Assembly (NCBI GenBank): GCA_037142615.1
Contig: JBAXAI010000012.1
Span: 26,415 to 90,414 of the forward strand
DNA from: Spirochaetales bacterium
GTDB lineage: Bacteria; Spirochaetota; Spirochaetia; JABEVK01
Reading direction: 5' to 3'
DNA: 64,000 nucleotides
The notes beneath the pieces were generated by a model. That model worked only from the letters and a program-made list of their open reading frames with translations, had not been told where the DNA came from and made no database searches. Shown piece after piece: positions 1 through 64,000 of this stretch. Within the stretch, counting starts at the first letter, position 1; each line of letters opens with the position of its first letter. A program made the position numbers and the translations under genes.

Positions 1-198
1 TACTACGCCAAGAGTGGCCTGCTGTTCCGGCAAATGGTGCTGTCGGGGTACTCGACGCTCGCGGGGCGCCTGCGGGCCACCAACCTCGAAATGACCAGCC
101 TCGACAAAAAGGGCACCAAGACCATCCTGCACATCGATTCGATGGACGAAAAGCCTCTGCCCGACAGCCTGTTCAACCTGACGAACCTGACCAAGTGA
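1..198 (+). CDS. 3' end of an upstream CDS (partial, C-terminal 65 aa; frame 1 open from window edge to TGA at 196-198)
   Basis: Open frame from position 1 with no stop until 196-198. Stop overlaps GTG of next gene (GTGA). No recognisable motif. Confidence 0.3.
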   Translation, partial: YYAKSGLLFRQMVLSGYSTLAGRLRATNLEMTSLDKKGTKTILHIDSMDEKPLPDSLFNLTNLTK

Positions 199-1427
199 GG
201 TGTGCCACGCGTGTTTCTCTTTGCCGTGCGGTGGCTACTTTGGGGGCTGTGTTGACGGCTGGCTGGGCTGCCGCTGAGGCTCCGACGCAACCCGCCTTTC
301 AATTGTTGGGCAACGTGAGCCAGAAACTTTCGTGGGTAGGGACCTCCTGGGACACCGGAGCCACCTCGAGTTGGGGCTTTACGGCGGGGCTCAGGCCGCA
401 GTTTACCGATGGGCCGTTTCACTTTGTCGCCGACACCACTTGGACTCTGCCGCTCACCGGTAGTCTGGTTTCGGTGGCGCCGACGGTGTCGGTGCCCGAG
501 GCCTACGCAAGGCTGACGCTGACCGACAACCTTGACGTGACCTTTGGCCAGAAGCGCCTCGCGCTCGGCGTGGGCCAAACGGTGACCGTGGCGGATTCGC
601 TGAACCCCACCGTCGGGTTCTTTGACCAGAAGACCGGCTTCCGTGGCTTCACGGCCGAATGGAGCCCGACCACCTGGGCCTCGGTGTCGGCGGCGGCTTC
701 GACCGAAAGCGGTCGGCTCGACGACTGGGCCGGCGCCGGTCAGGTCAGCCTGCTCGCGGGCGGGGTGCAGGCGGTCGCGTCGTTGGTAGCCCGCGAGGCC
801 AAAACCTTCCGGCCCGCGCTGGGAGTCACCTACGACCTGTTCGGCTTCATCTTGAGCGCCGAGGGCGCGGCCGAGTACCTGCCCCAAGTGATCAGGCCCT
901 CTGGTCCGTGGGGCTCGGCGACGGCTTTGAGTTCCTGGTCGGCTCCGGCGGCGTGGACTGCGCCGGCCTTTTCCGGAAGCGCAGGCGCCCGCTACGCCCT
1001 GACCCTGGGTGACTTCGACCTCACAGTGTCGGCCGAGGCGCTCCACGCTGGCGAAAGCTTCACGGTCGACGAAACCACCGCGTGGAAAGAGGCCTTGGCG
1101 GCGGCTACGGTGGCGCATCAGGCGGCCGTACTCGGGGCCTTGGCCGCGCTTCGGGGTACGCTTCCCTTGCGCAGCCAGGACAACGCGTTCTTCCGGGTCT
1201 CGCTGGGGTACGCCGGTGAAGCCGCCGTGTCGAGTTTTGCCGCCGTCGATTTGCAGGACCACAGCACGTTGTTTCAAGCCAGCGCCACCTGGACCCTCGT
1301 CGACAACCTCGATCTGACCCTGGGAGGCCAGGCGACTTCGGGCGACGCTGGCGACAGTTGGGAGTTCGTCGTTCCGGCCGACAAGAGCCGCTTTCTCGTC
1401 TCTTTTGCGACCACCTACCACTTTTGA
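195..1427 (+). CDS. secreted / outer-membrane-like hypothetical protein (signal peptide, Ala/Thr/Ser/Gly-rich, C-terminal ...TTYHF aromatic terminus)
   Basis: 410-aa ORF, GTG start overlapping upstream stop. N-terminal hydrophobic signal-like segment (AVATLGAVLTAGWAAAEAP). C-terminal Phe typical of beta-barrel OMPs. Directly upstream of ABC/FtsX genes. Confidence 0.5.
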   Translation: MRCATRVSLCRAVATLGAVLTAGWAAAEAPTQPAFQLLGNVSQKLSWVGTSWDTGATSSWGFTAGLRPQFTDGPFHFVADTTWTLPLTGSLVSVAPTVSVPEAYARLTLTDNLDVTFGQKRLALGVGQTVTVADSLNPTVGFFDQKTGFRGFTAEWSPTTWASVSAAASTESGRLDDWAGAGQVSLLAGGVQAVASLVAREAKTFRPALGVTYDLFGFILSAEGAAEYLPQVIRPSGPWGSATALSSWSAPAAWTAPAFSGSAGARYALTLGDFDLTVSAEALHAGESFTVDETTAWKEALAAATVAHQAAVLGALAALRGTLPLRSQDNAFFRVSLGYAGEAAVSSFAAVDLQDHSTLFQASATWTLVDNLDLTLGGQATSGDAGDSWEFVVPADKSRFLVSFATTYHF

Positions 1428-1437
1428 GGAGCCAACC

Positions 1438-2136
1438 ATGCCCGAGACCATTCTCGCCGTAAGGGACGTGACAAAAGACTACCAACTGGGCAAAACGGTC
1501 ATACCGGCCCTCAAGGGGGTGAGCTTCGACATCCACGAAGGCGAGTTCCTATCAATCGTGGGCCCCTCGGGCTGCGGCAAGTCGACCCTGCTCAACCTCA
1601 TTGGATGCATCGACAAGGCCACGAGCGGCTCGGTGACGTTTCAGGGGACAGACCTCGCCACGCTCAACGACGATCAGGAGGCCGAGATCCGCCTCAACCA
1701 GATCGGCTTCATCTTTCAGAGTTTCAACCTTGTCTCGGTGCTCAACGTGATCGAGAACATCGAGTTTCCCCTGCTGATGAACAAAGTGCCCCGTGCCGAG
1801 CGCCGTGCCATCGTGGACCATCTCGTGGAAGTTGTCGGGCTCGGAGAGTTCATTCGCCACCGACCCGACGAGCTTTCGGGCGGCCAGCGTCAGCGGGTGG
1901 CCATCGCGCGGGCCCTGGTGAATCGGCCCAGGCTGGTGATCGCCGATGAACCCACGGCCAACCTCGACAGCGAAACCTCGGCCACCGTCATGGAGGCGAT
2001 GAAGCGGCTGAACGAGGAAGACAAGGTCAGCTTCATCTTCAGCACTCACAACGAGTTGATTGAACGTTACGCCCGACGCGTCATCCGCCTGAAGGACGGC
2101 CGCATCGTAGGCGACACCGCCCCCGGAGAACACTGA
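1438..2136 (+). CDS. ABC transporter ATP-binding protein, MacB/LolD-like
   Basis: Walker A GPSGCGKST, signature LSGGQRQRVAIARAL, Walker B LVIADEPT. GGAGG RBS 7 nt upstream of ATG at 1438. Confidence 0.9.
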   Translation: MPETILAVRDVTKDYQLGKTVIPALKGVSFDIHEGEFLSIVGPSGCGKSTLLNLIGCIDKATSGSVTFQGTDLATLNDDQEAEIRLNQIGFIFQSFNLVSVLNVIENIEFPLLMNKVPRAERRAIVDHLVEVVGLGEFIRHRPDELSGGQRQRVAIARALVNRPRLVIADEPTANLDSETSATVMEAMKRLNEEDKVSFIFSTHNELIERYARRVIRLKDGRIVGDTAPGEH

Positions 2137-2137
2137 G

Positions 2138-3364
2138 GTGTTTGCCAAGCTTGCGCTGCTGAACATCCTCAAACACGCCAAACGCTCGGCGGTGGTGTTT
2201 GGAGCTGTAGCCGTGGCCGTGGTTGTGCTGACCATCGCCGGAGGGGTGATTCGCGGCCTTTCGGACACCGTGCTGGCATCGATCATCCCGACGGCCGGCC
2301 ACGTGGTGATCACCGAGGCCGCCGCCCAAGATGCCGCTAACCCGCTGGATCTGAAGTACCTGATTCCCGGTGCCGAGGAACTCTTGGCCACGCTTCACGA
2401 CGAGAGGATTGCCGTCGCCGAGACCATCCTAACCTTTCCGGCCCTCCTGGTCGAACCGGTACCCGATTCGAAGAAAGAGGCCCGCAACGTGGGCCTGATG
2501 GGCCAAGGCGTGCGCCCCGACACGCGCTTTTTGAGCAGCGTCCGGGCCGGAATCACCGCAGGGAGCTTTTTGCCGGGGGGCCAGGGGGTCGCTCTTTCGA
2601 ACCGGGTGGCCAAGCTGCTGGGCGTCAGTCTGGGCGGCACCGTCATGGTGCTGACCACCGACAGGGGTAACAATCCCTGGTATCAGGAATTGCCCATCAC
2701 CGGCCTGTTCAACTCGGGCAGCGAACAGCTCGACCTGAACACCTTTGTGGTGAGCCAGGAGACCGCGCGCGAGCTGGTCGATGCTGCCGACATGAGCCGC
2801 GAAATCCGCATCTTGCTGAGGGATCCCGAGACCGCGCCCGCACTGGCTGCCGACTTGTCGAGGCAACTGGAGGGTCAGGGACTGCGGGTTCTCGACTGGC
2901 AACGGAACTTCGCGGCCGTGCTGACCATTGTCAAGTTCCTCGACATCCTGTTTGTCTTCATTCGCGTGTTTTTTGTCATTGTCGCGGGCTCGGTGATCAC
3001 CAACAGCATCCTGATGACGGTGTTCGAGCGCACGCGTGAGTACGGTACCCTGCGCGCCATCGGGCTCAAAAAGCGCCAACTGCGGGCGATGATCCTCACC
3101 GAAGGGGCCTTGCTGGGGGGCTTGGGCTCGCTGGCGGGGCTGGCCGTGGGCATTCCCCTGGTGCTGGTGATGTCGGTCGTGGGGCTGGATCTTGGCAGCG
3201 CCACCGAGTACGTCGGGTTTTCGAGCCGCATTTACCCGCTCTTTTCGGCGATCGACGGCGTGACCAACCTGGTGTTTGGTACCCTGATCGCGCTCGCCGC
3301 CAGTTGGTACGCGTCGCGGGTGTCGTCGCGCCTTTCGGTGAACCAACTGCTGAGCCACACCTAA
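2138..3364 (+). CDS. ABC transporter permease, FtsX/MacB-LolC/E family (N-terminal TM, large periplasmic domain, C-terminal 3 TM)
   Basis: 408 aa. GTG start 1 nt after ATPase stop. Typical FtsX C-terminal TM block (LRAIGLKKRQLRAMILTEG...). Confidence 0.85.
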   Translation: MFAKLALLNILKHAKRSAVVFGAVAVAVVVLTIAGGVIRGLSDTVLASIIPTAGHVVITEAAAQDAANPLDLKYLIPGAEELLATLHDERIAVAETILTFPALLVEPVPDSKKEARNVGLMGQGVRPDTRFLSSVRAGITAGSFLPGGQGVALSNRVAKLLGVSLGGTVMVLTTDRGNNPWYQELPITGLFNSGSEQLDLNTFVVSQETARELVDAADMSREIRILLRDPETAPALAADLSRQLEGQGLRVLDWQRNFAAVLTIVKFLDILFVFIRVFFVIVAGSVITNSILMTVFERTREYGTLRAIGLKKRQLRAMILTEGALLGGLGSLAGLAVGIPLVLVMSVVGLDLGSATEYVGFSSRIYPLFSAIDGVTNLVFGTLIALAASWYASRVSSRLSVNQLLSHT

Positions 3365-3377
3365 CCCCGGAGAAGCC

Positions 3378-4634
3378 ATGGAAATGTTCAACATCGCGCT
3401 GCGAAATGTGTTCCGAAATCCACGCCGAACGGCCCTGAACCTGGTGGCCATCGGCCTGGGCGTCACCATCATCCTCACGATGAAAGGCTGGGTCGGCGGC
3501 CTGTCGACTTCGGCCTACCAGACCCAGATCGACCTCGACACGGCGCACGTGCAGGTGCTCGATTCTCGCTACCAGGAAGAGGCCCGACGTCTGCCGCTCG
3601 ACCTGCGGCTAAGGAATTGGCCCGCCGTGAAAGCCGCGCTGGCCGAGTTGCCCGACCTGGTAGGCGCTGGTCCGCGCCTCGACTTCGCGGCGCAAATCAG
3701 CAACGGGGAGACGGCCCTGACCACCAGCGTCCGTGGGGTTGAGCCGGCCGACGAGGCAAAAACGAACACTGTTGCCCAGCAAATCACCTTGGGCACCTGG
3801 CTGACCGGCGATAACCAGGTGGTCCTCGGCTCGGGCTTGGCCCGGAAACTGAACCTGAACGTGGGCGACCAGGTGTTCCTGACCGCGCTCGACCAGTACG
3901 GGGTGCGCAACTTGGTCGACGCCTCGGTGGCGGGGATTTTTACTACCGGCTACGGCATCTTTGACGACGCGGTGGTGTACACCAGCCTCAAGAAGGCCCA
4001 GGACACGCTGGATCTGGGCCCAGGCGATGCGACCCGACTGGTGCTCAGGTTCCGCAATACAGACAATCTAGACCGGGACGTGGCACGGGTGAAGGCGGCC
4101 TTGGAAAAAGCCGGCCTGGTCCGCTCGGGAGATTCAAGCTTGAGCGTTTACCCGTGGCGTGAGTTCGCCAAGGGCCTGGTCGATACCATTGAGAGTCGGG
4201 TGGCGCTGATGATGGCCGGGCTGGGCCTTCTGGTGGTGCTGGTCACGATCGGCATCCTCAATTCGATGTCGATGGCGGTGCAAGAGCGCTTCCAGGAAAT
4301 CGGCACCTTGCGGGCCATCGGCATGAACCGGCGGCGCCTGAGCCAGATGTTCCTGCTCGAGGGGTTCTGTCTGGGGCTGGCCGGGGGATTGATCGGCATG
4401 ACGGCGGCGGCCCTCCTTGCTTGGGTGGGGGTTACCTATGGGGTCGACGCCCGGGGCTTTTTGCCGCGCGAGGTTCCCGTCCCGCTGGTAACGGTGCTCA
4501 GGCCCACCTACTGGATCACCGATTTTCCGCTCGCCGCGCTGGCCGCCGCCGGGTTGGCCACGCTGGGGTCACTTCTCCCCGCTCGTCGCGCGGGGCAAAT
4601 GGTGATCCGCGACGTGCTCGGCACCCACGTGTAG
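3378..4634 (+). CDS. ABC transporter permease, FtsX family (second permease)
   Basis: 418 aa paralogue of previous permease (LRAIGMNRRRLSQMFLLEGF...). Forms ATPase plus 2 permease module. Confidence 0.85.
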   Translation: MEMFNIALRNVFRNPRRTALNLVAIGLGVTIILTMKGWVGGLSTSAYQTQIDLDTAHVQVLDSRYQEEARRLPLDLRLRNWPAVKAALAELPDLVGAGPRLDFAAQISNGETALTTSVRGVEPADEAKTNTVAQQITLGTWLTGDNQVVLGSGLARKLNLNVGDQVFLTALDQYGVRNLVDASVAGIFTTGYGIFDDAVVYTSLKKAQDTLDLGPGDATRLVLRFRNTDNLDRDVARVKAALEKAGLVRSGDSSLSVYPWREFAKGLVDTIESRVALMMAGLGLLVVLVTIGILNSMSMAVQERFQEIGTLRAIGMNRRRLSQMFLLEGFCLGLAGGLIGMTAAALLAWVGVTYGVDARGFLPREVPVPLVTVLRPTYWITDFPLAALAAAGLATLGSLLPARRAGQMVIRDVLGTHV

Positions 4635-4647
4635 CGTCTGCCGTTCG

Positions 4648-5127
4648 TTACAGCAGCGAATCGAGCTTCTGCAGGGCCCAAAGCACCGCGGCTGACCGGA
4701 CAGCGGCCCGGTCTCCGGCAAAGTGGCAGCACTCGGTGGCCACGCGTCCGGCGACGCTCCACCCGAACCACACCGTGCCGACCGGCTTGTCGGCGCTTCC
4801 GCCCCCCGGACCGGCGATTCCCGTGGTCGCGACCGACACCTGGGTCCCCGCCAGGTGGCAGGCTTGCTGAGCCATCGCGGCTGCCACCTCGCCGCTCACG
4901 GCACCAAACTGAGTCACCAGATCGGCCGAGACCCCGAGCATCTGGGTCTTCGACTCGTTGGAGTAGGTGACAAAGCCCCGGTCGAACCAGTCAGACGAGC
5001 CGGGCACCTCGGTCAGAGCGTGCGCGAGGCCACCGCCGGTGCAACTTTCTGCCGTGGCCAGCAGCCAACCTCGGGTGCGGAGTTTCGTTCCCAGAGACTC
5101 GGCCAGGGCGTACGTGGGGGAGTTCAT
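4648..5127 (-). CDS. pncC: CinA C-terminal domain protein / NMN amidohydrolase PncC-like
   Basis: MNSPTYALAESLGTKLRTRGWLLATAESCTGGGLAHALT... matches the CinA-C (PncC) family N-terminus. ATG at 5127 chosen over the longer ORF start. Confidence 0.7.
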   Translation of the reverse strand: MNSPTYALAESLGTKLRTRGWLLATAESCTGGGLAHALTEVPGSSDWFDRGFVTYSNESKTQMLGVSADLVTQFGAVSGEVAAAMAQQACHLAGTQVSVATTGIAGPGGGSADKPVGTVWFGWSVAGRVATECCHFAGDRAAVRSAAVLWALQKLDSLL

Positions 5128-5185
5128 GGGCTCCAGTATAGCTTGCCGGTGGACGCGACGCCTCGTCTCACGTACTTTGAAGTCC

Positions 5186-5830
5186 ATGATTCGAACTTTG
5201 GAACGCAAACCCCTTGAGCCGTCGACCGGCAAGGCTCCCCTTCTCGTCTTTTTGCACGGATTCGGCTCGAACGAAGCCGACCTTTTTGGTCTCGCCGAGG
5301 CGTTTGATCCGCGCTTTCACGTGCTGTCGCTGCGGGCGCCGATGACGCTGAGCCCCCAGTCGTTCGCGTGGTTCATGGTCGACTTTACGCCCGAAGGTCC
5401 GCAACACGACGAAGCGGCCGCGACCAAGAGCCTTGGCCTGTTGGTGGAGTTTCTGGAAACGGCGCGAAAAACCCTGCCGATCGAAGCGTCGCAAGTGTAT
5501 CTGGTGGGCTTCAGCCAAGGGGCCATTTTGGCGACCAGCGTGTTGCTCACGCGCCCGGACCTGGTGGCGGGGGTGGTCGCGTGGAGCGGCAGGACCCTGC
5601 CCGAGGTCGTCCCCACGGCACCGGGCCCTGCGGCGCTGGCCGACAAGCCCATTCTGGTCGTCCACGGAACCGAGGACCGCACCCTGCCCATCCATCACGG
5701 GCGCGCCACCCGTGAGGCGCTGGCCAAACTCCCGGTCGAGCTGACCTACCAGGAGTTCGCCATGGGCCACGAGGTGACCGACGAAAGTCTCGAGTTCACC
5801 CGCGATTGGATGAACTCGAGGGTGAAGTAG
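5186..5830 (+). CDS. phospholipase/carboxylesterase family alpha/beta hydrolase
   Basis: 214 aa. LLVFLHGFGSNEAD, nucleophile elbow GFSQGA, HG...D/H catalytic arrangement typical of esterase/PLC family. ATG at 5186. Confidence 0.75.
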   Translation: MIRTLERKPLEPSTGKAPLLVFLHGFGSNEADLFGLAEAFDPRFHVLSLRAPMTLSPQSFAWFMVDFTPEGPQHDEAAATKSLGLLVEFLETARKTLPIEASQVYLVGFSQGAILATSVLLTRPDLVAGVVAWSGRTLPEVVPTAPGPAALADKPILVVHGTEDRTLPIHHGRATREALAKLPVELTYQEFAMGHEVTDESLEFTRDWMNSRVK

Positions 5831-8806
5831 CTACTGGTACAGCACGTAGGCGCTCAGCGGGTCGAGCTTGAGGGTACCGGTGGCGGTGCCGAGTTTGGCG
5901 GTGCCGGCGTTGGTCCCATTGGCAACGAGGGTCCAGTTTCCGGCGGGTAGCTTGTACGTGCCGGCGGCGGCCTTGCCATTGCTGACGAACAAAACGGTCT
6001 TCCAACTGTCGCCGATCTGTGTGCCGTCGACTGTGTAGCTGACGATGGGAGAGGCCGCCGAGGTCGGAGGAATGAACTTCAGCGCCGAGCGGATCTGCGC
6101 CGGGTCGTCCAGGCGGAACGCCGGGTGGGCCCGCCGAAGAGCGATCCAGCCCGCGTAGTAGTCGCTCACGGTCTTGTAGTCTTGCGCGCGCAGCCAGTCG
6201 AAACGGTTGACGGCGTCGCCGGAATTGTAGCTGTTGGCGTTGCCGCCCTTGGTGCGCCCGAGTTCGGCCCCGCCCTCGAGGAAGGGGATGCCCTGGGCCC
6301 CCAGGAGCATGGCCGCCGCCAGCCGGGCCGACTGCAAGCGCAAGGGGTCCTTGGCGGTGTAGAGCTTGTCGAACTTGTCCATGAGCGTCGAGTTGTCGTG
6401 GGCCGAGATGTAGTTGATCGTCTCGCGGGGGCTGGTGGCGAAGTCCTTGATGTTGCCGCCGAAGTCGAAGCTCCCGGCGAGCCCGCGCTGCACTTCCACC
6501 GGCGAGGTGGCGTTGCCCGTCACGTAGCCCTTGCGCGTGCCATCGAGGTCGCCGCGTAGCACGTTGCGGTAGTTGTCGTTGAACACCGCGAAGTTCATAC
6601 CCTTCTGTTCGCCCTTGCCAAAGCGGGTTGGACCACCGCCGGTCCAGGGCTCGCCGTACATCACAGCGTCGGGTCGAACGGCGCGGACGGCGTCGGCAAG
6701 GTCGCTCACGGTCTCTTTGGTGAACATGCCCACGAGGTCGAACCGAAAGCCGTCGACTTTGTACTCGTTCACCCAGTACAGGAGTGAGTCGCGGATGAAC
6801 TTGCGCACCATGGGGCGCTGGTCGTTCATGGAATTGCCGACGCCCGACTCGTTGAGCACCTTGCCGGCGTCGTCGGTGCGGAAGTAGTAGAACGGCACCG
6901 AGGCGTCGAAGGGCGAGGCATCACCCGAGACGGGCAGCGCGTGGTTGTATACGACGTCCATCACCAGGCGCAACCCGGCGGCGTGGAGGCCTTTCACCAT
7001 GGTTTTGACCTCGCCTATGGTCTGCACGCTGTCCTTGGGATTCGTGGCGTAGCGCGCATCGGGCACGTTGAACAGCGTGGTCTCGTAGCCCCAGTTGTAC
7101 TTGGCGGTATTCCCGGGGTTGAACTTCTGAAACGGAAGCACGTGCAGGTCGGTCACCCCGAGTTTGACGAGGTAGTCCAGGCCGGTGGGAGCGTTCTTTT
7201 TGCCCGGGACGCTGGTACCGCGCTGCACCAGCCCCAAGTAGGTACCACGGAGCGCGGAGTCGACCCCGCTGGACTCGTCGATGGTGAAGTCGCGCACGTG
7301 CACCTCGTACAGGATGGCGTCGGTGGTCTTGGCCAAAGGAGGAATCCTGGTGCTGGCCCAGCCTTCGGGATTGGTGGCGGCGAGATTGACGACCTGGGAA
7401 CGCTTGCCATCGAGGCTGGCGCCATAACCGTTCACGTCGGCAGCCACGCGGTCCTTGCCGTAGCTGTGGAAACGGTACTGGTAGTAGCGTCCGTCAAGGT
7501 CGCCCGGCACGGTGGCGCTCCAGGTGCCGGTGGCGTCGCGCTTGAGGTCGAGGCTCTTGCTGACCTCGCCGGCGGGGGTAAACGAAAGTTCGACGCGCAC
7601 GCGGTCGCTCACAGGGCTCCACACGGCGAAGGTGGTGCTTTCGGCGGAGTAGCGGGCGCCGAGGTCGGTCGCGGCGTGGTAATAGGTTGCCGCCGACAAA
7701 ACGTCGCGGGCGTAGACCGTGAACTCCTTTTCGCCAACCAGCAACTTCAGGGGCAGCGCGAGGTCGTCCAGCCCGAGCGATCGCGAGAGGGTGAGGTCGA
7801 GCGTGGCAGAAGGACCGGCCTTGGGCGGCGCAAAGGTCGGGGTCGGCGGCAGGCTAGCAGGGGCGAGGACCTCGGGGTTGTTGATCGAGTCGCGAAGCAG
7901 GCCCTTGGCCTTGTCGAACACGAAGCGGACAAGGGTGTTGTCGTTACCGGGCGCGGGGGCCGGAACCTGGAGGGTCAGGTTGTCGCCGCCGGGAGCGGCG
8001 TCCTTGCCCCAGTTCTTTTCCCAAGTGCCTCCCTGCGCGACTTTGTACTCGTAGCTGCCGGCCGGGAAAGCCGCGACGAACTCAAACACGCCGGGCGAGG
8101 TTTCCCACATGCGGGTGCTATCGCCGTTGGGATTCCACTCGACGCCGCCGAGAGCCGACTGCAGGGTGCCCGGCAGAGTGATCTTGTCGGGGTCGAGTCC
8201 CGCTCCCCCGGCTTGGACAGCGGTGACCGACGCCACCGGCAGCGGCTTGCCGTCGAGCGAGAGTTGCACCTGGCTCAGAACCGCCGAGGCCTCGACCGCA
8301 GCATCGAGCTTGACCCGGATCCGGTCGGCGGCGTCGAGAAAGGCGTTGCCGGGCAAGGGTTTAGCCGCGACAGGGGCCTTTTTGGGGGGCACCACGTCGG
8401 GGGCCTTTACCTTGTCGGGGTTGTTCAGCGAGTCAAACACGGTGTGGCTGTCTTCGCGGAAGACGAACTTGACGATGGTATCCGCGACCAGGACTTTGAG
8501 CGGAATATTGTCACCGTGGTCGGCGCCGTTCTTGCCGTAGTTGACGTCCCACGAACCGTTGATTGCCACTTTGTACTCGAAACTCCCCTTGGGGAGCTTC
8601 GCGACGAACTCCCACACACCGTCGCCGACGCTTTCCATGCGGGTGGTTTCGACATTGGTGTTCCACGCGGCGCCACCGAGGGCTACCTGAAGGGTGCCGG
8701 GGAGTTCCACACGCTCCACTTGGGCAGCCAGGCCTGGTGTGACAAAACTCAGCGTGACCAACCACAGCAGCAAGGCGAGCCTGCCCGCGACAACTCGGTT
8801 TTTCAT
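5831..8806 (-). CDS. pulA: pullulanase-type glycoside hydrolase family 13 enzyme with N-terminal tandem carbohydrate-binding modules and signal peptide
   Basis: 991 aa. Signal peptide. Two repeated CBM-like modules (GTLQVALGGAAWN... / GTLQSALGGVEWN...). GH13 catalytic motifs (VVYNH, GFRFDLVG, YGEPW, YISAHDN). Confidence 0.85.
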   Translation of the reverse strand: MKNRVVAGRLALLLWLVTLSFVTPGLAAQVERVELPGTLQVALGGAAWNTNVETTRMESVGDGVWEFVAKLPKGSFEYKVAINGSWDVNYGKNGADHGDNIPLKVLVADTIVKFVFREDSHTVFDSLNNPDKVKAPDVVPPKKAPVAAKPLPGNAFLDAADRIRVKLDAAVEASAVLSQVQLSLDGKPLPVASVTAVQAGGAGLDPDKITLPGTLQSALGGVEWNPNGDSTRMWETSPGVFEFVAAFPAGSYEYKVAQGGTWEKNWGKDAAPGGDNLTLQVPAPAPGNDNTLVRFVFDKAKGLLRDSINNPEVLAPASLPPTPTFAPPKAGPSATLDLTLSRSLGLDDLALPLKLLVGEKEFTVYARDVLSAATYYHAATDLGARYSAESTTFAVWSPVSDRVRVELSFTPAGEVSKSLDLKRDATGTWSATVPGDLDGRYYQYRFHSYGKDRVAADVNGYGASLDGKRSQVVNLAATNPEGWASTRIPPLAKTTDAILYEVHVRDFTIDESSGVDSALRGTYLGLVQRGTSVPGKKNAPTGLDYLVKLGVTDLHVLPFQKFNPGNTAKYNWGYETTLFNVPDARYATNPKDSVQTIGEVKTMVKGLHAAGLRLVMDVVYNHALPVSGDASPFDASVPFYYFRTDDAGKVLNESGVGNSMNDQRPMVRKFIRDSLLYWVNEYKVDGFRFDLVGMFTKETVSDLADAVRAVRPDAVMYGEPWTGGGPTRFGKGEQKGMNFAVFNDNYRNVLRGDLDGTRKGYVTGNATSPVEVQRGLAGSFDFGGNIKDFATSPRETINYISAHDNSTLMDKFDKLYTAKDPLRLQSARLAAAMLLGAQGIPFLEGGAELGRTKGGNANSYNSGDAVNRFDWLRAQDYKTVSDYYAGWIALRRAHPAFRLDDPAQIRSALKFIPPTSAASPIVSYTVDGTQIGDSWKTVLFVSNGKAAAGTYKLPAGNWTLVANGTNAGTAKLGTATGTLKLDPLSAYVLYQ

Positions 8807-8871
8807 GATTTCCTCCGTCGGCTTGCGTTACTAAACCGGTTCAGGAAGCGTAAGCCCAGTTCATCCGGCGG

Positions 8872-9792
8872 TCAACGGGAAAGCGTTGTTGTGGCAAGTT
8901 GCTCGCCGCTGGTGCCGAGCAAACGGACCTTGAGCGTGGTGGCGTCGTACTCCACAACGGCGAACCCCAGGGCGGCGCGACGAAACAGCGTGGGATTGCT
9001 CCCGTTGACGTGGGTCAGCGTGGCTCCCCCTCCCCCGGCGACGACCAGAAGTGGATGACCGGCGGCCGCCGCCATCAACTGCAAACCGTGGTCATGACCG
9101 GCCAGGTACAAGTCGGCGTGACCGGCGACGACCTCGTCGAAGAACGCCGCGAACGCTGGCGATTCGCCCGAGGCGTTGCCGTGAGGTCCGTTGGAAAGGT
9201 ACGGATGATGCCCCAAGACAATCTTCCAGCCCGACAACCCGGAGGTCGAGGACGTGGCAAGCCATCCGGTCACCGCAGTCTTTTGAGCGCCCGAAGCCTC
9301 CGGGTGCAGGCGCAAGGCGTTGGTGTCGAGCGCCACGAGAGTGCCGGCGCCAAAGGTTTGCCGGTAAAAGTGCGCCGGCATTTTCCAGGTGGGGGAGTAC
9401 AACGCATAGGCGAGCTGGTACTCGGCTTTGGCGGGTTCGTCGCCGGCGCCGTTGCCCCCATAGTCGTGGTTGCCGAGCACCGCGTACACCGGCAAGCCCC
9501 AGCTTCCGTAGAGGTCTTCGTACTTGGTCTTCCATTGCGGGTCGATCACCGAGGTCACACCCGAAGGGTAGAAGTTGTCACCGAGCAGGACGACAAAGTC
9601 GACTTTTTCGTGGCTCAGAAAGGTGTGGATGGCGGTGGCGACCAGAGCTTGGTCGGCTTCGCCGGTTCCGGTGTCGCCCACGGCCACGAAACGGACCAGT
9701 GGCTGGGGCACGGGTGCGGGTACAGCGCAGGACGAAGCGGAAACCAAGGCCCAGAGCAGGGCCAGGAGTGTCGTTCTGCGCGGGGCAGACAT
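8872..9792 (-). CDS. calcineurin-like metallophosphoesterase (purple acid phosphatase-like), secreted
   Basis: Signal peptide. Motifs GDTG, GDNFY, GNHDY, GHHP, GHDH characteristic of metallophosphoesterases. Start ATG overlaps upstream stop (ATGA). Confidence 0.8.
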   Translation of the reverse strand: MSAPRRTTLLALLWALVSASSCAVPAPVPQPLVRFVAVGDTGTGEADQALVATAIHTFLSHEKVDFVVLLGDNFYPSGVTSVIDPQWKTKYEDLYGSWGLPVYAVLGNHDYGGNGAGDEPAKAEYQLAYALYSPTWKMPAHFYRQTFGAGTLVALDTNALRLHPEASGAQKTAVTGWLATSSTSGLSGWKIVLGHHPYLSNGPHGNASGESPAFAAFFDEVVAGHADLYLAGHDHGLQLMAAAAGHPLLVVAGGGGATLTHVNGSNPTLFRRAALGFAVVEYDATTLKVRLLGTSGEQLATTTLSR

Positions 9793-10358
9793 CAGCGTTC
9801 CTCCGATTCCTTTTCGGGTCCGAAGACGGCGAACTCAAGGTCAAGCCGCACGGGAAGCTCCCACACGGCGTAGGTGGCGGCGGCGTACCAGGGTGCGGCG
9901 GTGTAGCGCAGGCCCACCGACAGCCCAAGGCCGATTCCGGGCTCGTTGGCCCATTCCAGGCGGGCCTCGGTCTCGCCTCCGAGCAAAGCCTGAGGAGTGA
10001 ACGCGTCACCCACTTTGCTCAGGGTTGCACCGGCCAGAGCGTGCAAAGCCAGGTCGGCACTCCAACCGGCCTCGAAAAACGTCTTCCACGTGACACCCAA
10101 CGGCATCACCACCTGGGCACCGAGACCCGAAGAGTTGGTGGCCAACTCGAGCCCAAGTTCGGGACGAAAGCCTTGCGGGAGCATCTCGGGGGGGCCCTCG
10201 GCCAGCAATTGGATGGCGCCGCTCGTGAGGCCAAACGACGGGGCGTTGTTGTAGGCCAGACCCGCGAAACCCAGCACACCGAGGCGTAGGTCGATCGCGC
10301 TCACAGGTGCGGCGACTCCGATGAAGACGGCCACAAGGGCACACAGGGTTCGGTTCAT
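9792..10358 (-). CDS. hypothetical secreted protein, small beta-barrel/OMP-like
   Basis: 189 aa from ATG at 10358. Signal peptide MNRTLCALVAVFIGVAAPVSA. Gly/Ala/Leu-rich. 4-bp overlaps with both neighbours. Confidence 0.45.
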   Translation of the reverse strand: MNRTLCALVAVFIGVAAPVSAIDLRLGVLGFAGLAYNNAPSFGLTSGAIQLLAEGPPEMLPQGFRPELGLELATNSSGLGAQVVMPLGVTWKTFFEAGWSADLALHALAGATLSKVGDAFTPQALLGGETEARLEWANEPGIGLGLSVGLRYTAAPWYAAATYAVWELPVRLDLEFAVFGPEKESEER

Positions 10359-11044
10359 AGGGTGCTCCAGAAGTCGACGAGTTTCTGCGCCAGGTAGTCC
10401 CACTGCGCTTCTTTGGTGATGGTGGCGATGCCGTCGCCGCTTTGAACGCCGTAGTCGCCCCACTGCGCGTGGTTGCCGCCCGTGAGCTTGAGGAACTGGG
10501 TCTGCGTTGGCAGGGCGGTGTTAGCCGAAGTGAACTTGTCGCTGGTGGCCAAGCCGTCCTGGTCGCCGTGGATCGAGATCACGGGTCCGGTCCAGTCGCT
10601 CAGAGGGGTGCTGTCGGCAGGGTAGCTTGCCAGCAAGACGAGGCCCTTGAACGCCGTCGGGTGGTCGAAGACGGTCCAGGCCGCCGTGGTGCCCCCAAGC
10701 GAATGCCCGCCGGCCACCCAGTCGCCCTGCAGTCGCTGGGCGAGCTCGTAACCCTTGCCGATCTGCGTGATGGCGAGGTTGAGCGTCACCTTGGCGATGA
10801 CCACGCGGTAGCCCCGGCCGGCAAACACGCCCAAACTGGCGACGTACGCGTGCGGGTCGACCAACCCGCCAGGCCAAAACATCAGGCCGATGGGGCTGGC
10901 CAGCGCGCCCGTGGGCCGCAGCTCGATGTAGTCGGCGTAGTCGGTGACGGTGTAGCCAACCGGGGTGGGATACGGGGACGGAAGGTAACTGCAACTGGTA
11001 AGAGCCAGCAAAGCCAGCACAAGGAAACTGAGGGGGGCTTTCAT
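10355..11044 (-). CDS. alpha/beta hydrolase lipoprotein (serine hydrolase, GHSLGG nucleophile motif)
   Basis: 229 aa. Lipoprotein signal (LALLALTSC). GHSLGG pentapeptide. Late Asp/His candidates (HGDQDG...NH). Confidence 0.65.
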   Translation of the reverse strand: MKAPLSFLVLALLALTSCSYLPSPYPTPVGYTVTDYADYIELRPTGALASPIGLMFWPGGLVDPHAYVASLGVFAGRGYRVVIAKVTLNLAITQIGKGYELAQRLQGDWVAGGHSLGGTTAAWTVFDHPTAFKGLVLLASYPADSTPLSDWTGPVISIHGDQDGLATSDKFTSANTALPTQTQFLKLTGGNHAQWGDYGVQSGDGIATITKEAQWDYLAQKLVDFWSTL

Positions 11045-11538
11045 CGCTCCAAGATACGGACAATCTCGCTGACAAGGAAGTCCAGGCCCAGGCTGGCATC
11101 GACCACGTGGCGGGCCCAGCGCAGGTACAGCGCTTGGCGCTCGGCGAACAGCTCGTCGAGACTCTGGCCGGGCGCCCGCACAATGGCACGGGTGTCGGCA
11201 TTGGGAATGCGCCGACGGACGGTCGCCAGCGGCAAGTCAAGAAAGACCACCGAACCGAGCCGCGTCAGGTGCTCCATGGCGGGGGTGCTGTAGACGGCGC
11301 TTCCTCCGGTTGAGATCACCGCGCGCGGGGCACTGCAACCGAGCAGGGCCTTTTCTTCACGCTCGAGGAACCCAACGGCTCCGTGCCTGTCGAGCACCTC
11401 TTGCGGACGGCAGTGCTCCTGATGCGCAATCAGGTCATCGGTATCGACAAAGTCGAGGCCCAGGCGGCGAGCCAGGGCTCTGCCGACGGTGCTCTTGCCC
11501 GCCCCCGGCATGCCGATCAGAACAATGGACTCGCTCAC
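11041..11538 (-). CDS. aroK: shikimate kinase
   Basis: GTG start. VLIGMPGAGKSTVGRALARRLGLDFVDTDDLI... classic AroK P-loop and DTD motif. 166 aa. 4-bp overlap with upstream GH36 gene. Confidence 0.75.
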   Translation of the reverse strand: MSESIVLIGMPGAGKSTVGRALARRLGLDFVDTDDLIAHQEHCRPQEVLDRHGAVGFLEREEKALLGCSAPRAVISTGGSAVYSTPAMEHLTRLGSVVFLDLPLATVRRRIPNADTRAIVRAPGQSLDELFAERQALYLRWARHVVDASLGLDFLVSEIVRILER

Positions 11539-13931
11539 TTCGCCGCGTCGACCTTGGTCAGGTGGTAGAGCCTCGACCCGAAGTCGCCGACCAGTCGCAC
11601 CTTTTCGTTGAAGCCGGTGCCGGTGAACTGCGGCGAAGGCCGGAAGCCCGCGTGCATCAGCTCGTCGCCACGCGCGGTGACGGTGTCGGTGCCGAGCGCG
11701 TACAAGTAGTTGTCGGCCAGCACGTTGTGGATCACGCCGTTGGCCTTGATCGGAATCGGTGCCACCTGGCCAATCAGATCGCCCAGCGTGCGGAGGTTGA
11801 GGTACTGGGTACGGGTCTGCAGCAGGTAGTCGGACGCCGCATCGAGACCCGTGAGTCGCAGCGTTTCGTGGCCGCCGTTGGCCGGTTGCAGGCGCTGATA
11901 GTAGCCGACGAGGGCCTCGCTCTGGTCGGGACTGACCACCATCCACAGGCACACGTTGTTCTCGAAGGGCGAGAGCAAACGGTGAAAGGTGCCAAACTGC
12001 AGGGTTTGGCGGTGCCGCTTGTAGTAGGCAACCTGCTTTTCGATCACTTGCAGTTCAAAGCTGGGCAGCTTGGTCAGGTCGAGCTCGTAACCCAGGAGGC
12101 CGAAGGCCGCCACGTGAAAGCGCGTCTCGAGCGGCGTGGTACGGAGCACCTGGTGACTGGGCGCGCCGCTGACGTGGGCCCCCATCGTGCTGGGCGGGAA
12201 CACGTAGCTGGTGCCCCACTGGATTCCCTGGCGCTCCACGGCGTCGGTGTCGTCGCTGGTCCAGGTTTGCGGCATGTACGCGAGCATCCCGAGGTCGAAC
12301 CGGTTGCCCCCGCTGGAGCAGCTTTCGAACAACACGTCGGGGAAGGCTTCGACGAGCCGCTGCAGCAGCGCGTACAAGCCCAAAACGTTGCGGTGCAACA
12401 CTTCTTTCTGCTGGCTGGCGGGCAGCCACGAACTGTAGACGTCGCTGAAGTTGCGGTTGTGGTCCCACTTGACGTAGCTGACGCGAGCGCGCTGGAACAC
12501 GCCGCCCAGGATGCCAAACAGGTAGTCTTGCACCGCCGGATTGCCGAGGTCGAGGAGCAGTTGGTGGCGACCCAGCGACGGTTCGCGGCCGGGCAGTTGC
12601 AGGGCCCATTCGGGGTGGGCGCGGTACAGGTCGCTGTCGATGCTGACCATCTCGGGTTCGACCCACAGGCCGAACTCGAGGCCGGTCTTGTGGATCTTGT
12701 CGGCCAGACCTTCCAGCCCCTTGGGGAGCTTCTTCTTGTGTTCGAACCAGTCGCCCAGGCTGGTGGTGTCGTTGTCGCGCTTGCCAAACCAGCCGTCGTC
12801 GAGCACGAACAGTTCGATGCCAAGTTTTGCCGCCTCCTTGGCGAGCGAGACGAGCTTGGCCTCGCTGAAGTCGAAGTAGGTGGCCTCCCAGTTGTTGATG
12901 AGAACGGGCCGGGCCACCCCCTGCCAGCGTTTGGCAACCAAATGGTTCTGCACCAGCGCGTGGAAGTTGCGGCTCATCCCGCCCAGGCCTTCGGCGCTGA
13001 AGGTCATCACCGCTTCGGGGCTTTGGAAGCTTTCGCCGGGGGCGAGCGTCCAGCCGAAGCCGTGGGGGCTGAGCCCCAGCAGCACGCGGGTGAGGTTGTG
13101 GGGGCTGACTTCGGCCGTGGCCCGGTGGTTGCCGCTGTAAACCAGCGCAAAACCGAAGGCCTCACCGTGCGTTTCGGTGGCCGCGGGGCTGACGAGGGCC
13201 ACAAACGGGCTGTGGTCGGCGCTGCTGACGCCCTTCTTGCTGTCCACTCCCTGAAGCCCGGGGGACAGACCTCGGCGGTGGGGCGTGCGTTCGGCAATCC
13301 ACTTGCCGTCGAGGGTGACGAGCTCAAAGTGGGCGTGACTGAAGTCGTGCTGCAGACTGGCCAAGGCCTCGATCTTGAGGTCGGCGCCACCGGTGTTCAC
13401 GACGCGCGCCGAACGGGCCACGACGTCGGCAGCTTCGAACACGCTCCAACAGAGAACGAGTTGCAAGCCGCAGTGGCGATCCTCGAGGGTAATTTCCAGC
13501 GTTTCAACGTGGTCGCCAAACGTCGAGGGGAGGCCGGCCAAGGCGGGCTTGGAGGCCAAGAGGCGGTGGCTGGCGTAGCGGGGGTCGTGCGTCGAGGTGC
13601 CAGCCAAGGTCGAGGTGCCAGCCAAGGTTGAGGCTCCACCAAACGTGAACTGGGCCGGAGGCTCGCGGTAGTCGCCCTTCCCACTCCCCGACCACTCCAG
13701 GGGAATCGCGTCGAGGTTGAACCCGGGGTGCTTCGGGCTGTAGTCGGTCGAACTGCCCCACGAGGTGGCAAAGCTTTGCACCAGCGAGGCAAAGTCCGGC
13801 CGGTCGGCCAAACGCTGGCCGTAGTGCAGTTGTTGCAGATGGCCAGTGACGGTCACGCGGAAGATCAGACTGGTGCGCGCGGTCTGCAGGTGGAACTCGG
13901 GGCCGGAAGCAAGCGGATGAACATGGATCAT
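11535..13931 (-). CDS. alpha-galactosidase, glycoside hydrolase family 36
   Basis: 798 aa from ATG at 13931 (GGAGA RBS). GH36 motifs LFVLDDGWF, KWDHNR, CSSGGNRFD, WTSDDTD. Contains an in-frame 18-bp tandem repeat. Confidence 0.85.
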   Translation of the reverse strand: MIHVHPLASGPEFHLQTARTSLIFRVTVTGHLQQLHYGQRLADRPDFASLVQSFATSWGSSTDYSPKHPGFNLDAIPLEWSGSGKGDYREPPAQFTFGGASTLAGTSTLAGTSTHDPRYASHRLLASKPALAGLPSTFGDHVETLEITLEDRHCGLQLVLCWSVFEAADVVARSARVVNTGGADLKIEALASLQHDFSHAHFELVTLDGKWIAERTPHRRGLSPGLQGVDSKKGVSSADHSPFVALVSPAATETHGEAFGFALVYSGNHRATAEVSPHNLTRVLLGLSPHGFGWTLAPGESFQSPEAVMTFSAEGLGGMSRNFHALVQNHLVAKRWQGVARPVLINNWEATYFDFSEAKLVSLAKEAAKLGIELFVLDDGWFGKRDNDTTSLGDWFEHKKKLPKGLEGLADKIHKTGLEFGLWVEPEMVSIDSDLYRAHPEWALQLPGREPSLGRHQLLLDLGNPAVQDYLFGILGGVFQRARVSYVKWDHNRNFSDVYSSWLPASQQKEVLHRNVLGLYALLQRLVEAFPDVLFESCSSGGNRFDLGMLAYMPQTWTSDDTDAVERQGIQWGTSYVFPPSTMGAHVSGAPSHQVLRTTPLETRFHVAAFGLLGYELDLTKLPSFELQVIEKQVAYYKRHRQTLQFGTFHRLLSPFENNVCLWMVVSPDQSEALVGYYQRLQPANGGHETLRLTGLDAASDYLLQTRTQYLNLRTLGDLIGQVAPIPIKANGVIHNVLADNYLYALGTDTVTARGDELMHAGFRPSPQFTGTGFNEKVRLVGDFGSRLYHLTKVDAAK

Positions 13932-16372
13932 GGTTTCTCCTTGCGGACGTTTAGGGTCAGCGACTGGGTTCCGGTCTGCACGCCCGACGCGGTCAAAGCA
14001 AGCAGGTGGCGTGTTCCGGCGCCGAGGTCGGCCGCACGGGTTCGCACCCAAACCGCGCAAACACCGCCAATCAGGGCCACGGTGGTGGGCCCCAAGATTT
14101 CGCCGGGACCAGTGAGCGTCAAGGTCACCACTTCGCTCGAGTAGGTGAGCACCTGCTCGTGGGTGTCGAGGTGGCGCAGGACGACGCGGGTGACGTCGTA
14201 GGTTTCGCGTTCGACCAAGTGCGTCGCGTCGGCCTTCACCTCGAGGCGGGCCGACTGCGACGGCCCCTTGTCGGTGCGGGCGACCACCTCGCCGTTTTGG
14301 AGGGCCTCGAAGGTGTACACCAGCGAGGTCTGACCCCACTGCCCTACGTAGCGCACGAACAGCGCGGTGAGCCTGGGCAGGCTGAAGCCATGCAACATCA
14401 GGAAGCCGGCCCGCAGCTGGGCCGTAAGCGGCAACGCTTTGTCTCCGTGACGGACGATGGCGCGGAACAGCCTCTTGAGCATTCGCGACGCCAGCGGCGT
14501 CAACCCTTCTTTGGTGACTAGCTGCTCGCCGACAAAATCGTCGATCACCACCGGCGGATGCGGCAAGTCAGGCCAGTTTTTCCGGTCCGGGAGAAACTCG
14601 GCCAGCACCTCGCCGTTGAGGCTCAGCCGTACCCGGTCGGCGTTGGTGAAGGCCAGCACCTGCCCCAGCATGCCGCCGTCGCGGTCGCCGGGAATCATGG
14701 CCGTGGCCAGCTCGAGCACGGGCACTTCGCTCTGTTGGCTGGCGTAGGCCGCCGCGGCGAGCTTGGGCAGGCGGAAGATGTCGCTCACGCCGTGGTAGCA
14801 GATGTGGTCACCCGAGCCGAAGTCGCGGTGGGTGTTGTAGTCGAACGCGCACCAACCAATGGCGCCCGAGCGCTGCGGATGCGCGTAGGCGGCCTGAAGC
14901 ACCCGCAGGTGACGAAGGGCGTGCTCGATCCGGCGGCTTTCGGTGTCAAAGCTCTTGGTGGGGAACATGTGGCCGTTGTGCTCGGTGACCAGGAACGGGG
15001 CCTTGCGGGGCAAAACTTTCTTCGGGTCGAGGAGCGCTTGGTTGGTGCCCTTGTGCACAAAGTCATTGTAGGTATAGACATCCTCGAACAGGGCGCTCTT
15101 TTCGAAGTTGCGAACCCCGCCGGTTTGCCGGGTGGGGTCGAGCTGGTGAGCGAGCGCGTTGGTGCGGCGGTAGAACTCGTCGCTGTCGGGGCTCTCGTTG
15201 ATGCGCACGCCCCACAGGATGACCGAAGGGCGGTTGCGGTCCCGGACAATCATGTCGCGCACGTCTTGCAGCGACTGCTCCTGCCAGGCCAGATCGCCGA
15301 TGTGCTGCCAACCAGGAATCTCCTCGAACACCAAGAGGCCGATCTCGTCGCAGCGGTCCAAAAAGTGCCGGCTCTGCGGGTAGTGGCTGGTGCGCACCAG
15401 GTTCACACCGAGTTCGAACTTCAGCAGGTCTGCGTCGCGGGCCTGGGCCGAGCGCGGCATGGCGTACCCCACGTGGGGCCACGCCTGGTGGCGGTTGAGC
15501 CCGCGCAGCTTGAGAGGTTTGCCGTTGAGCAAGAAGCCCTCGGGCGTGAAGCGGGCCTCGCGGAAACCGAAGGTGACCTGAGCCGCGTGGGGCCGGGCGC
15601 TGACGCCTTCCACTTTCAGCTGGTACAGCGCGGGAGTCTCGGGCGACCAGAGCTGCACACCTTCGGGGTACAGCGCGCAGACGGCGACTTGCCCGGCGCC
15701 GGAGCCGAACTCGAAGTGAAACGGGCGCGTGAGCACGACTTCGGAGCCCTTCGAAAGAGTCAGCACCAGATCGACGGCGCGGGGACGGGCAAGCTCACCG
15801 GAGAGGGGACCGACGAAGTTCAGTTCCACTTCCAGGTGCGGTTGGAGCTCTGGCGTGCCGGGCAAGACGTCGAGGGTCTTCACAAAGGTGTCGACCAGGT
15901 GGAAGGGCTCGACCCACTCCAGCTGCACCTCTCGGTAGATGCCGGCGAAAGTGAGGTAGTCGACCACGTAGCCAAAGGGGGGAATGCGCTTGTCCTCGTG
16001 CCCGTCGACCAGCACCTCGACGACATTCTCTTGCCCGGCAACGAGTTGGTCGGTGAGGTCGAAGGTGAACGGGGTATAGCCGCCCAAGTGTTCCCCCACC
16101 AGGGTGAGCGGTCCGACGGAGGCCGAGGCCGGTCCCACGCGAACCTCCGCCCGTGCCATGACGCCCTCGAAGTGGATCAGGGTTCGCAGGCCGGGGCGCA
16201 GCGCGTCGGGCGGGAGGATCTTGCGGTAGCGGCTGACAAAGTGGAACTCGGTCTCGCTGAAGTTGTTGAGCGGCAGGTCGGTGGTGGAATGCGGCAGGTC
16301 GACCAGATCGCAGGCGTCACCAACAGGGTCGCGGAACCACTGCCAGCCGAAGTTGAGGGGTGTGCTGTTCAT
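13928..16372 (-). CDS. glycoside hydrolase family 2 protein (beta-galactosidase/beta-glucuronidase-type)
   Basis: 814 aa. GH2 motifs (NLVRTSHYPQSRHFLDRCDEIGLLVFEE, WGVRINES). ATGA overlap with downstream GH36 gene and upstream ABC ATPase gene. Confidence 0.8.
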   Translation of the reverse strand: MNSTPLNFGWQWFRDPVGDACDLVDLPHSTTDLPLNNFSETEFHFVSRYRKILPPDALRPGLRTLIHFEGVMARAEVRVGPASASVGPLTLVGEHLGGYTPFTFDLTDQLVAGQENVVEVLVDGHEDKRIPPFGYVVDYLTFAGIYREVQLEWVEPFHLVDTFVKTLDVLPGTPELQPHLEVELNFVGPLSGELARPRAVDLVLTLSKGSEVVLTRPFHFEFGSGAGQVAVCALYPEGVQLWSPETPALYQLKVEGVSARPHAAQVTFGFREARFTPEGFLLNGKPLKLRGLNRHQAWPHVGYAMPRSAQARDADLLKFELGVNLVRTSHYPQSRHFLDRCDEIGLLVFEEIPGWQHIGDLAWQEQSLQDVRDMIVRDRNRPSVILWGVRINESPDSDEFYRRTNALAHQLDPTRQTGGVRNFEKSALFEDVYTYNDFVHKGTNQALLDPKKVLPRKAPFLVTEHNGHMFPTKSFDTESRRIEHALRHLRVLQAAYAHPQRSGAIGWCAFDYNTHRDFGSGDHICYHGVSDIFRLPKLAAAAYASQQSEVPVLELATAMIPGDRDGGMLGQVLAFTNADRVRLSLNGEVLAEFLPDRKNWPDLPHPPVVIDDFVGEQLVTKEGLTPLASRMLKRLFRAIVRHGDKALPLTAQLRAGFLMLHGFSLPRLTALFVRYVGQWGQTSLVYTFEALQNGEVVARTDKGPSQSARLEVKADATHLVERETYDVTRVVLRHLDTHEQVLTYSSEVVTLTLTGPGEILGPTTVALIGGVCAVWVRTRAADLGAGTRHLLALTASGVQTGTQSLTLNVRKEKP

Positions 16373-17346
16373 GAGTGTTGGTAGATCTCCTTGACGATGT
16401 CGGCGATGTCGGGGTCTTCGATGGCGAGGTCTTTCACCTCGCGCTCCTGCACCACGCGGGCGATCAGGTCGCCGGACCGGATCCCTTCGCGGGGGAAGCG
16501 CAGCACGAGGCGGTCGGGGGTCTCTTCGGCGGTGACGCCTTCGGGCAGCCCGGTGAGCGGTGCGCCGCCGGGTCGTCCCAGGTCAAAACTGATGCGTCGT
16601 ATGCGGCCGTAGCGGTCGCGCAAATCGTTCTGGCTACCGTCGAAAGCCTGCTTGCCGTCGTCGATGACAATGATGCGCCCGCAGATCTGCTCAATATCGC
16701 CCAGGTCGTGCGTGGTGAGGAAGATGGTGGTTCCCCGGTTCTTGTTCACGTCCTTGATGGCTTCGCGCAGGCGTTCCTTCACCACGAGGTCGAGGCCGAT
16801 GGTGGGTTCGTCGAGGAACAGGATTTTGGGGTCGTGGAGCAGGCTGGCGGCAAAATCGGCACGCATCCTCTGGCCCAGACTCAAGTTGCGCACCGGCGTC
16901 AGGTAGAACTCGTCGAGCTCGAGGATTTTCTTGAACCACGCGAGGTTCTCGTCGAAGCGGGCCTGGGGCACCTGGTAGAGCCGCCGCAGAATGCCCAGGC
17001 TCTCGCTCACGGGCAGGTCCCACCACAGCTGCGTGCGCTGGCCGAACACCACACCGATGTTTTGGGCGTTCTTCTGGCGGTTCTTGTGCGCCTCGGCCCC
17101 GAACACCCGGCATTGGCCCGACGTGGGGTGCAGAATCCCGGTCATCATTTTGATGGTGGTGCTCTTGCCGGCGCCGTTGACCCCGATAAAGCCGATGGAC
17201 TCGCCACCGGCGATGCTCAGGCTCAGGTCGTCCACCGCGCGTTTGACGGTGTATTCCCGGCTGAAGAGCGTCTTGAACGCGCCGCCGAGGCCCTCGTGCT
17301 TTTTGGGAGTGCGGAACTCCTTGGTCAGATGCTCCAGCTCGATCAC
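16369..17346 (-). CDS. ABC transporter ATP-binding protein (ABC-2 exporter type)
   Basis: Walker A GVNGAGKST, signature LSLGQRMRADFAASL, Walker B ILFLDEPT, H-loop TTHD. Confidence 0.85.
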   Translation of the reverse strand: MIELEHLTKEFRTPKKHEGLGGAFKTLFSREYTVKRAVDDLSLSIAGGESIGFIGVNGAGKSTTIKMMTGILHPTSGQCRVFGAEAHKNRQKNAQNIGVVFGQRTQLWWDLPVSESLGILRRLYQVPQARFDENLAWFKKILELDEFYLTPVRNLSLGQRMRADFAASLLHDPKILFLDEPTIGLDLVVKERLREAIKDVNKNRGTTIFLTTHDLGDIEQICGRIIVIDDGKQAFDGSQNDLRDRYGRIRRISFDLGRPGGAPLTGLPEGVTAEETPDRLVLRFPREGIRSGDLIARVVQEREVKDLAIEDPDIADIVKEIYQHS

Positions 17347-17367
17347 AGCGCCCTCCTCACGGTCAAC

Positions 17368-18198
17368 TTAGGTCCCGGTCCCGGTGTAGCGGCGCAGACC
17401 GATGCGGAACAGAACGAAGCCAAAACCAACGAACGCCGCCGACAACAGCGCCATGCCGACGGGAACCCACGTCTTGCTCACGACGTCAAAGCCCAGCGCC
17501 GCCGATAGCGCCGCCGTGTCGCGCAAAAACCAGGCCATGGGCACGTAACTCACGACGGCGAAAGGAAGCACGAACAGCAGGAAGTTCTTCAGCCACACGT
17601 TCTTGTAGATGTCGAGCGGGTACTTGGTGAAGCTGTTGACCTCGTAGGCCACCTGCATCAGCTCGCCGCTCGACACCGTCCAGAAGGCCACCGCCGCCGC
17701 CGCCAGCTTGATGCCGAAGTACAGCGCCAAGCCGCAGACCAGGAACACCAGCAGCATGCCCAGTTCGGCGGGCCCGAGAGCCAGCCCCAATCGCAGCCAG
17801 GCGTAAGCGAACAGCAGGAACCCGACCAGCAGTTCGCCAAAGCCGTCGAACTGCACGCGCTCCATGATGATGTGCTGGATGATGCCGATAGGCCGCAGCA
17901 GGTAGTGGGTGAAGCTGCCGTCGCGGATACGCCACCACCCCACCAGCCAGATGTTGTCGTTGTAGATGTGGTCGATGCCGCGCACCACCTGGCTCCAGCC
18001 GTAGAACAGCAGCATCTCGTCGAAGCTCCAGCCGCCCACCGCCTTGATCTGCGTGAACACCGCGAACAACACGAGGAAGGACCCAATCTGCTGGATGCTC
18101 AGCGCGATGACGCCGATGAGGAAGTCGAGCTTGTACTCGACGAGGGCCTTCACCTGCTGGCTGAGGAACGCCGCGTAGATAGAAAAGAACCGGCGCAT
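17368..18198 (-). CDS. ABC-2 family transporter permease
   Basis: 276 aa polytopic membrane protein from ATG at 18198 (the 600-aa ORF call is an upstream extension in same frame). Immediately upstream of ABC ATPase. Confidence 0.6.
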   Translation of the reverse strand: MRRFFSIYAAFLSQQVKALVEYKLDFLIGVIALSIQQIGSFLVLFAVFTQIKAVGGWSFDEMLLFYGWSQVVRGIDHIYNDNIWLVGWWRIRDGSFTHYLLRPIGIIQHIIMERVQFDGFGELLVGFLLFAYAWLRLGLALGPAELGMLLVFLVCGLALYFGIKLAAAAVAFWTVSSGELMQVAYEVNSFTKYPLDIYKNVWLKNFLLFVLPFAVVSYVPMAWFLRDTAALSAALGFDVVSKTWVPVGMALLSAAFVGFGFVLFRIGLRRYTGTGT

Positions 18199-19073
18199 CA
18201 GCCCCCCTGAATCGTGACGCGTTTGAGCGCCCGACCCCAGGTGAGCCAAACCACGAGTGCCATCGCGAGCACCCAGAACGCCTGCATGCCGAGGTGCCAG
18301 GCGATTTCGGTGGGGGTGCTGAGCATGCCGGTGGCAATAGCCGACGGCACGTAGTACAGCGAGGGGAACGGCGTGGCGTAGGCCACGTACCCAAGGCCCG
18401 TCAGCAAGCCCTTCGTCAGTTCCTCGGGTAAGAACGGCACCGGGAAGTTGCCGCTGGGCGCGTTCGCCAACTGGAACAGCAGGTTGAACGCGATCACCTG
18501 CCCCGAGAACAGCGCGATGGCCTGGTCCTTGAACAGGAACAACCCCCAGTAGTTGGTGATCCAGAAGGCCACCAGCCCGAGCAAAAAGGCCACGAGAAGG
18601 GCCAGCACGTAGGTGAGGGCCAAGCTGAGCACCGTGAGCGCCACCGTCGTCAGGCTGACCGAGGCGATGGGCACCAAAAACGCGACGATGACCACGAAGG
18701 GCACCAGCGCGAGCAGGTTGCCCACCGTGAAGCCCACCTGTTGGGCCACCTGCTCGCCGAAAAAGCTGTAGGGGCGCACCAGGTGCATGGCGATGGCGCC
18801 GTCCTTGATGGTGCCGCCCACGTTGCCGTCGATGCCGCAGGCCGTGAGGCGGCCGAAGATCATGCCCAGCGCGACATAGCTGAGGTACTGGCCCAGGCTG
18901 ATGGTGCCCAGCGTGCCGCCATTCCCCCCGAACACCGCGCTCCACAAAAAGTACTGGATGAGCAGGAGCACCAGATCGTTGATCATGAAGATCAGAACAC
19001 GGACCCGGTAGGTCCACATCACCTGGATGTTGAGAGGAATGAAGCCGAGGTAGCGGTCGAGGCGCGCGAACAT
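18198..19073 (-). CDS. ABC-2 family transporter permease
   Basis: Polytopic membrane protein. Start placed at ATG 19073 (MFARLDRYLG...) to avoid overlapping galE. Longer alternative start at 19118. Confidence 0.6.
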   Translation of the reverse strand: MFARLDRYLGFIPLNIQVMWTYRVRVLIFMINDLVLLLIQYFLWSAVFGGNGGTLGTISLGQYLSYVALGMIFGRLTACGIDGNVGGTIKDGAIAMHLVRPYSFFGEQVAQQVGFTVGNLLALVPFVVIVAFLVPIASVSLTTVALTVLSLALTYVLALLVAFLLGLVAFWITNYWGLFLFKDQAIALFSGQVIAFNLLFQLANAPSGNFPVPFLPEELTKGLLTGLGYVAYATPFPSLYYVPSAIATGMLSTPTEIAWHLGMQAFWVLAMALVVWLTWGRALKRVTIQGG

Positions 19074-19078
19074 GCGCC

Positions 19079-20107
19079 CTAATTGTAACCCTTGGGGTTC
19101 TGGCTTTGCCAGCGCCACGCGTCAGCGCACATGGCGTCGAGGCCGCGGGTGGCCTTCCAGCCAAGTTCACGCTCGGCGAGGCTGGGGTCGGCGTAGCTGG
19201 CCGCCACGTCGCCGGGCCTTCGGGGTACCACTTCGTAGGGCACTTTTTTGCCGCTGGCCTTTTCGAAGGCCTTCACGACGTCGAGCACGCTGCTGGGGTT
19301 GCCAGTGCCAAGGTTATACGCGACAGCCCCTGGCCTGGTCGCGAGCTTCTCGACGGCCTTGAGGTGGCCTTGCGCCAGGTCGACGACGTGGATGTAGTCG
19401 CGCAGGCCGGTGCCGTCGGGCGTCGGGTAGTCGTTGCCGTACACCTTGAGCTGTGCGCGCATTCCCACGGCCACTTGGCTGACAAACGGCAGCAGGTTGG
19501 CCGGCACGCCCAGCGGATCCTCGCCGATTTTGCCCGACGGGTGCGCTCCCACCGGGTTGAAGTACCGCAGCAGGATGACGTTCCAAGGGTTGGGATCCTT
19601 GGCGAGCACGTCGGCATGGGCTGCGTCACGCAGAATCTGCTCCATCATCACCTTGGTCCAGCCGTAGGGGTTGGTGGCAGCTGTCGGCAGATCCTCGGCG
19701 AAGGGCGGGTTGGGATTCTCGCCGTACACGGTGGCCGACGAGCTGAACACGATGTTTTTGACCCCGGCGGCGGCCATCGCCTCGCAGAGCACAATGGTGC
19801 CGGCGATGTTGTTGTGGTAGTAGCGCAGCGGCTGGGCCACCGACTCGCCCACCGCCTTGAGCGCCGCGAAATGAATCACAGCGTCGATCTTGTGGGCGGC
19901 GAACACTTTGTCGAGGCCCGGACGGTCGAGCAGATCGACGCGGTGGAAGGTCAGCGCCTTGCCGGTGATTTCGCGCACCCGGTCGAGAGCGATGGTCTTG
20001 CTGTTCACGAGGTTGTCGACGACCACCACCTGATGGCCCGCGTTCAGCAGTTCCACGCAGGTGTGGCTTCCGATGTAGCCGGCCCCGCCGGCAACGAGAA
20101 TGGTCAT
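19079..20107 (-). CDS. galE: UDP-glucose 4-epimerase
   Basis: MTILVAGGAGYIGSH... Rossmann GxxGxxG. YxxxK (YGRSK-like region). 342 aa. Full-length GalE architecture. Confidence 0.9.
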   Translation of the reverse strand: MTILVAGGAGYIGSHTCVELLNAGHQVVVVDNLVNSKTIALDRVREITGKALTFHRVDLLDRPGLDKVFAAHKIDAVIHFAALKAVGESVAQPLRYYHNNIAGTIVLCEAMAAAGVKNIVFSSSATVYGENPNPPFAEDLPTAATNPYGWTKVMMEQILRDAAHADVLAKDPNPWNVILLRYFNPVGAHPSGKIGEDPLGVPANLLPFVSQVAVGMRAQLKVYGNDYPTPDGTGLRDYIHVVDLAQGHLKAVEKLATRPGAVAYNLGTGNPSSVLDVVKAFEKASGKKVPYEVVPRRPGDVAASYADPSLAERELGWKATRGLDAMCADAWRWQSQNPKGYN

Positions 20108-20116
20108 AGAAACTCC

Positions 20117-21334
20117 TTACAGTTTGGCCTCGCCAGCGCGGTCGGGGCGTACGCTCAGCCGGTGCACCGACCCGGGGCCGAACACCGCCTCCATCGTTTT
20201 CGCATAGTCCGCGGCCCGCTTCAAGGGAATATAGGCCTGGATGGTGCCGGCAAACCCGCCACCGTGGACGCGTACCGCCCCGACGCCTTGCGGGTTGTCG
20301 TGGCTCAAGAAGCGGCGCGTGAGGGCCAGGCCCAGAGGAATCGCCTGGTCGCGGATGGCGCCGTGGGGGATGACGTTCTGCAGGAACTCGGCGCTCGAGG
20401 CCCCCGACGCGTCGACCAGTGCCAGGTAGTCCTCGAACCGCCCCGCCTCGATCGCCTTCACCATGTGCTCGACACGGAGGTTTTCTTCCAAGAAGTGCAT
20501 CGCCCGCAGCACGGCCCGGTCGCCCACGCGGGCCCGCAGTCCGGCCACCTCGGCCCAGAACTTCGCGGGATCGACCTCGCGCAGAACCGACTTGCCGAAG
20601 CAGGCCGCCACAGCGTTCATTTCACTGCGGATGGCGGCGTAGTCGGGAGTCAGGTCGGCGTGGTTGCCCTTGGTGTCGACAATGCACAGCGCGTACCCGT
20701 GGGCCTCCCAGTCGAGGGCCAGTTGCCGGATCACGGGCTGGGACGGTGAGGCGAAGTCGATGGTGACCAGGCCGCCCACCGAGCTCGCCATCTGGTCCAT
20801 CAGGCCGCACGGTTTGCCAAAGTGCAGGTTCTCAGCCTCCTGCCCGATGACGCCCAGCGTCACCGCGTCGACCTTGCCGTCGTTGTACAGGGCGCTGAGA
20901 ATGGTGCCGGTGAGGACTTCGAAGGCGGCCGAACTCGACAGTCCCGAGCCCTGGAGCACGCTGCTTTCGACACAGGCACGGAAGCCACCCACTTTCAGAC
21001 CCCGTTTGACGAACGCGGCGGCCACACCACGGAGCAAGGCTTCCGTCTTGCCCGTCTCGGCGGGTTGTGGCTCAAGCGAATCGAGGGCCACGCGGAATGG
21101 GGCGTCCCAGCCGGCGGAGCGCAGTTCGATCACGCCTTCGGCACGCTGAACGACGGCGGCGGCCTCGAGGTCGATGGCGGCGGCGAGGACCCGGCCGTTG
21201 TTGTGGTCGGTGTGGTTGCCCCCCAGTTCGGTACGGCCGGGCGCGGTAAAGGCCCGCAGGCCGGTGGTGTTGCCGTACACTTCGCCGAAGCGTTTGGTCA
21301 GGCGTGCGAAAACAGCGGCGCGTTCGCTTTTCAT
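20117..21334 (-). CDS. galK: galactokinase
   Basis: 405 aa from ATG 21334. GHMP kinase motifs ([25 protein letters not shown]). Overlaps galT stop (ATGA). Confidence 0.9.
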
Positions 21335-22395
21335 GAGGCGGCTCCCGGGGTAAGGACAGTTTCGACGCCGAGTGCCGTCTCGGCGCAGGCCCGGAGGCGC
21401 TCGGCGGCCTGCTCGGCGGTGATGTCGCGCTGGGGTTGAGCCAGCATCTCGTAACCCACCATGAACTTGCGCACGGTGGCCGAACGCAGCAGCGGCGGCA
21501 AAAAGTGCAGGTGCAGCTGCCAGTGGTCGTGCGCCTGCCCGTCGGTGGGGCGCTGGTGCAGGCCCATGGTGTACGGAAAACTCACCTGGAACAGGTTGTC
21601 GTAACGGCGCGTCATGCGGCCCAGCGCATCGGCCAGCCCAGCACGCTCGGCGCGGGTCAGTTCGGCCACGTCGCGGCGATGAGTTTTGGGGAGCAGCATG
21701 GTTTCGAAGGGCCACACCGCCCAGTACGGCACCACGGCCACCCAGGTGTCGTTTTCGAACAGCACGCGTTCCTTTTCTTTGAGCTCGAGCTTCAGGTAAT
21801 CGAGCAGCAAGACGCTGCCCTTGTCTTTCAACCACTTGGCCTGCTGTTCGCCTTCGCGGGCTGGCAGGTCGGGCACCGTGCGCTGGGCCCAGATCTGCCC
21901 GTGCGGGTGCGGCATCGACGAGCCCATGATTTCGCCCCGGTTCTCGAAAATCTGCACCGAGTTGATTTCGGGGCGACCACCGAGGTCGAGGTACTGGGCC
22001 GCCCACTCGTCGACCACCTTGGTGAGGCCCTCGTTGGTCATGCGAGCCAAGGTGAGGTTGTGTTCGGGGCTGAAGCACACGACACGGCACAAGCCCGCTT
22101 CGGCTTCGGCCACGAGCAAACCGCCTTCGTTGCGCGCCCCGGTCGGAACGTCGGTCAGCAGCGCCGAGAAGTCATTGGTGAAACTGAACACGTCGGTGTA
22201 GGCGGGATTCACGTCGCCGGTGACCCGCTTGTTGCCGGGGCACAAATAGCAATTGGGATCGTGCTTGGGCATGTTGGTGGGCGGCACAGCCTCGACCTTG
22301 CCCTGCCAGGGCCGCTTGGTGCGGTGCGGCGACACCAGTACGGTCTCACCCGTCAGCGGGTTAAATCGGCGGTGCGGAACGTCATTCCAATCCAT
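21331..22395 (-). CDS. galT: galactose-1-phosphate uridylyltransferase
   Basis: 354 aa. CxxC...HxHxQ (CYLCPGN, HPHGQIW) HIT-like GalT motifs. Confidence 0.9.
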
Positions 22396-22416
22396 AAAGT
22401 CTCCTGTTTCGCGACG

Positions 22417-22432
22417 ATGTACACGTGTACAT
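22417..22432. promoter_or_regulatory. perfect 16-bp palindrome ATGTACACGTGTACAT (LacI-family operator-like, central CG) upstream of galT
   Basis: Seen directly. Fits TGnnnnCGnnnnCA LacI/GalR-type half-site symmetry. Lies between galT start (22395) and divergent gene. Confidence 0.5.
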
Positions 22433-22513
22433 TACGGTCAAAAGACGAGACTGTCAAGTCAATCAGGCATGCGACGGTTTTTTCTGTTACAATGCGCAAC
22501 GACAGGAGTTCTC

Positions 22514-23545
22514 ATGGACATTAAAATGTGGGGCAAGGCCCTGAGTATCATCCCTGCGGTGACAAAGGACGAGTGGAACGCCCTCGACTTCGTAGCCAAG
22601 TGGCTGATTGCCACCCGCGCGGCCGTCCTGCTGATGACTTTTTTGTCGGCGGCGCTCGCCGGACTGTTCGCTGCCCGCGACGGCGGCTTCGAGTTTCTGC
22701 CGTGGCTGGCGGTCGCGCTGGGGCTGATTCTGGCCCATGCGACCAACAACATTGTGAACGACTACACCGACTTTGTGCGTGGCGTCGACACCGACAACTA
22801 CTTCCGACGGCAGTACGGGCCGCAGCCGGTGGCCGAAGGCCTGCTGACCAAGGGCCAAACCCTGCGCTGGGCCATCACCACGGGCGTGATCGCCTTGGCC
22901 ATTGGCTTGGGCCTGTCGTGGTGGCGGGGCTGGGATCCGGTCGTCCTGTATTTGCTGTTCGGCGGCGTGTTCCTGGTGCTGGCCTACACGTGGCCGCTCA
23001 AACAACTCGCGCTCGGTGAAGTGTCGGTCATCCTGGCGTGGGGCCCGCTGATGATCGGTGGCGGCTACTACACGCTCACCGGCCACTGGGACTGGAACGT
23101 GGTGCTCGCGGGTCTGCCCTACGCGCTGGGCGTGACCACCGTCATCTTCGGCAAGCACATCGACAAACTCGAAATCGACAAGGCCAAGAAGATCCACACG
23201 CTGCCGGTGCTCATCGGCGAAAAGGCCTCGCGCTGGGCGGTCATCGCGATGATGTTGCTGCCCTACCTGCTGGTGGGTGGCCTGATCGCGACCAAGTACT
23301 TCACCCCGGTGATGGCGCTCGTGGTGCTCGCCATTCCGTCGTCGCTCAAGACCATCCAACTCTTCCTCAAACCACGACCGGCGGAGCGTCCCGAGTGGAT
23401 GGCCGAGGGCAATGGTGGCTGGCCGTTGTTCTTTGCGCCGATCGGGTTTATCAACAACCGGGCCTTTGGCCTGTGGTTCCTGCTGGGACTGATTGTCGAT
23501 GTCGCTTTGCGGGTGATTCCAGCCACCAGCGGCTTCTGGCGGTAG
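22514..23545 (+). CDS. menA: UbiA-family prenyltransferase, MenA-like (1,4-dihydroxy-2-naphthoate polyprenyltransferase)
   Basis: 343 aa from ATG 22514 (AGGAG RBS). 8-9 TM. Asp-rich motif NNIVNDYTDFVRGVD typical of UbiA/MenA. Confidence 0.65.
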   Translation: MDIKMWGKALSIIPAVTKDEWNALDFVAKWLIATRAAVLLMTFLSAALAGLFAARDGGFEFLPWLAVALGLILAHATNNIVNDYTDFVRGVDTDNYFRRQYGPQPVAEGLLTKGQTLRWAITTGVIALAIGLGLSWWRGWDPVVLYLLFGGVFLVLAYTWPLKQLALGEVSVILAWGPLMIGGGYYTLTGHWDWNVVLAGLPYALGVTTVIFGKHIDKLEIDKAKKIHTLPVLIGEKASRWAVIAMMLLPYLLVGGLIATKYFTPVMALVVLAIPSSLKTIQLFLKPRPAERPEWMAEGNGGWPLFFAPIGFINNRAFGLWFLLGLIVDVALRVIPATSGFWR

Positions 23546-23550
23546 AGCCG

Positions 23551-24372
23551 GTGGACCTCGAAACCCTGTATCAACCGATTGCCAGCGAGTTGGACGCCGT
23601 CAAGGTCGGTCTGAGTGCCTTGGCCAACACGTTCCACTACGGGCACACCAACACCATCCTGGAGCATTTCTTCCAGCGTCCGGGCAAGCTCTTGAGGCCG
23701 GCACTGGTGCTCCTGTCGGCGAAGGCCCTGGTGGATCCCCTGCCCGCTCCGCTGCGCGAACGGCTGGTGCAAACCGCCTTGGGGGTCGAACTGCTGCACG
23801 ATGCGAGCTTGGTGCACGACGACGTGCTCGACAGTGACACCGAGCGCCGGGGGCAGGCCACGCTCAATGGGGCTTGGGGCAACAAGATCGCGGTGCTGGC
23901 GGGCGACGTCATCTACTCGCGCGGGTTCGGGCTTTTTACGCAGGCCTTGCCACAGCCGCTTTTGGCCGACGTGATCCGCCTGAACGAGCAGATGTGCTCG
24001 GCCGAGATCGAACAGGCCCGGACGCTCGGAAGCCCGCTCGACCGGGAAACCTATTTCCGCATCATCGAGGGCAAGACCGCCGCGTTCATGAGCGTTTGCT
24101 GCCACCTGGGTGCGTCGGTGGCCGCTGAGGTGAACCCGAACTACTTGCCGCATGCCTTCACCCTGCGCCGTTTCGGGCTGGCCTTCGGCCTGGCGTATCA
24201 ACTCTTTGACGACCACGCCGATGGCGACCTGAACTGTCCGGGCCTCGACGGCGTGACCGAGGGCCGCCGCCATCTGGCGAAAGCGGTCGATCTGGTAAGT
24301 TCGTTACCACCAAGCCCCGCAAGCTTGGAACTCTCTCATCTTTGCTCATTCCTCCAGGAACAAAACTCGTAA
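23551..24372 (+). CDS. polyprenyl diphosphate synthase (trans-isoprenyl diphosphate synthase family)
   Basis: GTG start. GKLLRP, first DDxxD (LVHDDVLD) and second DDxxD (FDDHADGD) motifs. Confidence 0.7.
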   Translation: MDLETLYQPIASELDAVKVGLSALANTFHYGHTNTILEHFFQRPGKLLRPALVLLSAKALVDPLPAPLRERLVQTALGVELLHDASLVHDDVLDSDTERRGQATLNGAWGNKIAVLAGDVIYSRGFGLFTQALPQPLLADVIRLNEQMCSAEIEQARTLGSPLDRETYFRIIEGKTAAFMSVCCHLGASVAAEVNPNYLPHAFTLRRFGLAFGLAYQLFDDHADGDLNCPGLDGVTEGRRHLAKAVDLVSSLPPSPASLELSHLCSFLQEQNS

Positions 24373-24377
24373 TTCAT

Positions 24378-24416
24378 TTGACAGCGGGTCCTTTCGGGTA
24401 GTTAATGGAAATTAAC
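24378..24416 (+). promoter_or_regulatory. sigma70-like promoter TTGACA-17bp-GTTAAT with palindrome GTTAATGGAAATTAAC over the -10
   Basis: TTGACA 24378-83, 17-nt spacer, GTTAAT 24401-06. -10 embedded in 16-bp palindrome. 10 bp before GGAGG RBS of cytochrome b gene. Confidence 0.4.
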
Positions 24417-24425
24417 GGAGGATTT

Positions 24426-25979
24426 ATGTCAGATTTAAAGTATCCCGAGGATAAGAAGCTGGGTCCCCAGTTTTCCAGCTTGATGATCGACGAAGTTCCC
24501 AACTACGGCAACCGTTTCCAGTACTCGCTGGGGTTTCTGGCGGCCATCGCGTTCACCATGCTTATTGTCACTGGCGTGATCGAAGTGTTCTTCGGCGCCG
24601 ACTGGTGGCTGACCAACAGCGTGGGTATTTTCTTCCGCAGCATTCACCTTTGGGCCACGCAGGCCTTTGTGGTGTTCATCATTCTTCACCTTGTCGTGGT
24701 GTTCTGTACCATGGGCTACCGTGGCAAACGCAAGATCACCTGGGTGCTCGGTGTGTTGATGTTCCTGTTCGCCTTGATTGAGACCGAAATGGGCTACGCC
24801 CTCCGTGGCGACTTCTCGGCCCAGTGGCGCGCGCTGCAGGGCGCTGACTTCTTCAACGGCTCCGGCCTGGGTCTTTGGATCAACCCGCTCAACGAACTCA
24901 AGATCATGGGCACCCACATCATGATCATGCCGCTGATCATCATCACCATTTTGGTGGTGCACTACATGTTGGTCCGCTTCCTGGGTCTTGCCACGCCTCC
25001 CAAGCCCGACCATCCGCACCGCATCGAAAAAGCCAACCACACCGTGCTGTTTCTGCGCGGCGGTTTTGTCGCGGTGCTCGTCATTGTGCTCGCTATCCTG
25101 CTCCCTTCCCCCTACGTCAAGCCCGTGACGGCGGCCGAAGTCGCCAAGAGTGACCCCAAACTGTTTGCCCGCACGCTGGTGGGTGAATTTGGCCGGCTGG
25201 AAAGCCTGGTCGTTCCCGGTCAGGCCGCCGACGTCAAAGAGGCCGATCTGGAAGCGCAAGACCTCACCTCAGGCTATGTCGACAACCTGCACCCCTACAC
25301 CGACAAAGTGGATGAGGCAACCAAGGCCGCCGACCCCGGCGTTCCCGGCATTGCCTTCGACACACGCGAAGTGTTCGTCAAGCAACCGTGGTCCGGACTG
25401 GTCGCTGGCGGACGCCTGACCGACGATTTGGCCACCATCGAAAAGCTCAGCGCTGAAGAACAGGCCAAGCTGGTGGAAGAAGCCGCCGACTATTTCGGCG
25501 ACAACAAGGGCAACGTGCAGCCGGCGAACAACCTGCTGATCGGTGTGGTCAACAACCTGACCACCCTGGCGACTTCCGGCTACTACGACCAGTACCTCAA
25601 GGGTTACGGCAACGCGGGCGACAACACCAAGTTTCTCCGCTTCATGGCCGACCTGGGCGTGCTCGCGCCACTGGCCGACGCGATGGACATCACCACCGAA
25701 AAGTGGGGCTTCCTGCGCGAAGAAAAGCCGACCGGCACCGACGGCAAGCCGATGATGGACGTCGCCACGCCCCCCGGAGCTTGGTGGCTGGCCCCGATCG
25801 GCGTGCTCAACACCACGGTTCTCGTGGGTGACGACAACGGCGACCGCGACGGAGCCATGATCCTGGGCATTCTGGTGCTGATTCTGGGTGCGGTTCCCTT
25901 CATCCCTGGAGTCAACAAGCTGCCCCTGTACCTGAGCCTTTACAAGCTATTCCAGCGCAAACCCAAGGCTGCGAAGTAG
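24426..25979 (+). CDS. cytochrome b (bc-complex cytochrome b N-terminal domain) with long C-terminal hydrophilic extension
   Basis: RSIHLWATQAFVVFIILHLVVVFCTMGYRGKRKITWVLGV matches the conserved cytochrome b/b6 helix B-C region incl. haem-ligand His. About 250-aa non-membrane C-terminus. Confidence 0.7.
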   Translation: MSDLKYPEDKKLGPQFSSLMIDEVPNYGNRFQYSLGFLAAIAFTMLIVTGVIEVFFGADWWLTNSVGIFFRSIHLWATQAFVVFIILHLVVVFCTMGYRGKRKITWVLGVLMFLFALIETEMGYALRGDFSAQWRALQGADFFNGSGLGLWINPLNELKIMGTHIMIMPLIIITILVVHYMLVRFLGLATPPKPDHPHRIEKANHTVLFLRGGFVAVLVIVLAILLPSPYVKPVTAAEVAKSDPKLFARTLVGEFGRLESLVVPGQAADVKEADLEAQDLTSGYVDNLHPYTDKVDEATKAADPGVPGIAFDTREVFVKQPWSGLVAGGRLTDDLATIEKLSAEEQAKLVEEAADYFGDNKGNVQPANNLLIGVVNNLTTLATSGYYDQYLKGYGNAGDNTKFLRFMADLGVLAPLADAMDITTEKWGFLREEKPTGTDGKPMMDVATPPGAWWLAPIGVLNTTVLVGDDNGDRDGAMILGILVLILGAVPFIPGVNKLPLYLSLYKLFQRKPKAAK

Positions 25980-25992
25980 CACCAACTTGACC

Positions 25993-26006
25993 TGAACACG
26001 TGTTCA
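25993..26006. promoter_or_regulatory. perfect 14-bp palindrome TGAACACGTGTTCA upstream of the LacI-family regulator gene
   Basis: Seen directly. Same central CACGTG core as the galT palindrome. 16 bp before the ATG of the LacI-family gene. Confidence 0.5.
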
Positions 26007-26021
26007 CGCCATGCTGGCAAC

Positions 26022-27005
26022 ATGCCTACCCGTCAGGATGTTGCCAGCAAAGCCGGCGTGAGCGGCGCCACCGTCAGCCGGGTGTACAACTCGCCTGGCC
26101 TGGTTGACGCCGCCACCCGTGAACGCGTGCGGGCTGCCGCTGCCGCGTTGGGCTTTGTCCCCGACCGCCATGCGGCTGCCTTGCGGCGCAAAACCAGCAC
26201 CACCCTGCTTCTTGTCGAAATCGAGGACTCCGAGGCCTACCGGTGGCCAGGTCAGCGTGCGTACCAGAGCCTGTACGGCGAGATCATCCGTGGGCTGGTG
26301 CATCACCTTCAGACGACCCCGTGGCACCTCGAGCTTGTCAACTTACCTTCATCACGCGACCTCCCTTCGTTGGTGGCGGGCCCCGAGTTTGCGGGGATTC
26401 TGGGGTTTGACGTGGTCACCCAGGCGGTGGCCGACGAACTGGCGAAGCTGGGGAAGCCGGTGGTCTGCGCCCACCATGGCGATCATCTGACCGGTGTCAG
26501 TACCGTGACAACCGACAATTTCGCCGGAGGCGCGCTTCAGGCGCGCTGGCTTCGCGAGCAAGGCCTGGTTGACGTGGCGTACGTCACAGGACTTTCGGAC
26601 CAGGTCAGGTCGCACTCGTTGCGCCAGCAGGGCTTCGCCTCGGTTCTGCAACCCCTTGAACTGCTCGCCACGGGCGTCGGTCTGCTGGAAGGGAGGCAAG
26701 CCGCCCGGAGTCTGGCGCCCCTGGTCAAAACGGGCCGGGTGAGGGCTGCGGCCTGCGTGAACGACCTGACGGCGCTGGGGCTGATCCAGGGCTTGGCCTC
26801 GCTGGGCTTGCAGGTTCCGCGCGATGTGGTGGTGCTGGGCTACGACAACCTGGTGGTGACCGATCTGTTCGAGACCCGCTTGCCCACCATTGAGGCCCGG
26901 TTGCCCCTCGTGTACGAGCAGGCGCTCGACGTGCTGATCGGTCTGGTGCAGCACCCCGGCGGAGAGACCCACCTCGCCGTGATCCCCGAATTAGCGGGGG
27001 TCTGA
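26022..27005 (+). CDS. LacI-family transcriptional regulator
   Basis: N-terminal HTH MPTRQDVASKAGVSGATVSRVYN, periplasmic-binding-like sugar domain. 327 aa. Confidence 0.85.
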   Translation: MPTRQDVASKAGVSGATVSRVYNSPGLVDAATRERVRAAAAALGFVPDRHAAALRRKTSTTLLLVEIEDSEAYRWPGQRAYQSLYGEIIRGLVHHLQTTPWHLELVNLPSSRDLPSLVAGPEFAGILGFDVVTQAVADELAKLGKPVVCAHHGDHLTGVSTVTTDNFAGGALQARWLREQGLVDVAYVTGLSDQVRSHSLRQQGFASVLQPLELLATGVGLLEGRQAARSLAPLVKTGRVRAAACVNDLTALGLIQGLASLGLQVPRDVVVLGYDNLVVTDLFETRLPTIEARLPLVYEQALDVLIGLVQHPGGETHLAVIPELAGV

Positions 27006-27872
27006 AACGACCACCCGGTTGCGCCCGGATTCCTTGGCTTCGTAAAGGGCCCGGTCGGCGTGCTCGAGCAGATGGTCTCCACTGGTGTCGGCGAGGGTCA
27101 TTTCGGCCACGCCGATGCTGACCGTGAAGCGAATCGACTGGCCTTCGTGTTCCACAGCGACGGCGGCGACTTTTTCGCACAGGCGAACGGCGAGCCCTCG
27201 CGCATTGGCCAAGTCGGCGCCAGGAAGCAGAACGGCAAACTCCTCGCCGCCCAAACGGCCTGCCACGTCGAAACGGCGTAGGGTGGCGCTAACCAAGTCG
27301 GCGAACTGCCGCAGAAGGGTATCGCCCGCGGCGTGGCCGTAGTTGTCGTTCACGCGCTTGAAGTGATCCAGGTCGAGCATCAACAACGACACAGGCTGGT
27401 CGGGTTGCCTCTGGAACCGCGAGATTTCGGCCTCGTAGAGGGCCAAAAACGACCGGCGGTTGCAAAGGCCGGTCAGAAAGTCGGTCGCGGCGAGGTCTCT
27501 CAGTTCCAGTTCCAAACGTTTATGGCCGGAAATGTCGGTGACGGTGCCGAAGTAGCCCACCAATTCTTCGCCCTCGCGGTCGTCGGTGGCCTGCCCGAGC
27601 ACCCAGATCGTCGAACCGTCGCGCCGCACCAGGCGAAAATCCTCCGAAAAAGGCCCACCACCGTGAGCGAAGGCAGCCCAGCGTGCCAGCACCCGTTCGC
27701 GGTCGTCGTCGTGGATAACCTCGGTCCAGCCGTCGTCCTGAGCCCGGGCTGAGTTCTGGCCCGTGAGCAAGGTCCAGCGGTCGTTGACGTAGTCGCAGCG
27801 GCCCTGGAGGTCGGTCCGGAAGATTCCGACAGGGAGGTGCTCGAGCAGGCGCGTCATCATTCCCGGTTGCAT
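26991..27872 (-). CDS. PAS domain-containing diguanylate cyclase (GGDEF)
   Basis: ATG at 27872 with GAGG RBS. PAS (DGSTIWVLG...), GGDEF (RLGGEEF), RxxD I-site absent/unclear. Convergent 15-bp overlap with lacI-family gene. Confidence 0.8.
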   Translation of the reverse strand: MQPGMMTRLLEHLPVGIFRTDLQGRCDYVNDRWTLLTGQNSARAQDDGWTEVIHDDDRERVLARWAAFAHGGGPFSEDFRLVRRDGSTIWVLGQATDDREGEELVGYFGTVTDISGHKRLELELRDLAATDFLTGLCNRRSFLALYEAEISRFQRQPDQPVSLLMLDLDHFKRVNDNYGHAAGDTLLRQFADLVSATLRRFDVAGRLGGEEFAVLLPGADLANARGLAVRLCEKVAAVAVEHEGQSIRFTVSIGVAEMTLADTSGDHLLEHADRALYEAKESGRNRVVVSDPR

Positions 27873-27909
27873 AGCCTCATCGTCTTCTTTTTGCTGGAGT
27901 TTGACAAGT

Positions 27910-28695
27910 TCACTCCTGCGCCGAGGCCAAGCGGTACAGCGCCACGCTGGCCGCAACCGAAGCGTTGAGGCTATCGTGCCCCTCGGCCATGGGAAGCACC
28001 AAGGGGATGGAACCCTGCAGCCGTTCGGTAGGCGACAACCCTTCGAACTCGTTGCCTACCCACACCGCCAGTTTGCCGGCCCTCGCTGTGCGCCCAGCGG
28101 GACTTTCGCGCCACACTTCCAAGGGAAGAGCACCCTCTTCCAGCGCCAAAACGACCGTCGTCCACCCGGCCTGCCCGAAGAGCTTCTGCATCGCAACCAA
28201 AGAGTCGGGTAACTGCACGGGCGGGTGGGCGTACACCGCGCCCATCGACACCTTGGCGCAGCGGCGGCTGAAGGGGTCGCACGATTCCCGTCCCACCGCC
28301 ACCGCATCCCAGCCCAGGGCCAGCGCCGAACGGTAGAGCGCGCCGAGGTTCTCGGGATCGGTGAGCCGTGGGGCCACGGCAAGCCGCCGGGCAGGACCGG
28401 CCAAAAAGGCTTCCAGAGTCAGCGGCGCGGGCCGATGGGCCACGGCAATCACGCCCCGATGAAAGGAAAAACCCGCCCACCGGTCCATTTCGGCCTGCGA
28501 CAGCACCTGAACCGGGCAGCGCCCCGCGGCCAAAACCGTGAACTCGGCGTAGTGTGCCTCGAGGCAGTGAACCGCCTCGGGAACCAACGACGATGCGAGC
28601 AAACGGCGGGCCAAGGTGTTTCCTTCGGCCAACGTGAGGCCGGAACGGGTCCACTGCCGTTCGCTGAAGCCCCAGTACGGGGTGGGATCGTCCAT
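27910..28695 (-). CDS. TrmH/SpoU-family RNA 2'-O-methyltransferase
   Basis: 261 aa from ATG 28695. SpoU methylase motifs (LVLGNE-like WVGNEFEGL, SLNASVAASVALY). Confidence 0.65.
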   Translation of the reverse strand: MDDPTPYWGFSERQWTRSGLTLAEGNTLARRLLASSLVPEAVHCLEAHYAEFTVLAAGRCPVQVLSQAEMDRWAGFSFHRGVIAVAHRPAPLTLEAFLAGPARRLAVAPRLTDPENLGALYRSALALGWDAVAVGRESCDPFSRRCAKVSMGAVYAHPPVQLPDSLVAMQKLFGQAGWTTVVLALEEGALPLEVWRESPAGRTARAGKLAVWVGNEFEGLSPTERLQGSIPLVLPMAEGHDSLNASVAASVALYRLASAQE

Positions 28696-28696
28696 G

Positions 28697-29725
28697 CTAA
28701 ACGAGAAGCTTCTCGACTTCCTTGATGCAAGCTTCCAGCCGTTCGTAGTAGTCCGGCGAGCTGACGGTGACAAACTTGCGCATGTCAAAGCCAAAATCCT
28801 TGTACATCTTCATCAACGCCGTGTGGTTGGTGTCGCGCAGCACTTCACCGGTGTCGCGCATGCCATCGTCGATCCACGGCACGTTGGGCTTGAGCGCCAG
28901 CACGAGGTCGTACTTGTTCGGGTCGATGAAACTCTCGAGGCGGCTCGACACCTGCCCCATGAAGAACACACTGAAAAAGCGGGTCACCACCGCGTCGGTG
29001 TCGAAAAAGCAGACCTTGCTACTGGTGGCCAGTGCCTGCAGGTCCTGCTCGTACTGGATGTGGGCGATGCGATTGAAGTCTTCGAGCTCAAAGAGCGTCC
29101 CGTCGCCCCCCAAAAAGTCTTCCTGGTAGGTGCGGCCGGCCTCTTCGGACCAACTGGTGTAGAACACCTTGGCCAGCTTCTTGGTCAGCGTGGTCTTGCC
29201 GCAGCTTTCAGTGCCGGTGATGAGCACACGCTTGGTGAAGAACGGACGCGCGGCGCCGACGATGTAGTCCCAGTACTTGTAAGGATGCTGGCGAATCTCG
29301 GTGCTGCTGATGTTCCACTTGCTGCGGTTGGGGTCGAGCAGGCGGTACTCGGCCTCGGGAAACGCCCGTTTGTGATCTTCGGTGTAGCGGGTTTCGCCAC
29401 CGAACACGAGGTCGATTTTTTTGCCGACGGCTCCGCGGACCAGTTGGGCGTACTCCGTCCAACCGTAGGGCGAAGGCGGAATGTCGGCCTCATCGACCAG
29501 GCGGATGCGGATGCCCAGCCCCTTCAACTCTTGCGCCAACCAGCGTCGGCGCAGGGCGCCGTCAACGTAGGCGATTCCCGCGTCACGGCACAGCGCTTCG
29601 TCTTCTTCGCGGCGCTCGCTCACCACCACAAAGAGCTCATCGCACAAGGCGTGCGCGCGCAGGATTCCGGTCAGGTGACCACGGTGGGGAGGCAGAAAAC
29701 GACCGGGAAAGACGCCAACGCTCAT
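28697..29725 (-). CDS. nadR: NadR-like bifunctional NMN adenylyltransferase / ribosylnicotinamide kinase (no HTH domain)
   Basis: GVFPGRFLPPHRGH nucleotidyltransferase motif (HxGH) and P-loop GTESCGKTTL kinase domain. Confidence 0.75.
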   Translation of the reverse strand: MSVGVFPGRFLPPHRGHLTGILRAHALCDELFVVVSERREEDEALCRDAGIAYVDGALRRRWLAQELKGLGIRIRLVDEADIPPSPYGWTEYAQLVRGAVGKKIDLVFGGETRYTEDHKRAFPEAEYRLLDPNRSKWNISSTEIRQHPYKYWDYIVGAARPFFTKRVLITGTESCGKTTLTKKLAKVFYTSWSEEAGRTYQEDFLGGDGTLFELEDFNRIAHIQYEQDLQALATSSKVCFFDTDAVVTRFFSVFFMGQVSSRLESFIDPNKYDLVLALKPNVPWIDDGMRDTGEVLRDTNHTALMKMYKDFGFDMRKFVTVSSPDYYERLEACIKEVEKLLV

Positions 29726-29734
29726 GGCGCTACA

Positions 29735-30460
29735 CTACACCACGACGGGTGCCTTGAGAAGGGTTGGAGCAGGACGCCGCGCCCCGATGACGCTCGCGGC
29801 CGTCACGCTCAGCAAGATGAGCGCACCACCGGCCAGCGTCCAGCCCGACGGAGCCTCGCCGAGCGCCAGGAACACCCACACGGGGTTGAACAGCGGCTCG
29901 ATCACGACGAGCAGGCTTCCCGTGGTAGCCGACACCCGCTTGATGCCGTAGCTGAAGAACAGCGCGGCCAGGCCCATCTGCACTACGCCCAAGGCCACGA
30001 TGAGCCCGATCGAGAGCGGCGTGAACACCGGCAGTGGCTGAAAGGCCGCGATTCCCAGCGTGCCAAAGGCCGCCAAAAATTGCGACAGCAGCATCGAGTG
30101 CACCGGGTTACCGTCCTTTTGACGGCGGGTCAGGATGATCATGAACGCGAAGGCCAGCCCCGAGGCCAGCGCGGCCAGGTTGCCCCACAGCGCGCCGGGC
30201 CCCAGTTTGTCGGCGAAGAGCAGCACCAGACCAGCCAGCGTGGCCACCAGCGCGACAATTTGTTCCGGGTGAAGCTTTTCGCGCAGAAACCAGATGGCCA
30301 GCAGCGCCGTCGGCACTGGCGCCCAGTATTGGATGAGGATGGCATTGGCCGAGGTGGTCATTTTGTTGGCCAACACGAACAGAACCATGCACACGGCGTT
30401 CGCGACGGCCGCCAGCACCAGCGTGGGGCTCCAAGCGATCTTCCAGGGGCGGACGACCAC
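29735..30460 (-). CDS. EamA/DMT-family transporter (homology continues upstream to about 30592 with no ATG/GTG/TTG start)
   Basis: Polytopic membrane protein with EamA-like repeats. In-frame upstream 44 codons encode a typical first TM (LKGSLALVACAFFWSTAGLFIKLL...) but only a CTG is available as start. Confidence 0.55.
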   Translation of the reverse strand: MVVRPWKIAWSPTLVLAAVANAVCMVLFVLANKMTTSANAILIQYWAPVPTALLAIWFLREKLHPEQIVALVATLAGLVLLFADKLGPGALWGNLAALASGLAFAFMIILTRRQKDGNPVHSMLLSQFLAAFGTLGIAAFQPLPVFTPLSIGLIVALGVVQMGLAALFFSYGIKRVSATTGSLLVVIEPLFNPVWVFLALGEAPSGWTLAGGALILLSVTAASVIGARRPAPTLLKAPVVV

Positions 30461-30588
30461 GAGCAGGAACAGCCCCGCGATCAGGCTCCGCAGGCCGGCG
30501 ATCCAAAAAGGGCTCCAGTCGAGCAGCTTGATGAACAGGCCGGCCGTGCTCCAGAAGAACGCGCAGGCGACGAGGGCGAGGGAACCTT

Positions 30589-32622
30589 TCAGGCCAGCCC
30601 CCGCTGCTTCAACAGAGCGCCGATCTGTGGGTCGCGGCCCCGGAAGTTACGGAAGGCCTGCGCCGGTTCGACCGAGTTGCCGATGCTGAGGATGGTCGCC
30701 TTGAGCTTGGCTGCCAACTCGGGATCGAACAGGTCGCCCTTCTCCTCGAAGGCGGCGAACACGTCGGCTTCGAGCACTTCTGCCCACATGTACACGTAGT
30801 ACCCGGCCGCGTAGCCTTCGCCCGTGAACAGGTGCTGAAAGTGCGGCAGGCGGTGGCGCAAGCCGATCTCGTCGGGCACACCCAGCCGCTTGGATTCCTC
30901 GCGCTCAAAGGTGGCGGCGTCGAAGCCCGCCGCATCGGGCAAACTGTGAAGCGCCATGTCGAGCAGGGCTGGTCCCAGGTACTGCACGGTTTCCCAGCCC
31001 ATATTGAAGGTGCGGGCCTTGCGGATCTTCTTGACCAGAGCGGGAGGGATGCTGGCTCCGGTCTTCACATGCTTGGCGAACTTGGCCAGCACCTCGGGCG
31101 CGAGAGCCCAGTGCTCATTGAGTTGGCTGGGCAGCTCGACGAAGTCCTGCAGAACGTTGGTGCCGCTCAGGCCCTCATATTTCACGCGGCTGAGCAGGCC
31201 GTGGAGGCCGTGGCCGAACTCGTGGAACAGCGTCTCGACGTCGTCGAAGCTGAGCAAGACGGGCTCGCCGGGTTTGCCGTGATTAAAGTTGTTGTTGTTG
31301 CTCACGATGGGCACCACGCCCTCGCTCTGCTCGCGGTAGTTGCTCATCCACGCGCCGGAATGCTTGCCGGTGCGGGAATAGTTGTCGCTGATGAAAATGC
31401 CCTGCAGGCTGCCATCGGCGTTGCGCACCTCGAACAGGCGGGCGTCGGGGTGGTACAGCGCTGCCTTGCCGGTCACCTCGGCAAACTCGACCTGGTACAG
31501 GCGGCTGGCCGTGTGGAACATCGCCTGCAGCATGTTGTCGAGCACGAAGTAGGGCTTGATTTCGCCGTCGTCGAGTTGGTAGTCACGCACGCGCACCTTT
31601 TCCGCGTAGTAGCGCCAGTCCCAGGCCTCAAGAGCGGTCAGACCATCGGCCTTGGCCACCGAGAGCAGCAACTGATATTCCTCGCGGGATCGCTTCAGCG
31701 CGGCCGGCCACACCTGCTCGAGCAGGCCCGCGACGTTGGCGGGGGTCTTGGCCATGCGGCTCACCAGAGCGTAGTCGGCGTAGCTTTTGTACCCGTGGAT
31801 GTGGGCCATCTCGGTGCGCAGCGCCAAGATTTCGGCAATCAGCGGCTTGGTGTCGCGCTCGGGGTGCATTTCGCCCCGGGCCGAAAACTGGTCGTACACC
31901 TTTTTGCGCAGATCGCGGCGGCTCGAGCGGGTCAAAAAGGGCTCGACAAAGGAACGGCTGGTGGTGAGGGCCCACTTTCCGGGGTGGTCGTGTTCCTTGG
32001 CGCACTCGGCGGCGGCCTCGATCAGGTCTTCGGGGAGCCCGGCGAGGTCAGCCTTGCTGTCGAGCACGATGAGCGTCGAATCCTCGTCGGCGAGCACGTA
32101 CTGCCCAAAGGTGGTGCATTTTTGCGACAACTGTTCGACCAGTTCGGCGAGGCGGGCCTTTTTGGCGGCGTCAAGCTTGGCACCCGCGAGCACGAAGTCG
32201 AGGTGGATCCGCTCGGTCAGGCGAATCTGCACAGGGTCGAGACCGCCGGAGTGGCGTGTGCTGTGCACCGCATCGACGCGGGCGAACAGGGCCGCATCGA
32301 GGTAGAACTTTTGCTGGTAGACAGCCAGCTTCGGACTGTATTCCATTTCGATGGCTTGCAGGGCCTCGTTGGTCAGGTTGCTCGTCAGGTTGCCGAACAC
32401 GCCGTACACTCGGCTCAGCGTGGCCCCTGCCCGGTCGAAGGGCTCGAGGGTGTTGGCGAACGTTGGCGCGTTCCGATTGCTAGTGATAGCTGCCACGTCG
32501 GCCGACCCTTCGGCCATGGCGGCGTCGAGGGCTGCGGCGTAGTGTTCGGTTTGAATCAAGTCGAAGGGGGGTAGGCCGTAGGGCGTGTTCCACGGCATAA
32601 GCAGGGGGTTGGTGGTGCTCAT
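30589..32622 (-). CDS. dcp: peptidyl-dipeptidase Dcp / oligopeptidase A-type M3 zinc metallopeptidase
   Basis: 677 aa from ATG at 32622. HEFGHGLH zinc-binding HExxH plus downstream Glu. M3-family length and motif spacing. Confidence 0.85.
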   Translation of the reverse strand: MSTTNPLLMPWNTPYGLPPFDLIQTEHYAAALDAAMAEGSADVAAITSNRNAPTFANTLEPFDRAGATLSRVYGVFGNLTSNLTNEALQAIEMEYSPKLAVYQQKFYLDAALFARVDAVHSTRHSGGLDPVQIRLTERIHLDFVLAGAKLDAAKKARLAELVEQLSQKCTTFGQYVLADEDSTLIVLDSKADLAGLPEDLIEAAAECAKEHDHPGKWALTTSRSFVEPFLTRSSRRDLRKKVYDQFSARGEMHPERDTKPLIAEILALRTEMAHIHGYKSYADYALVSRMAKTPANVAGLLEQVWPAALKRSREEYQLLLSVAKADGLTALEAWDWRYYAEKVRVRDYQLDDGEIKPYFVLDNMLQAMFHTASRLYQVEFAEVTGKAALYHPDARLFEVRNADGSLQGIFISDNYSRTGKHSGAWMSNYREQSEGVVPIVSNNNNFNHGKPGEPVLLSFDDVETLFHEFGHGLHGLLSRVKYEGLSGTNVLQDFVELPSQLNEHWALAPEVLAKFAKHVKTGASIPPALVKKIRKARTFNMGWETVQYLGPALLDMALHSLPDAAGFDAATFEREESKRLGVPDEIGLRHRLPHFQHLFTGEGYAAGYYVYMWAEVLEADVFAAFEEKGDLFDPELAAKLKATILSIGNSVEPAQAFRNFRGRDPQIGALLKQRGLA

Positions 32623-33135
32623 AAGGTGACTAGGATAAACCGATTGTGGGGCGAGTGTCAGCCGTTCAAAGCGGTAGTACCGGTCGGCGAGCTCCTGCAG
32701 GTTTTCTTCGATATGCCTCAAGGCGTACATCCACTCGGCCAGTTCTGACTTTTCGCCCTCGGGCAGTTTTCGCAATTCCAGAAAATGCAGCACGCTCACG
32801 CTGACCACGGGCATGAGCCTACGGTACTGATCACCTTCGTAGATCTGCTCTGTGTAGCTCTTGGCCCAGTAGTACAGGCTGCGCTCACCGTATTCTGCCT
32901 GACTTCGGACCTGCACCTCGACGTTGATCACCGTGCCGGATGTCGATCACCGTGGGCTTGGCGGAATAGTATTCGAGCTCACCGATCGGGTTGACGATCT
33001 CGAGCGACGAAAACTCCTCCATTCCCGCGTGCCGCTGCACCGCGTTGGCGGCCAAAGCGTGGAAGGCCACCCCGGGGCAAGCCGAGATCCCGGTGGGCGC
33101 TTTGGCGCCCGACCGAAGCTCGGCTGGGGGGCGGG
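32623..33135 (-). pseudogene. frameshifted, internally deleted paralogue of the Rpn/TIGR01784-type PD-(D/E)XK 'transposase' gene
   Basis: N-terminal part in one frame (…LEIVNPIGELEYYSAKPTVIDI) and C-terminal part (INVEVQ…ERSLYYWAKSY…) in another, which runs in-frame into the dcp ORF call. Homologous to intact neighbour at 33238. Junction has a 19-nt near-duplication. Confidence 0.5.
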
Positions 33136-33237
33136 TCGGAGGGACCATCGGCCGGGAAAGCGTTGCCGCCCCCCGATTCTTCTGGATTTCTGGAAGCAAA
33201 CGCCTTCATTTCCCTGTCTTGCTGGGTGGAGGTTTCT

Positions 33238-34074
33238 ATGCCGTATTCTCCCATGACCAACGACCGTGTGTTCCGCTATGTTTTTGGTGAGCCCGAAGGC
33301 TTGCCGGTGCTCAAGAGTCTGATCAATGCCTACTTCGACCTCGCGAAACTGCCGCCGGTCGTCGAACTCGAACTGCTCAATCCCGACCTCGGACCCGAAA
33401 CTCTTGGAGAGAAAAGGACCGCGCTGGACGTTCTGGCCCAGGACGAAACCGGACGGAAGATCAATGTCGAAATCCAGACCAGCCGCAAACCGGCTTTCGC
33501 GGAAAGGAGTTTGTTTTACTGGGCGAGGCTCTATGGCCGACAACTTCCGGAAGGTGAGAACTACGTGAGCCTGAGGCCCGTGGCCACTATCAACTTCCTC
33601 GAGTACGAGATCGACCCCGCAGGTCCAGCCATTGGCGAGTACCGCCTGCCCTTCACCGACCATTTGGTGCTGTTCCAGGTCGAGTTGCCGAAGTTCGTGG
33701 GAAAGGCCGCCGAGGGCTTGAATCCGGCCGAACTTTGGGGCAAATTCCTCGAAGAGCCACGGAGCTCGGGACTAACGCGGGAACTGCCGCAGGCGCAGGC
33801 CCTGAATGCCGCCCGTGACCGAATGGAGGCCTTTATGTCGCTTACGCCCGATGTTGTCCGCGAAATCCAGCTGTCGATGTACGACCATGACATCGCCACC
33901 CTCAAGAAGATGGCCGAGCTAGAAGGTAGAGCCAAAGGCAAGGCTGAAGGTCATGCCGAGGGGCTGGAGGAAGGTCTGGCCGTGAAGTCGCTGGCCGTGG
34001 ACGAGATGGTCCGACGGCTCAAAGCCGAGGGCCTATCCCAAGAGTCAATCCGCAGGCTCGTCGAAGGACTGTAG
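33238..34074 (+). CDS. Rpn-family / TIGR01784-type PD-(D/E)XK nuclease 'putative transposase'
   Basis: 278 aa from ATG 33238 (GGAGG RBS). Conserved block D...GRKINVEIQ...ERSLFYWARLY typical of this family. Confidence 0.65.
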   Translation: MPYSPMTNDRVFRYVFGEPEGLPVLKSLINAYFDLAKLPPVVELELLNPDLGPETLGEKRTALDVLAQDETGRKINVEIQTSRKPAFAERSLFYWARLYGRQLPEGENYVSLRPVATINFLEYEIDPAGPAIGEYRLPFTDHLVLFQVELPKFVGKAAEGLNPAELWGKFLEEPRSSGLTRELPQAQALNAARDRMEAFMSLTPDVVREIQLSMYDHDIATLKKMAELEGRAKGKAEGHAEGLEEGLAVKSLAVDEMVRRLKAEGLSQESIRRLVEGL

Positions 34075-34089
34075 CGAAAATCCCACCCC

Positions 34090-35757
34090 CTACCCCACCG
34101 TGAAGCGCTTGATTTTCTTGGTCGAGGTCATCTCCATGGGCTCGGCCACGAAGGTGGTCTTGGTGATCTTCTGCCACACGTGCAGCCCGGTGTTAACCTC
34201 GCTGACGATGGCGGCCAGGCGCTCGTCGGTGGGGCGCTTGGGTTCCTGCTGGGGGTAGATGACGGCTTCGATGCCCTCGGCCCGGGTGGCCTCGTCGACC
34301 ACGTAACCGCGCACCAAAATCTGGTCCACCTCGGAAAACAGCTGAAAACGGTCCTCGATTTCCTCGGGGTACACGTTCTTGCCACCCTCGGTGACGATAA
34401 GGTTCTTGGCTCGCCCGGTAAGGTACACGTAGTGCTCGTCGTCGATGTAGCCGACGTCGCCGGTGTTGAGCCAGCCGTCGGAGCTCAGCACTTCGGCGGT
34501 AGCCTCGGGATTCTGGTAGTACCCCTTCATCACCATGGGACCGCGCAGCGCGATGACGCCCTGACCGTTGGAATCGGGCTCGAGGATCTTGAGCTCGACC
34601 TGCGGGATGAGCGAACCGACGCTGGTCTCTTTGTAGTGCCAGGTGGGGTTGATGGTGACGATGGGGCTGGTCTCGGTAAGGCCGTAGCCCTGCACAAAAT
34701 CGACGCCCAGTTGGTTGAAGCCGCGGAACGTCGACGCGGGCAGCGGTCCGCCCCCCGAGATACAGATGCGGATGTCGGCCAGCCCGGCCTGCGAAAGCAC
34801 GGCGCCGAACAGGGCCTTGCCGGGGTTGAGTCCGGTGGTCTTCTTGAGCAGGCCGCTGACACTCATCAGGAACCGCAAAACTCCGTTCACCACCGGACCC
34901 TTGTCTTTGATGCCTTTGAGGATGCCGGCCAGCAGGCGGTTGAACAGCAGGGGTACGCCCAAAAACATCGTGACCTTGGCCTGTTTGAGATCCTTGAGGA
35001 TCTGCGACACGACCATCTTTTTGCCGAAGACGACTTCGGCGCCGCACGACATCGACACCAGAAACACCGCGACCAAAGTATAGCTGTGGTGGATGGGCAA
35101 AAGAGCGTAGAACACGTCGGTGGGGAACAACGGCATGTTGTATTGCGCCAGAAAGGCGTCGCTGACGAGATTTTCGTGGGTGAGCATGACGCCTTTTGGA
35201 TTGCCCGTGGTGCCACTGGTGTACAGCAGCGCGGCCAGGTCGTCGCCCCGGCGCAGCGGCGCGGCAAGGGGCGCCAGAGCGGGCTCGGGCGAGGCTTCCA
35301 GACTCAGCAACTGCACTCCGTCGGGGATTCCGGCTTGCGTGAGCACTTCCAGGCGGTCTTGGTCGGCCCACAGCATCCGCGCGCCGCTAGCAACCAAAAG
35401 GGCCCTCACTTCCTCGCCCTTGAGGCTTGCGTCGAGGGGCACCACAACGGCGTCACAAAACAGGATGGCGAAAAAACCCAACGCCCACTCGGGACTGTTC
35501 TTGCCGCAAAGCCCAACCCTGTCGCCGGGAGCGACTCCGCGCCGCCGCAGATCGGCAGCCCAAACGAGCATGCGCTGGTGCGCCCTGGCGTAGGTGATGT
35601 GCTCCTCGTCTGGATCAAACACCGTGAAGCAAGCCCGGTCGGGGAACTTCTGGGCCGTTTGGGTAAACATTTCGGGCAGCGAAGGCCAAGCGGCAAGATG
35701 CGACCACGGAGCGGGGCCCACGCGGGCAGGTCGGGGGGCGAGATTTGGAATGTCCAT
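34090..35757 (-). CDS. long-chain fatty-acid--CoA ligase (AMP-binding enzyme family)
   Basis: AMP-binding signature LLYTSGTTGNPKGVMLTHENL, YGLTE, and C-terminal GWLNTGD...TGRAKNLI motifs. 555 aa. Confidence 0.8.
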   Translation of the reverse strand: MDIPNLAPRPARVGPAPWSHLAAWPSLPEMFTQTAQKFPDRACFTVFDPDEEHITYARAHQRMLVWAADLRRRGVAPGDRVGLCGKNSPEWALGFFAILFCDAVVVPLDASLKGEEVRALLVASGARMLWADQDRLEVLTQAGIPDGVQLLSLEASPEPALAPLAAPLRRGDDLAALLYTSGTTGNPKGVMLTHENLVSDAFLAQYNMPLFPTDVFYALLPIHHSYTLVAVFLVSMSCGAEVVFGKKMVVSQILKDLKQAKVTMFLGVPLLFNRLLAGILKGIKDKGPVVNGVLRFLMSVSGLLKKTTGLNPGKALFGAVLSQAGLADIRICISGGGPLPASTFRGFNQLGVDFVQGYGLTETSPIVTINPTWHYKETSVGSLIPQVELKILEPDSNGQGVIALRGPMVMKGYYQNPEATAEVLSSDGWLNTGDVGYIDDEHYVYLTGRAKNLIVTEGGKNVYPEEIEDRFQLFSEVDQILVRGYVVDEATRAEGIEAVIYPQQEPKRPTDERLAAIVSEVNTGLHVWQKITKTTFVAEPMEMTSTKKIKRFTVG

Positions 35758-35773
35758 AAAAATGAGTGTAACC

Positions 35774-36619
35774 CTACCGGTCGGATTTGCGAAGCGACAA
35801 CTTCCAACTCAGGCCCGTACCGATGTTGTAGGCGCGCGCGAACGAGCCCTGGTTGATGGCCACTGCGACGTTGAGCAGGCTGTTGATGTACACCAGCGGC
35901 TCGCCCACATGCACCGAGGCGAAGCTTTTGACGAACACCATGCTGTTGCGGTACAGCTCGCGCGTGTCGTTGCGGATGCTCACCTCGACCCGGTCGCCGT
36001 AACCGATGCCGAGCTTCTGGAACAGCGTGTGGGGAATGTTGCTCCACAGGCTGCCAAAGCGGACGTCGAGGGTGTCGACCGTGCCGCGCACTGCCCCGTC
36101 GTCAAAGGTGGCCGGCAAGTGGTCGAGTTCGATCACCGAGTCGATGGGCACCTCGGGGCCTACGGCTTCGGGGGCCAACTGCCCCGACGCGAGCCGGGCT
36201 CCGGTAAAGGCGTACACATCGCGACCGTGAAAGGTGTAACTGAGTTCGGAGCCCGCCAGGCGGTTGCTGGCCTCGTCGAGCACCCAAGCTTTTTCGAGTC
36301 CCAGGAGCAACTTGATATGGGTGAGCGTCCCGTTGTCGGGCGTGACGACGAGCTGCCCGCCCTTGGTGCGCGCTACCAGGCTGCGGCGCTGACTGCCCAC
36401 GCCGGGGTCGACCACGCTGACAAACACCGTGCCAGCCGGCCAGTAGCTGATGGTCTGCACCAGGCGGTAGCTCGCCTCCCAGATGTCGTACTGCGGAATC
36501 TCGTGCGTGAGGTTGTTGAGGTTGAGCTGGGGATCAACCTGGTAGGCCACCCCTTGCATGGCGCTCACGGCGCCGTCGGCGAGGCCGAAATCGGTTTGAA
36601 AAACGAGGGCTTGCGACAT
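35774..36619 (-). CDS. SAM hydroxide adenosyltransferase family protein (DUF62 / fluorinase-chlorinase-like fold)
   Basis: ATG 36619 with AGGAG RBS. N-terminal LVFQTDFGLADGAVSAMQGV...HEIPQYDI matches the conserved DUF62 start. Confidence 0.65.
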   Translation of the reverse strand: MSQALVFQTDFGLADGAVSAMQGVAYQVDPQLNLNNLTHEIPQYDIWEASYRLVQTISYWPAGTVFVSVVDPGVGSQRRSLVARTKGGQLVVTPDNGTLTHIKLLLGLEKAWVLDEASNRLAGSELSYTFHGRDVYAFTGARLASGQLAPEAVGPEVPIDSVIELDHLPATFDDGAVRGTVDTLDVRFGSLWSNIPHTLFQKLGIGYGDRVEVSIRNDTRELYRNSMVFVKSFASVHVGEPLVYINSLLNVAVAINQGSFARAYNIGTGLSWKLSLRKSDR

Positions 36620-36635
36620 GAAAACTCCTTGGCGC

Positions 36636-37445
36636 CTAGCGCCGGCTTCGGCCCAGCCGCTCTTCGAGCACACGGGCAGCGAGCGACAGGGTAATGGTCA
36701 GGCAGAGGTAGAAAAACGCCACGGCGTTGTAGGTTTCAAAAAACTGGAACGTGCTGGCCGCATACACCTTGCCCATTTGGGTGATGTCTTGCACGCCGAG
36801 CACCGACACGAGCGAGGAGTCCTTGATCATGGCGACCGACTCGTTCACCAGCGCCGGCAGCACGTTGCGGAACATTTGAGGCAGCACGATGTGGCGCAGC
36901 GTTTGCCAGCGGCTGAGGCCCAGCGCGAGGCCGGCCTCGGTTTGTCCCTTGTCGACGCTCTCGATGCCGGCGCGGAACACCTCGGCCAAAAACGCCGAGT
37001 ACCCCAGCGTGAGCGCGGTGACAGCGCGGGTGGTGAAGTCGATGTTGCGGGCCGACAGCGGCACCATCCAGCCCAACGCCTGCACAGGAAACAAGAAAAA
37101 GTTCAGGATTCCCGCGAGAACGGGCGTGGCCACAAACGCGATGTAGTAAAGGATGACCAGCATGGGCAACCCGCGCATCAGCTCGATGTAAAAGGTGGCG
37201 GCCTCGCGGGCCAAGCGCCACGGGCTCCCCTTGAGCAGGGCCAGCCCGAGACCCAGGAACAGACTGATGACGTAGGCGATCATCGCCACAAGAACGGTGA
37301 TTCCGATGCCCGACGCGGTCACCTCAAAAATGACGCGCGACTGGGGGCTCGACAGGGCCGACGTGAGACCGAGGGCCCCCAGCACAACGATGGTGATCAG
37401 CCACCACGGCCAGGGCGCGCGCGAACGCGCCGGGGACCGGAGCAC
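36636..37445 (-). CDS. polar amino-acid ABC transporter permease (HisM/GlnP family), orphan (no adjacent ATPase or binding protein)
   Basis: GTG start overlapping upstream stop (CTAG/GTG). Conserved EAAxxxG-like block EAGLALGLSRWQTLRHIVLPQ. Confidence 0.65.
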   Translation of the reverse strand: MLRSPARSRAPWPWWLITIVVLGALGLTSALSSPQSRVIFEVTASGIGITVLVAMIAYVISLFLGLGLALLKGSPWRLAREAATFYIELMRGLPMLVILYYIAFVATPVLAGILNFFLFPVQALGWMVPLSARNIDFTTRAVTALTLGYSAFLAEVFRAGIESVDKGQTEAGLALGLSRWQTLRHIVLPQMFRNVLPALVNESVAMIKDSSLVSVLGVQDITQMGKVYAASTFQFFETYNAVAFFYLCLTITLSLAARVLEERLGRSRR

Positions 37446-38188
37446 TAGTCTTTCCAGGGAAAAATCATGCCACGGAGGCTGCGCGGACCCAACCGATCGA
37501 GGTCCTCGGCAAGGATTTGCTTCCAGGGCAAGGGTTTCTTCTTGTCCCAGTCCGGGTTCTTCTCCATCCATTCGTAGCGGGTGAGCAGGAACCGGAACGC
37601 CACCTGCAACCAAACATGCACGCCGAGAATACCAGGAAAAAAGCCGAGCGTGACGACCGAGAGGCCCAGAAACAGCACGGTGAAGATGAACAGGATCAGC
37701 GACTGCAGAGGGTGGGCCATGAACAGCATGAAACTCTTGCGCGCCAGCGACTTGAGATTACCCCCGACCTGCGCCTGAAGTCCCGAAAGGTACAAGCTCA
37801 TCCCGAGCAGGAAGAACGCGCCCCAGAACATGACGGCGCCAAACCCCATGCCCGCCCACTGATTGAGCGCCGAGTAGAACGGCACACCGAACACGAAGCC
37901 GGTGCCCAGAAGAATCCAAACGACCGAAGTGGCCAGCGAAGTCTTCCACGAGGCCTTGAAGTGCGGCCAGGCGTCGCGCCAACGAAAGGCGCCAGAAACC
38001 ACCAGGTCCTTGGCCCAGAAGCTCGCGATGCCGCCGAGCAGAAGGCACAACGTCATCCCCAGAGGGAAGAACAGCGGCAATGCGCCGGTGCCCAGCAGGG
38101 CGGTGGTAAACAAAAAGTTGACCAAAAGGACCATGAACAGTTGGTCCCACAGGTCGAAGAACGCTTTTTTGATGGCGAAAGGAAACAT
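37445..38188 (-). CDS. hypothetical membrane protein (YesL/DUF624-like, 6 TM)
   Basis: 247 aa hydrophobic protein. Family assignment from memory only. Confidence 0.45.
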   Translation of the reverse strand: MFPFAIKKAFFDLWDQLFMVLLVNFLFTTALLGTGALPLFFPLGMTLCLLLGGIASFWAKDLVVSGAFRWRDAWPHFKASWKTSLATSVVWILLGTGFVFGVPFYSALNQWAGMGFGAVMFWGAFFLLGMSLYLSGLQAQVGGNLKSLARKSFMLFMAHPLQSLILFIFTVLFLGLSVVTLGFFPGILGVHVWLQVAFRFLLTRYEWMEKNPDWDKKKPLPWKQILAEDLDRLGPRSLRGMIFPWKD

Positions 38189-38197
38189 GTCGAGAGT

Positions 38198-38734
38198 CTA
38201 CCCCAACCGACCGCTCGACAACAAGAACCGCCAGAAGGCCTGGAGCGACGGGAAAGCGAGGTCGGCGAGGTCGACGTCGCGGGGGTTCAGCCAGACGAGC
38301 CTCGTCACCTCGGCCGGGTCGATCACCAGTTCGTCGGGGGGCGTGACCAGTTCGGCTTGAAAGTAAAAGTCGCAGGTGTGGTACCACGCCTTGCCAAACG
38401 TGTACTGGTTGGGGAACGAGGCCAGCAACACAGGTGTGCCGACCTGGCCACCGACTTCTTCGCGCACTTCGCGGGCCAAGGACTGCTCGGCACTTTCGCC
38501 GGGATCGGTGAAGCCCCCGGGTAGACCGAGTTTGCCCTTGGACGGTTCGAGGGCCCGTTCGATGAACAGGGCCTTGCCTTCGTGCATCAGAAGGGCTCCG
38601 ACCGCCGTCGCGACGCTGTGAAAATAACGGAAGCCGCAGGCGGGGCACCGAAACTCGTGCTGGCGCAGGAACTCGATGCCTTTTTGGCCGCACGAGGGGC
38701 AGAAAGTGAACGGAGAAGGCCGGGGGGTTTGCAT
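38198..38734 (-). CDS. NUDIX hydrolase with N-terminal zinc-ribbon
   Basis: 178 aa from ATG 38734. CPSCG...CPACG zinc ribbon. Nudix box GGFTDPGESAEQSLAREVREEVG. Confidence 0.7.
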   Translation of the reverse strand: MQTPRPSPFTFCPSCGQKGIEFLRQHEFRCPACGFRYFHSVATAVGALLMHEGKALFIERALEPSKGKLGLPGGFTDPGESAEQSLAREVREEVGGQVGTPVLLASFPNQYTFGKAWYHTCDFYFQAELVTPPDELVIDPAEVTRLVWLNPRDVDLADLAFPSLQAFWRFLLSSGRLG

Positions 38735-38751
38735 GGCCAGAGTGTAGCGCC

Positions 38752-38790
38752 TTGACCTGCCCTTGAACAACATTTGAACTCCCTTTGAAC
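38752..38790 (+). promoter_or_regulatory. four direct repeats TTGACC/TTGAAC/TTGAAC/TTGAAC at exact 11-bp spacing upstream of the OMP-like gene
   Basis: Seen directly at 38752, 38763, 38774, 38785. Same heptamer family (TTTGA[AC]C) as repeats near the two-component system. Confidence 0.45.
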
Positions 38791-38849
38791 CCCAGTGACG
38801 TTTAACCCTGCTAACGTGAATCCAACATATTTTTTTTGGAGGATTCTGC

Positions 38850-40124
38850 ATGAAACGAATTGTTCTTGCCTTTCTTGCCGTCGCGTTGACCGGAGTCGGC
38901 GCCTTTGCCGACGACGCGGCCAATGCTGCAACGCTTACGGTGCCGTCGCCCCTGACCGCCGCCATTACCGCCGACGGATACGTCCAGGCGGGCGTGGATC
39001 TCGACAAGGGAACCTTCGGTTTCTCGAACGGCTATGACTTCGGCTTCACGTTCAACCTGCTGCCCGGAACCGGCGTCGCACACGGTGACGGCACCATGAC
39101 CGGTACCCTCAGCGTCAGCGCGATCCGCTTGTTCCATTACGACGGCGTTGGTCTTTCCGCGGGTGACCCGGGCAACGGCCTTGCAGGCACCGCTCCTACC
39201 GTCCTCGCCAGCATCGGCGACGTGGTGGCCAAGCTCGTGATCGGTGACCTCTGGATCCAGCTCGGTGACAACGGCGCCGGACCCGGTGCGAGCGTCAACT
39301 ACCAGCCCGGTTTGGCCAACGATTCGGGCTTCCTCACCAGCGACGACACCTTCTACACCTACAGTGGTGTCTACGGCGGATCCTCGACCGAGTACGGCTT
39401 GTCGACCAAGGGTGCAATTGACCCTTCGGCCGCCGCCAAGGGACTTAGCTTTGGCTACACCCTGCCTAACCTCGTCGGTCTGACTGGTTCGGTGGCCTCG
39501 CTCAACGATTGGAAGACTGCGGGCACCAACGTGTACGAAGTCAAGGGCGAAGCCAGCGTGCTCGTCGACTCCAACCTGACACTGGTTGCCGCCTACGCCA
39601 TGTCGACCGCCGCCAGCAGCGATGCCGGCGTGGGAATCAAGGCTGGCTACAACGTGGGTATTCTGAGCCCCCTGGTCGGTGTTGACTTCAACCTCACAAC
39701 CTCGAAGTACTCGGCCGTTGTCGGTTCCAAGGCCGCGCTGGTCAAGGACCTGCTCAACCTGGCCGCCTACGCCCAGTACGACGCCACCGGCGCCGCCGCT
39801 GTGGCTAACGCCGCCGCCAGCCTCGAAGTGACCGCCGCTCCCCTTGGACTCAAGGTAGCGACCCAGTTGACCGACCTGACCGGAACCCTCAAGGACACCA
39901 TCAACGCCCAGCTGACCTTCGCTGCCACCCCTGACATCGGCGTCTGGGCAAAGATGTCGTTCGACAACCTCGGTGCTTCCAATGCCCTGTTCGCCAAGGC
40001 CGGTGTCGATATCGCAAAGCTCTTGCCTATGACCACCCTCTCGCTCGAGTACGACTCGAACGACCTGATGGGAACCAGCGCCATTCTGGGCGAAGTGTTC
40101 ACCACCCTCAAGGTGACCTACTAA
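38850..40124 (+). CDS. secreted Gly/Ala/Thr-rich protein, outer-membrane/porin-like (C-terminal ...TLKVTY)
   Basis: 424 aa. Signal peptide MKRIVLAFLAVALTGVGAFA. GGAGG RBS. Alternating beta-strand-like composition, aromatic C-terminus. Confidence 0.5.
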   Translation: MKRIVLAFLAVALTGVGAFADDAANAATLTVPSPLTAAITADGYVQAGVDLDKGTFGFSNGYDFGFTFNLLPGTGVAHGDGTMTGTLSVSAIRLFHYDGVGLSAGDPGNGLAGTAPTVLASIGDVVAKLVIGDLWIQLGDNGAGPGASVNYQPGLANDSGFLTSDDTFYTYSGVYGGSSTEYGLSTKGAIDPSAAAKGLSFGYTLPNLVGLTGSVASLNDWKTAGTNVYEVKGEASVLVDSNLTLVAAYAMSTAASSDAGVGIKAGYNVGILSPLVGVDFNLTTSKYSAVVGSKAALVKDLLNLAAYAQYDATGAAAVANAAASLEVTAAPLGLKVATQLTDLTGTLKDTINAQLTFAATPDIGVWAKMSFDNLGASNALFAKAGVDIAKLLPMTTLSLEYDSNDLMGTSAILGEVFTTLKVTY

Positions 40125-40149
40125 GCCTGACCCTTCTCGCGGAGAAGTG

Positions 40150-40180
40150 GGCTGGTCCTGTGGGGCCAGCCCTTTTCTTT
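40150..40180 (+). terminator. rho-independent terminator (GGGCTGG...CCAGCCC stem followed by TTTTCTTT)
   Basis: Hairpin plus T-tract 25 bp after OMP-like gene stop. Confidence 0.6.
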
Positions 40181-40491
40181 GTCCGGAAACGACTTGGTAT
40201 TTAACCTGCATTTGACCTGACGTTGAACTAGCCATAACCCGACGTAACCGGGCGTGCGCTAGGATGTCTCTAGAAGTGCGAGAGTGCTGAAGCCCGTGGG
40301 TCTGGAGCGACCGTTCCCAAGGGCAGCAACACACAGCGGTTCAGGGAGGCAGACGTGCCTCCCCTTTTTTTTGGGCCTTCGCTAACACAACCAGTGGTCT
40401 AATGACGCGCCGACCTCTTGCGTCTGGCTGCGCCTCGTCCTCGCCAGACCCAAGACTTCGTCGTGAAGCCCCAAAAAAAATCTTGCCCCCC

Positions 40492-41035
40492 GTCAAGGCG
40501 CAGCCGAAGACACCAGTACGCCCGCCAAAGGTGTTGGACGCAGGTCAAGGCGCAGCCGAAGACACCAAAGTGCCCGCCAAAGGCGCCCGACGCAGGTCAA
40601 GGCGCAGCCGAAGACACCAGTGTGCCCACAAAAGGGCCACGACGCAGGTCAAGGCGCAGCCGAAGACACCAGCATGCCCGTCAAAGGGGCCACGACGCGG
40701 GTCAAGGCGCAGCCGAAGACACCAGCATGCCCGCCAAAGGCGCCCGACGCAGGTCAAGGCGCAGCCGAAGACACCAGTACGCCCACAAAAGGGCCATGAC
40801 GCGGGTCAAGGCGCAGCCGAAGACACCAGTATGCCCGTCTAAGGCGCCCGACGCGGGTCGAGGCGCAGCCGAAGATACCAAAGTGCCCGCCAAAGGTGTT
40901 GGACGCCGGTCAAGGCGCAGCCGAAGACACCAAAGTGCCCGCCAAAGGTGTTGGACGCCGGTCAAGGCGCAGCCGAAGACACCAAAGTGCCCGCCAAAAG
41001 GGTTTGACGCGGGTCGAGGCGCAGCCGAAGACACC
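40492..41035. repeat. 52-bp period tandem repeat (minisatellite), 11 copies: constant 24-mer GTCAAGGCGCAGCCGAAGACACCA plus 28-nt semi-variable part
   Basis: Seen directly. Period exactly 52 bp. Variable part is always a variant of nnnTGCCCGCCAAAGGnnnnnGACGCnG. All six frames open, so ORF calls across it are artefacts. Confidence 0.9.
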
Positions 41036-41072
41036 AGTGTGCACCGAGTAGGCCCTTCCGGGGTGGTGAGTG

Positions 41073-41195
41073 CCCTAGCGCGAGTTCTCCGGTTTGGCTA
41101 AGTCGAGGGGGCGCGAGTACCGCAGCATAGCGGCAGCTATGTGAGGACACGGAGCGTCCCCGAGACGACGCCAAACCGGAGAAATCGCGCTAGGG
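41073..41195. repeat. 26-bp near-perfect inverted repeat (CCCTAGCGCGAGTTCTCCGGTTTGGC / GCCAAACCGGAGAAATCGCGCTAGGG) flanking a 71-bp loop
   Basis: Seen directly (25/26 complementary). Right arm overlaps the stop codon of the response-regulator gene. Lies immediately after the minisatellite. Confidence 0.7.
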
Positions 41196-41909
41196 CTGGA
41201 AGACGTAGCCGATGCCACGGACGGTGGTAATATACCCCTCTGCGTTCGACACCGTTCTCAGTTTCTTGCGCAGCCAAGCCACGTGCACGTACACGGTGCG
41301 CGAGGTCACGAGAGCCTCGTAGCCCCAGGCCAGGCTGAGAATCTTGTCGGTACCGAGCACCTCGTGGGGATGTTCCACAAACAGGCACAAAAGGCGGAAC
41401 TCCTGATGCGAAAGGGGGACGATTTTGCCGGAACGCAACAGGTGTCCACTTTTGTAGTGCAGAACGAACTCACCAAAGACCGTGTCAGCCTTGGTGGTGT
41501 CGAGCCAGTTCTTCTCAAGGGGCAAGGGGGCATCGGTGGTGGCGGGTCCCCGGCGGAGGTGGGCCTCAATCCGCGCCAAGAACTCGTCGTACTCGAAAGG
41601 TTTGGTGATGTAGTCGTCGGCACCGCCGCGCAACCCTTCAACCCGGTCGGCAAGCGAGTCCTTGGCCGAAACGATCATGATGGGCACCGAAGAGCCCGTT
41701 TCGCGAAGTTGGCGGATGATGCGCTCGCCGCCGAAGCCGGGCAACATCAGGTCGATCAGCAGCAGGTCCCAGACCTTGCTGCGCGCCGCCTCCCACCCGC
41801 TGGGTCCATCGTAACACGAGGAGAACTCGTACCCCAACGAAGTCAAGCGATCGCCCACGGCCATGACAAGGCTCCTCGTGTCTTCCACCATCAGGATTCT
41901 TTTGCCCAT
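41190..41909 (-). CDS. OmpR/PhoB-family response regulator
   Basis: Receiver domain (D at LLIDLMLPG) plus winged-helix (VYVHVAWLRKKL...GIGYVF). Confidence 0.85.
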   Translation of the reverse strand: MGKRILMVEDTRSLVMAVGDRLTSLGYEFSSCYDGPSGWEAARSKVWDLLLIDLMLPGFGGERIIRQLRETGSSVPIMIVSAKDSLADRVEGLRGGADDYITKPFEYDEFLARIEAHLRRGPATTDAPLPLEKNWLDTTKADTVFGEFVLHYKSGHLLRSGKIVPLSHQEFRLLCLFVEHPHEVLGTDKILSLAWGYEALVTSRTVYVHVAWLRKKLRTVSNAEGYITTVRGIGYVFQP

Positions 41910-41940
41910 AGAGGATTCTATCCACGGTGTGTCCCCTTGA

Positions 41941-41962
41941 GGTCAAATCGAGGTTAAATCGG
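41941..41962 (-). promoter_or_regulatory. two 11-bp direct repeats GGTCAAATCGA / GGTTAAATCGG (TTTGACC-type heptamers read toward the regulator gene)
   Basis: Seen directly in the divergent region between response regulator and histidine kinase genes. Confidence 0.4.
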
Positions 41963-42008
41963 CACTCCTGCTCTCGAAACCTTGACAGTGAGCCACTATA
42001 CCAAGGCA

Positions 42009-43727
42009 ATGAGAGTTATGCCGCTCGCCAACGCGCGCTCCTCGTTCGTTTTCGTTCCTGTTCTTGCCGTCTTGGCTCTGGCGTCGCTTGTCCTGTTCAA
42101 TTCGCTCGAAACCGAGTCGCAAGCCGAGAACGCCCGTCAGTTGCACTTCATGAAGACCGCAGCGTTCCAGGTTGTCGACGACCTGGGCTACGAGTTATTC
42201 AGCATGGTGTCGGCGTTCAGCTTCGACCTGAATACCCAGATCGCTGACGGGACCGTGATCACCCGCGACACACTGACCGCCGCGGTGGCTCGTTACCGGG
42301 CCCAAGCCCGTTTTCCGTCACTGTTTGAAGAGCTTGCCTGTCTGGAGCGGACCGGACCCGGCACCTACCGTTTCGACAGCTGGAACGACTCGGGCTGGGT
42401 CACCGACTATCGGCCCAGCTGGGCCGAAAACATGGTGGTGCCGCCCCAAGACGGGGGTCGACCAGAAAGCACACCTCCCAGCGACAACACCTTTTCGCTC
42501 GACCGGCCCGTGTTGACCGTGTACCTTCGCAACCGCAGGGCGCAGGTGGGTGAAGTGATTGCCATCACGCTGCGCTTCCGGCCGCAAACGGTGATCGGCA
42601 CCATCGTCCCCGCGCTTGTGAGTCAGAGGTTTTCCGAAAGCAACGGCGCCAGCCCCTACATCGCCAACATCATCTACAGTCCGGCGACAACCTCGGGCGA
42701 CAGCATCCCGGTCGACTGGAGGGTGCCGCTGTTGCCGTGGACCCCCTTTGAAGGCTGGTTCGACTACTACGTGAAGCGGATCTCGGCGCTCCAACCGTCT
42801 CGGACTGCCTTTGATCGGCTTGCCCAACAGCCTGTGGGCGCCAAGACAGAGGGTACAGGTTGGAACCTCGAGGTGAGTCGCCTTCCCGGGGGACTGCTGG
42901 AAGAATTGATCGGTTTCCGGTGGCGGAACGGCGCCCTTTCCCTGGGCTTCTTTCTCGTGCTGGGCCTTGGCTTTCTGGGCTTGTACCTCACAACGAGGCA
43001 GACCAGGTTGCACGAACATCAGGTGCGGACGTTTCTGGCCCTGGTATCGCATGAGCTGAAGACACCGCTGGCGGTGGTTCAGTCGCTGGCCGACAACCTT
43101 TCGCGCGGCATAGGCACCGATGAAGCGCGTGCCAGGGAGTACGGGGTGGTACTGCGCCAAGAAAGCGACCGACTGGGACGCATGGTGAACAACATCCTCG
43201 GTCTGACGGCCATCCAAGGCGGGATTTCGCCCCGCGACAGGTGCCCGATCGAGGTGTCGGCTCTAGTGAAAGATCGTTTGGCCTGTGAGCCTGACCTGCA
43301 AGACCAAGCCGCAGACCTCACAGTCAACACCGAGTTTCCGACCGACCTGCCGCTCGTGCTGGGCCACCACACGGCCTTGTCGGCGGCGATCGACAACCTG
43401 GTCGGCAACGCCTTCCGCCACGGCACACTGGGTCCGGGCCCCCACCTGGTGGAACTCCGGTTGCGGAGCCAACACCGTCTCGGTCGGCGAGGGGTTTCAT
43501 TCTCGGTGCGCGACAACGGGCCCGGCTTCACGCGGCGGGAAGGGCGCCGGTTCCGTCGTCCGTTCCGGCGGGGTCAGCGTGCCAGCCAGGAACAGACCCC
43601 TGGCAGCGGCGTTGGTCTCAGCCTTGTGTACTCCACGGCCGAAAGCCTGGGCGGTCACCTGAGCTGGAAGTCGCAGGCCGGTCGTGGCAGCCAGTTCGTC
43701 CTGTGGCTGCCGGCGGTGGTCAAGTGA
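42009..43727 (+). CDS. sensor histidine kinase (2 TM, periplasmic domain, HisKA, HATPase_c)
   Basis: H-box LVSHELKTPLAVV. N/G boxes (NLVGNAFRHG, GSGVGLSLV). Start at ATG 42009 (TTG at 41982 and ATG 42018 are alternatives). Confidence 0.8.
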   Translation: MRVMPLANARSSFVFVPVLAVLALASLVLFNSLETESQAENARQLHFMKTAAFQVVDDLGYELFSMVSAFSFDLNTQIADGTVITRDTLTAAVARYRAQARFPSLFEELACLERTGPGTYRFDSWNDSGWVTDYRPSWAENMVVPPQDGGRPESTPPSDNTFSLDRPVLTVYLRNRRAQVGEVIAITLRFRPQTVIGTIVPALVSQRFSESNGASPYIANIIYSPATTSGDSIPVDWRVPLLPWTPFEGWFDYYVKRISALQPSRTAFDRLAQQPVGAKTEGTGWNLEVSRLPGGLLEELIGFRWRNGALSLGFFLVLGLGFLGLYLTTRQTRLHEHQVRTFLALVSHELKTPLAVVQSLADNLSRGIGTDEARAREYGVVLRQESDRLGRMVNNILGLTAIQGGISPRDRCPIEVSALVKDRLACEPDLQDQAADLTVNTEFPTDLPLVLGHHTALSAAIDNLVGNAFRHGTLGPGPHLVELRLRSQHRLGRRGVSFSVRDNGPGFTRREGRRFRRPFRRGQRASQEQTPGSGVGLSLVYSTAESLGGHLSWKSQAGRGSQFVLWLPAVVK

Positions 43728-44422
43728 CCCCGGCACCCAAACGCATTTTGATGATCGAAGACGAGCGGGGCCTGGTGCTGTCGGTGAGCGACCGGCTTCG
43801 CAGCGAAGGCTACCAAGTGTTTGCCGAAACCCGCGGAGACAGCGGCTTGCAGCGGGCGTTGGCCGAGGAGTGGGACCTCTTTTTGATCGATGTGATGCTC
43901 CCCGGCGTCGATGGCTTCGAGATCGTCAAACGCCTTCGCCAGGCCAAAATCACCACGCCGGCCCTGTTGGTGACCGCGCGAGAACAGGTGGTCGACCGCG
44001 TTTCGGGCCTGCGCCTCGGGGCCGATGACTACCTGGTCAAACCCTTTGCCATGGACGAGTTGGTCGCCCGCATCGAAAACCAGATTCGCCGGTTGGTAAC
44101 CATGCCGGGCCCGAGCACGCCGAGCCAACGGGTCTTTGGACCCTACGTGTTCGACCCGGTAAAAGCCGGCGTGTTTGTCGAAGGCGAGCGCGTCACCATG
44201 ACCCACCAGGAGTTCCTGCTGCTCAAGGTGCTCATCGAACACGAGGGGCAAGTGGTGGAGCCCGCCAAGCTGCTCGACCTGGCCTGGGGTTACGGCAGCG
44301 AGGTTACCTCGCGAACCCTGTACGTCCATATGTCTTGGTTGCGTCAGAAATTAAAAATCCCCGACCGCAAGGATGGACCCATCCAGACGGTGCGGGGCTT
44401 CGGCTACCTGTTCGTCGGCTAG
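43724..44422 (+). CDS. OmpR/PhoB-family response regulator (second, co-transcribed with kinase)
   Basis: GTG overlapping kinase stop (GTGA). Receiver plus winged helix. Paralogous to the divergent regulator. Confidence 0.8.
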   Translation: MTPAPKRILMIEDERGLVLSVSDRLRSEGYQVFAETRGDSGLQRALAEEWDLFLIDVMLPGVDGFEIVKRLRQAKITTPALLVTAREQVVDRVSGLRLGADDYLVKPFAMDELVARIENQIRRLVTMPGPSTPSQRVFGPYVFDPVKAGVFVEGERVTMTHQEFLLLKVLIEHEGQVVEPAKLLDLAWGYGSEVTSRTLYVHMSWLRQKLKIPDRKDGPIQTVRGFGYLFVG

Positions 44423-44434
44423 AGTGTGCCGGGT

Positions 44435-44851
44435 CTAGCTGCGGTCTTCGGGACCGTCGATGCCCATCGTCCAAATGTTGCGCCCGATTCGCATGCTCGC
44501 AAACTCGGTTTCACCGCGCACCAGCGACGCCTTGAGCAACGGATTGATCAGGGCCGTCAGCGAAGCGCGGTTGTTGGTGTCGTTCACCAGCGTGTCGATG
44601 GCGTCCTTGTAGGTTACGGCGACCGAGGCCAGCGGGGCGTCGATCTTGTCGCCGTCAACTCCATGGGCAGTGAACCATGCGCGGATCGCGTCGGCGGGCG
44701 AAACCTCGATGGTGCCGAGGGTTGTCTGGTCGTTTGTGTGGCCGTACGTGGTCACCAAACGGTAGTTTTCCGCATTGCCCTGAGCGAACGCCATTCCAGC
44801 AGCGCTGGTGACCAGCAGGGTTGCAAGTGCCAATTTCTTGAAGGTTTTCAT
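44435..44851 (-). CDS. small secreted hypothetical protein
   Basis: 138 aa. Signal peptide MKTFKKLALATLLVTSAAGMAFA. Strong GGAGGAAGG RBS. Confidence 0.5.
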   Translation of the reverse strand: MKTFKKLALATLLVTSAAGMAFAQGNAENYRLVTTYGHTNDQTTLGTIEVSPADAIRAWFTAHGVDGDKIDAPLASVAVTYKDAIDTLVNDTNNRASLTALINPLLKASLVRGETEFASMRIGRNIWTMGIDGPEDRS

Positions 44852-44897
44852 GTTTCCTTCCTCCTGAGTCCAAGCTAGTTCTTCCGCGCTGGAGCAA

Positions 44898-44937
44898 GGT
44901 CAAACGACAGCTAAACGTAGGTCAAAGGCCGGTCAAA
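44898..44937 (-). promoter_or_regulatory. four 11-bp-phased direct repeats (GGTCAAA, AGCTAAA, GGTCAAA, GGTCAAA) reading TTTGACC toward the small secreted protein gene
   Basis: Seen directly at 44898, 44909, 44920, 44931. Confidence 0.45.
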
Positions 44938-44966
44938 TGCGCTAGACTGAAGAGCGGAGGTCACCC

Positions 44967-47294
44967 ATGCTTCGTTTCCTTCTGGTCTTTCTGCTGGTTT
45001 TCCCGGTTCTGGACGCTCAAGTCATTCAAAAACAAACGCTTTATACCACCGCGAAGGTGGAAGGCGGAGTCACTGTCACGGTAGATGGCCAAACCTTCGG
45101 ACCCTATCAGGGGGTCGAGGGAGTACCCGCTTTTTCGGCCGACCTGCAGCACTGGGCTCTCGTGGCTCGCAAAACTGGCCCCGGGAACGCTCACGAGGTG
45201 CTGGTTGATGGCAAGAGCGCAACGACGTTGGACCAATACAATGGCCTGATGGGCCTTTCGCTCACCGAGGACGGCAAGACGTGGAGCCTGGTCGCGGGCC
45301 TGAGCACCAACTCACGGCAGAATGCCGTGCGCATCACCAATGGAGTTGCATCCCCGCCGCTGGGCAATGTCGGGCCCCTGGTGGGGTCTCCCGACGGCAA
45401 GAGCTCGTACTTCGTGGCCGAAAGCGACAAAGGCCGGGTTGTGGTGCTGAACGGAAAAGTGCTGGGACCGTTCCAAGACGTCCGTTTCGCGGCTTGGGAC
45501 CTGGGCGGCTCCAAGCTGGCGTTCAGTTTTTCGCGCGGTGGCTCCTGGTTCCTGTGGACCGATGGGAAAGAAGCGGGACCGTTTCAGGACGCGCAGCCCA
45601 TCACCCGCGCCGACGGGGCCTGGCTGGGAACTTCGACCACCGACAAGGCCAACAAGACCACGTTGAACATCGGCGGCAAGGCCTATGGGCCCTACGATTC
45701 CGTCGCCCCCAACCTCGACTGGAAGAGTGCCGACGGCACCAAATGGATGACCCGCGCCTACAAGAAAGGTGTGGCCTACCTGGTCGACAATGGCAAAGAG
45801 ACCAAGCTCGACTCGCTGGATTTCCAAACCCTCCCCGGCGGAAGTTGGGTGGCCCGCTACGGCGGCTTTGCGAATTGGAGGCTGAACATCGACGGCCAGG
45901 TGCTGGGCCCCTACGACGCACCAAGCACACCGCTGGCGTTTGCCGACGGCTCGAACTGGGCCTTTTCGTACGGAACCCTTCCCAACGACCCCACCGAGAA
46001 GTATTTCATCCGCTTGAAAAACGGCAAGACCTATCCAGGTGCGCACCTTAAACTCATCGCCGACGATCAAGGTCAGGCGTTCACCTGGTACACCGACGAC
46101 CGCCAAGGGCCGCTGGTATTCAGCCGGGTCGACAAGTCGGGCTATCAAAGCACGACGCTGGTGACGGTGGTCCCCTCGCCGCCCGACGGTATCACGTTGC
46201 AGGCCGAAAAAGTGACCTCCGGCCCCTACGCCGAAGTGACCGGGTGGGCAGCTTCTCCCGATGGTAGGCATTGGGGCGCGCTGGTCCGGCTCAGCGGTGA
46301 CCGCTACCAGGTGGTGGTCGATGGCCGCGAAGGTGCACCGACCGGGGCCCTGACCCACGTCGGCGACCTGCAGATCAGTGGCAACGGTGCCTCGTGGAGC
46401 TTGCGGGGCTGGCCCACCAAGGGGAGCGACTCCCAGGTACGAATCGTCAACGGTGTTATGGCCGGTCCGTTCCAGTCGCCGTGGCCCGTGATGTTTTCGG
46501 CCGACGGTTCGCACTCTGGCTATTGGAGCCAGTCCCTCAAGGGCAACCAGAAGCAGCTCAACTTCGACGGCAAGCAGTACGGCCCGTACGCCAAAGATCA
46601 GCTGCAGCACCTGTACGACCTCGATGCCGGCCACTTTGCGTTTGGCATGCCCGACAAAGGCGGCACGCTGGTCGTGACGGACCAAGGCAACTTCGGTCCT
46701 TTCCAGGACTACCGCATTCTGCCCAAGCGGGAGCTGGTGCGCGATTCAGAGACCGGAAGTCTGTTTGGCTTCACGGCCCGCAAGTCAGACGGTTCCACCG
46801 TCCTGTACGTGTTTCCGGGCGTTCCCGGTGGTGGAGTGACCTACGGGCCCTTCCAGAATCTGAATGGCAATGGACAGGGTGCCGTGACCCAGGGCGACTG
46901 GTACTTTCTGGGCCAAAAATCCGGCAGCCCCAGCCAAACCCTGCTGCACAACGGCGAGGCGACTGAGGTGCGCGGGGCCGACGTGCGCGTCCTGGCCTCA
47001 GGCGGAGTGCAACTGCGTGTTTGGGAAGAAAACCAGGAAACACTGACGTTGAATGGCCGCAGTCTGGGTTCTTGGACCCACGTGAACCAGTGGTTGGTTG
47101 CCGACGACCAAAACTGGGCCGCCGAAGTGCAGCAAGGGGAGGGCCCGCAGTCTCGCAATCTTCTGGTCATCAACGGCCAGGAGCTCACGGGGACAGACCT
47201 CAAGCTTATTGGCAGCCCGGGTCGCCAAAGCTTCCAGTGGTTCTCGGTGACACCCGAAGGCAGCGGCGTGCGCAATACGTTGGCCCTCCCATGA
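44967..47294 (+). CDS. secreted repeat protein (at least ten ~60-90-aa modules each containing G-P-[FY]-x-[DS]-[VA]); possible beta-propeller
   Basis: 775 aa. Signal peptide. Recurring motif ...NGKVLGPFQDV / GKAYGPYDSV / GQVLGPYDAP / GNFGPFQDY etc. GGAGG RBS. Confidence 0.55.
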   Translation: MLRFLLVFLLVFPVLDAQVIQKQTLYTTAKVEGGVTVTVDGQTFGPYQGVEGVPAFSADLQHWALVARKTGPGNAHEVLVDGKSATTLDQYNGLMGLSLTEDGKTWSLVAGLSTNSRQNAVRITNGVASPPLGNVGPLVGSPDGKSSYFVAESDKGRVVVLNGKVLGPFQDVRFAAWDLGGSKLAFSFSRGGSWFLWTDGKEAGPFQDAQPITRADGAWLGTSTTDKANKTTLNIGGKAYGPYDSVAPNLDWKSADGTKWMTRAYKKGVAYLVDNGKETKLDSLDFQTLPGGSWVARYGGFANWRLNIDGQVLGPYDAPSTPLAFADGSNWAFSYGTLPNDPTEKYFIRLKNGKTYPGAHLKLIADDQGQAFTWYTDDRQGPLVFSRVDKSGYQSTTLVTVVPSPPDGITLQAEKVTSGPYAEVTGWAASPDGRHWGALVRLSGDRYQVVVDGREGAPTGALTHVGDLQISGNGASWSLRGWPTKGSDSQVRIVNGVMAGPFQSPWPVMFSADGSHSGYWSQSLKGNQKQLNFDGKQYGPYAKDQLQHLYDLDAGHFAFGMPDKGGTLVVTDQGNFGPFQDYRILPKRELVRDSETGSLFGFTARKSDGSTVLYVFPGVPGGGVTYGPFQNLNGNGQGAVTQGDWYFLGQKSGSPSQTLLHNGEATEVRGADVRVLASGGVQLRVWEENQETLTLNGRSLGSWTHVNQWLVADDQNWAAEVQQGEGPQSRNLLVINGQELTGTDLKLIGSPGRQSFQWFSVTPEGSGVRNTLALP

Positions 47295-47671
47295 ACCGGT
47301 CGATGGCCGCCTTGATCGACCATTTGATTGCCCACCACGACGTGCTTCGCGTGGGTTTCGTCGGCGCGGGCGACAAGCCCTACGCCGCCTCGCTGTTGGC
47401 GCAGTTCCGCTCGCGCACCGACGACGCGGCGATCCGGCCCGAGGCCGCTTGGGTTTGCCCGGGTGGGACGACTGCCGAAGACGGTGCCGCCGCCGCAGAT
47501 TCCTTGGTCGCGTGGGCCCGGGCCAACTCGCACCGGGGCGCCTTCCAAGCCGTGATCGTCGTCGGAGCTGAGCAGACCCAAGGTGTTCGCCAAGTGTTGG
47601 CCGCGGCGGGGGGAGCCTTGGCGGCCGTTTTCGTCGAAACGATCGAACCGGAACTGGCGACTCAGTACTGA
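47291..47671 (+). CDS. hypothetical protein (126 aa), translationally coupled to the repeat protein gene (ATGA)
   Basis: ORF with ATG overlapping upstream stop. No recognisable motif. Confidence 0.4.
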
Positions 47672-49683
47672 AGGGACTCGATCAGGCTTTCGAGGCTCCG
47701 ACCCTCTTCACGGAGCGTATTGGCCATTGCACTCAGCGACGAGGCCGTTTCTGCCGTGCTGGCGTTGAGTTCAGCCAGATGGCCCAGCGAGGTCTGGATC
47801 GTGAGGGTGCCGCTGAGCTGGCGAGCGGTCGTGGTGCCCGCTTGTGAGGCCAGCGACTGCTGCGTCCGGCTGCTCTTTTCGAGGTCCAGCAACAGGGGAC
47901 CCTGCGCGGCCAACTCCCCCGAAACCTCCGACAGCAATTGGGCCGAGTTGCTCAGGTCTTGCGACAAGTGCTGCAGTTGTTCGCGCACCGTGCGGGAAAG
48001 GCCGGCAAACGCTTCGGCCTCGCCCGTGGCCTGCTGGGCCAGACCCACGACGCCCTCGATTCGATCCCTAACCGACCCAAGGATGACACCGGTGGCCGAG
48101 ACAGACAGGTTGGCCTGTTCGGCCAGCTTACCGACTTCGCCGGCGATCACGGCGAAGCCCTTGCCAGCGGAACCCGCATGAGCCGCCTGAATCGACGCAT
48201 TCATCGCCAACAGGGCCGTTCGGGCCGCGATGTCGGTTATTCCCGTCAGCACCTCGTCGATGCGCTGGCTTTCTTGCTGAATTTGCTGCATTTCACCATC
48301 AAGGCCGGCGAGCAACCGCGCCAAGGTGCTGAACTTTTCAAGGCCTCGGTCCAGGTGGACCACTTCCTCACGGGCGGCGGAGGACCGTTCCAGGCTCTCG
48401 CGACAGGCGTCGGCGGCTCTGTCGGCCAGGTTCTGGCTGCGAACCAGAAGGCCCGAGAGTGTTTGTGCGCCGGTCTGGGCTTGCAGGGCCTGGTCTTCGG
48501 CGGTTCGACCCAGATGTTCGGCGGCTCCCGCCAGGTCGTTGATTTCCTGGGTGATGTTGCGATTCGCTTCGGTTTGAACCTCGAGTCCGAGCTCGAGTTC
48601 GTTGGACCGGGTCTGCGCGGTTTCGGCCGAAAGCAGCAGCTTGCTGAGCACTGTCTCGATGGACCGGAACAGCGTTCGAAGCTCGGCAGAAACGCGGTTC
48701 AGCTGGTGAGCCACAGCGCCCAACTCATCGCCAGAAAGCCGCGAAGTGTCCTGTCGAAAGTCACCGTGAGACAGGTGGCCTACCGTCGTGTTCAAGGCCC
48801 GGATTTGGCGGATCAACGACAACAGGATGAGGCTCATCAACCCGAGACCCAGGGCCACGGCGGCGGTGGAACCGACCAGCGACCACAGCAGTTCCCCTTG
48901 GTAACGGTCGACGCGTGCCTGCACCATCGCTTCCAGGTCGGTGTTGGCGGCATACCAGAGCGCTTCGAGACTGGTCATCGCCTGCCGAGTCAGCGCTTGC
49001 AGCGACGCGCGCGAACCCGTGCCCAGTTCGTCGGCGAGAAGCTTCAAGTCGTTGGTGAGTTTGCCGCTGAGGGTGGGCAGGTGGTCGCTCAACGCTGGCA
49101 GCGGGCCCATGAAGTGTGCATCCTCGCGCAACACGGTCGCAACCGAGGCCTCCACGCCGGGCAAATCGATCTGCTGCACGAGCACCCGGACTTCGGCCTG
49201 GGCCTCGCGGGCCACTTCGCCTACCGCCAAACCGGCCTCGAGGGCCTCGAGCCGTTGCCAAAGGGGCACCAACTGAAACACCGAAAGGTTCATCAAGTAG
49301 TAGCTGTCGAGGTCTGGATCCAGAGTCAGGTTCGAAGCATCCGAAACGGCGGTAATCTGGCCGGCGGCCCAGGTGGCCCAGGCGTCTGGGGTCTTGCTGC
49401 TGTCGAGGGTGAGGTCTTTCAGCGGGAGCGAAGGGAAGTCTGCCGCGTGGCTGCGCAGGTGCGCTTGGATGGCTGCGAGGTCGGCTGTGGGCTGGTGAAG
49501 GCTCACCAGCAGTTGGAACAGGGGCTTGAGCAGCTGGGCACCCTGCACTTCTTTGGCGTTGAAGTTGATGTTGCCCATCGAAACCTGTACCAACAGGTAG
49601 AGCACAAACAACAAAGGAAGAAGAAAGCTGGAGACCATCCAAAAGAACTTTCCCCGGAGCTTCATGCCAGTAGGTTTTTCCAT
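47662..49683 (-). CDS. methyl-accepting chemotaxis protein
   Basis: N-terminal TM, ligand domain, HAMP, and MCP signalling domain with the highly conserved ...[16 protein letters not shown]... segment. Confidence 0.85.
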
Positions 49684-49819
49684 ACGCCAATAGTAATTGC
49701 ACCGGGGCCCGGCGTAAACAGCAAAGAAGTCGACTATTCCGTCCTAATCCCCGTCAACAACCGCCAACGCCGGTCAGGGGCAGACACGAGCGCCCGGGCC
49801 GGTGTATGTTGGCGCACCT

Positions 49820-51658
<1,839 letters not shown>

Positions 51659-51695
51659 TGGAGGGGGGCGTCCCCCCCCTGCGCTCCATAAAAAA

Positions 51696-51720
51696 GGCGG
51701 CCCTCGGGCCGCCTTTTGTT
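51696..51720 (+). terminator. rho-independent terminator of typA (GGCGGCCC-TCG-GGGCCGCC + TTTTGTT), preceded by a G7/C8 hairpin
   Basis: Seen directly. Flanks GCGCTCCATAAAAA and TTTGTTATTGCGCTACCCC are repeated at 63604-63660. Confidence 0.65.
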
Positions 51721-51763
51721 ATTGCGCTACCCCCGTGCGGGGACACCCCTCAAGGCCCGATGG

Positions 51764-51794
51764 TTCGCAAGACTCCGTTGCCCATGCTATAAAG
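51764..51794 (+). promoter_or_regulatory. candidate sigma70-type promoter for the island operon (TTCGCA-18bp-TATAAA)
   Basis: Hexamers at 51764-69 and 51788-93, 20 bp upstream of gene start at 51814. Confidence 0.3.
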
Positions 51795-51813
51795 ATGTTC
51801 GGAGTCCGAACAC

Positions 51814-54800
51814 ATGCGAACCGTAAGAGACCTCTGTACAATTCAGCCCGGTGCCCTCGATGTCAGCGTTTCCGATCAGATCGAACGCCTCGACCAATTG
51901 ATCAACGAAAAAGGCGATGGCAGGGAGTTTTTTGACAAGACATTTGTCACGGAAGGCATGAAAGCGATGCTTACCGAGGGGTTTGCGCGCCTCTCGGGGA
52001 AGTCCTCACAGGCACTGTTCCACCTGAAACAGGCGATGGGTGGGGGAAAAACCCACCTTCTAGTCAGTTTTGGACTCTTGGCCAAGAGCGTCGATCTTCG
52101 CCGCTTGGTCACCCCCAACATCGCCTATCACGAGTCTTTCGTTCCGGCCAAGGTCGCCGCCTTCACCGGACGAAACTATCCCAACGAATACTTCTGGGGC
52201 TCTTTGGCGAGCCAACTTGGTAACCCCGCGCTCTTTTCCCGCTATTGGACCAATGGACCGGACGCCCCAGGTGAGGATGCGTGGCTCCAACTGTTTGACG
52301 GTGACCAACCCATACTCATCCTGCTTGACGAATTGCCACCCTACTTTAACTTCTACCGAACCAAAGAAGTCGGCCAGGGGACTGTTGCAGATATAGCGAC
52401 CAGTGCGCTCTCCAACATGTTTTCGGCGGCTAGCAAGAAGGCGAATGTCTGTGTCGTGATCGCCGATCTTAATGCCGCTTACGAGAAAGGCGCCGCGGGG
52501 ATCAACCACGCGCTCGAGGACGCGAAACAGGAGCTTGGTCGGGGGGCAAAAACCATTACACCGGTTGACTTGGCCGGTAATGAAATCTACGCCATCCTAC
52601 GCAAACGTTTGTTCGCCTCGCTGCCAAGCCAGAGTGCCATCGACGAAGTAGCTGCCGGCTATGGAAGGGCGATCGCCGAGGCCAGCCGGGCCAAGATGAT
52701 CGGTCGGTCAGCCGAGGCGATCGCCGACGAAATCAGCCAAACCTACCCGTTCCATCCCAAACTCAAGAACCTCATTGCGTTGTTCAAGGAGAATGAACAG
52801 TTCCGGCAAACACGTGGCCTCATGGAATTGGTTTCCCGACTTCTGAAGAGCGTGTGGACCCGCGAACTGAACGACGTCTACTTGATTGGCCCGCAGCACT
52901 TTGATCTGTCGATCTCCGAGGTTCGCGACAAGCTTGCTGATATTTCCGACATGGCCGACGTGATTGCCAAAGACTTGTGGGACGCCAACGGTGCCGCACA
53001 TGCTCAGGTGATTGACGCTGATACCCAAAATGACGCTGCTCGCATTGCAGCGAATCTCGTGTTCACCTCGAGCCTTTCGACCGCGCACAACGCGGTTCGC
53101 GGCCTGACTTCCGAGGAAATTCTGGAATGTGCCATTAGTCCGTTTCAAGATGCTGCCAGCATCACTACGGCATTGGAGCAACTCAACTTGCAGGCATGGT
53201 ACTTGCACCACTCGGGCGAAGGGAAGTACTTCTTCGACAGGGTCGAGAACCTGACCAAGCTATTGCAGGACCTCGCGGAGAAGGCACCAAGACCTCAGGT
53301 CGACCAGGTGATTCAGAAGAGACTATCCGATCTCTTTCAGCCGACCCGCAAAGTTGCGTACGAAGAAATGATCGCGCTCCCGACTCTCTCGGAGGTGGAA
53401 GACACTATCCGAAAAAAGCGAGTCCTACTCATTCTACCCCCTGAGGGTAAGATCCCTTCCGACGGACTTGAGAAGTTCTTCCAGTCGATTCAGTCCAAAA
53501 ACAACTTGTTGGTGCTGACCGGGGAAAAGAGCGTGATGGACAACCTTGAGGCCAAAGCAAGGTACGTGTTCGCATCCATCAAAGCTGAATCCAGAATCCC
53601 CAAGGGACACGCTCAGCGTGAAGAACTCGAGCGGAAGCAAGAACAGTACTCTGCTGACCTTCTGACCGCGACCCTCAACACGTTCGATAAGGTAGTGTTC
53701 CCCACCCAACGTTCGGGTCAACAGGCTCGCCTTGTCTCCAAGCCGCTTTCTCAAAGCTATAACCAGAGCAAACCTTACAATGGTGAACAGCAGATAGAGG
53801 CCACGTTGGCGGCGGACCCTCTGAAGTTGTATGTCGATGTTGCCCAAGATTTTGAGGCGATTCGCGACAAAGCGCAGGATTTACTGTGGCCGCAAGGGAG
53901 CGACGATACGAGGTGGACGGACGCTCGAGAGCGGGCAACTCAGGAACCGGCCATGCCCTGGCTACCGTCCGTAGGTTCCGCAGGTCTCGAACTCGTGAAA
54001 CAACTGGCTCTCAGCCATGGCAAGTGGGAAGATCTGGGGAACGGATACGTCACCAAGAAACCCCGCCCCAAGAAGGCGTCGTTGCAGATTTCGCAGGAGT
54101 CGGAGCCCGACGACGAAGGCCGAGTCCGCTTGAGGCTGGTACCTCAGAACGCAGGCAATCAACCCAAAATCTACGTTCAGGAAGAAGGGTCGGTCTCACC
54201 TTCCAGCCCAGTTCATCTAGATACACTGTTTTCAACCAAAGCCTTGTGGGCCGAGTTTCTTGTTGTAGACCCTTCGGGCCAAGCCCTGCCCGGTGAGCCA
54301 ATACGGTGGGACAACGAGCTGGTGATTCGTCATCGGGTAAGCGGTCAAGGAGCCCACCGAAGCGTGGAGTTGTACCTGTCGCCGCGCGGAAAACTTTGGT
54401 ACAGCCTCGATGGTACAGAACCTCGAAACGGTGCCTCCTATGATGGCTCCTTCGAAGTCGCAGAAACGGGAGGCCGGCTGCTTGTCTATGGCAAAGCCGA
54501 CGCCCTTGAAAAAAAGGCTGACTTCACGATTCCGGCAGTTCAGCAAAACGAAGTCACCTTCGACGAGAGTCGGCCCGCAAGTCTAGTTCGGCCTTCACCG
54601 TTTCGCCTTGACTCGCGACAGAAGACATTCGAGCTCTTGGAGCTAGCTGCAACCCAACAAGTGGTGTTTTCCAAACTCTCGCTGGCCGTCGGCCAAATGG
54701 CTTCTGCGATTTCGGTGACAATCCCACAGAAAGAAGTTAGCGCCGAGTATCTTCTGAAGATTGTGAAGGCCATTAGCGACGACCTGCCAGCCAGCGAACC

Positions 54801-54906
54801 TATCACTTTAGGGTTTTGCCGCGCCCAGTTTCGCCTTGGCAAAGAGCTCAAGGAGTTCACCGACCGAGCTGGCTTCAATCCGCAGGCAGGAGACATTGTT
54901 CAGTGA
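51814..54906 (+). CDS. large P-loop NTPase (about 1030 aa; Walker A-like MGGGKTHLL near N-terminus), possibly DUF499-type defence ATPase
   Basis: Walker A GGGKTH at aa about 75. Hydrophobic-DELP Walker B-like (ILILLDELPPYF). No other recognisable domain. First gene of coupled operon. Confidence 0.55.
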   Translation: MRTVRDLCTIQPGALDVSVSDQIERLDQLINEKGDGREFFDKTFVTEGMKAMLTEGFARLSGKSSQALFHLKQAMGGGKTHLLVSFGLLAKSVDLRRLVTPNIAYHESFVPAKVAAFTGRNYPNEYFWGSLASQLGNPALFSRYWTNGPDAPGEDAWLQLFDGDQPILILLDELPPYFNFYRTKEVGQGTVADIATSALSNMFSAASKKANVCVVIADLNAAYEKGAAGINHALEDAKQELGRGAKTITPVDLAGNEIYAILRKRLFASLPSQSAIDEVAAGYGRAIAEASRAKMIGRSAEAIADEISQTYPFHPKLKNLIALFKENEQFRQTRGLMELVSRLLKSVWTRELNDVYLIGPQHFDLSISEVRDKLADISDMADVIAKDLWDANGAAHAQVIDADTQNDAARIAANLVFTSSLSTAHNAVRGLTSEEILECAISPFQDAASITTALEQLNLQAWYLHHSGEGKYFFDRVENLTKLLQDLAEKAPRPQVDQVIQKRLSDLFQPTRKVAYEEMIALPTLSEVEDTIRKKRVLLILPPEGKIPSDGLEKFFQSIQSKNNLLVLTGEKSVMDNLEAKARYVFASIKAESRIPKGHAQREELERKQEQYSADLLTATLNTFDKVVFPTQRSGQQARLVSKPLSQSYNQSKPYNGEQQIEATLAADPLKLYVDVAQDFEAIRDKAQDLLWPQGSDDTRWTDARERATQEPAMPWLPSVGSAGLELVKQLALSHGKWEDLGNGYVTKKPRPKKASLQISQESEPDDEGRVRLRLVPQNAGNQPKIYVQEEGSVSPSSPVHLDTLFSTKALWAEFLVVDPSGQALPGEPIRWDNELVIRHRVSGQGAHRSVELYLSPRGKLWYSLDGTEPRNGASYDGSFEVAETGGRLLVYGKADALEKKADFTIPAVQQNEVTFDESRPASLVRPSPFRLDSRQKTFELLELAATQQVVFSKLSLAVGQMASAISVTIPQKEVSAEYLLKIVKAISDDLPASEPITLGFCRAQFRLGKELKEFTDRAGFNPQAGDIVQ

Positions 54907-55490
54907 ACAATCTGCCCCAGTTTGAAGACTTTGGTGCACCCACTAGGGTGGGCTCTCACATCTTCTTGGTCGATATTCCCATCAGTCGTTCAGAGCCGGT
55001 TCTCATTCTGGAAAACTATGGCTTCCTTGGCGGTGAACGGGGTATTCCCGAGAAGGAAACCCGCGTCAGTCTGAATCGCAGCCATTGGTACGGTATTTCG
55101 GAGATCGCCCGACAAGACTTCAACGATCGGCTCAAGGGCAAGAAGATGACGACGAGCCGATGGACGACCGGCCTGAACAAACTCGACAAGCTATTGGGCA
55201 AAGAACTCTGCGTGCTAGCCTGGGCAGCAGAGCAGTCGTCGTTGGAACAGCTGCCCATCGTTTGCCACAGGTGGGTGTCGCTCCGACCAGAGGAACGCTG
55301 GTGGTTGTTTCGCATGACTGTCGCCGAGGCAGGGCTGGCGCAAGACCTCGACCGAGGCTGGCGAAAGGCCCTCCACTTTGCTCTTTCTGATGGTAAGATT
55401 GACGAGCGGCGCATCAAGCGCCCCCGACCCGATGACGACGACGAGGATTTGTCGTTGTTCGGTGGTTCCGTGCAGGAGGTTCACCAGTGA
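54903..55490 (+). CDS. small protein (195 aa) with acidic C-terminal tail (RPRPDDDDEDLSLFGG), function unknown
   Basis: GTG overlapping upstream stop (GTGA). Always-coupled position between the large NTPase and the AAA ATPase. Confidence 0.45.
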   Translation: MNNLPQFEDFGAPTRVGSHIFLVDIPISRSEPVLILENYGFLGGERGIPEKETRVSLNRSHWYGISEIARQDFNDRLKGKKMTTSRWTTGLNKLDKLLGKELCVLAWAAEQSSLEQLPIVCHRWVSLRPEERWWLFRMTVAEAGLAQDLDRGWRKALHFALSDGKIDERRIKRPRPDDDDEDLSLFGGSVQEVHQ

Positions 55491-56533
55491 TTAGCCACCT
55501 CAGCGTTGAAAACTTTGCGGCACTGGAGCAGGCCGAGCTCGACTTTTCCCCGGGGCTGAATGTCATCCTGGGCGAGAACAGCACCGGCAAAAGTTTGCTG
55601 ATGAAATTGATGTATTCCGGCGCTTGGGTCAGCCACTCCTTGGGGAAAGGCGACCGCAAAACCAAAGATGAGCTGCAGCGAGCCATAGCTGACAAGCTGA
55701 AGGCAGTGTGCATTCCTGAATCTCTTGGGAGACTCGTTACCCGGAAGGCGGGCCGAAATCGGTGCACGGTTCGGGTATCGTTCAGCGAACCCCAGAATGC
55801 CTCATTCGGGTTCTCATTCGCCACAAATAGCGATCGTGAAGCCAAACTCGACGGCGCCACCCCCGAAGGCTACCTGAGCTCATCGCCTATTTTCATTCCA
55901 ACAAAAGAAGTTCTTTCGGTGTTCCCCAATTTTGCAGCGACACTTCGCTCCAAGCACCTCTTCTTTGACGATACATACCTTGATTTGCTCGACGCACTCG
56001 ACCAGCCAGTCAACAAAGGGGCCCCCAAGAAGGACGAAAGAGAACTCCGGGATTCACTGGAGCAGGCAATGGCGGGTCGCGTTGTGTTCGACGGAGGCCG
56101 CTTCTACTACCTGCCCGAAGCAGAGGGCAAAGGGAAGATTGAAATGCCGTTGGTTGCCGAAGGCCTACGGAAGATTTCGATCTTGACCTACCTAGTGATG
56201 AACGGTGGCCTGCGCAATAAGTCTCTCTTATTCTGGGACGAACCTGAGGTTAACTTGAACCCCAAACTGATGCGCAGACTTGCCGTCGTGTTGGTCGACA
56301 TGGCCGAGCGCGGGGTTCAAGTGATCCTTGCCACTCATAGTCTGTTCTTGCTCCGCGAGTTGGTCATTGCTCGCGCCAGTAGCAAGACGAAAGAACCCGT
56401 GCGTTTCTTTGCCCTTTCGAAGCAAGGAGACACGCAGAGGGTGACGCAAGGTGACTCGGTCGAAGAGGTCGACCCGTTGGCCAGTCTCGATGCGGAACTG
56501 GAACAGAGCGATCGGTACCTGGAGCTTCCTTGA
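55487..56533 (+). CDS. AAA/ABC-type ATPase (RecF/SMC-like, AAA_21-like: Walker A GENSTGKS ... Walker B LLFWDEPEVNL ... ATHS)
   Basis: GTG start overlapping upstream stop. P-loop at N-terminus, Q/signature region, D-loop and H-loop spacing typical of the OLD/AbiEii/Septu-PtuA-type ABC ATPases. Confidence 0.7.
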   Translation: MISHLSVENFAALEQAELDFSPGLNVILGENSTGKSLLMKLMYSGAWVSHSLGKGDRKTKDELQRAIADKLKAVCIPESLGRLVTRKAGRNRCTVRVSFSEPQNASFGFSFATNSDREAKLDGATPEGYLSSSPIFIPTKEVLSVFPNFAATLRSKHLFFDDTYLDLLDALDQPVNKGAPKKDERELRDSLEQAMAGRVVFDGGRFYYLPEAEGKGKIEMPLVAEGLRKISILTYLVMNGGLRNKSLLFWDEPEVNLNPKLMRRLAVVLVDMAERGVQVILATHSLFLLRELVIARASSKTKEPVRFFALSKQGDTQRVTQGDSVEEVDPLASLDAELEQSDRYLELP

Positions 56534-57072
56534 TGCAAGTCTTCGACGAGCAGGGAATTGCGTTTGCCTTTCCTGACGACTTTGTCGTTTTTCGCCCTCA
56601 ACACTCCGTTTTTTACAGAAAGTTGTGGCAGCGGTTTTCGATCCCCGACGCGGCGGGCGAGAAAGGAAACAAAGAAGCTGACTTCGTTGCCGTCGACCGA
56701 AAGGAGCAACGCCTTTGGCTCATCGAGGCCAAGGACTATCGTGTCCACGAACGCACCAAGCCCGGGTCACTGTCGCAGGAGTTTGCCCGCAAATGCCGCG
56801 ATTCGCTGGCATTGTTGGCCGCGTTGCAGCTCAGTAGCACCGCAGCCGAGGTTGGCGAAACAGCGAGCGGGCTGTTGGATGGTCTCAAGAAGGTTTCTTG
56901 CGTCTTGCACGTCGAGCAGAAGGCAGGTGAAAAACTTTTCCCGCTGGCGGTCAGACCCACTGACCTGAAAGACGCACTGCGTCGCGAACTACATGCCCTT
57001 GACCCCCAGGCGCTCACGGGTACGGCTGCGGAGCTCGCAACACTTCAACTTCCCTTCACCATCACCGTCTAG
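56533..57072 (+). CDS. small PD-(D/E)XK-like putative nuclease (motif D-x19-EAK: ADFVAVD...LWLIEAKD)
   Basis: 179 aa. ATG overlaps ATPase stop (TGATG). D/ExK arrangement consistent with restriction-endonuclease fold (inference). Confidence 0.4.
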   Translation: MQVFDEQGIAFAFPDDFVVFRPQHSVFYRKLWQRFSIPDAAGEKGNKEADFVAVDRKEQRLWLIEAKDYRVHERTKPGSLSQEFARKCRDSLALLAALQLSSTAAEVGETASGLLDGLKKVSCVLHVEQKAGEKLFPLAVRPTDLKDALRRELHALDPQALTGTAAELATLQLPFTITV

Positions 57073-57080
57073 GAGCCCCC

Positions 57081-59042
57081 ATGCCAGTAGTTCCCTTTTC
57101 CCTCAAAGAAGCACCGGCGTTGATCGAAACGCTGTTCCCGGCCCAGAAGTTGTCGATCGAAGCGTACAAGGAACAGATGGCGGGCAGCGGCAAGACCTTG
57201 ACCGCTTTGGGAAGCTACTGGAAGGGCCGCAAGCCGCTCATCTTGAACCGTGCCTGTGTCTTGGGCTGCCTGCTGCCGGTGACTGCCAACCCCATCCGGG
57301 ACCTCGAGATTTTCGAGAAGCTAATGGCCATGGACGAAACCGCGCTAACTCACCGTCTCAAGGCCAAGAACGACAAGAAGAGTCGCTCTCTTATTTCCAG
57401 CTATCAACATAAGGTCGATGCCGCCTGTCGCCCCGAGGAGTGCGACAACACTTTGTACGACGGGATTTGGCCCGAGGTAAACGCTCACTTGGGCACCGAA
57501 GCGACGAGCTTTCCCGAGTTGGTGGAACAGCTGGGAATCATGCGCTTTGGCCACCGTCCCCGGTTTGCCGACGTGTTTTCGGGCAGCGGGCAGATTCCCT
57601 TCGAGGCCGCCCGGCTGGGCTGCGACGTGTACGCCAGCGACCTGAACCCCGTGGCCTGCATGCTTACTTGGGGCTCGTTTCATTTGGTGGGTGCCCAGCC
57701 CGAGGAGCGGCAAGAGATTGCAGTGGCGCAGGCACGGTTGGTGCAGAAGGTGCAGTCCGAAGTCGATGCCTTGGGCATCGAGAACGACGGCAAGGGATGG
57801 CGGGCTAAGGCCTTTCTGTATTGCGTCGAGGTAAGGTGCCCCCAGACAGGCTGGATGGTGCCGCTGATTCCCAGTTTGATTGTCAGCCAGCCACGTACGG
57901 GCGAGGTGCGCAACAACGTGGTGGTTCAGCTGGTTCCCCTGCCCGCCGAAAAGCGCTACCGCATTGATGTGGTTTCGTTCGCCACTGAAGCCCAACTGGC
58001 TCAAGCCGAACTCGGCACCGTACAGGGCGGCGAGATGGTGCATTCGCCCGACGGTACCAAGGTGTACCGCACCAAGATCAGCACCTTGCGGGGGGATTAC
58101 GCCGAGGGCGGCGAAACCAAGAACAGGCTGCGAATGTGGGAAAAGCATGACTTTGTAGCTCGGCCCCACGACCTATACCAAGAGCGACTGTACTGTGTGC
58201 AGTGGCTTCGCACCAAAGCCGCTGGCCGGGGGCAGGAGTACGAGTTCCGGTCGGTGACTCCCGACGACCTGACGCGCGAGAAAACAGTGATCGACTTTGT
58301 GGGATCACGGCTGGCCGAATGGCAGGCCAAGGGTTGGGTCCCCGACATGGTGATCGAGGCCGGGGCCAAGACCGACGAGCCGATTCGCACCCGGGGCTGG
58401 ACTCACTGGCACCACCTGTTCAACCCGAGGCAGTTGCTGGTGGCGGGGTTGGTGCGGCAAAACATCAACTCCACCACGGCGTTCGGACTGTCGCAGGTGA
58501 TCAACTGGAACAGCCGGTTGTGTCGATGGAATATGGGCAGCGGTGGCGGTGGCAGTATCCAGGACGTATTCTACAATCAGGCTCTCAATACTCTTTTCAA
58601 CTACGGTTGTCGTAACACAGCTCTGGCCCTTACCCAGGTCGACCTCGGTGCCAGGAGCTTTCCTTTCGCCAAAGGAGTGAAGGCTGAAGTGAAGACTCAC
58701 GCGGCCAACGCCATCACCGCGCCCACCGATCTGTTCATCACCGACCCGCCGTACGGCGACGCCGTCAAGTACGAAGAAATCCTCGAGTTCTTCATCGCCT
58801 GGCTGCGCAAGAACCCGCCTGCCGAGTTCAAAGGTTGGGTGTGGGACAGCCGCCGGGTGATGGCCATCAAGGGTGAAGACGACAAGTTCCGGCAGGCCAT
58901 GATCGACGCGTATTCGGCCATTACGCGTTGTATGCCCGACAACGGTATGCAGGTCATCATGTTCACCCACCAGTCGGGCAGCATTTGGGCCGACATGGCG
59001 CACATCGTGTGGGCGGCGGGGCTGCAGGTCACGGCGGCGTAG
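57081..59042 (+). CDS. N6-adenine DNA methyltransferase (motif I FxGxG: DVFSGSGQIPFE; motif IV DPPY: FITDPPYGD), terminated by in-frame TAG
   Basis: AGGAG RBS. SAM-binding motif near aa 165 and DPPY near aa 545 with a large intervening region. Ends at TAG 59040-42. Confidence 0.75.
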   Translation: MPVVPFSLKEAPALIETLFPAQKLSIEAYKEQMAGSGKTLTALGSYWKGRKPLILNRACVLGCLLPVTANPIRDLEIFEKLMAMDETALTHRLKAKNDKKSRSLISSYQHKVDAACRPEECDNTLYDGIWPEVNAHLGTEATSFPELVEQLGIMRFGHRPRFADVFSGSGQIPFEAARLGCDVYASDLNPVACMLTWGSFHLVGAQPEERQEIAVAQARLVQKVQSEVDALGIENDGKGWRAKAFLYCVEVRCPQTGWMVPLIPSLIVSQPRTGEVRNNVVVQLVPLPAEKRYRIDVVSFATEAQLAQAELGTVQGGEMVHSPDGTKVYRTKISTLRGDYAEGGETKNRLRMWEKHDFVARPHDLYQERLYCVQWLRTKAAGRGQEYEFRSVTPDDLTREKTVIDFVGSRLAEWQAKGWVPDMVIEAGAKTDEPIRTRGWTHWHHLFNPRQLLVAGLVRQNINSTTAFGLSQVINWNSRLCRWNMGSGGGGSIQDVFYNQALNTLFNYGCRNTALALTQVDLGARSFPFAKGVKAEVKTHAANAITAPTDLFITDPPYGDAVKYEEILEFFIAWLRKNPPAEFKGWVWDSRRVMAIKGEDDKFRQAMIDAYSAITRCMPDNGMQVIMFTHQSGSIWADMAHIVWAAGLQVTAA

Positions 59043-59045
59043 TAC

Positions 59046-59915
59046 GTGGTCACCGAAACCGACAGCGCCTTGCGCGGCAGCAACAACGTCAAAGGAACAG
59101 TGCTTCTGGTACTCCGCAAACGACAGGGTGAACACAAAAGCAGCCGCAGCGACTTGGGGTGGGAACTGCAAGAAGAAGTCGACCGGCAAGTGCAGACTCT
59201 GACCGGTCTGAACCAGAGCGCGAAGACTCTGTACCGAGACGAAAACTTGTTCAGCGACGCCGACCTACAGATGGCGGGCTACGCGGCGGCGCTGCGAGTG
59301 CTTACCCGGTACACATTCATCGACGGCAAAGACATGCGTATCGAGGCCGGGCGCCCCAAACAGAAGGGCAAGAAGGACTTTGTCGAGCAGCTGATCGACT
59401 TTGCCGTCGAGACCGCCAACGGGGCTTTGGTCCCCTTGGGGCTGGAACGTTCCGTGTGGGAAAAGCTTACCCCCGGCGAGCGGTTCTACCTCAAGATGAT
59501 CGACCTCGAGTCGCAAGGGGCCAAGTCGCTCGACAACTACCAAAACTTCGCCAAAGCGTTCAAGGTGCCTGACTACCGGCTGTACCTGGCCGAAGACCGG
59601 GCCAACCATGCCCGCCTTAAGTCAGGCGCCGATTTTGGACGCAGCGAAATGTCCGACTCTTCCGAACTGGCGGGCACCCGGCTCCGGGGCTTGCTGTATG
59701 GCTTGATGGAACTGGGCCAAGGCGTCGAGTCCGACGATGTGCTGGGTCACCTGAGTCTGAACGTGAAGAACTACTTCAACTGCCGTTTGGAACTTGTCGA
59801 AATCGCCGACTTCTTGGCCGCCAAGCTGGAGCACCTGGACGCCGACCAGGCCAGCCACGCACGCGTGCTGCGCGACCTGGTACGCCACCAGAAACTCGGC
59901 GCCTGGGAAAACTGA
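59046..59915 (+). CDS. C-terminal continuation of the methyltransferase reading frame (289 aa, same frame, separated only by TAG + one codon)
   Basis: 57081 and 59046 are both congruent mod 3. E plus F would give about 944 aa. Either a split gene or nonsense-interrupted pseudogene. Confidence 0.5.
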   Translation: MVTETDSALRGSNNVKGTVLLVLRKRQGEHKSSRSDLGWELQEEVDRQVQTLTGLNQSAKTLYRDENLFSDADLQMAGYAAALRVLTRYTFIDGKDMRIEAGRPKQKGKKDFVEQLIDFAVETANGALVPLGLERSVWEKLTPGERFYLKMIDLESQGAKSLDNYQNFAKAFKVPDYRLYLAEDRANHARLKSGADFGRSEMSDSSELAGTRLRGLLYGLMELGQGVESDDVLGHLSLNVKNYFNCRLELVEIADFLAAKLEHLDADQASHARVLRDLVRHQKLGAWEN

Positions 59916-62665
59916 TGCCGATTCGACGTTTTTCCTCGCTGCACGAGCGCCTCGACAAGAGCTTTCTGGCCGAACACCTCAAGGGTGCCCGCTCATATCG
60001 CCGCATCGCCGGGTACTTCCGGTCGTCCATCTTCGAGCTGGTGGGCGAAGAAATCGCCGGTATTCCCGACGTACGAATTCTGTGCAACAGCGAACTCGAT
60101 GTGCACGACATCAATGTAGCCCAGGAAGCCAGCCGCAACGTTGCCTTGAAGGAAAAGTGGAATCAGGTTCCTGTGGAAGTGGAAGGGCTACTCCACAAGC
60201 ACCGTTATAGGGCCCTCTACGACTTGCTCATGGCCGGAAACCTGAAGATCCAGGTGGTTCCCAAAGACAGCGTGTTCGTGCACGGCAAGGCGGGCGTCAT
60301 CGAAGGCGCCGATGGCAAGCGGATCGCCTTCTTGGGCTCGATCAACGAAAGCAAGTCGGCGTTCCTGACCAATTACGAAATTCTTTGGGAAGACGACAGC
60401 CCGGAAGGTGTCGCGTGGGTCGACCGTGAGTTTGACGAGCTTTGGAAGCGCAGCTACCCCTTGCCGCAAGCCATTATCGAAGAAATCGGCAGAGTGGCCA
60501 ACCGAACCGAGGTCAGGTTCGAGGATTTAGAAGACGCCGACATTCCCGCCTCGGCGTTGGTAGAGGCGCCCATCTACCGTGGCGGCGAGCAATTGCAGCC
60601 CTGGCAGCGGTCCTTCGTGACGCTATTTCAGAAGCATCGCGATATGTACGGCAAAGTACGCCTATTGCTGGCCGACGAAGTCGGGTTGGGAAAGACCCTC
60701 TCACTGGCCACCGCAGCGATGGTGGCCAACCTCATGGGCGATGGCCCCGTTCTCATCCTGTGCCCGGCGACCTTGGTGTGGCAATGGCAGGTCGAACTCA
60801 AAGATCGGCTGGGGATTCCCAGCTGCGTGTGGGAATCCAGCAAGAAGGTTTGGGTCGACCCCGAGGGCCGGGTGATCCCTACCAAGGGTGCCGAAGACAT
60901 CGCCAAGTGTCCCTTCCAAGTCGCCATTGTCTCTACGGGGCTCATTTTCCAATCGTCCCGCGCGCGCGAACCCGAGGTGTTGTTGCAGCGCCGGGGTGGC
61001 TACGGAACTGTAGTGCTGGACGAGGCACACAAAGCCCGCAAGCGCGGTGGCCTGGGCCAACGTGACGCCGAACCCAACAACCTGCTTGAGTTCATGCTCC
61101 GCATTGGCGAGAAAACTCGACACCTGCTTTTGGGAACGGCGACGCCCATCCAAACCAACGTGGAAGAGCTTTGGGACCTCATGGAGATCCTTTCGGTCAA
61201 GGCGGAGTTCGTGCTGGGTCGGGAAACGCCTTCTTACTGGCGCCGCATGGACTTCGCGCTCCCACTGATCAAAGGGGAATCGGTACCTGAAAGTGCGCTC
61301 GAAGCTTGGGATCTGCTTCGAAACCCACTGCCACCGATTCAGGAGACCTGCGAACCGGCTGCGATGATTCGGACCCTGCTCGAGTTGGAAGACAGTCGAT
61401 TCTTCGTTCCTACAGGATACCATCAGCTCGATCCGACCGTTCAGATGCAGGTAGACCAAGCTATGGAACCAGGTTTTTTTCGCGAACATAACCCTTTGCT
61501 CAGGCACGTCGTCTTGCGGAAACGGGCCCGATTGGAAGACTTGGGTCTGTTGGAACGCATCCGTGTCGACGTTCATCCGGACCCTGAATTGGGCCCTGGA
61601 GCCTACCCCGGAATCCCCTTTGCCGTAGAGGGACAGGGACTCCTGACCAATCAACCGTTCAACCTAGCTTACCGAGCTGCCGAGGAATTTACGCGCCTCC
61701 TTGCATCCAAAGTAAAGAGTGCGGGGTTCATGAAGTCCCTGATGCTGCAACGAATCTGCTCGAGCTTTGCGTCGGGACTTTCGACAGCCCGAAAGATCAT
61801 GGCAAAAGCAATCTTGGGCGACTCGGAAGATGAATCCCAATCGATGTCTGCCGTCTACGACGCCATTGGCGAAGAAGAACTCGCCCAACTGCAGATCATT
61901 GTTGACGAGCTTTCGCGGCCGGAAGCCCGTGACCCCAAACTGGGGGCGGTGAAGCATTTTCTGCTGGAACATCGGTCCGCGTTTGATGACACTTTGGCTC
62001 AACCTCACAACTGGCTCGAATACGGGTGCATCATCTTTTCGCAGTACTACGACACTGCGCTCTGGGTGGCGAAAGAGCTCGCCAGGGTGCTCCCCGACGA
62101 ACCGGTCGGTGTCTACGCTGGTTCAGAGAAGAGTGGGATCTACCGCAACGACGACTTCAGTAGCGTTGAGCGTCATCAGCTCAAACTTGCGGTCAAAGAT
62201 CGAAGTATCCGGCTCATGGTGGCTACCGACGCGGCGTGTGAGGGACTCAACCTTCAAACCCTTGGAACACTAATAAACGTTGACCTCCCGTGGAACCCGA
62301 GCCGTCTGGAACAACGTCTGGGCCGCATCAAGCGCTTTGGTCAGGCTCGCAGAAGCGTCGACATGCTCAATTTGGTCTACCACGACACCCAGGACCAGAA
62401 GGTCTATTCAGTGATTTCCCAGCGACTTAAGGACAAGTTCGACATTTTCGGCAGCCTTCCCGATACGATCGACGACGAGTGGATTGCCGACGAGCAAACA
62501 TTGGAAGAGCGACTAAATCAGTACCTCCATCTCCGTGATCAAGCCAAGAATGCGTTTGAACTCCGCTATGAAGATGACGTCGACCCCGAGAAGAATCGAT
62601 GGGAGCTTTGTAGCCGAGTTCTCAGTCGAAAGGACATCGAAGAGAGAATGGCAAAGAGTTGGTAA
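59915..62665 (+). CDS. PLD-family (HKD) nuclease domain fused to SNF2/DEAD-like superfamily 2 helicase
   Basis: N-terminal HxK...D / GSxN (VHGKAGVIEGADGKRIAFLGSINESKSAF). Helicase motif I LLADEVGLGKT, II VVLDEAHKARK, III LLLGTATPIQ, C-terminal helicase domain (MVATDAACEGLNLQ, QRLGRIKRFGQ). ATG overlaps upstream stop (TGATG). Confidence 0.8.
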   Translation: MPIRRFSSLHERLDKSFLAEHLKGARSYRRIAGYFRSSIFELVGEEIAGIPDVRILCNSELDVHDINVAQEASRNVALKEKWNQVPVEVEGLLHKHRYRALYDLLMAGNLKIQVVPKDSVFVHGKAGVIEGADGKRIAFLGSINESKSAFLTNYEILWEDDSPEGVAWVDREFDELWKRSYPLPQAIIEEIGRVANRTEVRFEDLEDADIPASALVEAPIYRGGEQLQPWQRSFVTLFQKHRDMYGKVRLLLADEVGLGKTLSLATAAMVANLMGDGPVLILCPATLVWQWQVELKDRLGIPSCVWESSKKVWVDPEGRVIPTKGAEDIAKCPFQVAIVSTGLIFQSSRAREPEVLLQRRGGYGTVVLDEAHKARKRGGLGQRDAEPNNLLEFMLRIGEKTRHLLLGTATPIQTNVEELWDLMEILSVKAEFVLGRETPSYWRRMDFALPLIKGESVPESALEAWDLLRNPLPPIQETCEPAAMIRTLLELEDSRFFVPTGYHQLDPTVQMQVDQAMEPGFFREHNPLLRHVVLRKRARLEDLGLLERIRVDVHPDPELGPGAYPGIPFAVEGQGLLTNQPFNLAYRAAEEFTRLLASKVKSAGFMKSLMLQRICSSFASGLSTARKIMAKAILGDSEDESQSMSAVYDAIGEEELAQLQIIVDELSRPEARDPKLGAVKHFLLEHRSAFDDTLAQPHNWLEYGCIIFSQYYDTALWVAKELARVLPDEPVGVYAGSEKSGIYRNDDFSSVERHQLKLAVKDRSIRLMVATDAACEGLNLQTLGTLINVDLPWNPSRLEQRLGRIKRFGQARRSVDMLNLVYHDTQDQKVYSVISQRLKDKFDIFGSLPDTIDDEWIADEQTLEERLNQYLHLRDQAKNAFELRYEDDVDPEKNRWELCSRVLSRKDIEERMAKSW

Positions 62666-62900
62666 GGGCTCCGGGCAGCGCCCGGCGAGGGGGTAGCGGA
62701 AGACCCCGCAGGCGCAGCCGAGGAGGCTGAAGCGAGGGGGAGACTTCCCCCCTTGGTCCAGTCGACCTACCAAGCTCCTCGGCCGAGATCGGGGCTTTGG
62801 CTAAGCCGAGGGAGAAGCGAGGACCGCAGGCGTACTGGAAGTACGTCGAGGACCGGAGCCGCCCTAGGCGACGCCAAAGACCCGAGATCGGCCGAGGAGG

Positions 62901-63537
62901 GCACGAGCCCATCGAGCACCGCCACATCGACTGCGAAGAAAGCTACACCGGCATCGTCACCGAAAAGCTGAGCATGCGCAAATGCCGCATGACCAACATG
63001 GTCAACCACGGCAGCGGTCGCGTGCGCCTGGAGTTTTCGGCCCCCAGCCGCTCGCTCATCGGTTACCGCGACGAGTTCCTCACCGATACCAAAGGCACCG
63101 GCCTGATGAACAGCTACCTCGCCGGCTACGAACCCTACCGCGGCGAAATCCCGAGCCGTAACAACGGCTCTTTGGTGTGCGACCGCCAGGGCGAAGCCGT
63201 GGCCTACGGCATTTTCCACCTCGAACCCCGCGGCCGCATTTTCGTGGTGCCCGGCGACAAGGTGTACGAAGGCATGATCGTCGGCGAACACAACCGCGAC
63301 CTCGACCTCGACATCAACGTGTGCAAGGAAAAGAAACTCAGCAACATGCGCTCCGCCGGCAAAGACGACAACATTTTGCTCACGCCCGTGAAGCCCATGA
63401 CGCTAGAGGCCAGCCTGAACTTTTTGCGCGACGACGAGTGGCTGGAAGTGACCCCGAAGAATTTGCGGTTGCGGAAGCAATACCTGGGGATTGCGGATCG
63501 GAAGCAACACAGTAAGAAACTCAACGACGGGGTGTAG
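62901..63537 (+). pseudogene. typA: diverged duplicate of the 3' terminal ~640 bp of typA (encodes C-terminal about 211 aa of TypA, no 5' part)
   Basis: Aligns with 51022-51658 at roughly 90% nucleotide identity with mostly synonymous differences. Encoded peptide nearly identical (…DKVYEG… vs …DKCYEG…). Confidence 0.8.
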
Positions 63538-63617
63538 CTAGGACCGGAGAGTTTTTGGCGAAGCCAGAAACTCTGGGGCTAAGGTACCGTAGGTGCCGTG
63601 CCCGCGCTCCATAAAAA

Positions 63618-63643
63618 CAGCCCCGTCAACGGGGCTGTTTGTT
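63618..63643 (+). terminator. rho-independent terminator after the typA fragment (CAGCCCCG-TCAA-CGGGGCTG + TTTGTT)
   Basis: Same conserved flanks as the typA terminator at 51696-51720 but a completely different stem sequence. Confidence 0.6.
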
Positions 63644-63735
63644 ATTGCGCTACCCCGGCGCAGACTTCGCTAGCGCCTGCCGGGCGTCGCCCGGAGCCCG
63701 GATCGCGTGCTATAACACTCCTGTGAGACCGATTC

Positions 63736-64000
63736 ATGGCGAATGAAGCCGCTGCCCGCCTCAAGATCAATCACTTGCTCACCACCGCCGGCTGGAGGCT
63801 CCTCGACGAAGGCGACCTGCGCGCCAACGTGCATGTCGAGGCCAAGAGCGACGCAGGGTTTGCAGACTACCTGCTGTTCGACTCGCAAGGCTTCCCGCTC
63901 GCGGTCATCGAGGCCAAGGCGCCTGCCAAGAACCCGTTGGTGGGCAAGGAACAGGCGCGCGGCTATGCCAAAGATCACCATGTGCGGTTTGTGTTCTTGT
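63736..64000 (+). CDS. hsdR: type I restriction enzyme R-subunit-like protein (HsdR N-terminal PD-(D/E)XK domain), 5' partial in window
   Basis: MANEAAARLKINHLLTTAGW...GFADYLLFDSQGFPLAVIEAKA matches the conserved HsdR/Res N-terminal nuclease motif (D...EAK). Continues past window end. Confidence 0.6.
   Translation, partial: MANEAAARLKINHLLTTAGWRLLDEGDLRANVHVEAKSDAGFADYLLFDSQGFPLAVIEAKAPAKNPLVGKEQARGYAKDHHVRFVFL

Follow-up and report, generated by a model that had tools for sequence, protein, structure and literature searches.

The defence locus

The window, a 64-kb stretch of a Spirochaetales metagenome-assembled genome (MAG) that was analysed as a whole, carries a six-gene operon on its plus strand beside typA (49802-51658), a gene matched end to end by its profile. 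The operon begins with a full-length DUF499 AAA+ ATPase (51814-54906, +), which matches PDLC02192 with 1370 bits over profile positions 1-1021 of 1022 and NF042962 with 1329.2 bits (cutoff 1200) over positions 1-1025 of 1025. It is followed by a standalone DUF3780 gene (54903-55490, +; NF042961, 217.6 bits, cutoff 200; PF12635, 221 bits) and by two embedded genes of HEC-02, the Hma-embedded candidate 02 module of PADLOC, an ABC/AAA_21-type ATPase (55487-56533, +; PDLC04146, 355.6 bits) and a small partner protein (56530-57072, +; PDLC04145, 99 bits). A DUF1156-type N6-adenine DNA methyltransferase gene (57081-59915, +) of 944 codons comes next and has one amber interruption at codon 654. The last gene encodes a full-length effector, a PLD(HKD)-SNF2 helicase-nuclease (59915-62665, +; PDLC02193, 1371.9 bits; NF042964, 1186.6 bits, cutoff 1100) that is composed of PLDc_2 (aa 21-177), SNF2-rel_dom (247-428) and Helicase_C (705-809) domains and retains the PLD-domain signature of its family, HGKAG...GSxNE, as well as GLGKT and DEAH. 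At four of the five operon junctions the stop codon overlaps the next start codon. The GTG start of DUF3780 overlaps the DUF499 stop codon (GTGA), the pair between DUF3780 and the methyltransferase gene, which qualifies as HEC-02, has overlapping stop and start codons, and the TGA of the methyltransferase gene overlaps the ATG of the helicase gene (TGATG).

A four-gene Type-2 BREX-related (BR) system has been reported in 1120 taxa and is predicted to be restriction-modification (R-M)-like (PMC12839542, NAR 2026). In its predicted mode of action, self DNA is marked by the methyltransferase, scanning falls to the ATPase and restriction to the HKD-helicase (PMC12839542). The same four components occur in the window in the same order as in this system (PMC12839542; NF042961-NF042964; PADLOC PDLC02189-02193), with DUF499, a standalone DUF3780 and a helicase in which an N-terminal PLD domain replaces the TUDOR domain. 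To judge from gene content and order, the locus is this described system, all genes of which are full length except the methyltransferase; it differs in having an amber codon at an invariant Trp of the methyltransferase and a two-gene HEC-02 insert. The order ATPase-DUF3780-methyltransferase-helicase is kept in the species-representative loci, where the methyltransferase is found in 80 of 80, DUF3780 in 74, the helicase in 73 and DUF499 in 71. The HEC-02 module is absent from the 80 genome representatives, and the close relatives at loci L084-L086 have HEC-02 genes at the same position as the window.

Hma (HmaA helicase, HmaB DUF1156 methylase, HmaC DUF499 ATPase) is a Type-1 BR system whose ATPase, methyltransferase and SNF2 helicase are homologous to those of the window. 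The HmaA, HmaB and HmaC profiles match the window at E values of 1e-20 to 1e-52, far under the scores of the Type-2 profiles, and Hma has a C-terminal PD-(D/E)XK nuclease and lacks DUF3780, whereas the window has an N-terminal PLD nuclease domain together with DUF3780. Other defence genes have been found embedded in Hma operons (PMC11232893). The methyltransferase of Type 3 BREX (PglXI/BrxXI, BrxHII, BrxC) shares the same architecture, in which a TRD is inserted behind core strand 2 and an HTH triad lies at the C-terminus (PMC12839542), and the PglXI profile matches aa 410-650 of the window methyltransferase. Unlike Type 3 BREX, the locus is devoid of PglZ, BrxA, BrxB and BrxF, and its effector is a PLD nuclease-helicase.

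One methyltransferase gene read as two

The methyltransferase gene appears in the ORF table as a 653-aa ORF with an ATG start (57081-59042, +; NCBI MEI8094500.1) and a 289-aa ORF with a GTG start (59046-59915, +; NCBI hypothetical protein MEI8094501.1, WCG80_09830). Both start coordinates are divisible by three and the ORFs thus share a frame, in which they are parted by a TAG at 59040-59042 and a single TAC codon at 59043-59045 ahead of the GTG at 59046 (local sequence GCG GCG TAG TAC GTG GTC ACC). The sequence and the ORF table here agree with the initial annotation, which had described two same-frame ORFs parted by a TAG and one TAC codon. Its estimate of a joined product of about 944 aa also holds, since translation of 57081-59915 gives 945 codons, of which codon 654 is the sole internal stop.

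The two products match consecutive parts of the same profiles. On the PADLOC DUF1156_MTase profile (944 positions) the 653-aa piece covers positions 2-651 with 1059 bits and the 289-aa piece positions 654-944 with 362.8 bits. On NF042963 (960 positions), which is the NCBIfam equivalog 'anti-phage-associated DUF1156 domain-containing protein', they cover positions 131-678 (929.5 bits) and 682-959 (305.1 bits) respectively, and neither reaches the cutoff of 1000 bits alone. The joined sequence was searched against 5.8 billion proteins and the pieces were aligned to the homologues separately. All but one of the 120 matches listed are single proteins of 932-1021 aa with 56-72% identity to the joined methyltransferase; the remaining match is P0002, the 653-aa product of the window itself, which is annotated as 'MAG: DUF1156 domain-containing protein [Spirochaetales bacterium]'. 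In the alignment the column of the stop is occupied by Trp in 119 of 119 full-length homologues among the matches listed, and this invariant Trp sits in a near-invariant run, VTAA-W-YVVTETDSALR (block VTAAWYVVTETDSALR). Trp is specified by one codon only, and the change is therefore from TGG to TAG, a single G>A transition.

The same picture emerges from the genome loci. The motif V-T-A-A-W-Y-V-V-T-E is present in 78 of the 80 species-representative loci with a homologue, in 75 of these 78 it lies inside an uninterrupted ORF of at least 900 aa, and in two (L003 and L081) the methyltransferase is cut by contig ends. Only one of the 80 loci, from a Desulfobaccales MAG (L057), has an internal stop, a TAA near aa 423 and upstream of the motif. 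The methyltransferase is one 952-aa protein in a closer relative, P0004 (loci L084-L086), whose six-gene layout is identical to that of the window. None of the 119 homologue proteins listed and none of the 80 genome loci is split at the position of the TAG. Continuity of homology across the stop, which the initial annotation had put forward as a point to check, is thus borne out by the profile matches and the alignment of full-length homologues, and the profile matches likewise uphold its description of the gene as the modification gene of an R-M-like system. From these comparisons the two ORFs are read as one gene that is normally a single ORF of about 930-1020 aa. Its product is collinear with the DUF1156 N6-adenine methyltransferases of Type-2 BR systems and keeps their FSGSGQ and DPPY motifs, but with its ORF broken and its pieces below the NF042963 cutoff it would count as a family member by descent and not as an intact one.

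Position of the break in the protein

The stop at codon 654 comes after both motif I (FSGSGQ, aa 166-171) and motif IV (DPPY, aa 555-558). The surrounding fold was modelled with AlphaFold2 on the closest full-length homologue among the matches listed (P0001), using a 120-sequence alignment, with a mean pLDDT of 78.4 and a pTM of 0.67. A first model based on 36 sequences had been discarded, its pLDDT being 63.6 and its Foldseek matches meaningless, and no PDB sequence matched the family profile at E <= 1. In the P0001 model the DPPY motif (543-546) is followed by helices, a strand (611-617), a helix (622-633), two further strands (636-645 and 660-668) and helices to the C-terminus, and the protein shows the seven-stranded core of the class-I SAM-dependent methyltransferase fold with the β6-β7 hairpin after motif IV. 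W642, the residue in the column of the stop, falls within the strand 636-645; the model places it in strand β6 of the methyltransferase core and not at a domain boundary.

On this model the 653-aa product would retain the DUF1156 helical domain, the SAM-binding motif I, the TRD insert, motif IV and β5 and would end inside β6. The remainder of β6, β7 and the C-terminal DNA-binding, HTH-like helical region would be encoded by the 289-aa ORF, and the truncated protein would lack β7 and this helical region of about 250 aa. Because part of β6, all of β7 and the C-terminal helical region are missing, the 653-aa product should be methylation-null.

Origin and age of the amber codon

It is proposed, with a probability of about 0.8, that a single G>A change converted the TGG of codon 654 to TAG in the DUF1156 methyltransferase of this Type-2 BREX-related anti-phage system, and that this mutation exists in the population that was sequenced and probably arose recently. 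The initial annotation had set a nonsense mutation beside a sequencing error and a genuine split. The nonsense mutation is the option that stands; a natural split is refuted by the Trp in 119 of 119 homologues, the motif in 78 of 80 loci and a break inside a β strand, and an error is made unlikely by three records that carry the TAG. These are the Spirochaetales MAG, the Logan assembly of SRR8517161 and contig SESB01054549.1 (GCA_005795825.1). The Logan contig (2728 bp) is an exact substring of the window at 57409-60136 and SESB01054549.1 (1053 bp) at 58966-60018, both with the TAG included, and in both the upstream gene ends 3 nt ahead of the start of the 289-aa gene. The 289-aa product is recorded in three sources, no encoding contig was found by an exact look-up of the 653-aa product, and a literature search on the run, assembly and locus-tag accessions returned nothing.

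Since three separately produced assemblies agree, an assembler-specific artefact is ruled out. A sequencing or consensus error, in which the true codon would be TGG and the methyltransferase intact, could still draw on the facts that the source is a MAG, that the short covering contigs hint at modest coverage, that the methyltransferase gene has no other lesion and that the three records may come from one read set, which would leave room for a systematic base-calling error. Such an error is nevertheless unlikely, as the records agree at 100% identity throughout their overlap with the window, the TAG included, and it is improbable that a substitution error in the consensus would in addition place a stop at an invariant residue. 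Moreover, no other broken gene is seen in the window, where ORFs of at least 150 aa span 89.5% of the sequence and DUF499, DUF3780 and the helicase are, like typA, matched end to end by their profiles. A near-identical intact (TGG) allele was found neither in the protein database matches listed nor in JGI metagenomes or plasmids. The best full-length relative among the matches listed has 72% identity, a JGI metagenome scan of the site with TNG returned the same contig only, and megablast against plasmids gave no match.

If the codon is real, the protein might still be made in two parts, with termination at the TAG, re-initiation at the GTG at 59046 and assembly of the two fragments into an active enzyme. 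The two codons are only 3 nt apart, the SD-like pairing upstream of the GTG (-5.0 kcal/mol) is nearly as strong as that of the median presumed real start (-5.2), and the 289-aa ORF retains all highly conserved residues. However, 25% of the internal in-frame start-like codons of the methyltransferase gene pair equally well or better, so that this GTG is not distinctive, and a break within a β strand of the most conserved block, with loss of the invariant Trp and a near-invariant Tyr, is hard to reconcile with a functional division that is seen in none of the 119 listed proteins and none of the 80 genome loci. A functional split is consequently regarded as highly improbable. Decoding of the TAG into a full-length enzyme, by a suppressor tRNA, pyrrolysine or high natural read-through, has even less in its favour. 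Low-level natural read-through of amber codons occurs in bacteria, and this general tendency is all that speaks for recoding, with nothing direct to add to it. TAG is an ordinary stop in the source genome. Of 42 long high-GC3 ORFs in the window, 20 end in TAG, 14 in TGA and 8 in TAA; TAG is the commonest terminator there, which makes recoding unlikely, and it also closes complete genes, among them that of the response regulator at 43703-44422. No tRNA gene lies within the 64-kb window, and programmed amber decoding is not associated with Trp, the ancestral residue, all of which leaves recoding exceedingly improbable. The end of the response regulator gene forms a second junction of a TAG plus one codon (44422/44426), which was set aside as a complete gene followed by a chance ORF.

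The nonsense mutation, as the preferred reading, is probably recent. GC3 is 0.78 both upstream and downstream of the TAG, and past the stop the window keeps 63 of 63 columns conserved at 99% or more and 96 of 99 at 95% or more. In a regression of identities, the divergence of the C part relative to the N part is unremarkable, at -0.69 sd and rank 15 of 120. Agreement at conserved sites, as compared with the 80 genome loci, is 0.906 for DUF499, 0.972 for the helicase, 0.966 for DUF3780 and 0.975 and 0.956 for the N and C parts of the methyltransferase. The medians are 0.98-0.99, so that the four proteins of the window all fall in the lower tail and none is the extreme, as would be seen in a divergent lineage or under slight relaxation. 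A single point lesion in a modification gene that is otherwise whole, with intact neighbours, is also the pattern of R-M and BREX methyltransferase pseudogenes created by nonsense or frameshift changes. No repeat tract is seen in the local sequence at the TAG, and reversible phase variation is not suggested for this reason.

Consequences for the defence system

The initial annotation had expected that a dead methylase beside an intact nuclease-helicase would be toxic. This premise is unsupported: in BREX, to which the closest relatives that have been studied belong, defence needs the methyltransferase, and nuclease expression may be weakened through the coupled helicase start. In type I BREX, neither defence nor methylation takes place unless the methyltransferase binds DNA, and BREX restriction as a rule depends on the full set of components, the methyltransferase included (PMC11842806, PMC13326643). 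By analogy with BREX, the methyltransferase of the window is probably also the site-recognition subunit that restriction needs. The TRD is part of the methyltransferase (PMC12839542), and because of this location loss of the enzyme would probably remove target recognition as well. In addition, the stop of the methyltransferase gene would be translationally coupled to the start of the nuclease-helicase gene, and termination 873 nt upstream of that start may lower helicase expression. On the BREX analogy, the likeliest outcome, somewhat more probable than not, is that the defence system is silent rather than autoimmune, and the locus would fit a BREX-like model, where restriction cannot proceed without the methyltransferase, rather than the classical toxic case of restriction without modification.

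The main alternative outcome of the same mutation would be that methylation is lost and DUF499, DUF3780, the PLD-helicase and HEC-02 still defend independently of methylation. HmaA, the helicase-nuclease of a Type-1 system, alone defended against T4 and was non-toxic, and about 15% of Hma-like loci are without a methylase (PMC11232893). The other genes of the window are also full length and keep their catalytic motifs. Such residual defence is nonetheless doubtful in view of the general BREX requirement for all components cited above, of site recognition that probably depends on the TRD inside the methyltransferase and of the cut in helicase expression that lost coupling may cause, and the lower-tail positions of DUF499, the helicase and DUF3780 at conserved sites would also fit relaxed selection. 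It is very unlikely that the amber allele is itself tolerated or selected, either with re-initiation at the GTG at 59046 yielding a two-piece enzyme with coupling kept, or as a knock-out selected after a recent horizontal arrival of the island beside typA. A selected knock-out, if true, would be a natural case of a BREX-related system switched off via its methyltransferase without autoimmunity.

With the single G>A nonsense mutation as the preferred reading, the feature is an ordinary nonsense pseudogene in a known and already named system and does not challenge current views. The deposited 653-aa and 289-aa proteins are halves of one broken gene, for which the present two-protein annotation is misleading, and the copy of the defence system in this MAG is best counted as probably inactive. 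The locus adds a small natural data point as well, in that an intact PLD-helicase and a truncated methyltransferase can occur together in a Type-2 BREX-related system.

Repeats at the borders of the defence island

The 11.2-kb defence island lies between direct repeats at 51022-51733 and 62901-63656. The duplicated unit, of which the window holds two copies, comprises the last (3') 635 bp of typA, the gene upstream of the DUF499 ATPase gene, together with the terminator region. The copies share 94.5% identity, with 35 mismatches and no gaps; 28 of the 35 fall at third codon positions, about three amino acids are changed, and the final 199 bp are identical. No integrase is encoded between the repeats, and the GC content of the island is 0.55-0.57 as against 0.60-0.64 in its flanks. 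This arrangement looks like the product either of a Campbell-type single crossover or of an island that brought with it, as a surrogate, the gene's 3' end from a different lineage.

The regions downstream of the two typA ends (51690-51720 and 63610-63640) have conserved flanks in common, GCGCTCCATAAAAA ... TTTGTTATTGCGCTACCCC, and differ in their GC-rich hairpin stems, which read GGCGGCCCTCGGGCCGCC in one and CAGCCCCGTCAACGGGGCTG in the other. Judged from their sequences, they look like orthologous terminators with two lineages of origin.

Composition and conservation of the methyltransferase and the DUF499 ATPase

The methyltransferase gene (57081-59915) has a GC3 of 0.78, as in host genes (0.76-0.85), and the remaining island genes (51814-57072 and 59915-62665) have values of 0.64-0.68. 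In pairwise comparisons inside the closest clade of database homologues (P0001 and P0003-P0006), the C-terminal part of the protein is far better conserved than the N-terminal part, at 80-93% versus 67-76%. Given this uneven conservation and the GC3 values, the evolution of the methyltransferase may have been mosaic or module-swapped.

The DUF499 ATPase (51814-54906) departs from its family at 27 of 287 positions that are at least 95% conserved, and its agreement at conserved sites (0.906) is the fifth lowest of 60. These departures could reflect either lineage divergence or a relaxed constraint following loss of the methyltransferase.

Other in-frame stops

Only one other internally stopped methyltransferase homologue occurs among the 80 genome loci, that of the Desulfobaccales MAG JBGSLA010000239.1 (L057), in which an internal TAA at position 11447, near aa 423, falls in a variable loop. 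The base rate of interrupted methyltransferases in the DUF1156 family is thus about 1 in 80 here.

The window contains another same-frame junction of a TAG plus one codon, at 44422/44426 (43703-44878). A broken gene was rejected here, since the OmpR-type response regulator encoded upstream is complete, and the 150-aa ORF downstream has a low GC3 (0.56) and no family match; the junction is due to chance.

The HEC-02 module and accessory insertions

The HEC-02 module, an ABC/AAA_21-type ATPase and a small protein whose genes have overlapping stop and start codons, is located between DUF3780 and the methyltransferase at 55487-57072, and at 8405-9990 in the closer relative L084. The six-gene arrangement with HEC-02 is also found in relatives at 46-77% protein identity, in another genomic context with GmrSD, RecT and Gam as neighbours. 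Between DUF3780 and the methyltransferase, a HEC-02 homologue is absent from all 80 species-representative loci; the sole match among them is a distant ATPase (34%) elsewhere in L012. Many related loci (L006, L008, L010, L024, L035, L041, L044, L072 and others) carry an extra 1-3 kb, as read from gene start coordinates, at the DUF3780/methyltransferase or the methyltransferase/helicase junction; accessory genes seem to have inserted repeatedly at these two places.

Follow-up and report, generated by a model that had tools for sequence, protein, structure and literature searches.

A probable MtsD nuclease-helicase of the MANTIS defence system, next to a methylase gene with an in-frame TAG, in a Spirochaetales bacterium

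Judged from its sequence, the 916-residue protein encoded at 59915..62665 of the 64 000-nucleotide stretch analysed here (the window) is very probably orthologous to MtsD, which serves the MANTIS defence system as its effector. MANTIS (MtsA to MtsD) is a recent name for what was formerly called Gao_RL or Gao_29 (10.64898/2026.09.23.753747), and the system has also been described as the Type-2 DUF499-centred BREX-related (BR) system (PMC12839542). The apparent new fusion of DISARM type turns out to be the usual effector of a system that has already been catalogued, validated by experiment and studied structurally. The methylase gene of the same operon, mtsC, is interrupted by a TAG at a Trp codon that is invariant in relatives, and the MANTIS copy found here may therefore be inactive. 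The features discussed, all on the plus strand, are as follows.

49802..51658, +, typA/bipA, full length, directly upstream of the island (Pfam GTP_EFTU, EFG_C, BipA_C)
51022..51656, +, left copy of a 635-bp direct repeat, the typA 3' end
51814..54906, +, mtsA, DUF499 AAA+ ATPase, 1030 aa (Pfam DUF499, PADLOC, NCBIfam)
54903..55490, +, mtsB, DUF3780 protein, from the likely GTG start at 54903 (the mechanically called ORF starts at 54816)
55487..56533, +, HEC-02 ABC-type ATPase, 348 aa, not part of the MANTIS core (PADLOC; Pfam AAA_21, AAA_15)
56530..57072, +, HEC-02 small partner, 180 aa (PADLOC PDLC04145, 99 bits)
57081..59915, +, mtsC, DUF1156 N6-adenine methyltransferase, one frame with an in-frame TAG (PADLOC, NCBIfam)
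57081..59042 and 59046..59915, +, the mtsC fragments, 653 aa and 289 aa
59040..59042, +, in-frame TAG replacing the invariant Trp codon of mtsC (sequence, alignment)
59915..62665, +, mtsD, single-HKD PLD nuclease fused to an Snf2-type SF2 helicase, ATG start, intact
60281..60349, +, PLD catalytic motif H123-x-K125 ... G141-S142-x-N144-E145 (invariant alignment columns)
60587..61198, +, helicase N-lobe, residues ~225-428, with LQPWQ, GLGK260T, DEAH (369-372) and TATPIQT (Pfam SNF2-rel_dom, motif conservation)
62012..62464, +, helicase C-lobe, residues ~700-850, motifs IV, V and VI (Pfam Helicase_C, RapA motif matches)
62901..63535, +, right copy of this repeat (635 bp), carrying a typA 3' end truncated on its 5' side and marking the right border of the island

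The PLD-helicase protein and its relatives

The first-pass annotation had placed an N-terminal single-HKD PLD domain, fused to an SNF2-type helicase, in exactly this open reading frame, and the domains it expected were all found by Pfam: PLDc_2 (residues 21-177, E 3.6e-12), SNF2-rel_dom (247-428, E 4.3e-14) and Helicase_C (705-809, E 1.4e-12). Read from alignments with homologues, the PLD motif is F-V-H123-G-K125-A-G-V-I-E130 ... G141-S142-I-N144-E145, in which H123, K125, G141, S142, N144 and E145 are invariant (25-30 sequences), so that neither the catalytic His nor the catalytic Lys is missing. A motif of the form HxK(x)4D...GSxN at residues ~125-150 had been claimed; it is present, but at residues 123-145 and as HxK(x)4E, because the residue at that spacing past the HKD Lys is Glu, in a position occupied by E, D or H among homologues. 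The helicase motifs are complete, as had also been proposed: Walker A (DEVGLGK260T, its K260 invariant in the 25-30-sequence alignments) is followed by motifs Ia (LILCPATL), II (D369-E-A-H372), III (GTATPIQT), IV (IIFSQYY), V (ATDAACEGLNLQ) and VI (QRLGRIKRFGQ). DEAH and motifs III-VI are invariant in the alignments with homologues, and the two RecA lobes lie ~270 residues apart (429-700), as in Snf2 proteins. The protein ends ~100 residues past motif VI, with no extra C-terminal target-recognition domain in Pfam, the alignments or the structure model, and has a 7-residue insertion relative to homologues at ~688-694.

Assignment to MtsD is carried by matches over the full length of the protein. 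The NCBIfam equivalog NF042964 is matched at 1186.6 bits (cutoff 1100) from residue 2 to residue 916 (profile positions 2-895 of 895), and the PADLOC PLD_Helicase model at 1371.9 bits (residues 1-916 against 1-905 of 905). There are more than 5000 homologues, one of which, on a Pseudomonas plasmid, is 48.6% identical over its full length, and an NCBI protein (P0001) identical to the one encoded here is annotated as a 'phospholipase D-like domain-containing anti-phage protein'. MtsD of P. aeruginosa AZPAE15024 has the same single HKD PLD domain, Snf2-type helicase, short C-terminal tail and length (~900 aa); its catalytic H122 corresponds to H123 here, and the Walker A lysine is numbered K260 in both. 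Cryo-EM of the P. aeruginosa protein revealed a dimer, with H122 catalytic, and its authors remarked on a similarity to SauUSI (10.64898/2026.09.23.753747). The suggestion that a nuclease-translocase fusion would form the restriction component agrees with the genetics of that model system, where H122A and K260A abolish restriction (10.64898/2026.09.23.753747). The fusion itself is already known rather than new: it has been retained in 921 taxa (PMC12839542), and since the gene is the mtsD of a described system it is ordinary for its family, not a departure from separate genes as first supposed. NF042964, it may be added, bears as its title the phrase 'phospholipase D-like domain-containing anti-phage protein'.

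The neighbouring genes point the same way. Three of the four MANTIS core proteins (MtsD, MtsA and MtsB) give full-length matches above NCBIfam cutoffs: the mtsA product scores 1370 bits with PADLOC DUF499 over its full length and 1329 bits with NF042962 (cutoff 1200), and the mtsB product 221 bits with Pfam DUF3780 and 217 bits with NF042961 (cutoff 200). The corresponding PADLOC models were matched too. The Pfam match begins at residue 37 of the long mtsB ORF, and the GTG start preferred here overlaps the mtsA stop as GTGA; the homologue in the metagenomic locus L007 has 199 residues and an identical 4-nt overlap. A standalone DUF3780 protein is a Type-2-specific marker, DUF3780 occurring in 98% of Type-2 loci (PMC12839542). 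The operon genes are tightly coupled, stop and start codons overlapping (TGATG at the mtsC/mtsD junction), and the order DUF499, DUF3780, DUF1156, PLD-helicase recurs in the metagenomic loci L007 and L009, on a Bacillus plasmid (L010) and on a Pseudomonas plasmid (L011). The operon partners and their order are those of P. aeruginosa MANTIS, from which the present locus differs in having no MtsR gene upstream, in containing an embedded HEC-02 module and in the TAG within mtsC.

Other families with related parts

DISARM combines a PLD protein, an Snf2 helicase and a methylase. It was against DISARM, where DrmC (PLD) and DrmD (SNF2 helicase) are separate genes, that the fusion had first been set. 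One might read the locus as a DISARM variant in which the two have become one polypeptide, and DrmD models are indeed the best-scoring helicase models outside the MtsD family (PADLOC 135.5 bits, NF038317 169.4 bits). These scores are far below the cutoffs, however (169 against 610 for NF038317, 119 against 950 for NF038318), and cover no more than parts of the helicase. DISARM shares with the present system both enzymatic modules (in separate genes) and methylation-based defence, but is defined by DrmA and DrmB (DUF1998). The scans with Pfam, PADLOC and NCBIfam, which covered seven operon products, gave no match to DrmB/DUF1998, and none to DrmA except for a partial 91-bit PADLOC match of MtsD itself over shared helicase motifs; moreover, the partners DUF499, DUF3780 and DUF1156 define MANTIS (Type-2 BR), not DISARM. 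DISARM is thus an analogue rather than the family of this protein, and the fused-DISARM interpretation is highly improbable. The solved structures bring in two further candidates. An AlphaFold monomer model of MtsD is poor (mean pLDDT 60.8, pTM 0.34), so that the fold matches are weak: at TM ~0.16 on this low-confidence model, RapA is the closest solved fold and SauUSI (7CLG) the second (413-429 columns). By sequence, NucT and SauUSI are the solved structures nearest to the PLD domain, SauUSI in a weak match at equivalent positions (104-188 against 102-186), and a resemblance to SauUSI was likewise reported for MANTIS (10.64898/2026.09.23.753747). SauUSI (PDB 7CLG), an ATP-dependent type IV enzyme, likewise places a single-HKD PLD domain at its N-terminus, ahead of an SF2 helicase, and forms a dimer that shares one PLD site, as P. 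aeruginosa MtsD does (10.64898/2026.09.23.753747). One might then suppose that the protein is an autonomous, modification-dependent enzyme acting on methylated foreign DNA and unrelated to its neighbours. SauUSI, however, brings a target-recognition domain of its own, works by itself and cleaves DNA that is modified, whereas MtsD has no domain of that kind, needs MtsABC and attacks unmodified DNA. The translational coupling of mtsD to mtsC, its invariable place in a four-gene operon in the relatives (L007, L009, L010 and L011) and the requirement for MtsA, MtsB and MtsC in the model system (10.64898/2026.09.23.753747) all tell against autonomy, to which we give very little credence; in Pseudomonas, MtsD without MtsABC confers neither protection nor toxicity (10.64898/2026.09.23.753747).

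RapA, the Snf2 ATPase that recycles RNA polymerase in E. coli, provides the nearest solved helicase core in both sequence and fold (its chains head the sequence matches at E 1.2e-12, at motifs V-VI), and the helicases of BR systems and BrxHII have a RapA-like architecture (PMC12839542). A housekeeping RapA/HepA-type protein with an accessory domain is nevertheless extremely improbable: the similarity is limited to helicase motifs, the RapA equivalog NF003426 gives 84.4 bits against a cutoff of 576 where the MtsD equivalog is passed, and the N-terminal part, instead of Tudor domains, is a PLD nuclease whose catalytic residues are intact. RapA itself has no nuclease domain and a housekeeping context outside defence operons, whereas mtsD lies in a defence operon, on an island of lower GC gained by horizontal transfer. 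The Snf2 core is also homologous to those of HmaA (Hma, Type-1 BR) and BrxHII (type 3 BREX), whose systems have homologous DUF499/BrxC-like ATPase and N6-methylase partners. Both these helicases carry an N-terminal Tudor domain, and HmaA a C-terminal PD-(D/E)xK nuclease as well; in MtsD, the N-terminal HKD domain replaces the two, and DUF3780 is present (PMC12839542). PADLOC matches of MtsD to these models are only partial (HmaA 110.8 bits, the BrxHI/BrxHII models 105 and 91 bits). Hma was rejected in view of the PLD N-terminus, the end of the protein ~100 residues after motif VI and the DUF3780 gene, and BREX type 3 in that no PglZ was found among the operon products (Pfam, PADLOC, NCBIfam) and the ATPase matches DUF499, not BrxC.

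The in-frame TAG of mtsC and the proposed mechanism

The coupling of the fusion to a DPPY adenine methylase, noted from the start, stands, the FxGxG (residue 166) and DPPY (residue 555) motifs of mtsC both being intact; the interruption of the gene had gone unnoticed. PADLOC DUF1156_MTase is matched by the first fragment over positions 2-651 and by the second over 654-944 of 944, whereas NF042963 gives 929.5 bits for the first and 305.1 bits for the second, both under the cutoff of 1000. The lesion consists of one transition (TGG to TAG) in a gene otherwise colinear with, and ~70% identical to, its relatives, and the affected column is W in five uninterrupted relatives from several phyla, within ...GLQVTAAWYVVTE... 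of the alignment. It lies ~100 residues past DPPY, and from the class I methyltransferase fold would fall within the final strands of the catalytic domain rather than between domains.

The steps by which MANTIS would act come from published work on the P. aeruginosa system and are transferred by inference to the copy here. That system hemimethylates an asymmetric 6-bp site and restricts phage and plasmid DNA in a manner that requires MtsA, MtsB, MtsC and MtsD (10.64898/2026.09.23.753747). By analogy, MtsC would recognise a short asymmetric site and hemimethylate host DNA, presumably only when MtsA loads it on DNA and MtsB stimulates it, and at unmodified sites on incoming DNA an MtsABC complex may recruit or license MtsD. 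A dimer of MtsD would pair its two single-HKD domains into one metal-independent PLD active site (H123 and K125 here), while its two Snf2-type motors (Walker A K260) might move along DNA with ATP and allow sites to communicate, cleavage being expected to be strongest between inverted site pairs. Cleavage and translocation by MtsD are to be read as models, because nuclease activity has not yet been reconstituted in vitro, in the model system or elsewhere (10.64898/2026.09.23.753747).

If the TAG is real and not bypassed, the system here is most likely inert, with neither methylation nor restriction, because the model system loses restriction, with no toxic effect, when mtsC is deleted. Knockout of mtsC is non-toxic, and it is a catalytically dead but targeting-competent MtsC that is toxic, unless MtsD is mutated too (10.64898/2026.09.23.753747). 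A nonsense codon in mtsC beside an intact mtsD is in line with the published result that without MtsC the system is disarmed and the cell is not killed, and the locus offers a natural example, of modest value, of that combination, as it does of a HEC-02 module inside a Type-2 BR system and of a defence island bordered by a long duplicated stretch of a housekeeping gene. Alternatively, the TAG may be a mistake of consensus or assembly, the genome being metagenome-assembled, or be bypassed by re-initiation at the in-frame GTG at 59046, 3 nt past it. That the system belongs to the same family and is fully active, the TAG reflecting a minority allele or a mistake in sequencing or consensus calling, or a two-piece MtsC being functional, is a serious, if minority, possibility. 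Its strength lies in the solitary nature of the transition in a gene without other lesion, in the intactness of the remaining operon genes, in the nearby GTG and in the apparent origin of the sequence from a metagenome-assembled genome; the strong conservation of the interrupted stretch, its inferred position in the catalytic domain and the uninterrupted mtsC of all five relatives examined weigh against it.

The island and its HEC-02 module

The HEC-02 pair sits between mtsB and mtsC, and L007 has this pair too. The ATPase matches PADLOC HEC-02 models at 355.6 and 287 bits, and its small partner has no Pfam match. HEC-02 is an experimentally validated two-gene anti-phage system whose small partner has been called NERD-type (bioRxiv 10.1101/2024.01.29.577857); it was first described inside Hma (Type-1), whereas here it lies inside a Type-2 BR system. 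The pair (an ATPase and a small nuclease-like protein) would still be expressed despite the TAG in mtsC.

The 11-kb island of defence genes lies between the two 635-bp copies of the typA 3' end. These differ at 35 positions, nearly all of them third codon positions and all within the first 436 bp; over the remaining 199 bp they do not differ, and their homology stops with the stop codon. No recombinase gene was found within the island, and upstream of mtsA, where only 155 bp separate it from typA, there was neither an MtsR repressor gene nor a sigma-70-like promoter. It is conceivable, but improbable, that the TAG is real, that the locus is nevertheless still under selection and that the island was captured at typA without a recombinase. 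MtsC might possibly work as two pieces, through termination and re-initiation at the GTG, or a naturally disarmed MANTIS might be retained as scaffold and promoter for HEC-02; the island could have entered through one Campbell-type crossover in a foreign typA fragment of 635 bp, with no integrase. If so, the capture at typA would exemplify recombinase-free mobility of a defence cassette.

A known PLD-helicase in a MANTIS operon

The 916-aa PLD-helicase encoded at 59915..62665 on the plus strand (exactly where the first-pass annotation had put it) is MtsD of the MANTIS system, also called Gao_RL or Type-2 BR: it is a real member of its family, but one already known. It matches the PADLOC "PLD_Helicase" profile PDLC02193 end to end (1371.9 bits, residues 1-916 on profile positions 1-905), and likewise the NCBIfam equivalog NF042964 (1186.6 bits; curated cutoff 1100), which is named "phospholipase D-like domain-containing anti-phage protein". 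A sequence identical to MtsD is present in NCBI under the same name, from a Spirochaetales metagenome-assembled genome. More than 5200 of 8000 candidates scored were homologues with E < 1e-10, and the best 120 were all full length and at least 62% identical. A scan of genome contigs gave six loci, not enough to build a tree of the helicase core with DrmD, BrxH and type ISP enzymes, and family placement was made from profile scores against curated cutoffs in lieu of such a tree.

The gene is the last of a tightly coupled operon; where two of its genes meet, the stop codon of the first mostly overlaps the start of the next (GTGA, TGATG).

Genes of the operon
51814..54906 (+), mtsA: DUF499 AAA+ ATPase (NF042962, 1329 against a cutoff of 1200)
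54903..55490 (+), mtsB: DUF3780 protein (NF042961, 217 against a cutoff of 200)
55487..56533 (+), HEC-02 ATPase: embedded ABC-type ATPase (PADLOC HEC-02, 355.6 bits)
56530..57072 (+), HEC-02 partner: embedded small protein (PADLOC HEC-02, 99 bits)
57081..59915 (+), mtsC: DUF1156 N6-adenine methylase (NF042963, in two fragments)
59915..62665 (+), mtsD: PLD-helicase, 916 aa, ATG start

The order of the four core genes, mtsA to mtsD, is kept in two metagenomic relatives (L007 and L009, in which MtsD is 76% and 74% identical, respectively) and on annotated plasmids of Bacillus cereus and Pseudomonas fluorescens. This architecture has been named the "Type-2 DUF499-centred BREX-related (BR) system" and reported from 1,120 taxa, with a standalone DUF3780 gene (98% of loci) and an N-terminal HKD endonuclease on an Snf2 helicase as its hallmarks (NAR 2026, PMC12839542). 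The fusion of nuclease to helicase is no novelty but the norm of the family, which PADLOC and NCBIfam already catalogue and which has been studied by genetics and structure. Only three points are worth noting at this locus: a nonsense codon within mtsC, a HEC-02 pair embedded in the operon and a duplication of typA.

The initial comparison with the DrmC and DrmD proteins of DISARM holds as an analogy only: two DrmD equivalogs gave 169 and 119 bits against cutoffs of 610 and 950, and in Pfam, PADLOC and NCBIfam scans no other operon product matched DrmA and none matched DrmB or DUF1998. A housekeeping role of the RapA/HepA type was likewise rejected (RapA equivalog, 84 bits; cutoff 576). Matches in PADLOC to HmaA (110.8 bits), to BrxHI and BrxHII of BREX type 3 (105 and 91 bits) and to DpdE (82 bits) were all partial. 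On membership tests, Hma, BREX type 3 and SauUSI were each rejected as the family of MtsD, as were DISARM and RapA.

Motifs, structure and published function of MtsD

Pfam domains confirm the proposed PLD plus SNF2 architecture, and motifs were read off alignments with homologues from several phyla.

Domains and helicase motifs of MtsD
Residues 21-177: PLDc_2 (Pfam)
Residues 247-428: SNF2-rel_dom (Pfam)
Residues 705-809: Helicase_C (Pfam)
Walker A: GLGK260T
Motif Ia: LILCPATL
Motif II: D369-E-A-H372
Motif III: TATPIQT
Motif IV: IIFSQYY
Motif V: ATDAACEGLNLQ
Motif VI: QRLGRIKRFGQ

The full set of SF2 helicase motifs is present and conserved, and between the two helicase lobes, as is usual for Snf2 proteins, there is an insert of some 270 residues. 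In the PLD signature, F-V-H123-G-K125-A-G-V-I-E130 ... G141-S142-I-N144-E145, the catalytic H123 and K125, and also G141, S142, N144 and E145, are invariant. Thus, the HxK(x)4D...GSxN motif expected at about residues 125-150 does exist, at residues 123-145, but its "D" is a Glu; this position is E, D or H across the family, and is therefore without diagnostic value. A seven-residue insertion, FDDTLAQ, lies just N-terminal to motif IV (residues ~688-694) and is missing from all aligned homologues.

Phage restriction by this "restriction-like" system, earlier Gao_RL or Gao_29, had been demonstrated before it was renamed MANTIS (bioRxiv 10.64898/2026.09.23.753747). According to that study, MtsC of Pseudomonas aeruginosa hemimethylates asymmetric 6-bp sites; for this it must be loaded by MtsA in an ATP-dependent step and be stimulated by MtsB. 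Restriction requires all four proteins, together with the PLD His (H122A) and Walker A Lys (K260A) of MtsD, and is strongest with inverted pairs of unmodified sites. The first-pass reading of the fusion protein as the restriction effector of a methylase-coupled system was accordingly right, and neither of the observations named in advance as contradicting it was made. Cryo-EM at 2.2 Å shows MtsD as a dimer, similar to the type IV enzyme SauUSI (7CLG), in which two nuclease domains form one PLD active site above two helicase-like ATPases; as its nuclease activity still awaits reconstitution in vitro, cleavage and translocation stand as a model (bioRxiv 10.64898/2026.09.23.753747).

No solved MtsD structure came up when the PDB was searched by sequence, and the best matches were RapA and eukaryotic Snf2 remodellers, over the helicase motifs only. 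Against solved structures, the isolated PLD domain matched the single-HKD nuclease NucT weakly (E 0.006), and there was a weak PLD-domain match to SauUSI at equivalent N-terminal positions (MtsD 104-188, SauUSI 102-186). An AlphaFold2 model built from a 30-sequence alignment, every homologue of which was at least 63% identical, was poor (mean pLDDT 60.8, pTM 0.34). Its top Foldseek matches in the PDB were RapA (6bog) and SauUSI (7clg), with E ~1e-8 and TM ~0.16; these agree with both published comparisons, as weak corroboration from a model rather than independent proof.

The nonsense codon in mtsC

mtsC is a single reading frame with an in-frame TAG at 59040-59042, which divides it into pieces of 653 and 289 aa that occupy positions 2-651 and 654-944 of the 944-position PADLOC model. 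At the TAG column, within ...GLQVTAAWYVVTE..., Trp is invariant in the five relatives whose gene is uninterrupted (one Spirochaetia MAG, two metagenomic contigs, and the Bacillus and Pseudomonas plasmids), which makes the lesion a single TGG-to-TAG transition. Recoding was rejected, given this plain Trp in the relatives and the ordinary high-GC bacterial coding of the window.

The codon could be a real nonsense allele (and the system disarmed), an assembly error, or the boundary of a split enzyme. It falls in a strongly conserved stretch, about 100 residues past the DPPY motif (residue 555); judged by the class I methyltransferase fold in general, the protein would be cut short in the last strands of its catalytic domain and lose the C-terminal domain altogether. 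In P. aeruginosa, deletion of mtsC abolishes restriction without toxicity, while MtsC that is catalytically dead and still competent for targeting is lethal unless MtsD is mutated too (bioRxiv 10.64898/2026.09.23.753747). This copy may well be an inert system, with MtsD intact but unlicensed. An in-frame GTG lies 3 nt downstream of the TAG, and we regard it as possible, with rather less confidence, that the TAG is bypassed through re-initiation there, or else that it represents a minority allele or an error of consensus or assembly.

The HEC-02 cassette and the typA duplication

The HEC-02 pair (55487..57072), encoding proteins of 348 and 180 aa, lies between mtsB and mtsC and is translationally coupled on either side. 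HEC-02, an ATPase with a NERD-type protein, was discovered inside Hma systems and protects Escherichia coli when both genes are present (bioRxiv 10.1101/2024.01.29.577857). The pair occupies the same operon position in L007 (5598..7183) and is missing from L009 and from the Bacillus and Pseudomonas plasmid loci (L010 and L011), and so is a cassette that some MANTIS operons have acquired by insertion.

GC content is lower over the 11.2 kb that hold the operon (0.55-0.60, against 0.62-0.65 elsewhere in the window). This island lies directly 3' of a full-length typA/bipA gene, whose 3' end is duplicated as a direct repeat of 635 bp that bounds the island.

Copies of the typA 3' end
51022-51656: first copy
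62901-63535: second copy

The copies differ at 35 positions in their first 436 bp, almost all third codon positions and mostly synonymous, and are identical over the final 199 bp; homology ends at the stop codon (TGA in one, TAG in the other). A search for an integrase or a tRNA gene that would explain the island found neither. The repeat pattern suggests a single (Campbell-type) crossover, in which a circular DNA bearing the island and a 3' fragment of a related donor's typA would have recombined with typA on the chromosome.

The 155-bp gap between typA and mtsA (51659-51813) contains no gene for MtsR, an Arc/CopG-type repressor, and promoter and terminator scans gave nothing beyond shuffled background, with no consensus sigma-70 promoter upstream of mtsA. 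A GC-rich hairpin followed by TTTTGTT, unlisted by the terminator scan, can be seen in the raw sequence after the typA stop codon (~51696-51720). Elsewhere in the window, an ORF of 775 aa at 44967..47294 (+), with no Pfam family above cutoff and a sub-threshold GYF_2 match only, has a signal-peptide-like N-terminus and many 'DGK..GP[FY]Q' repeats.
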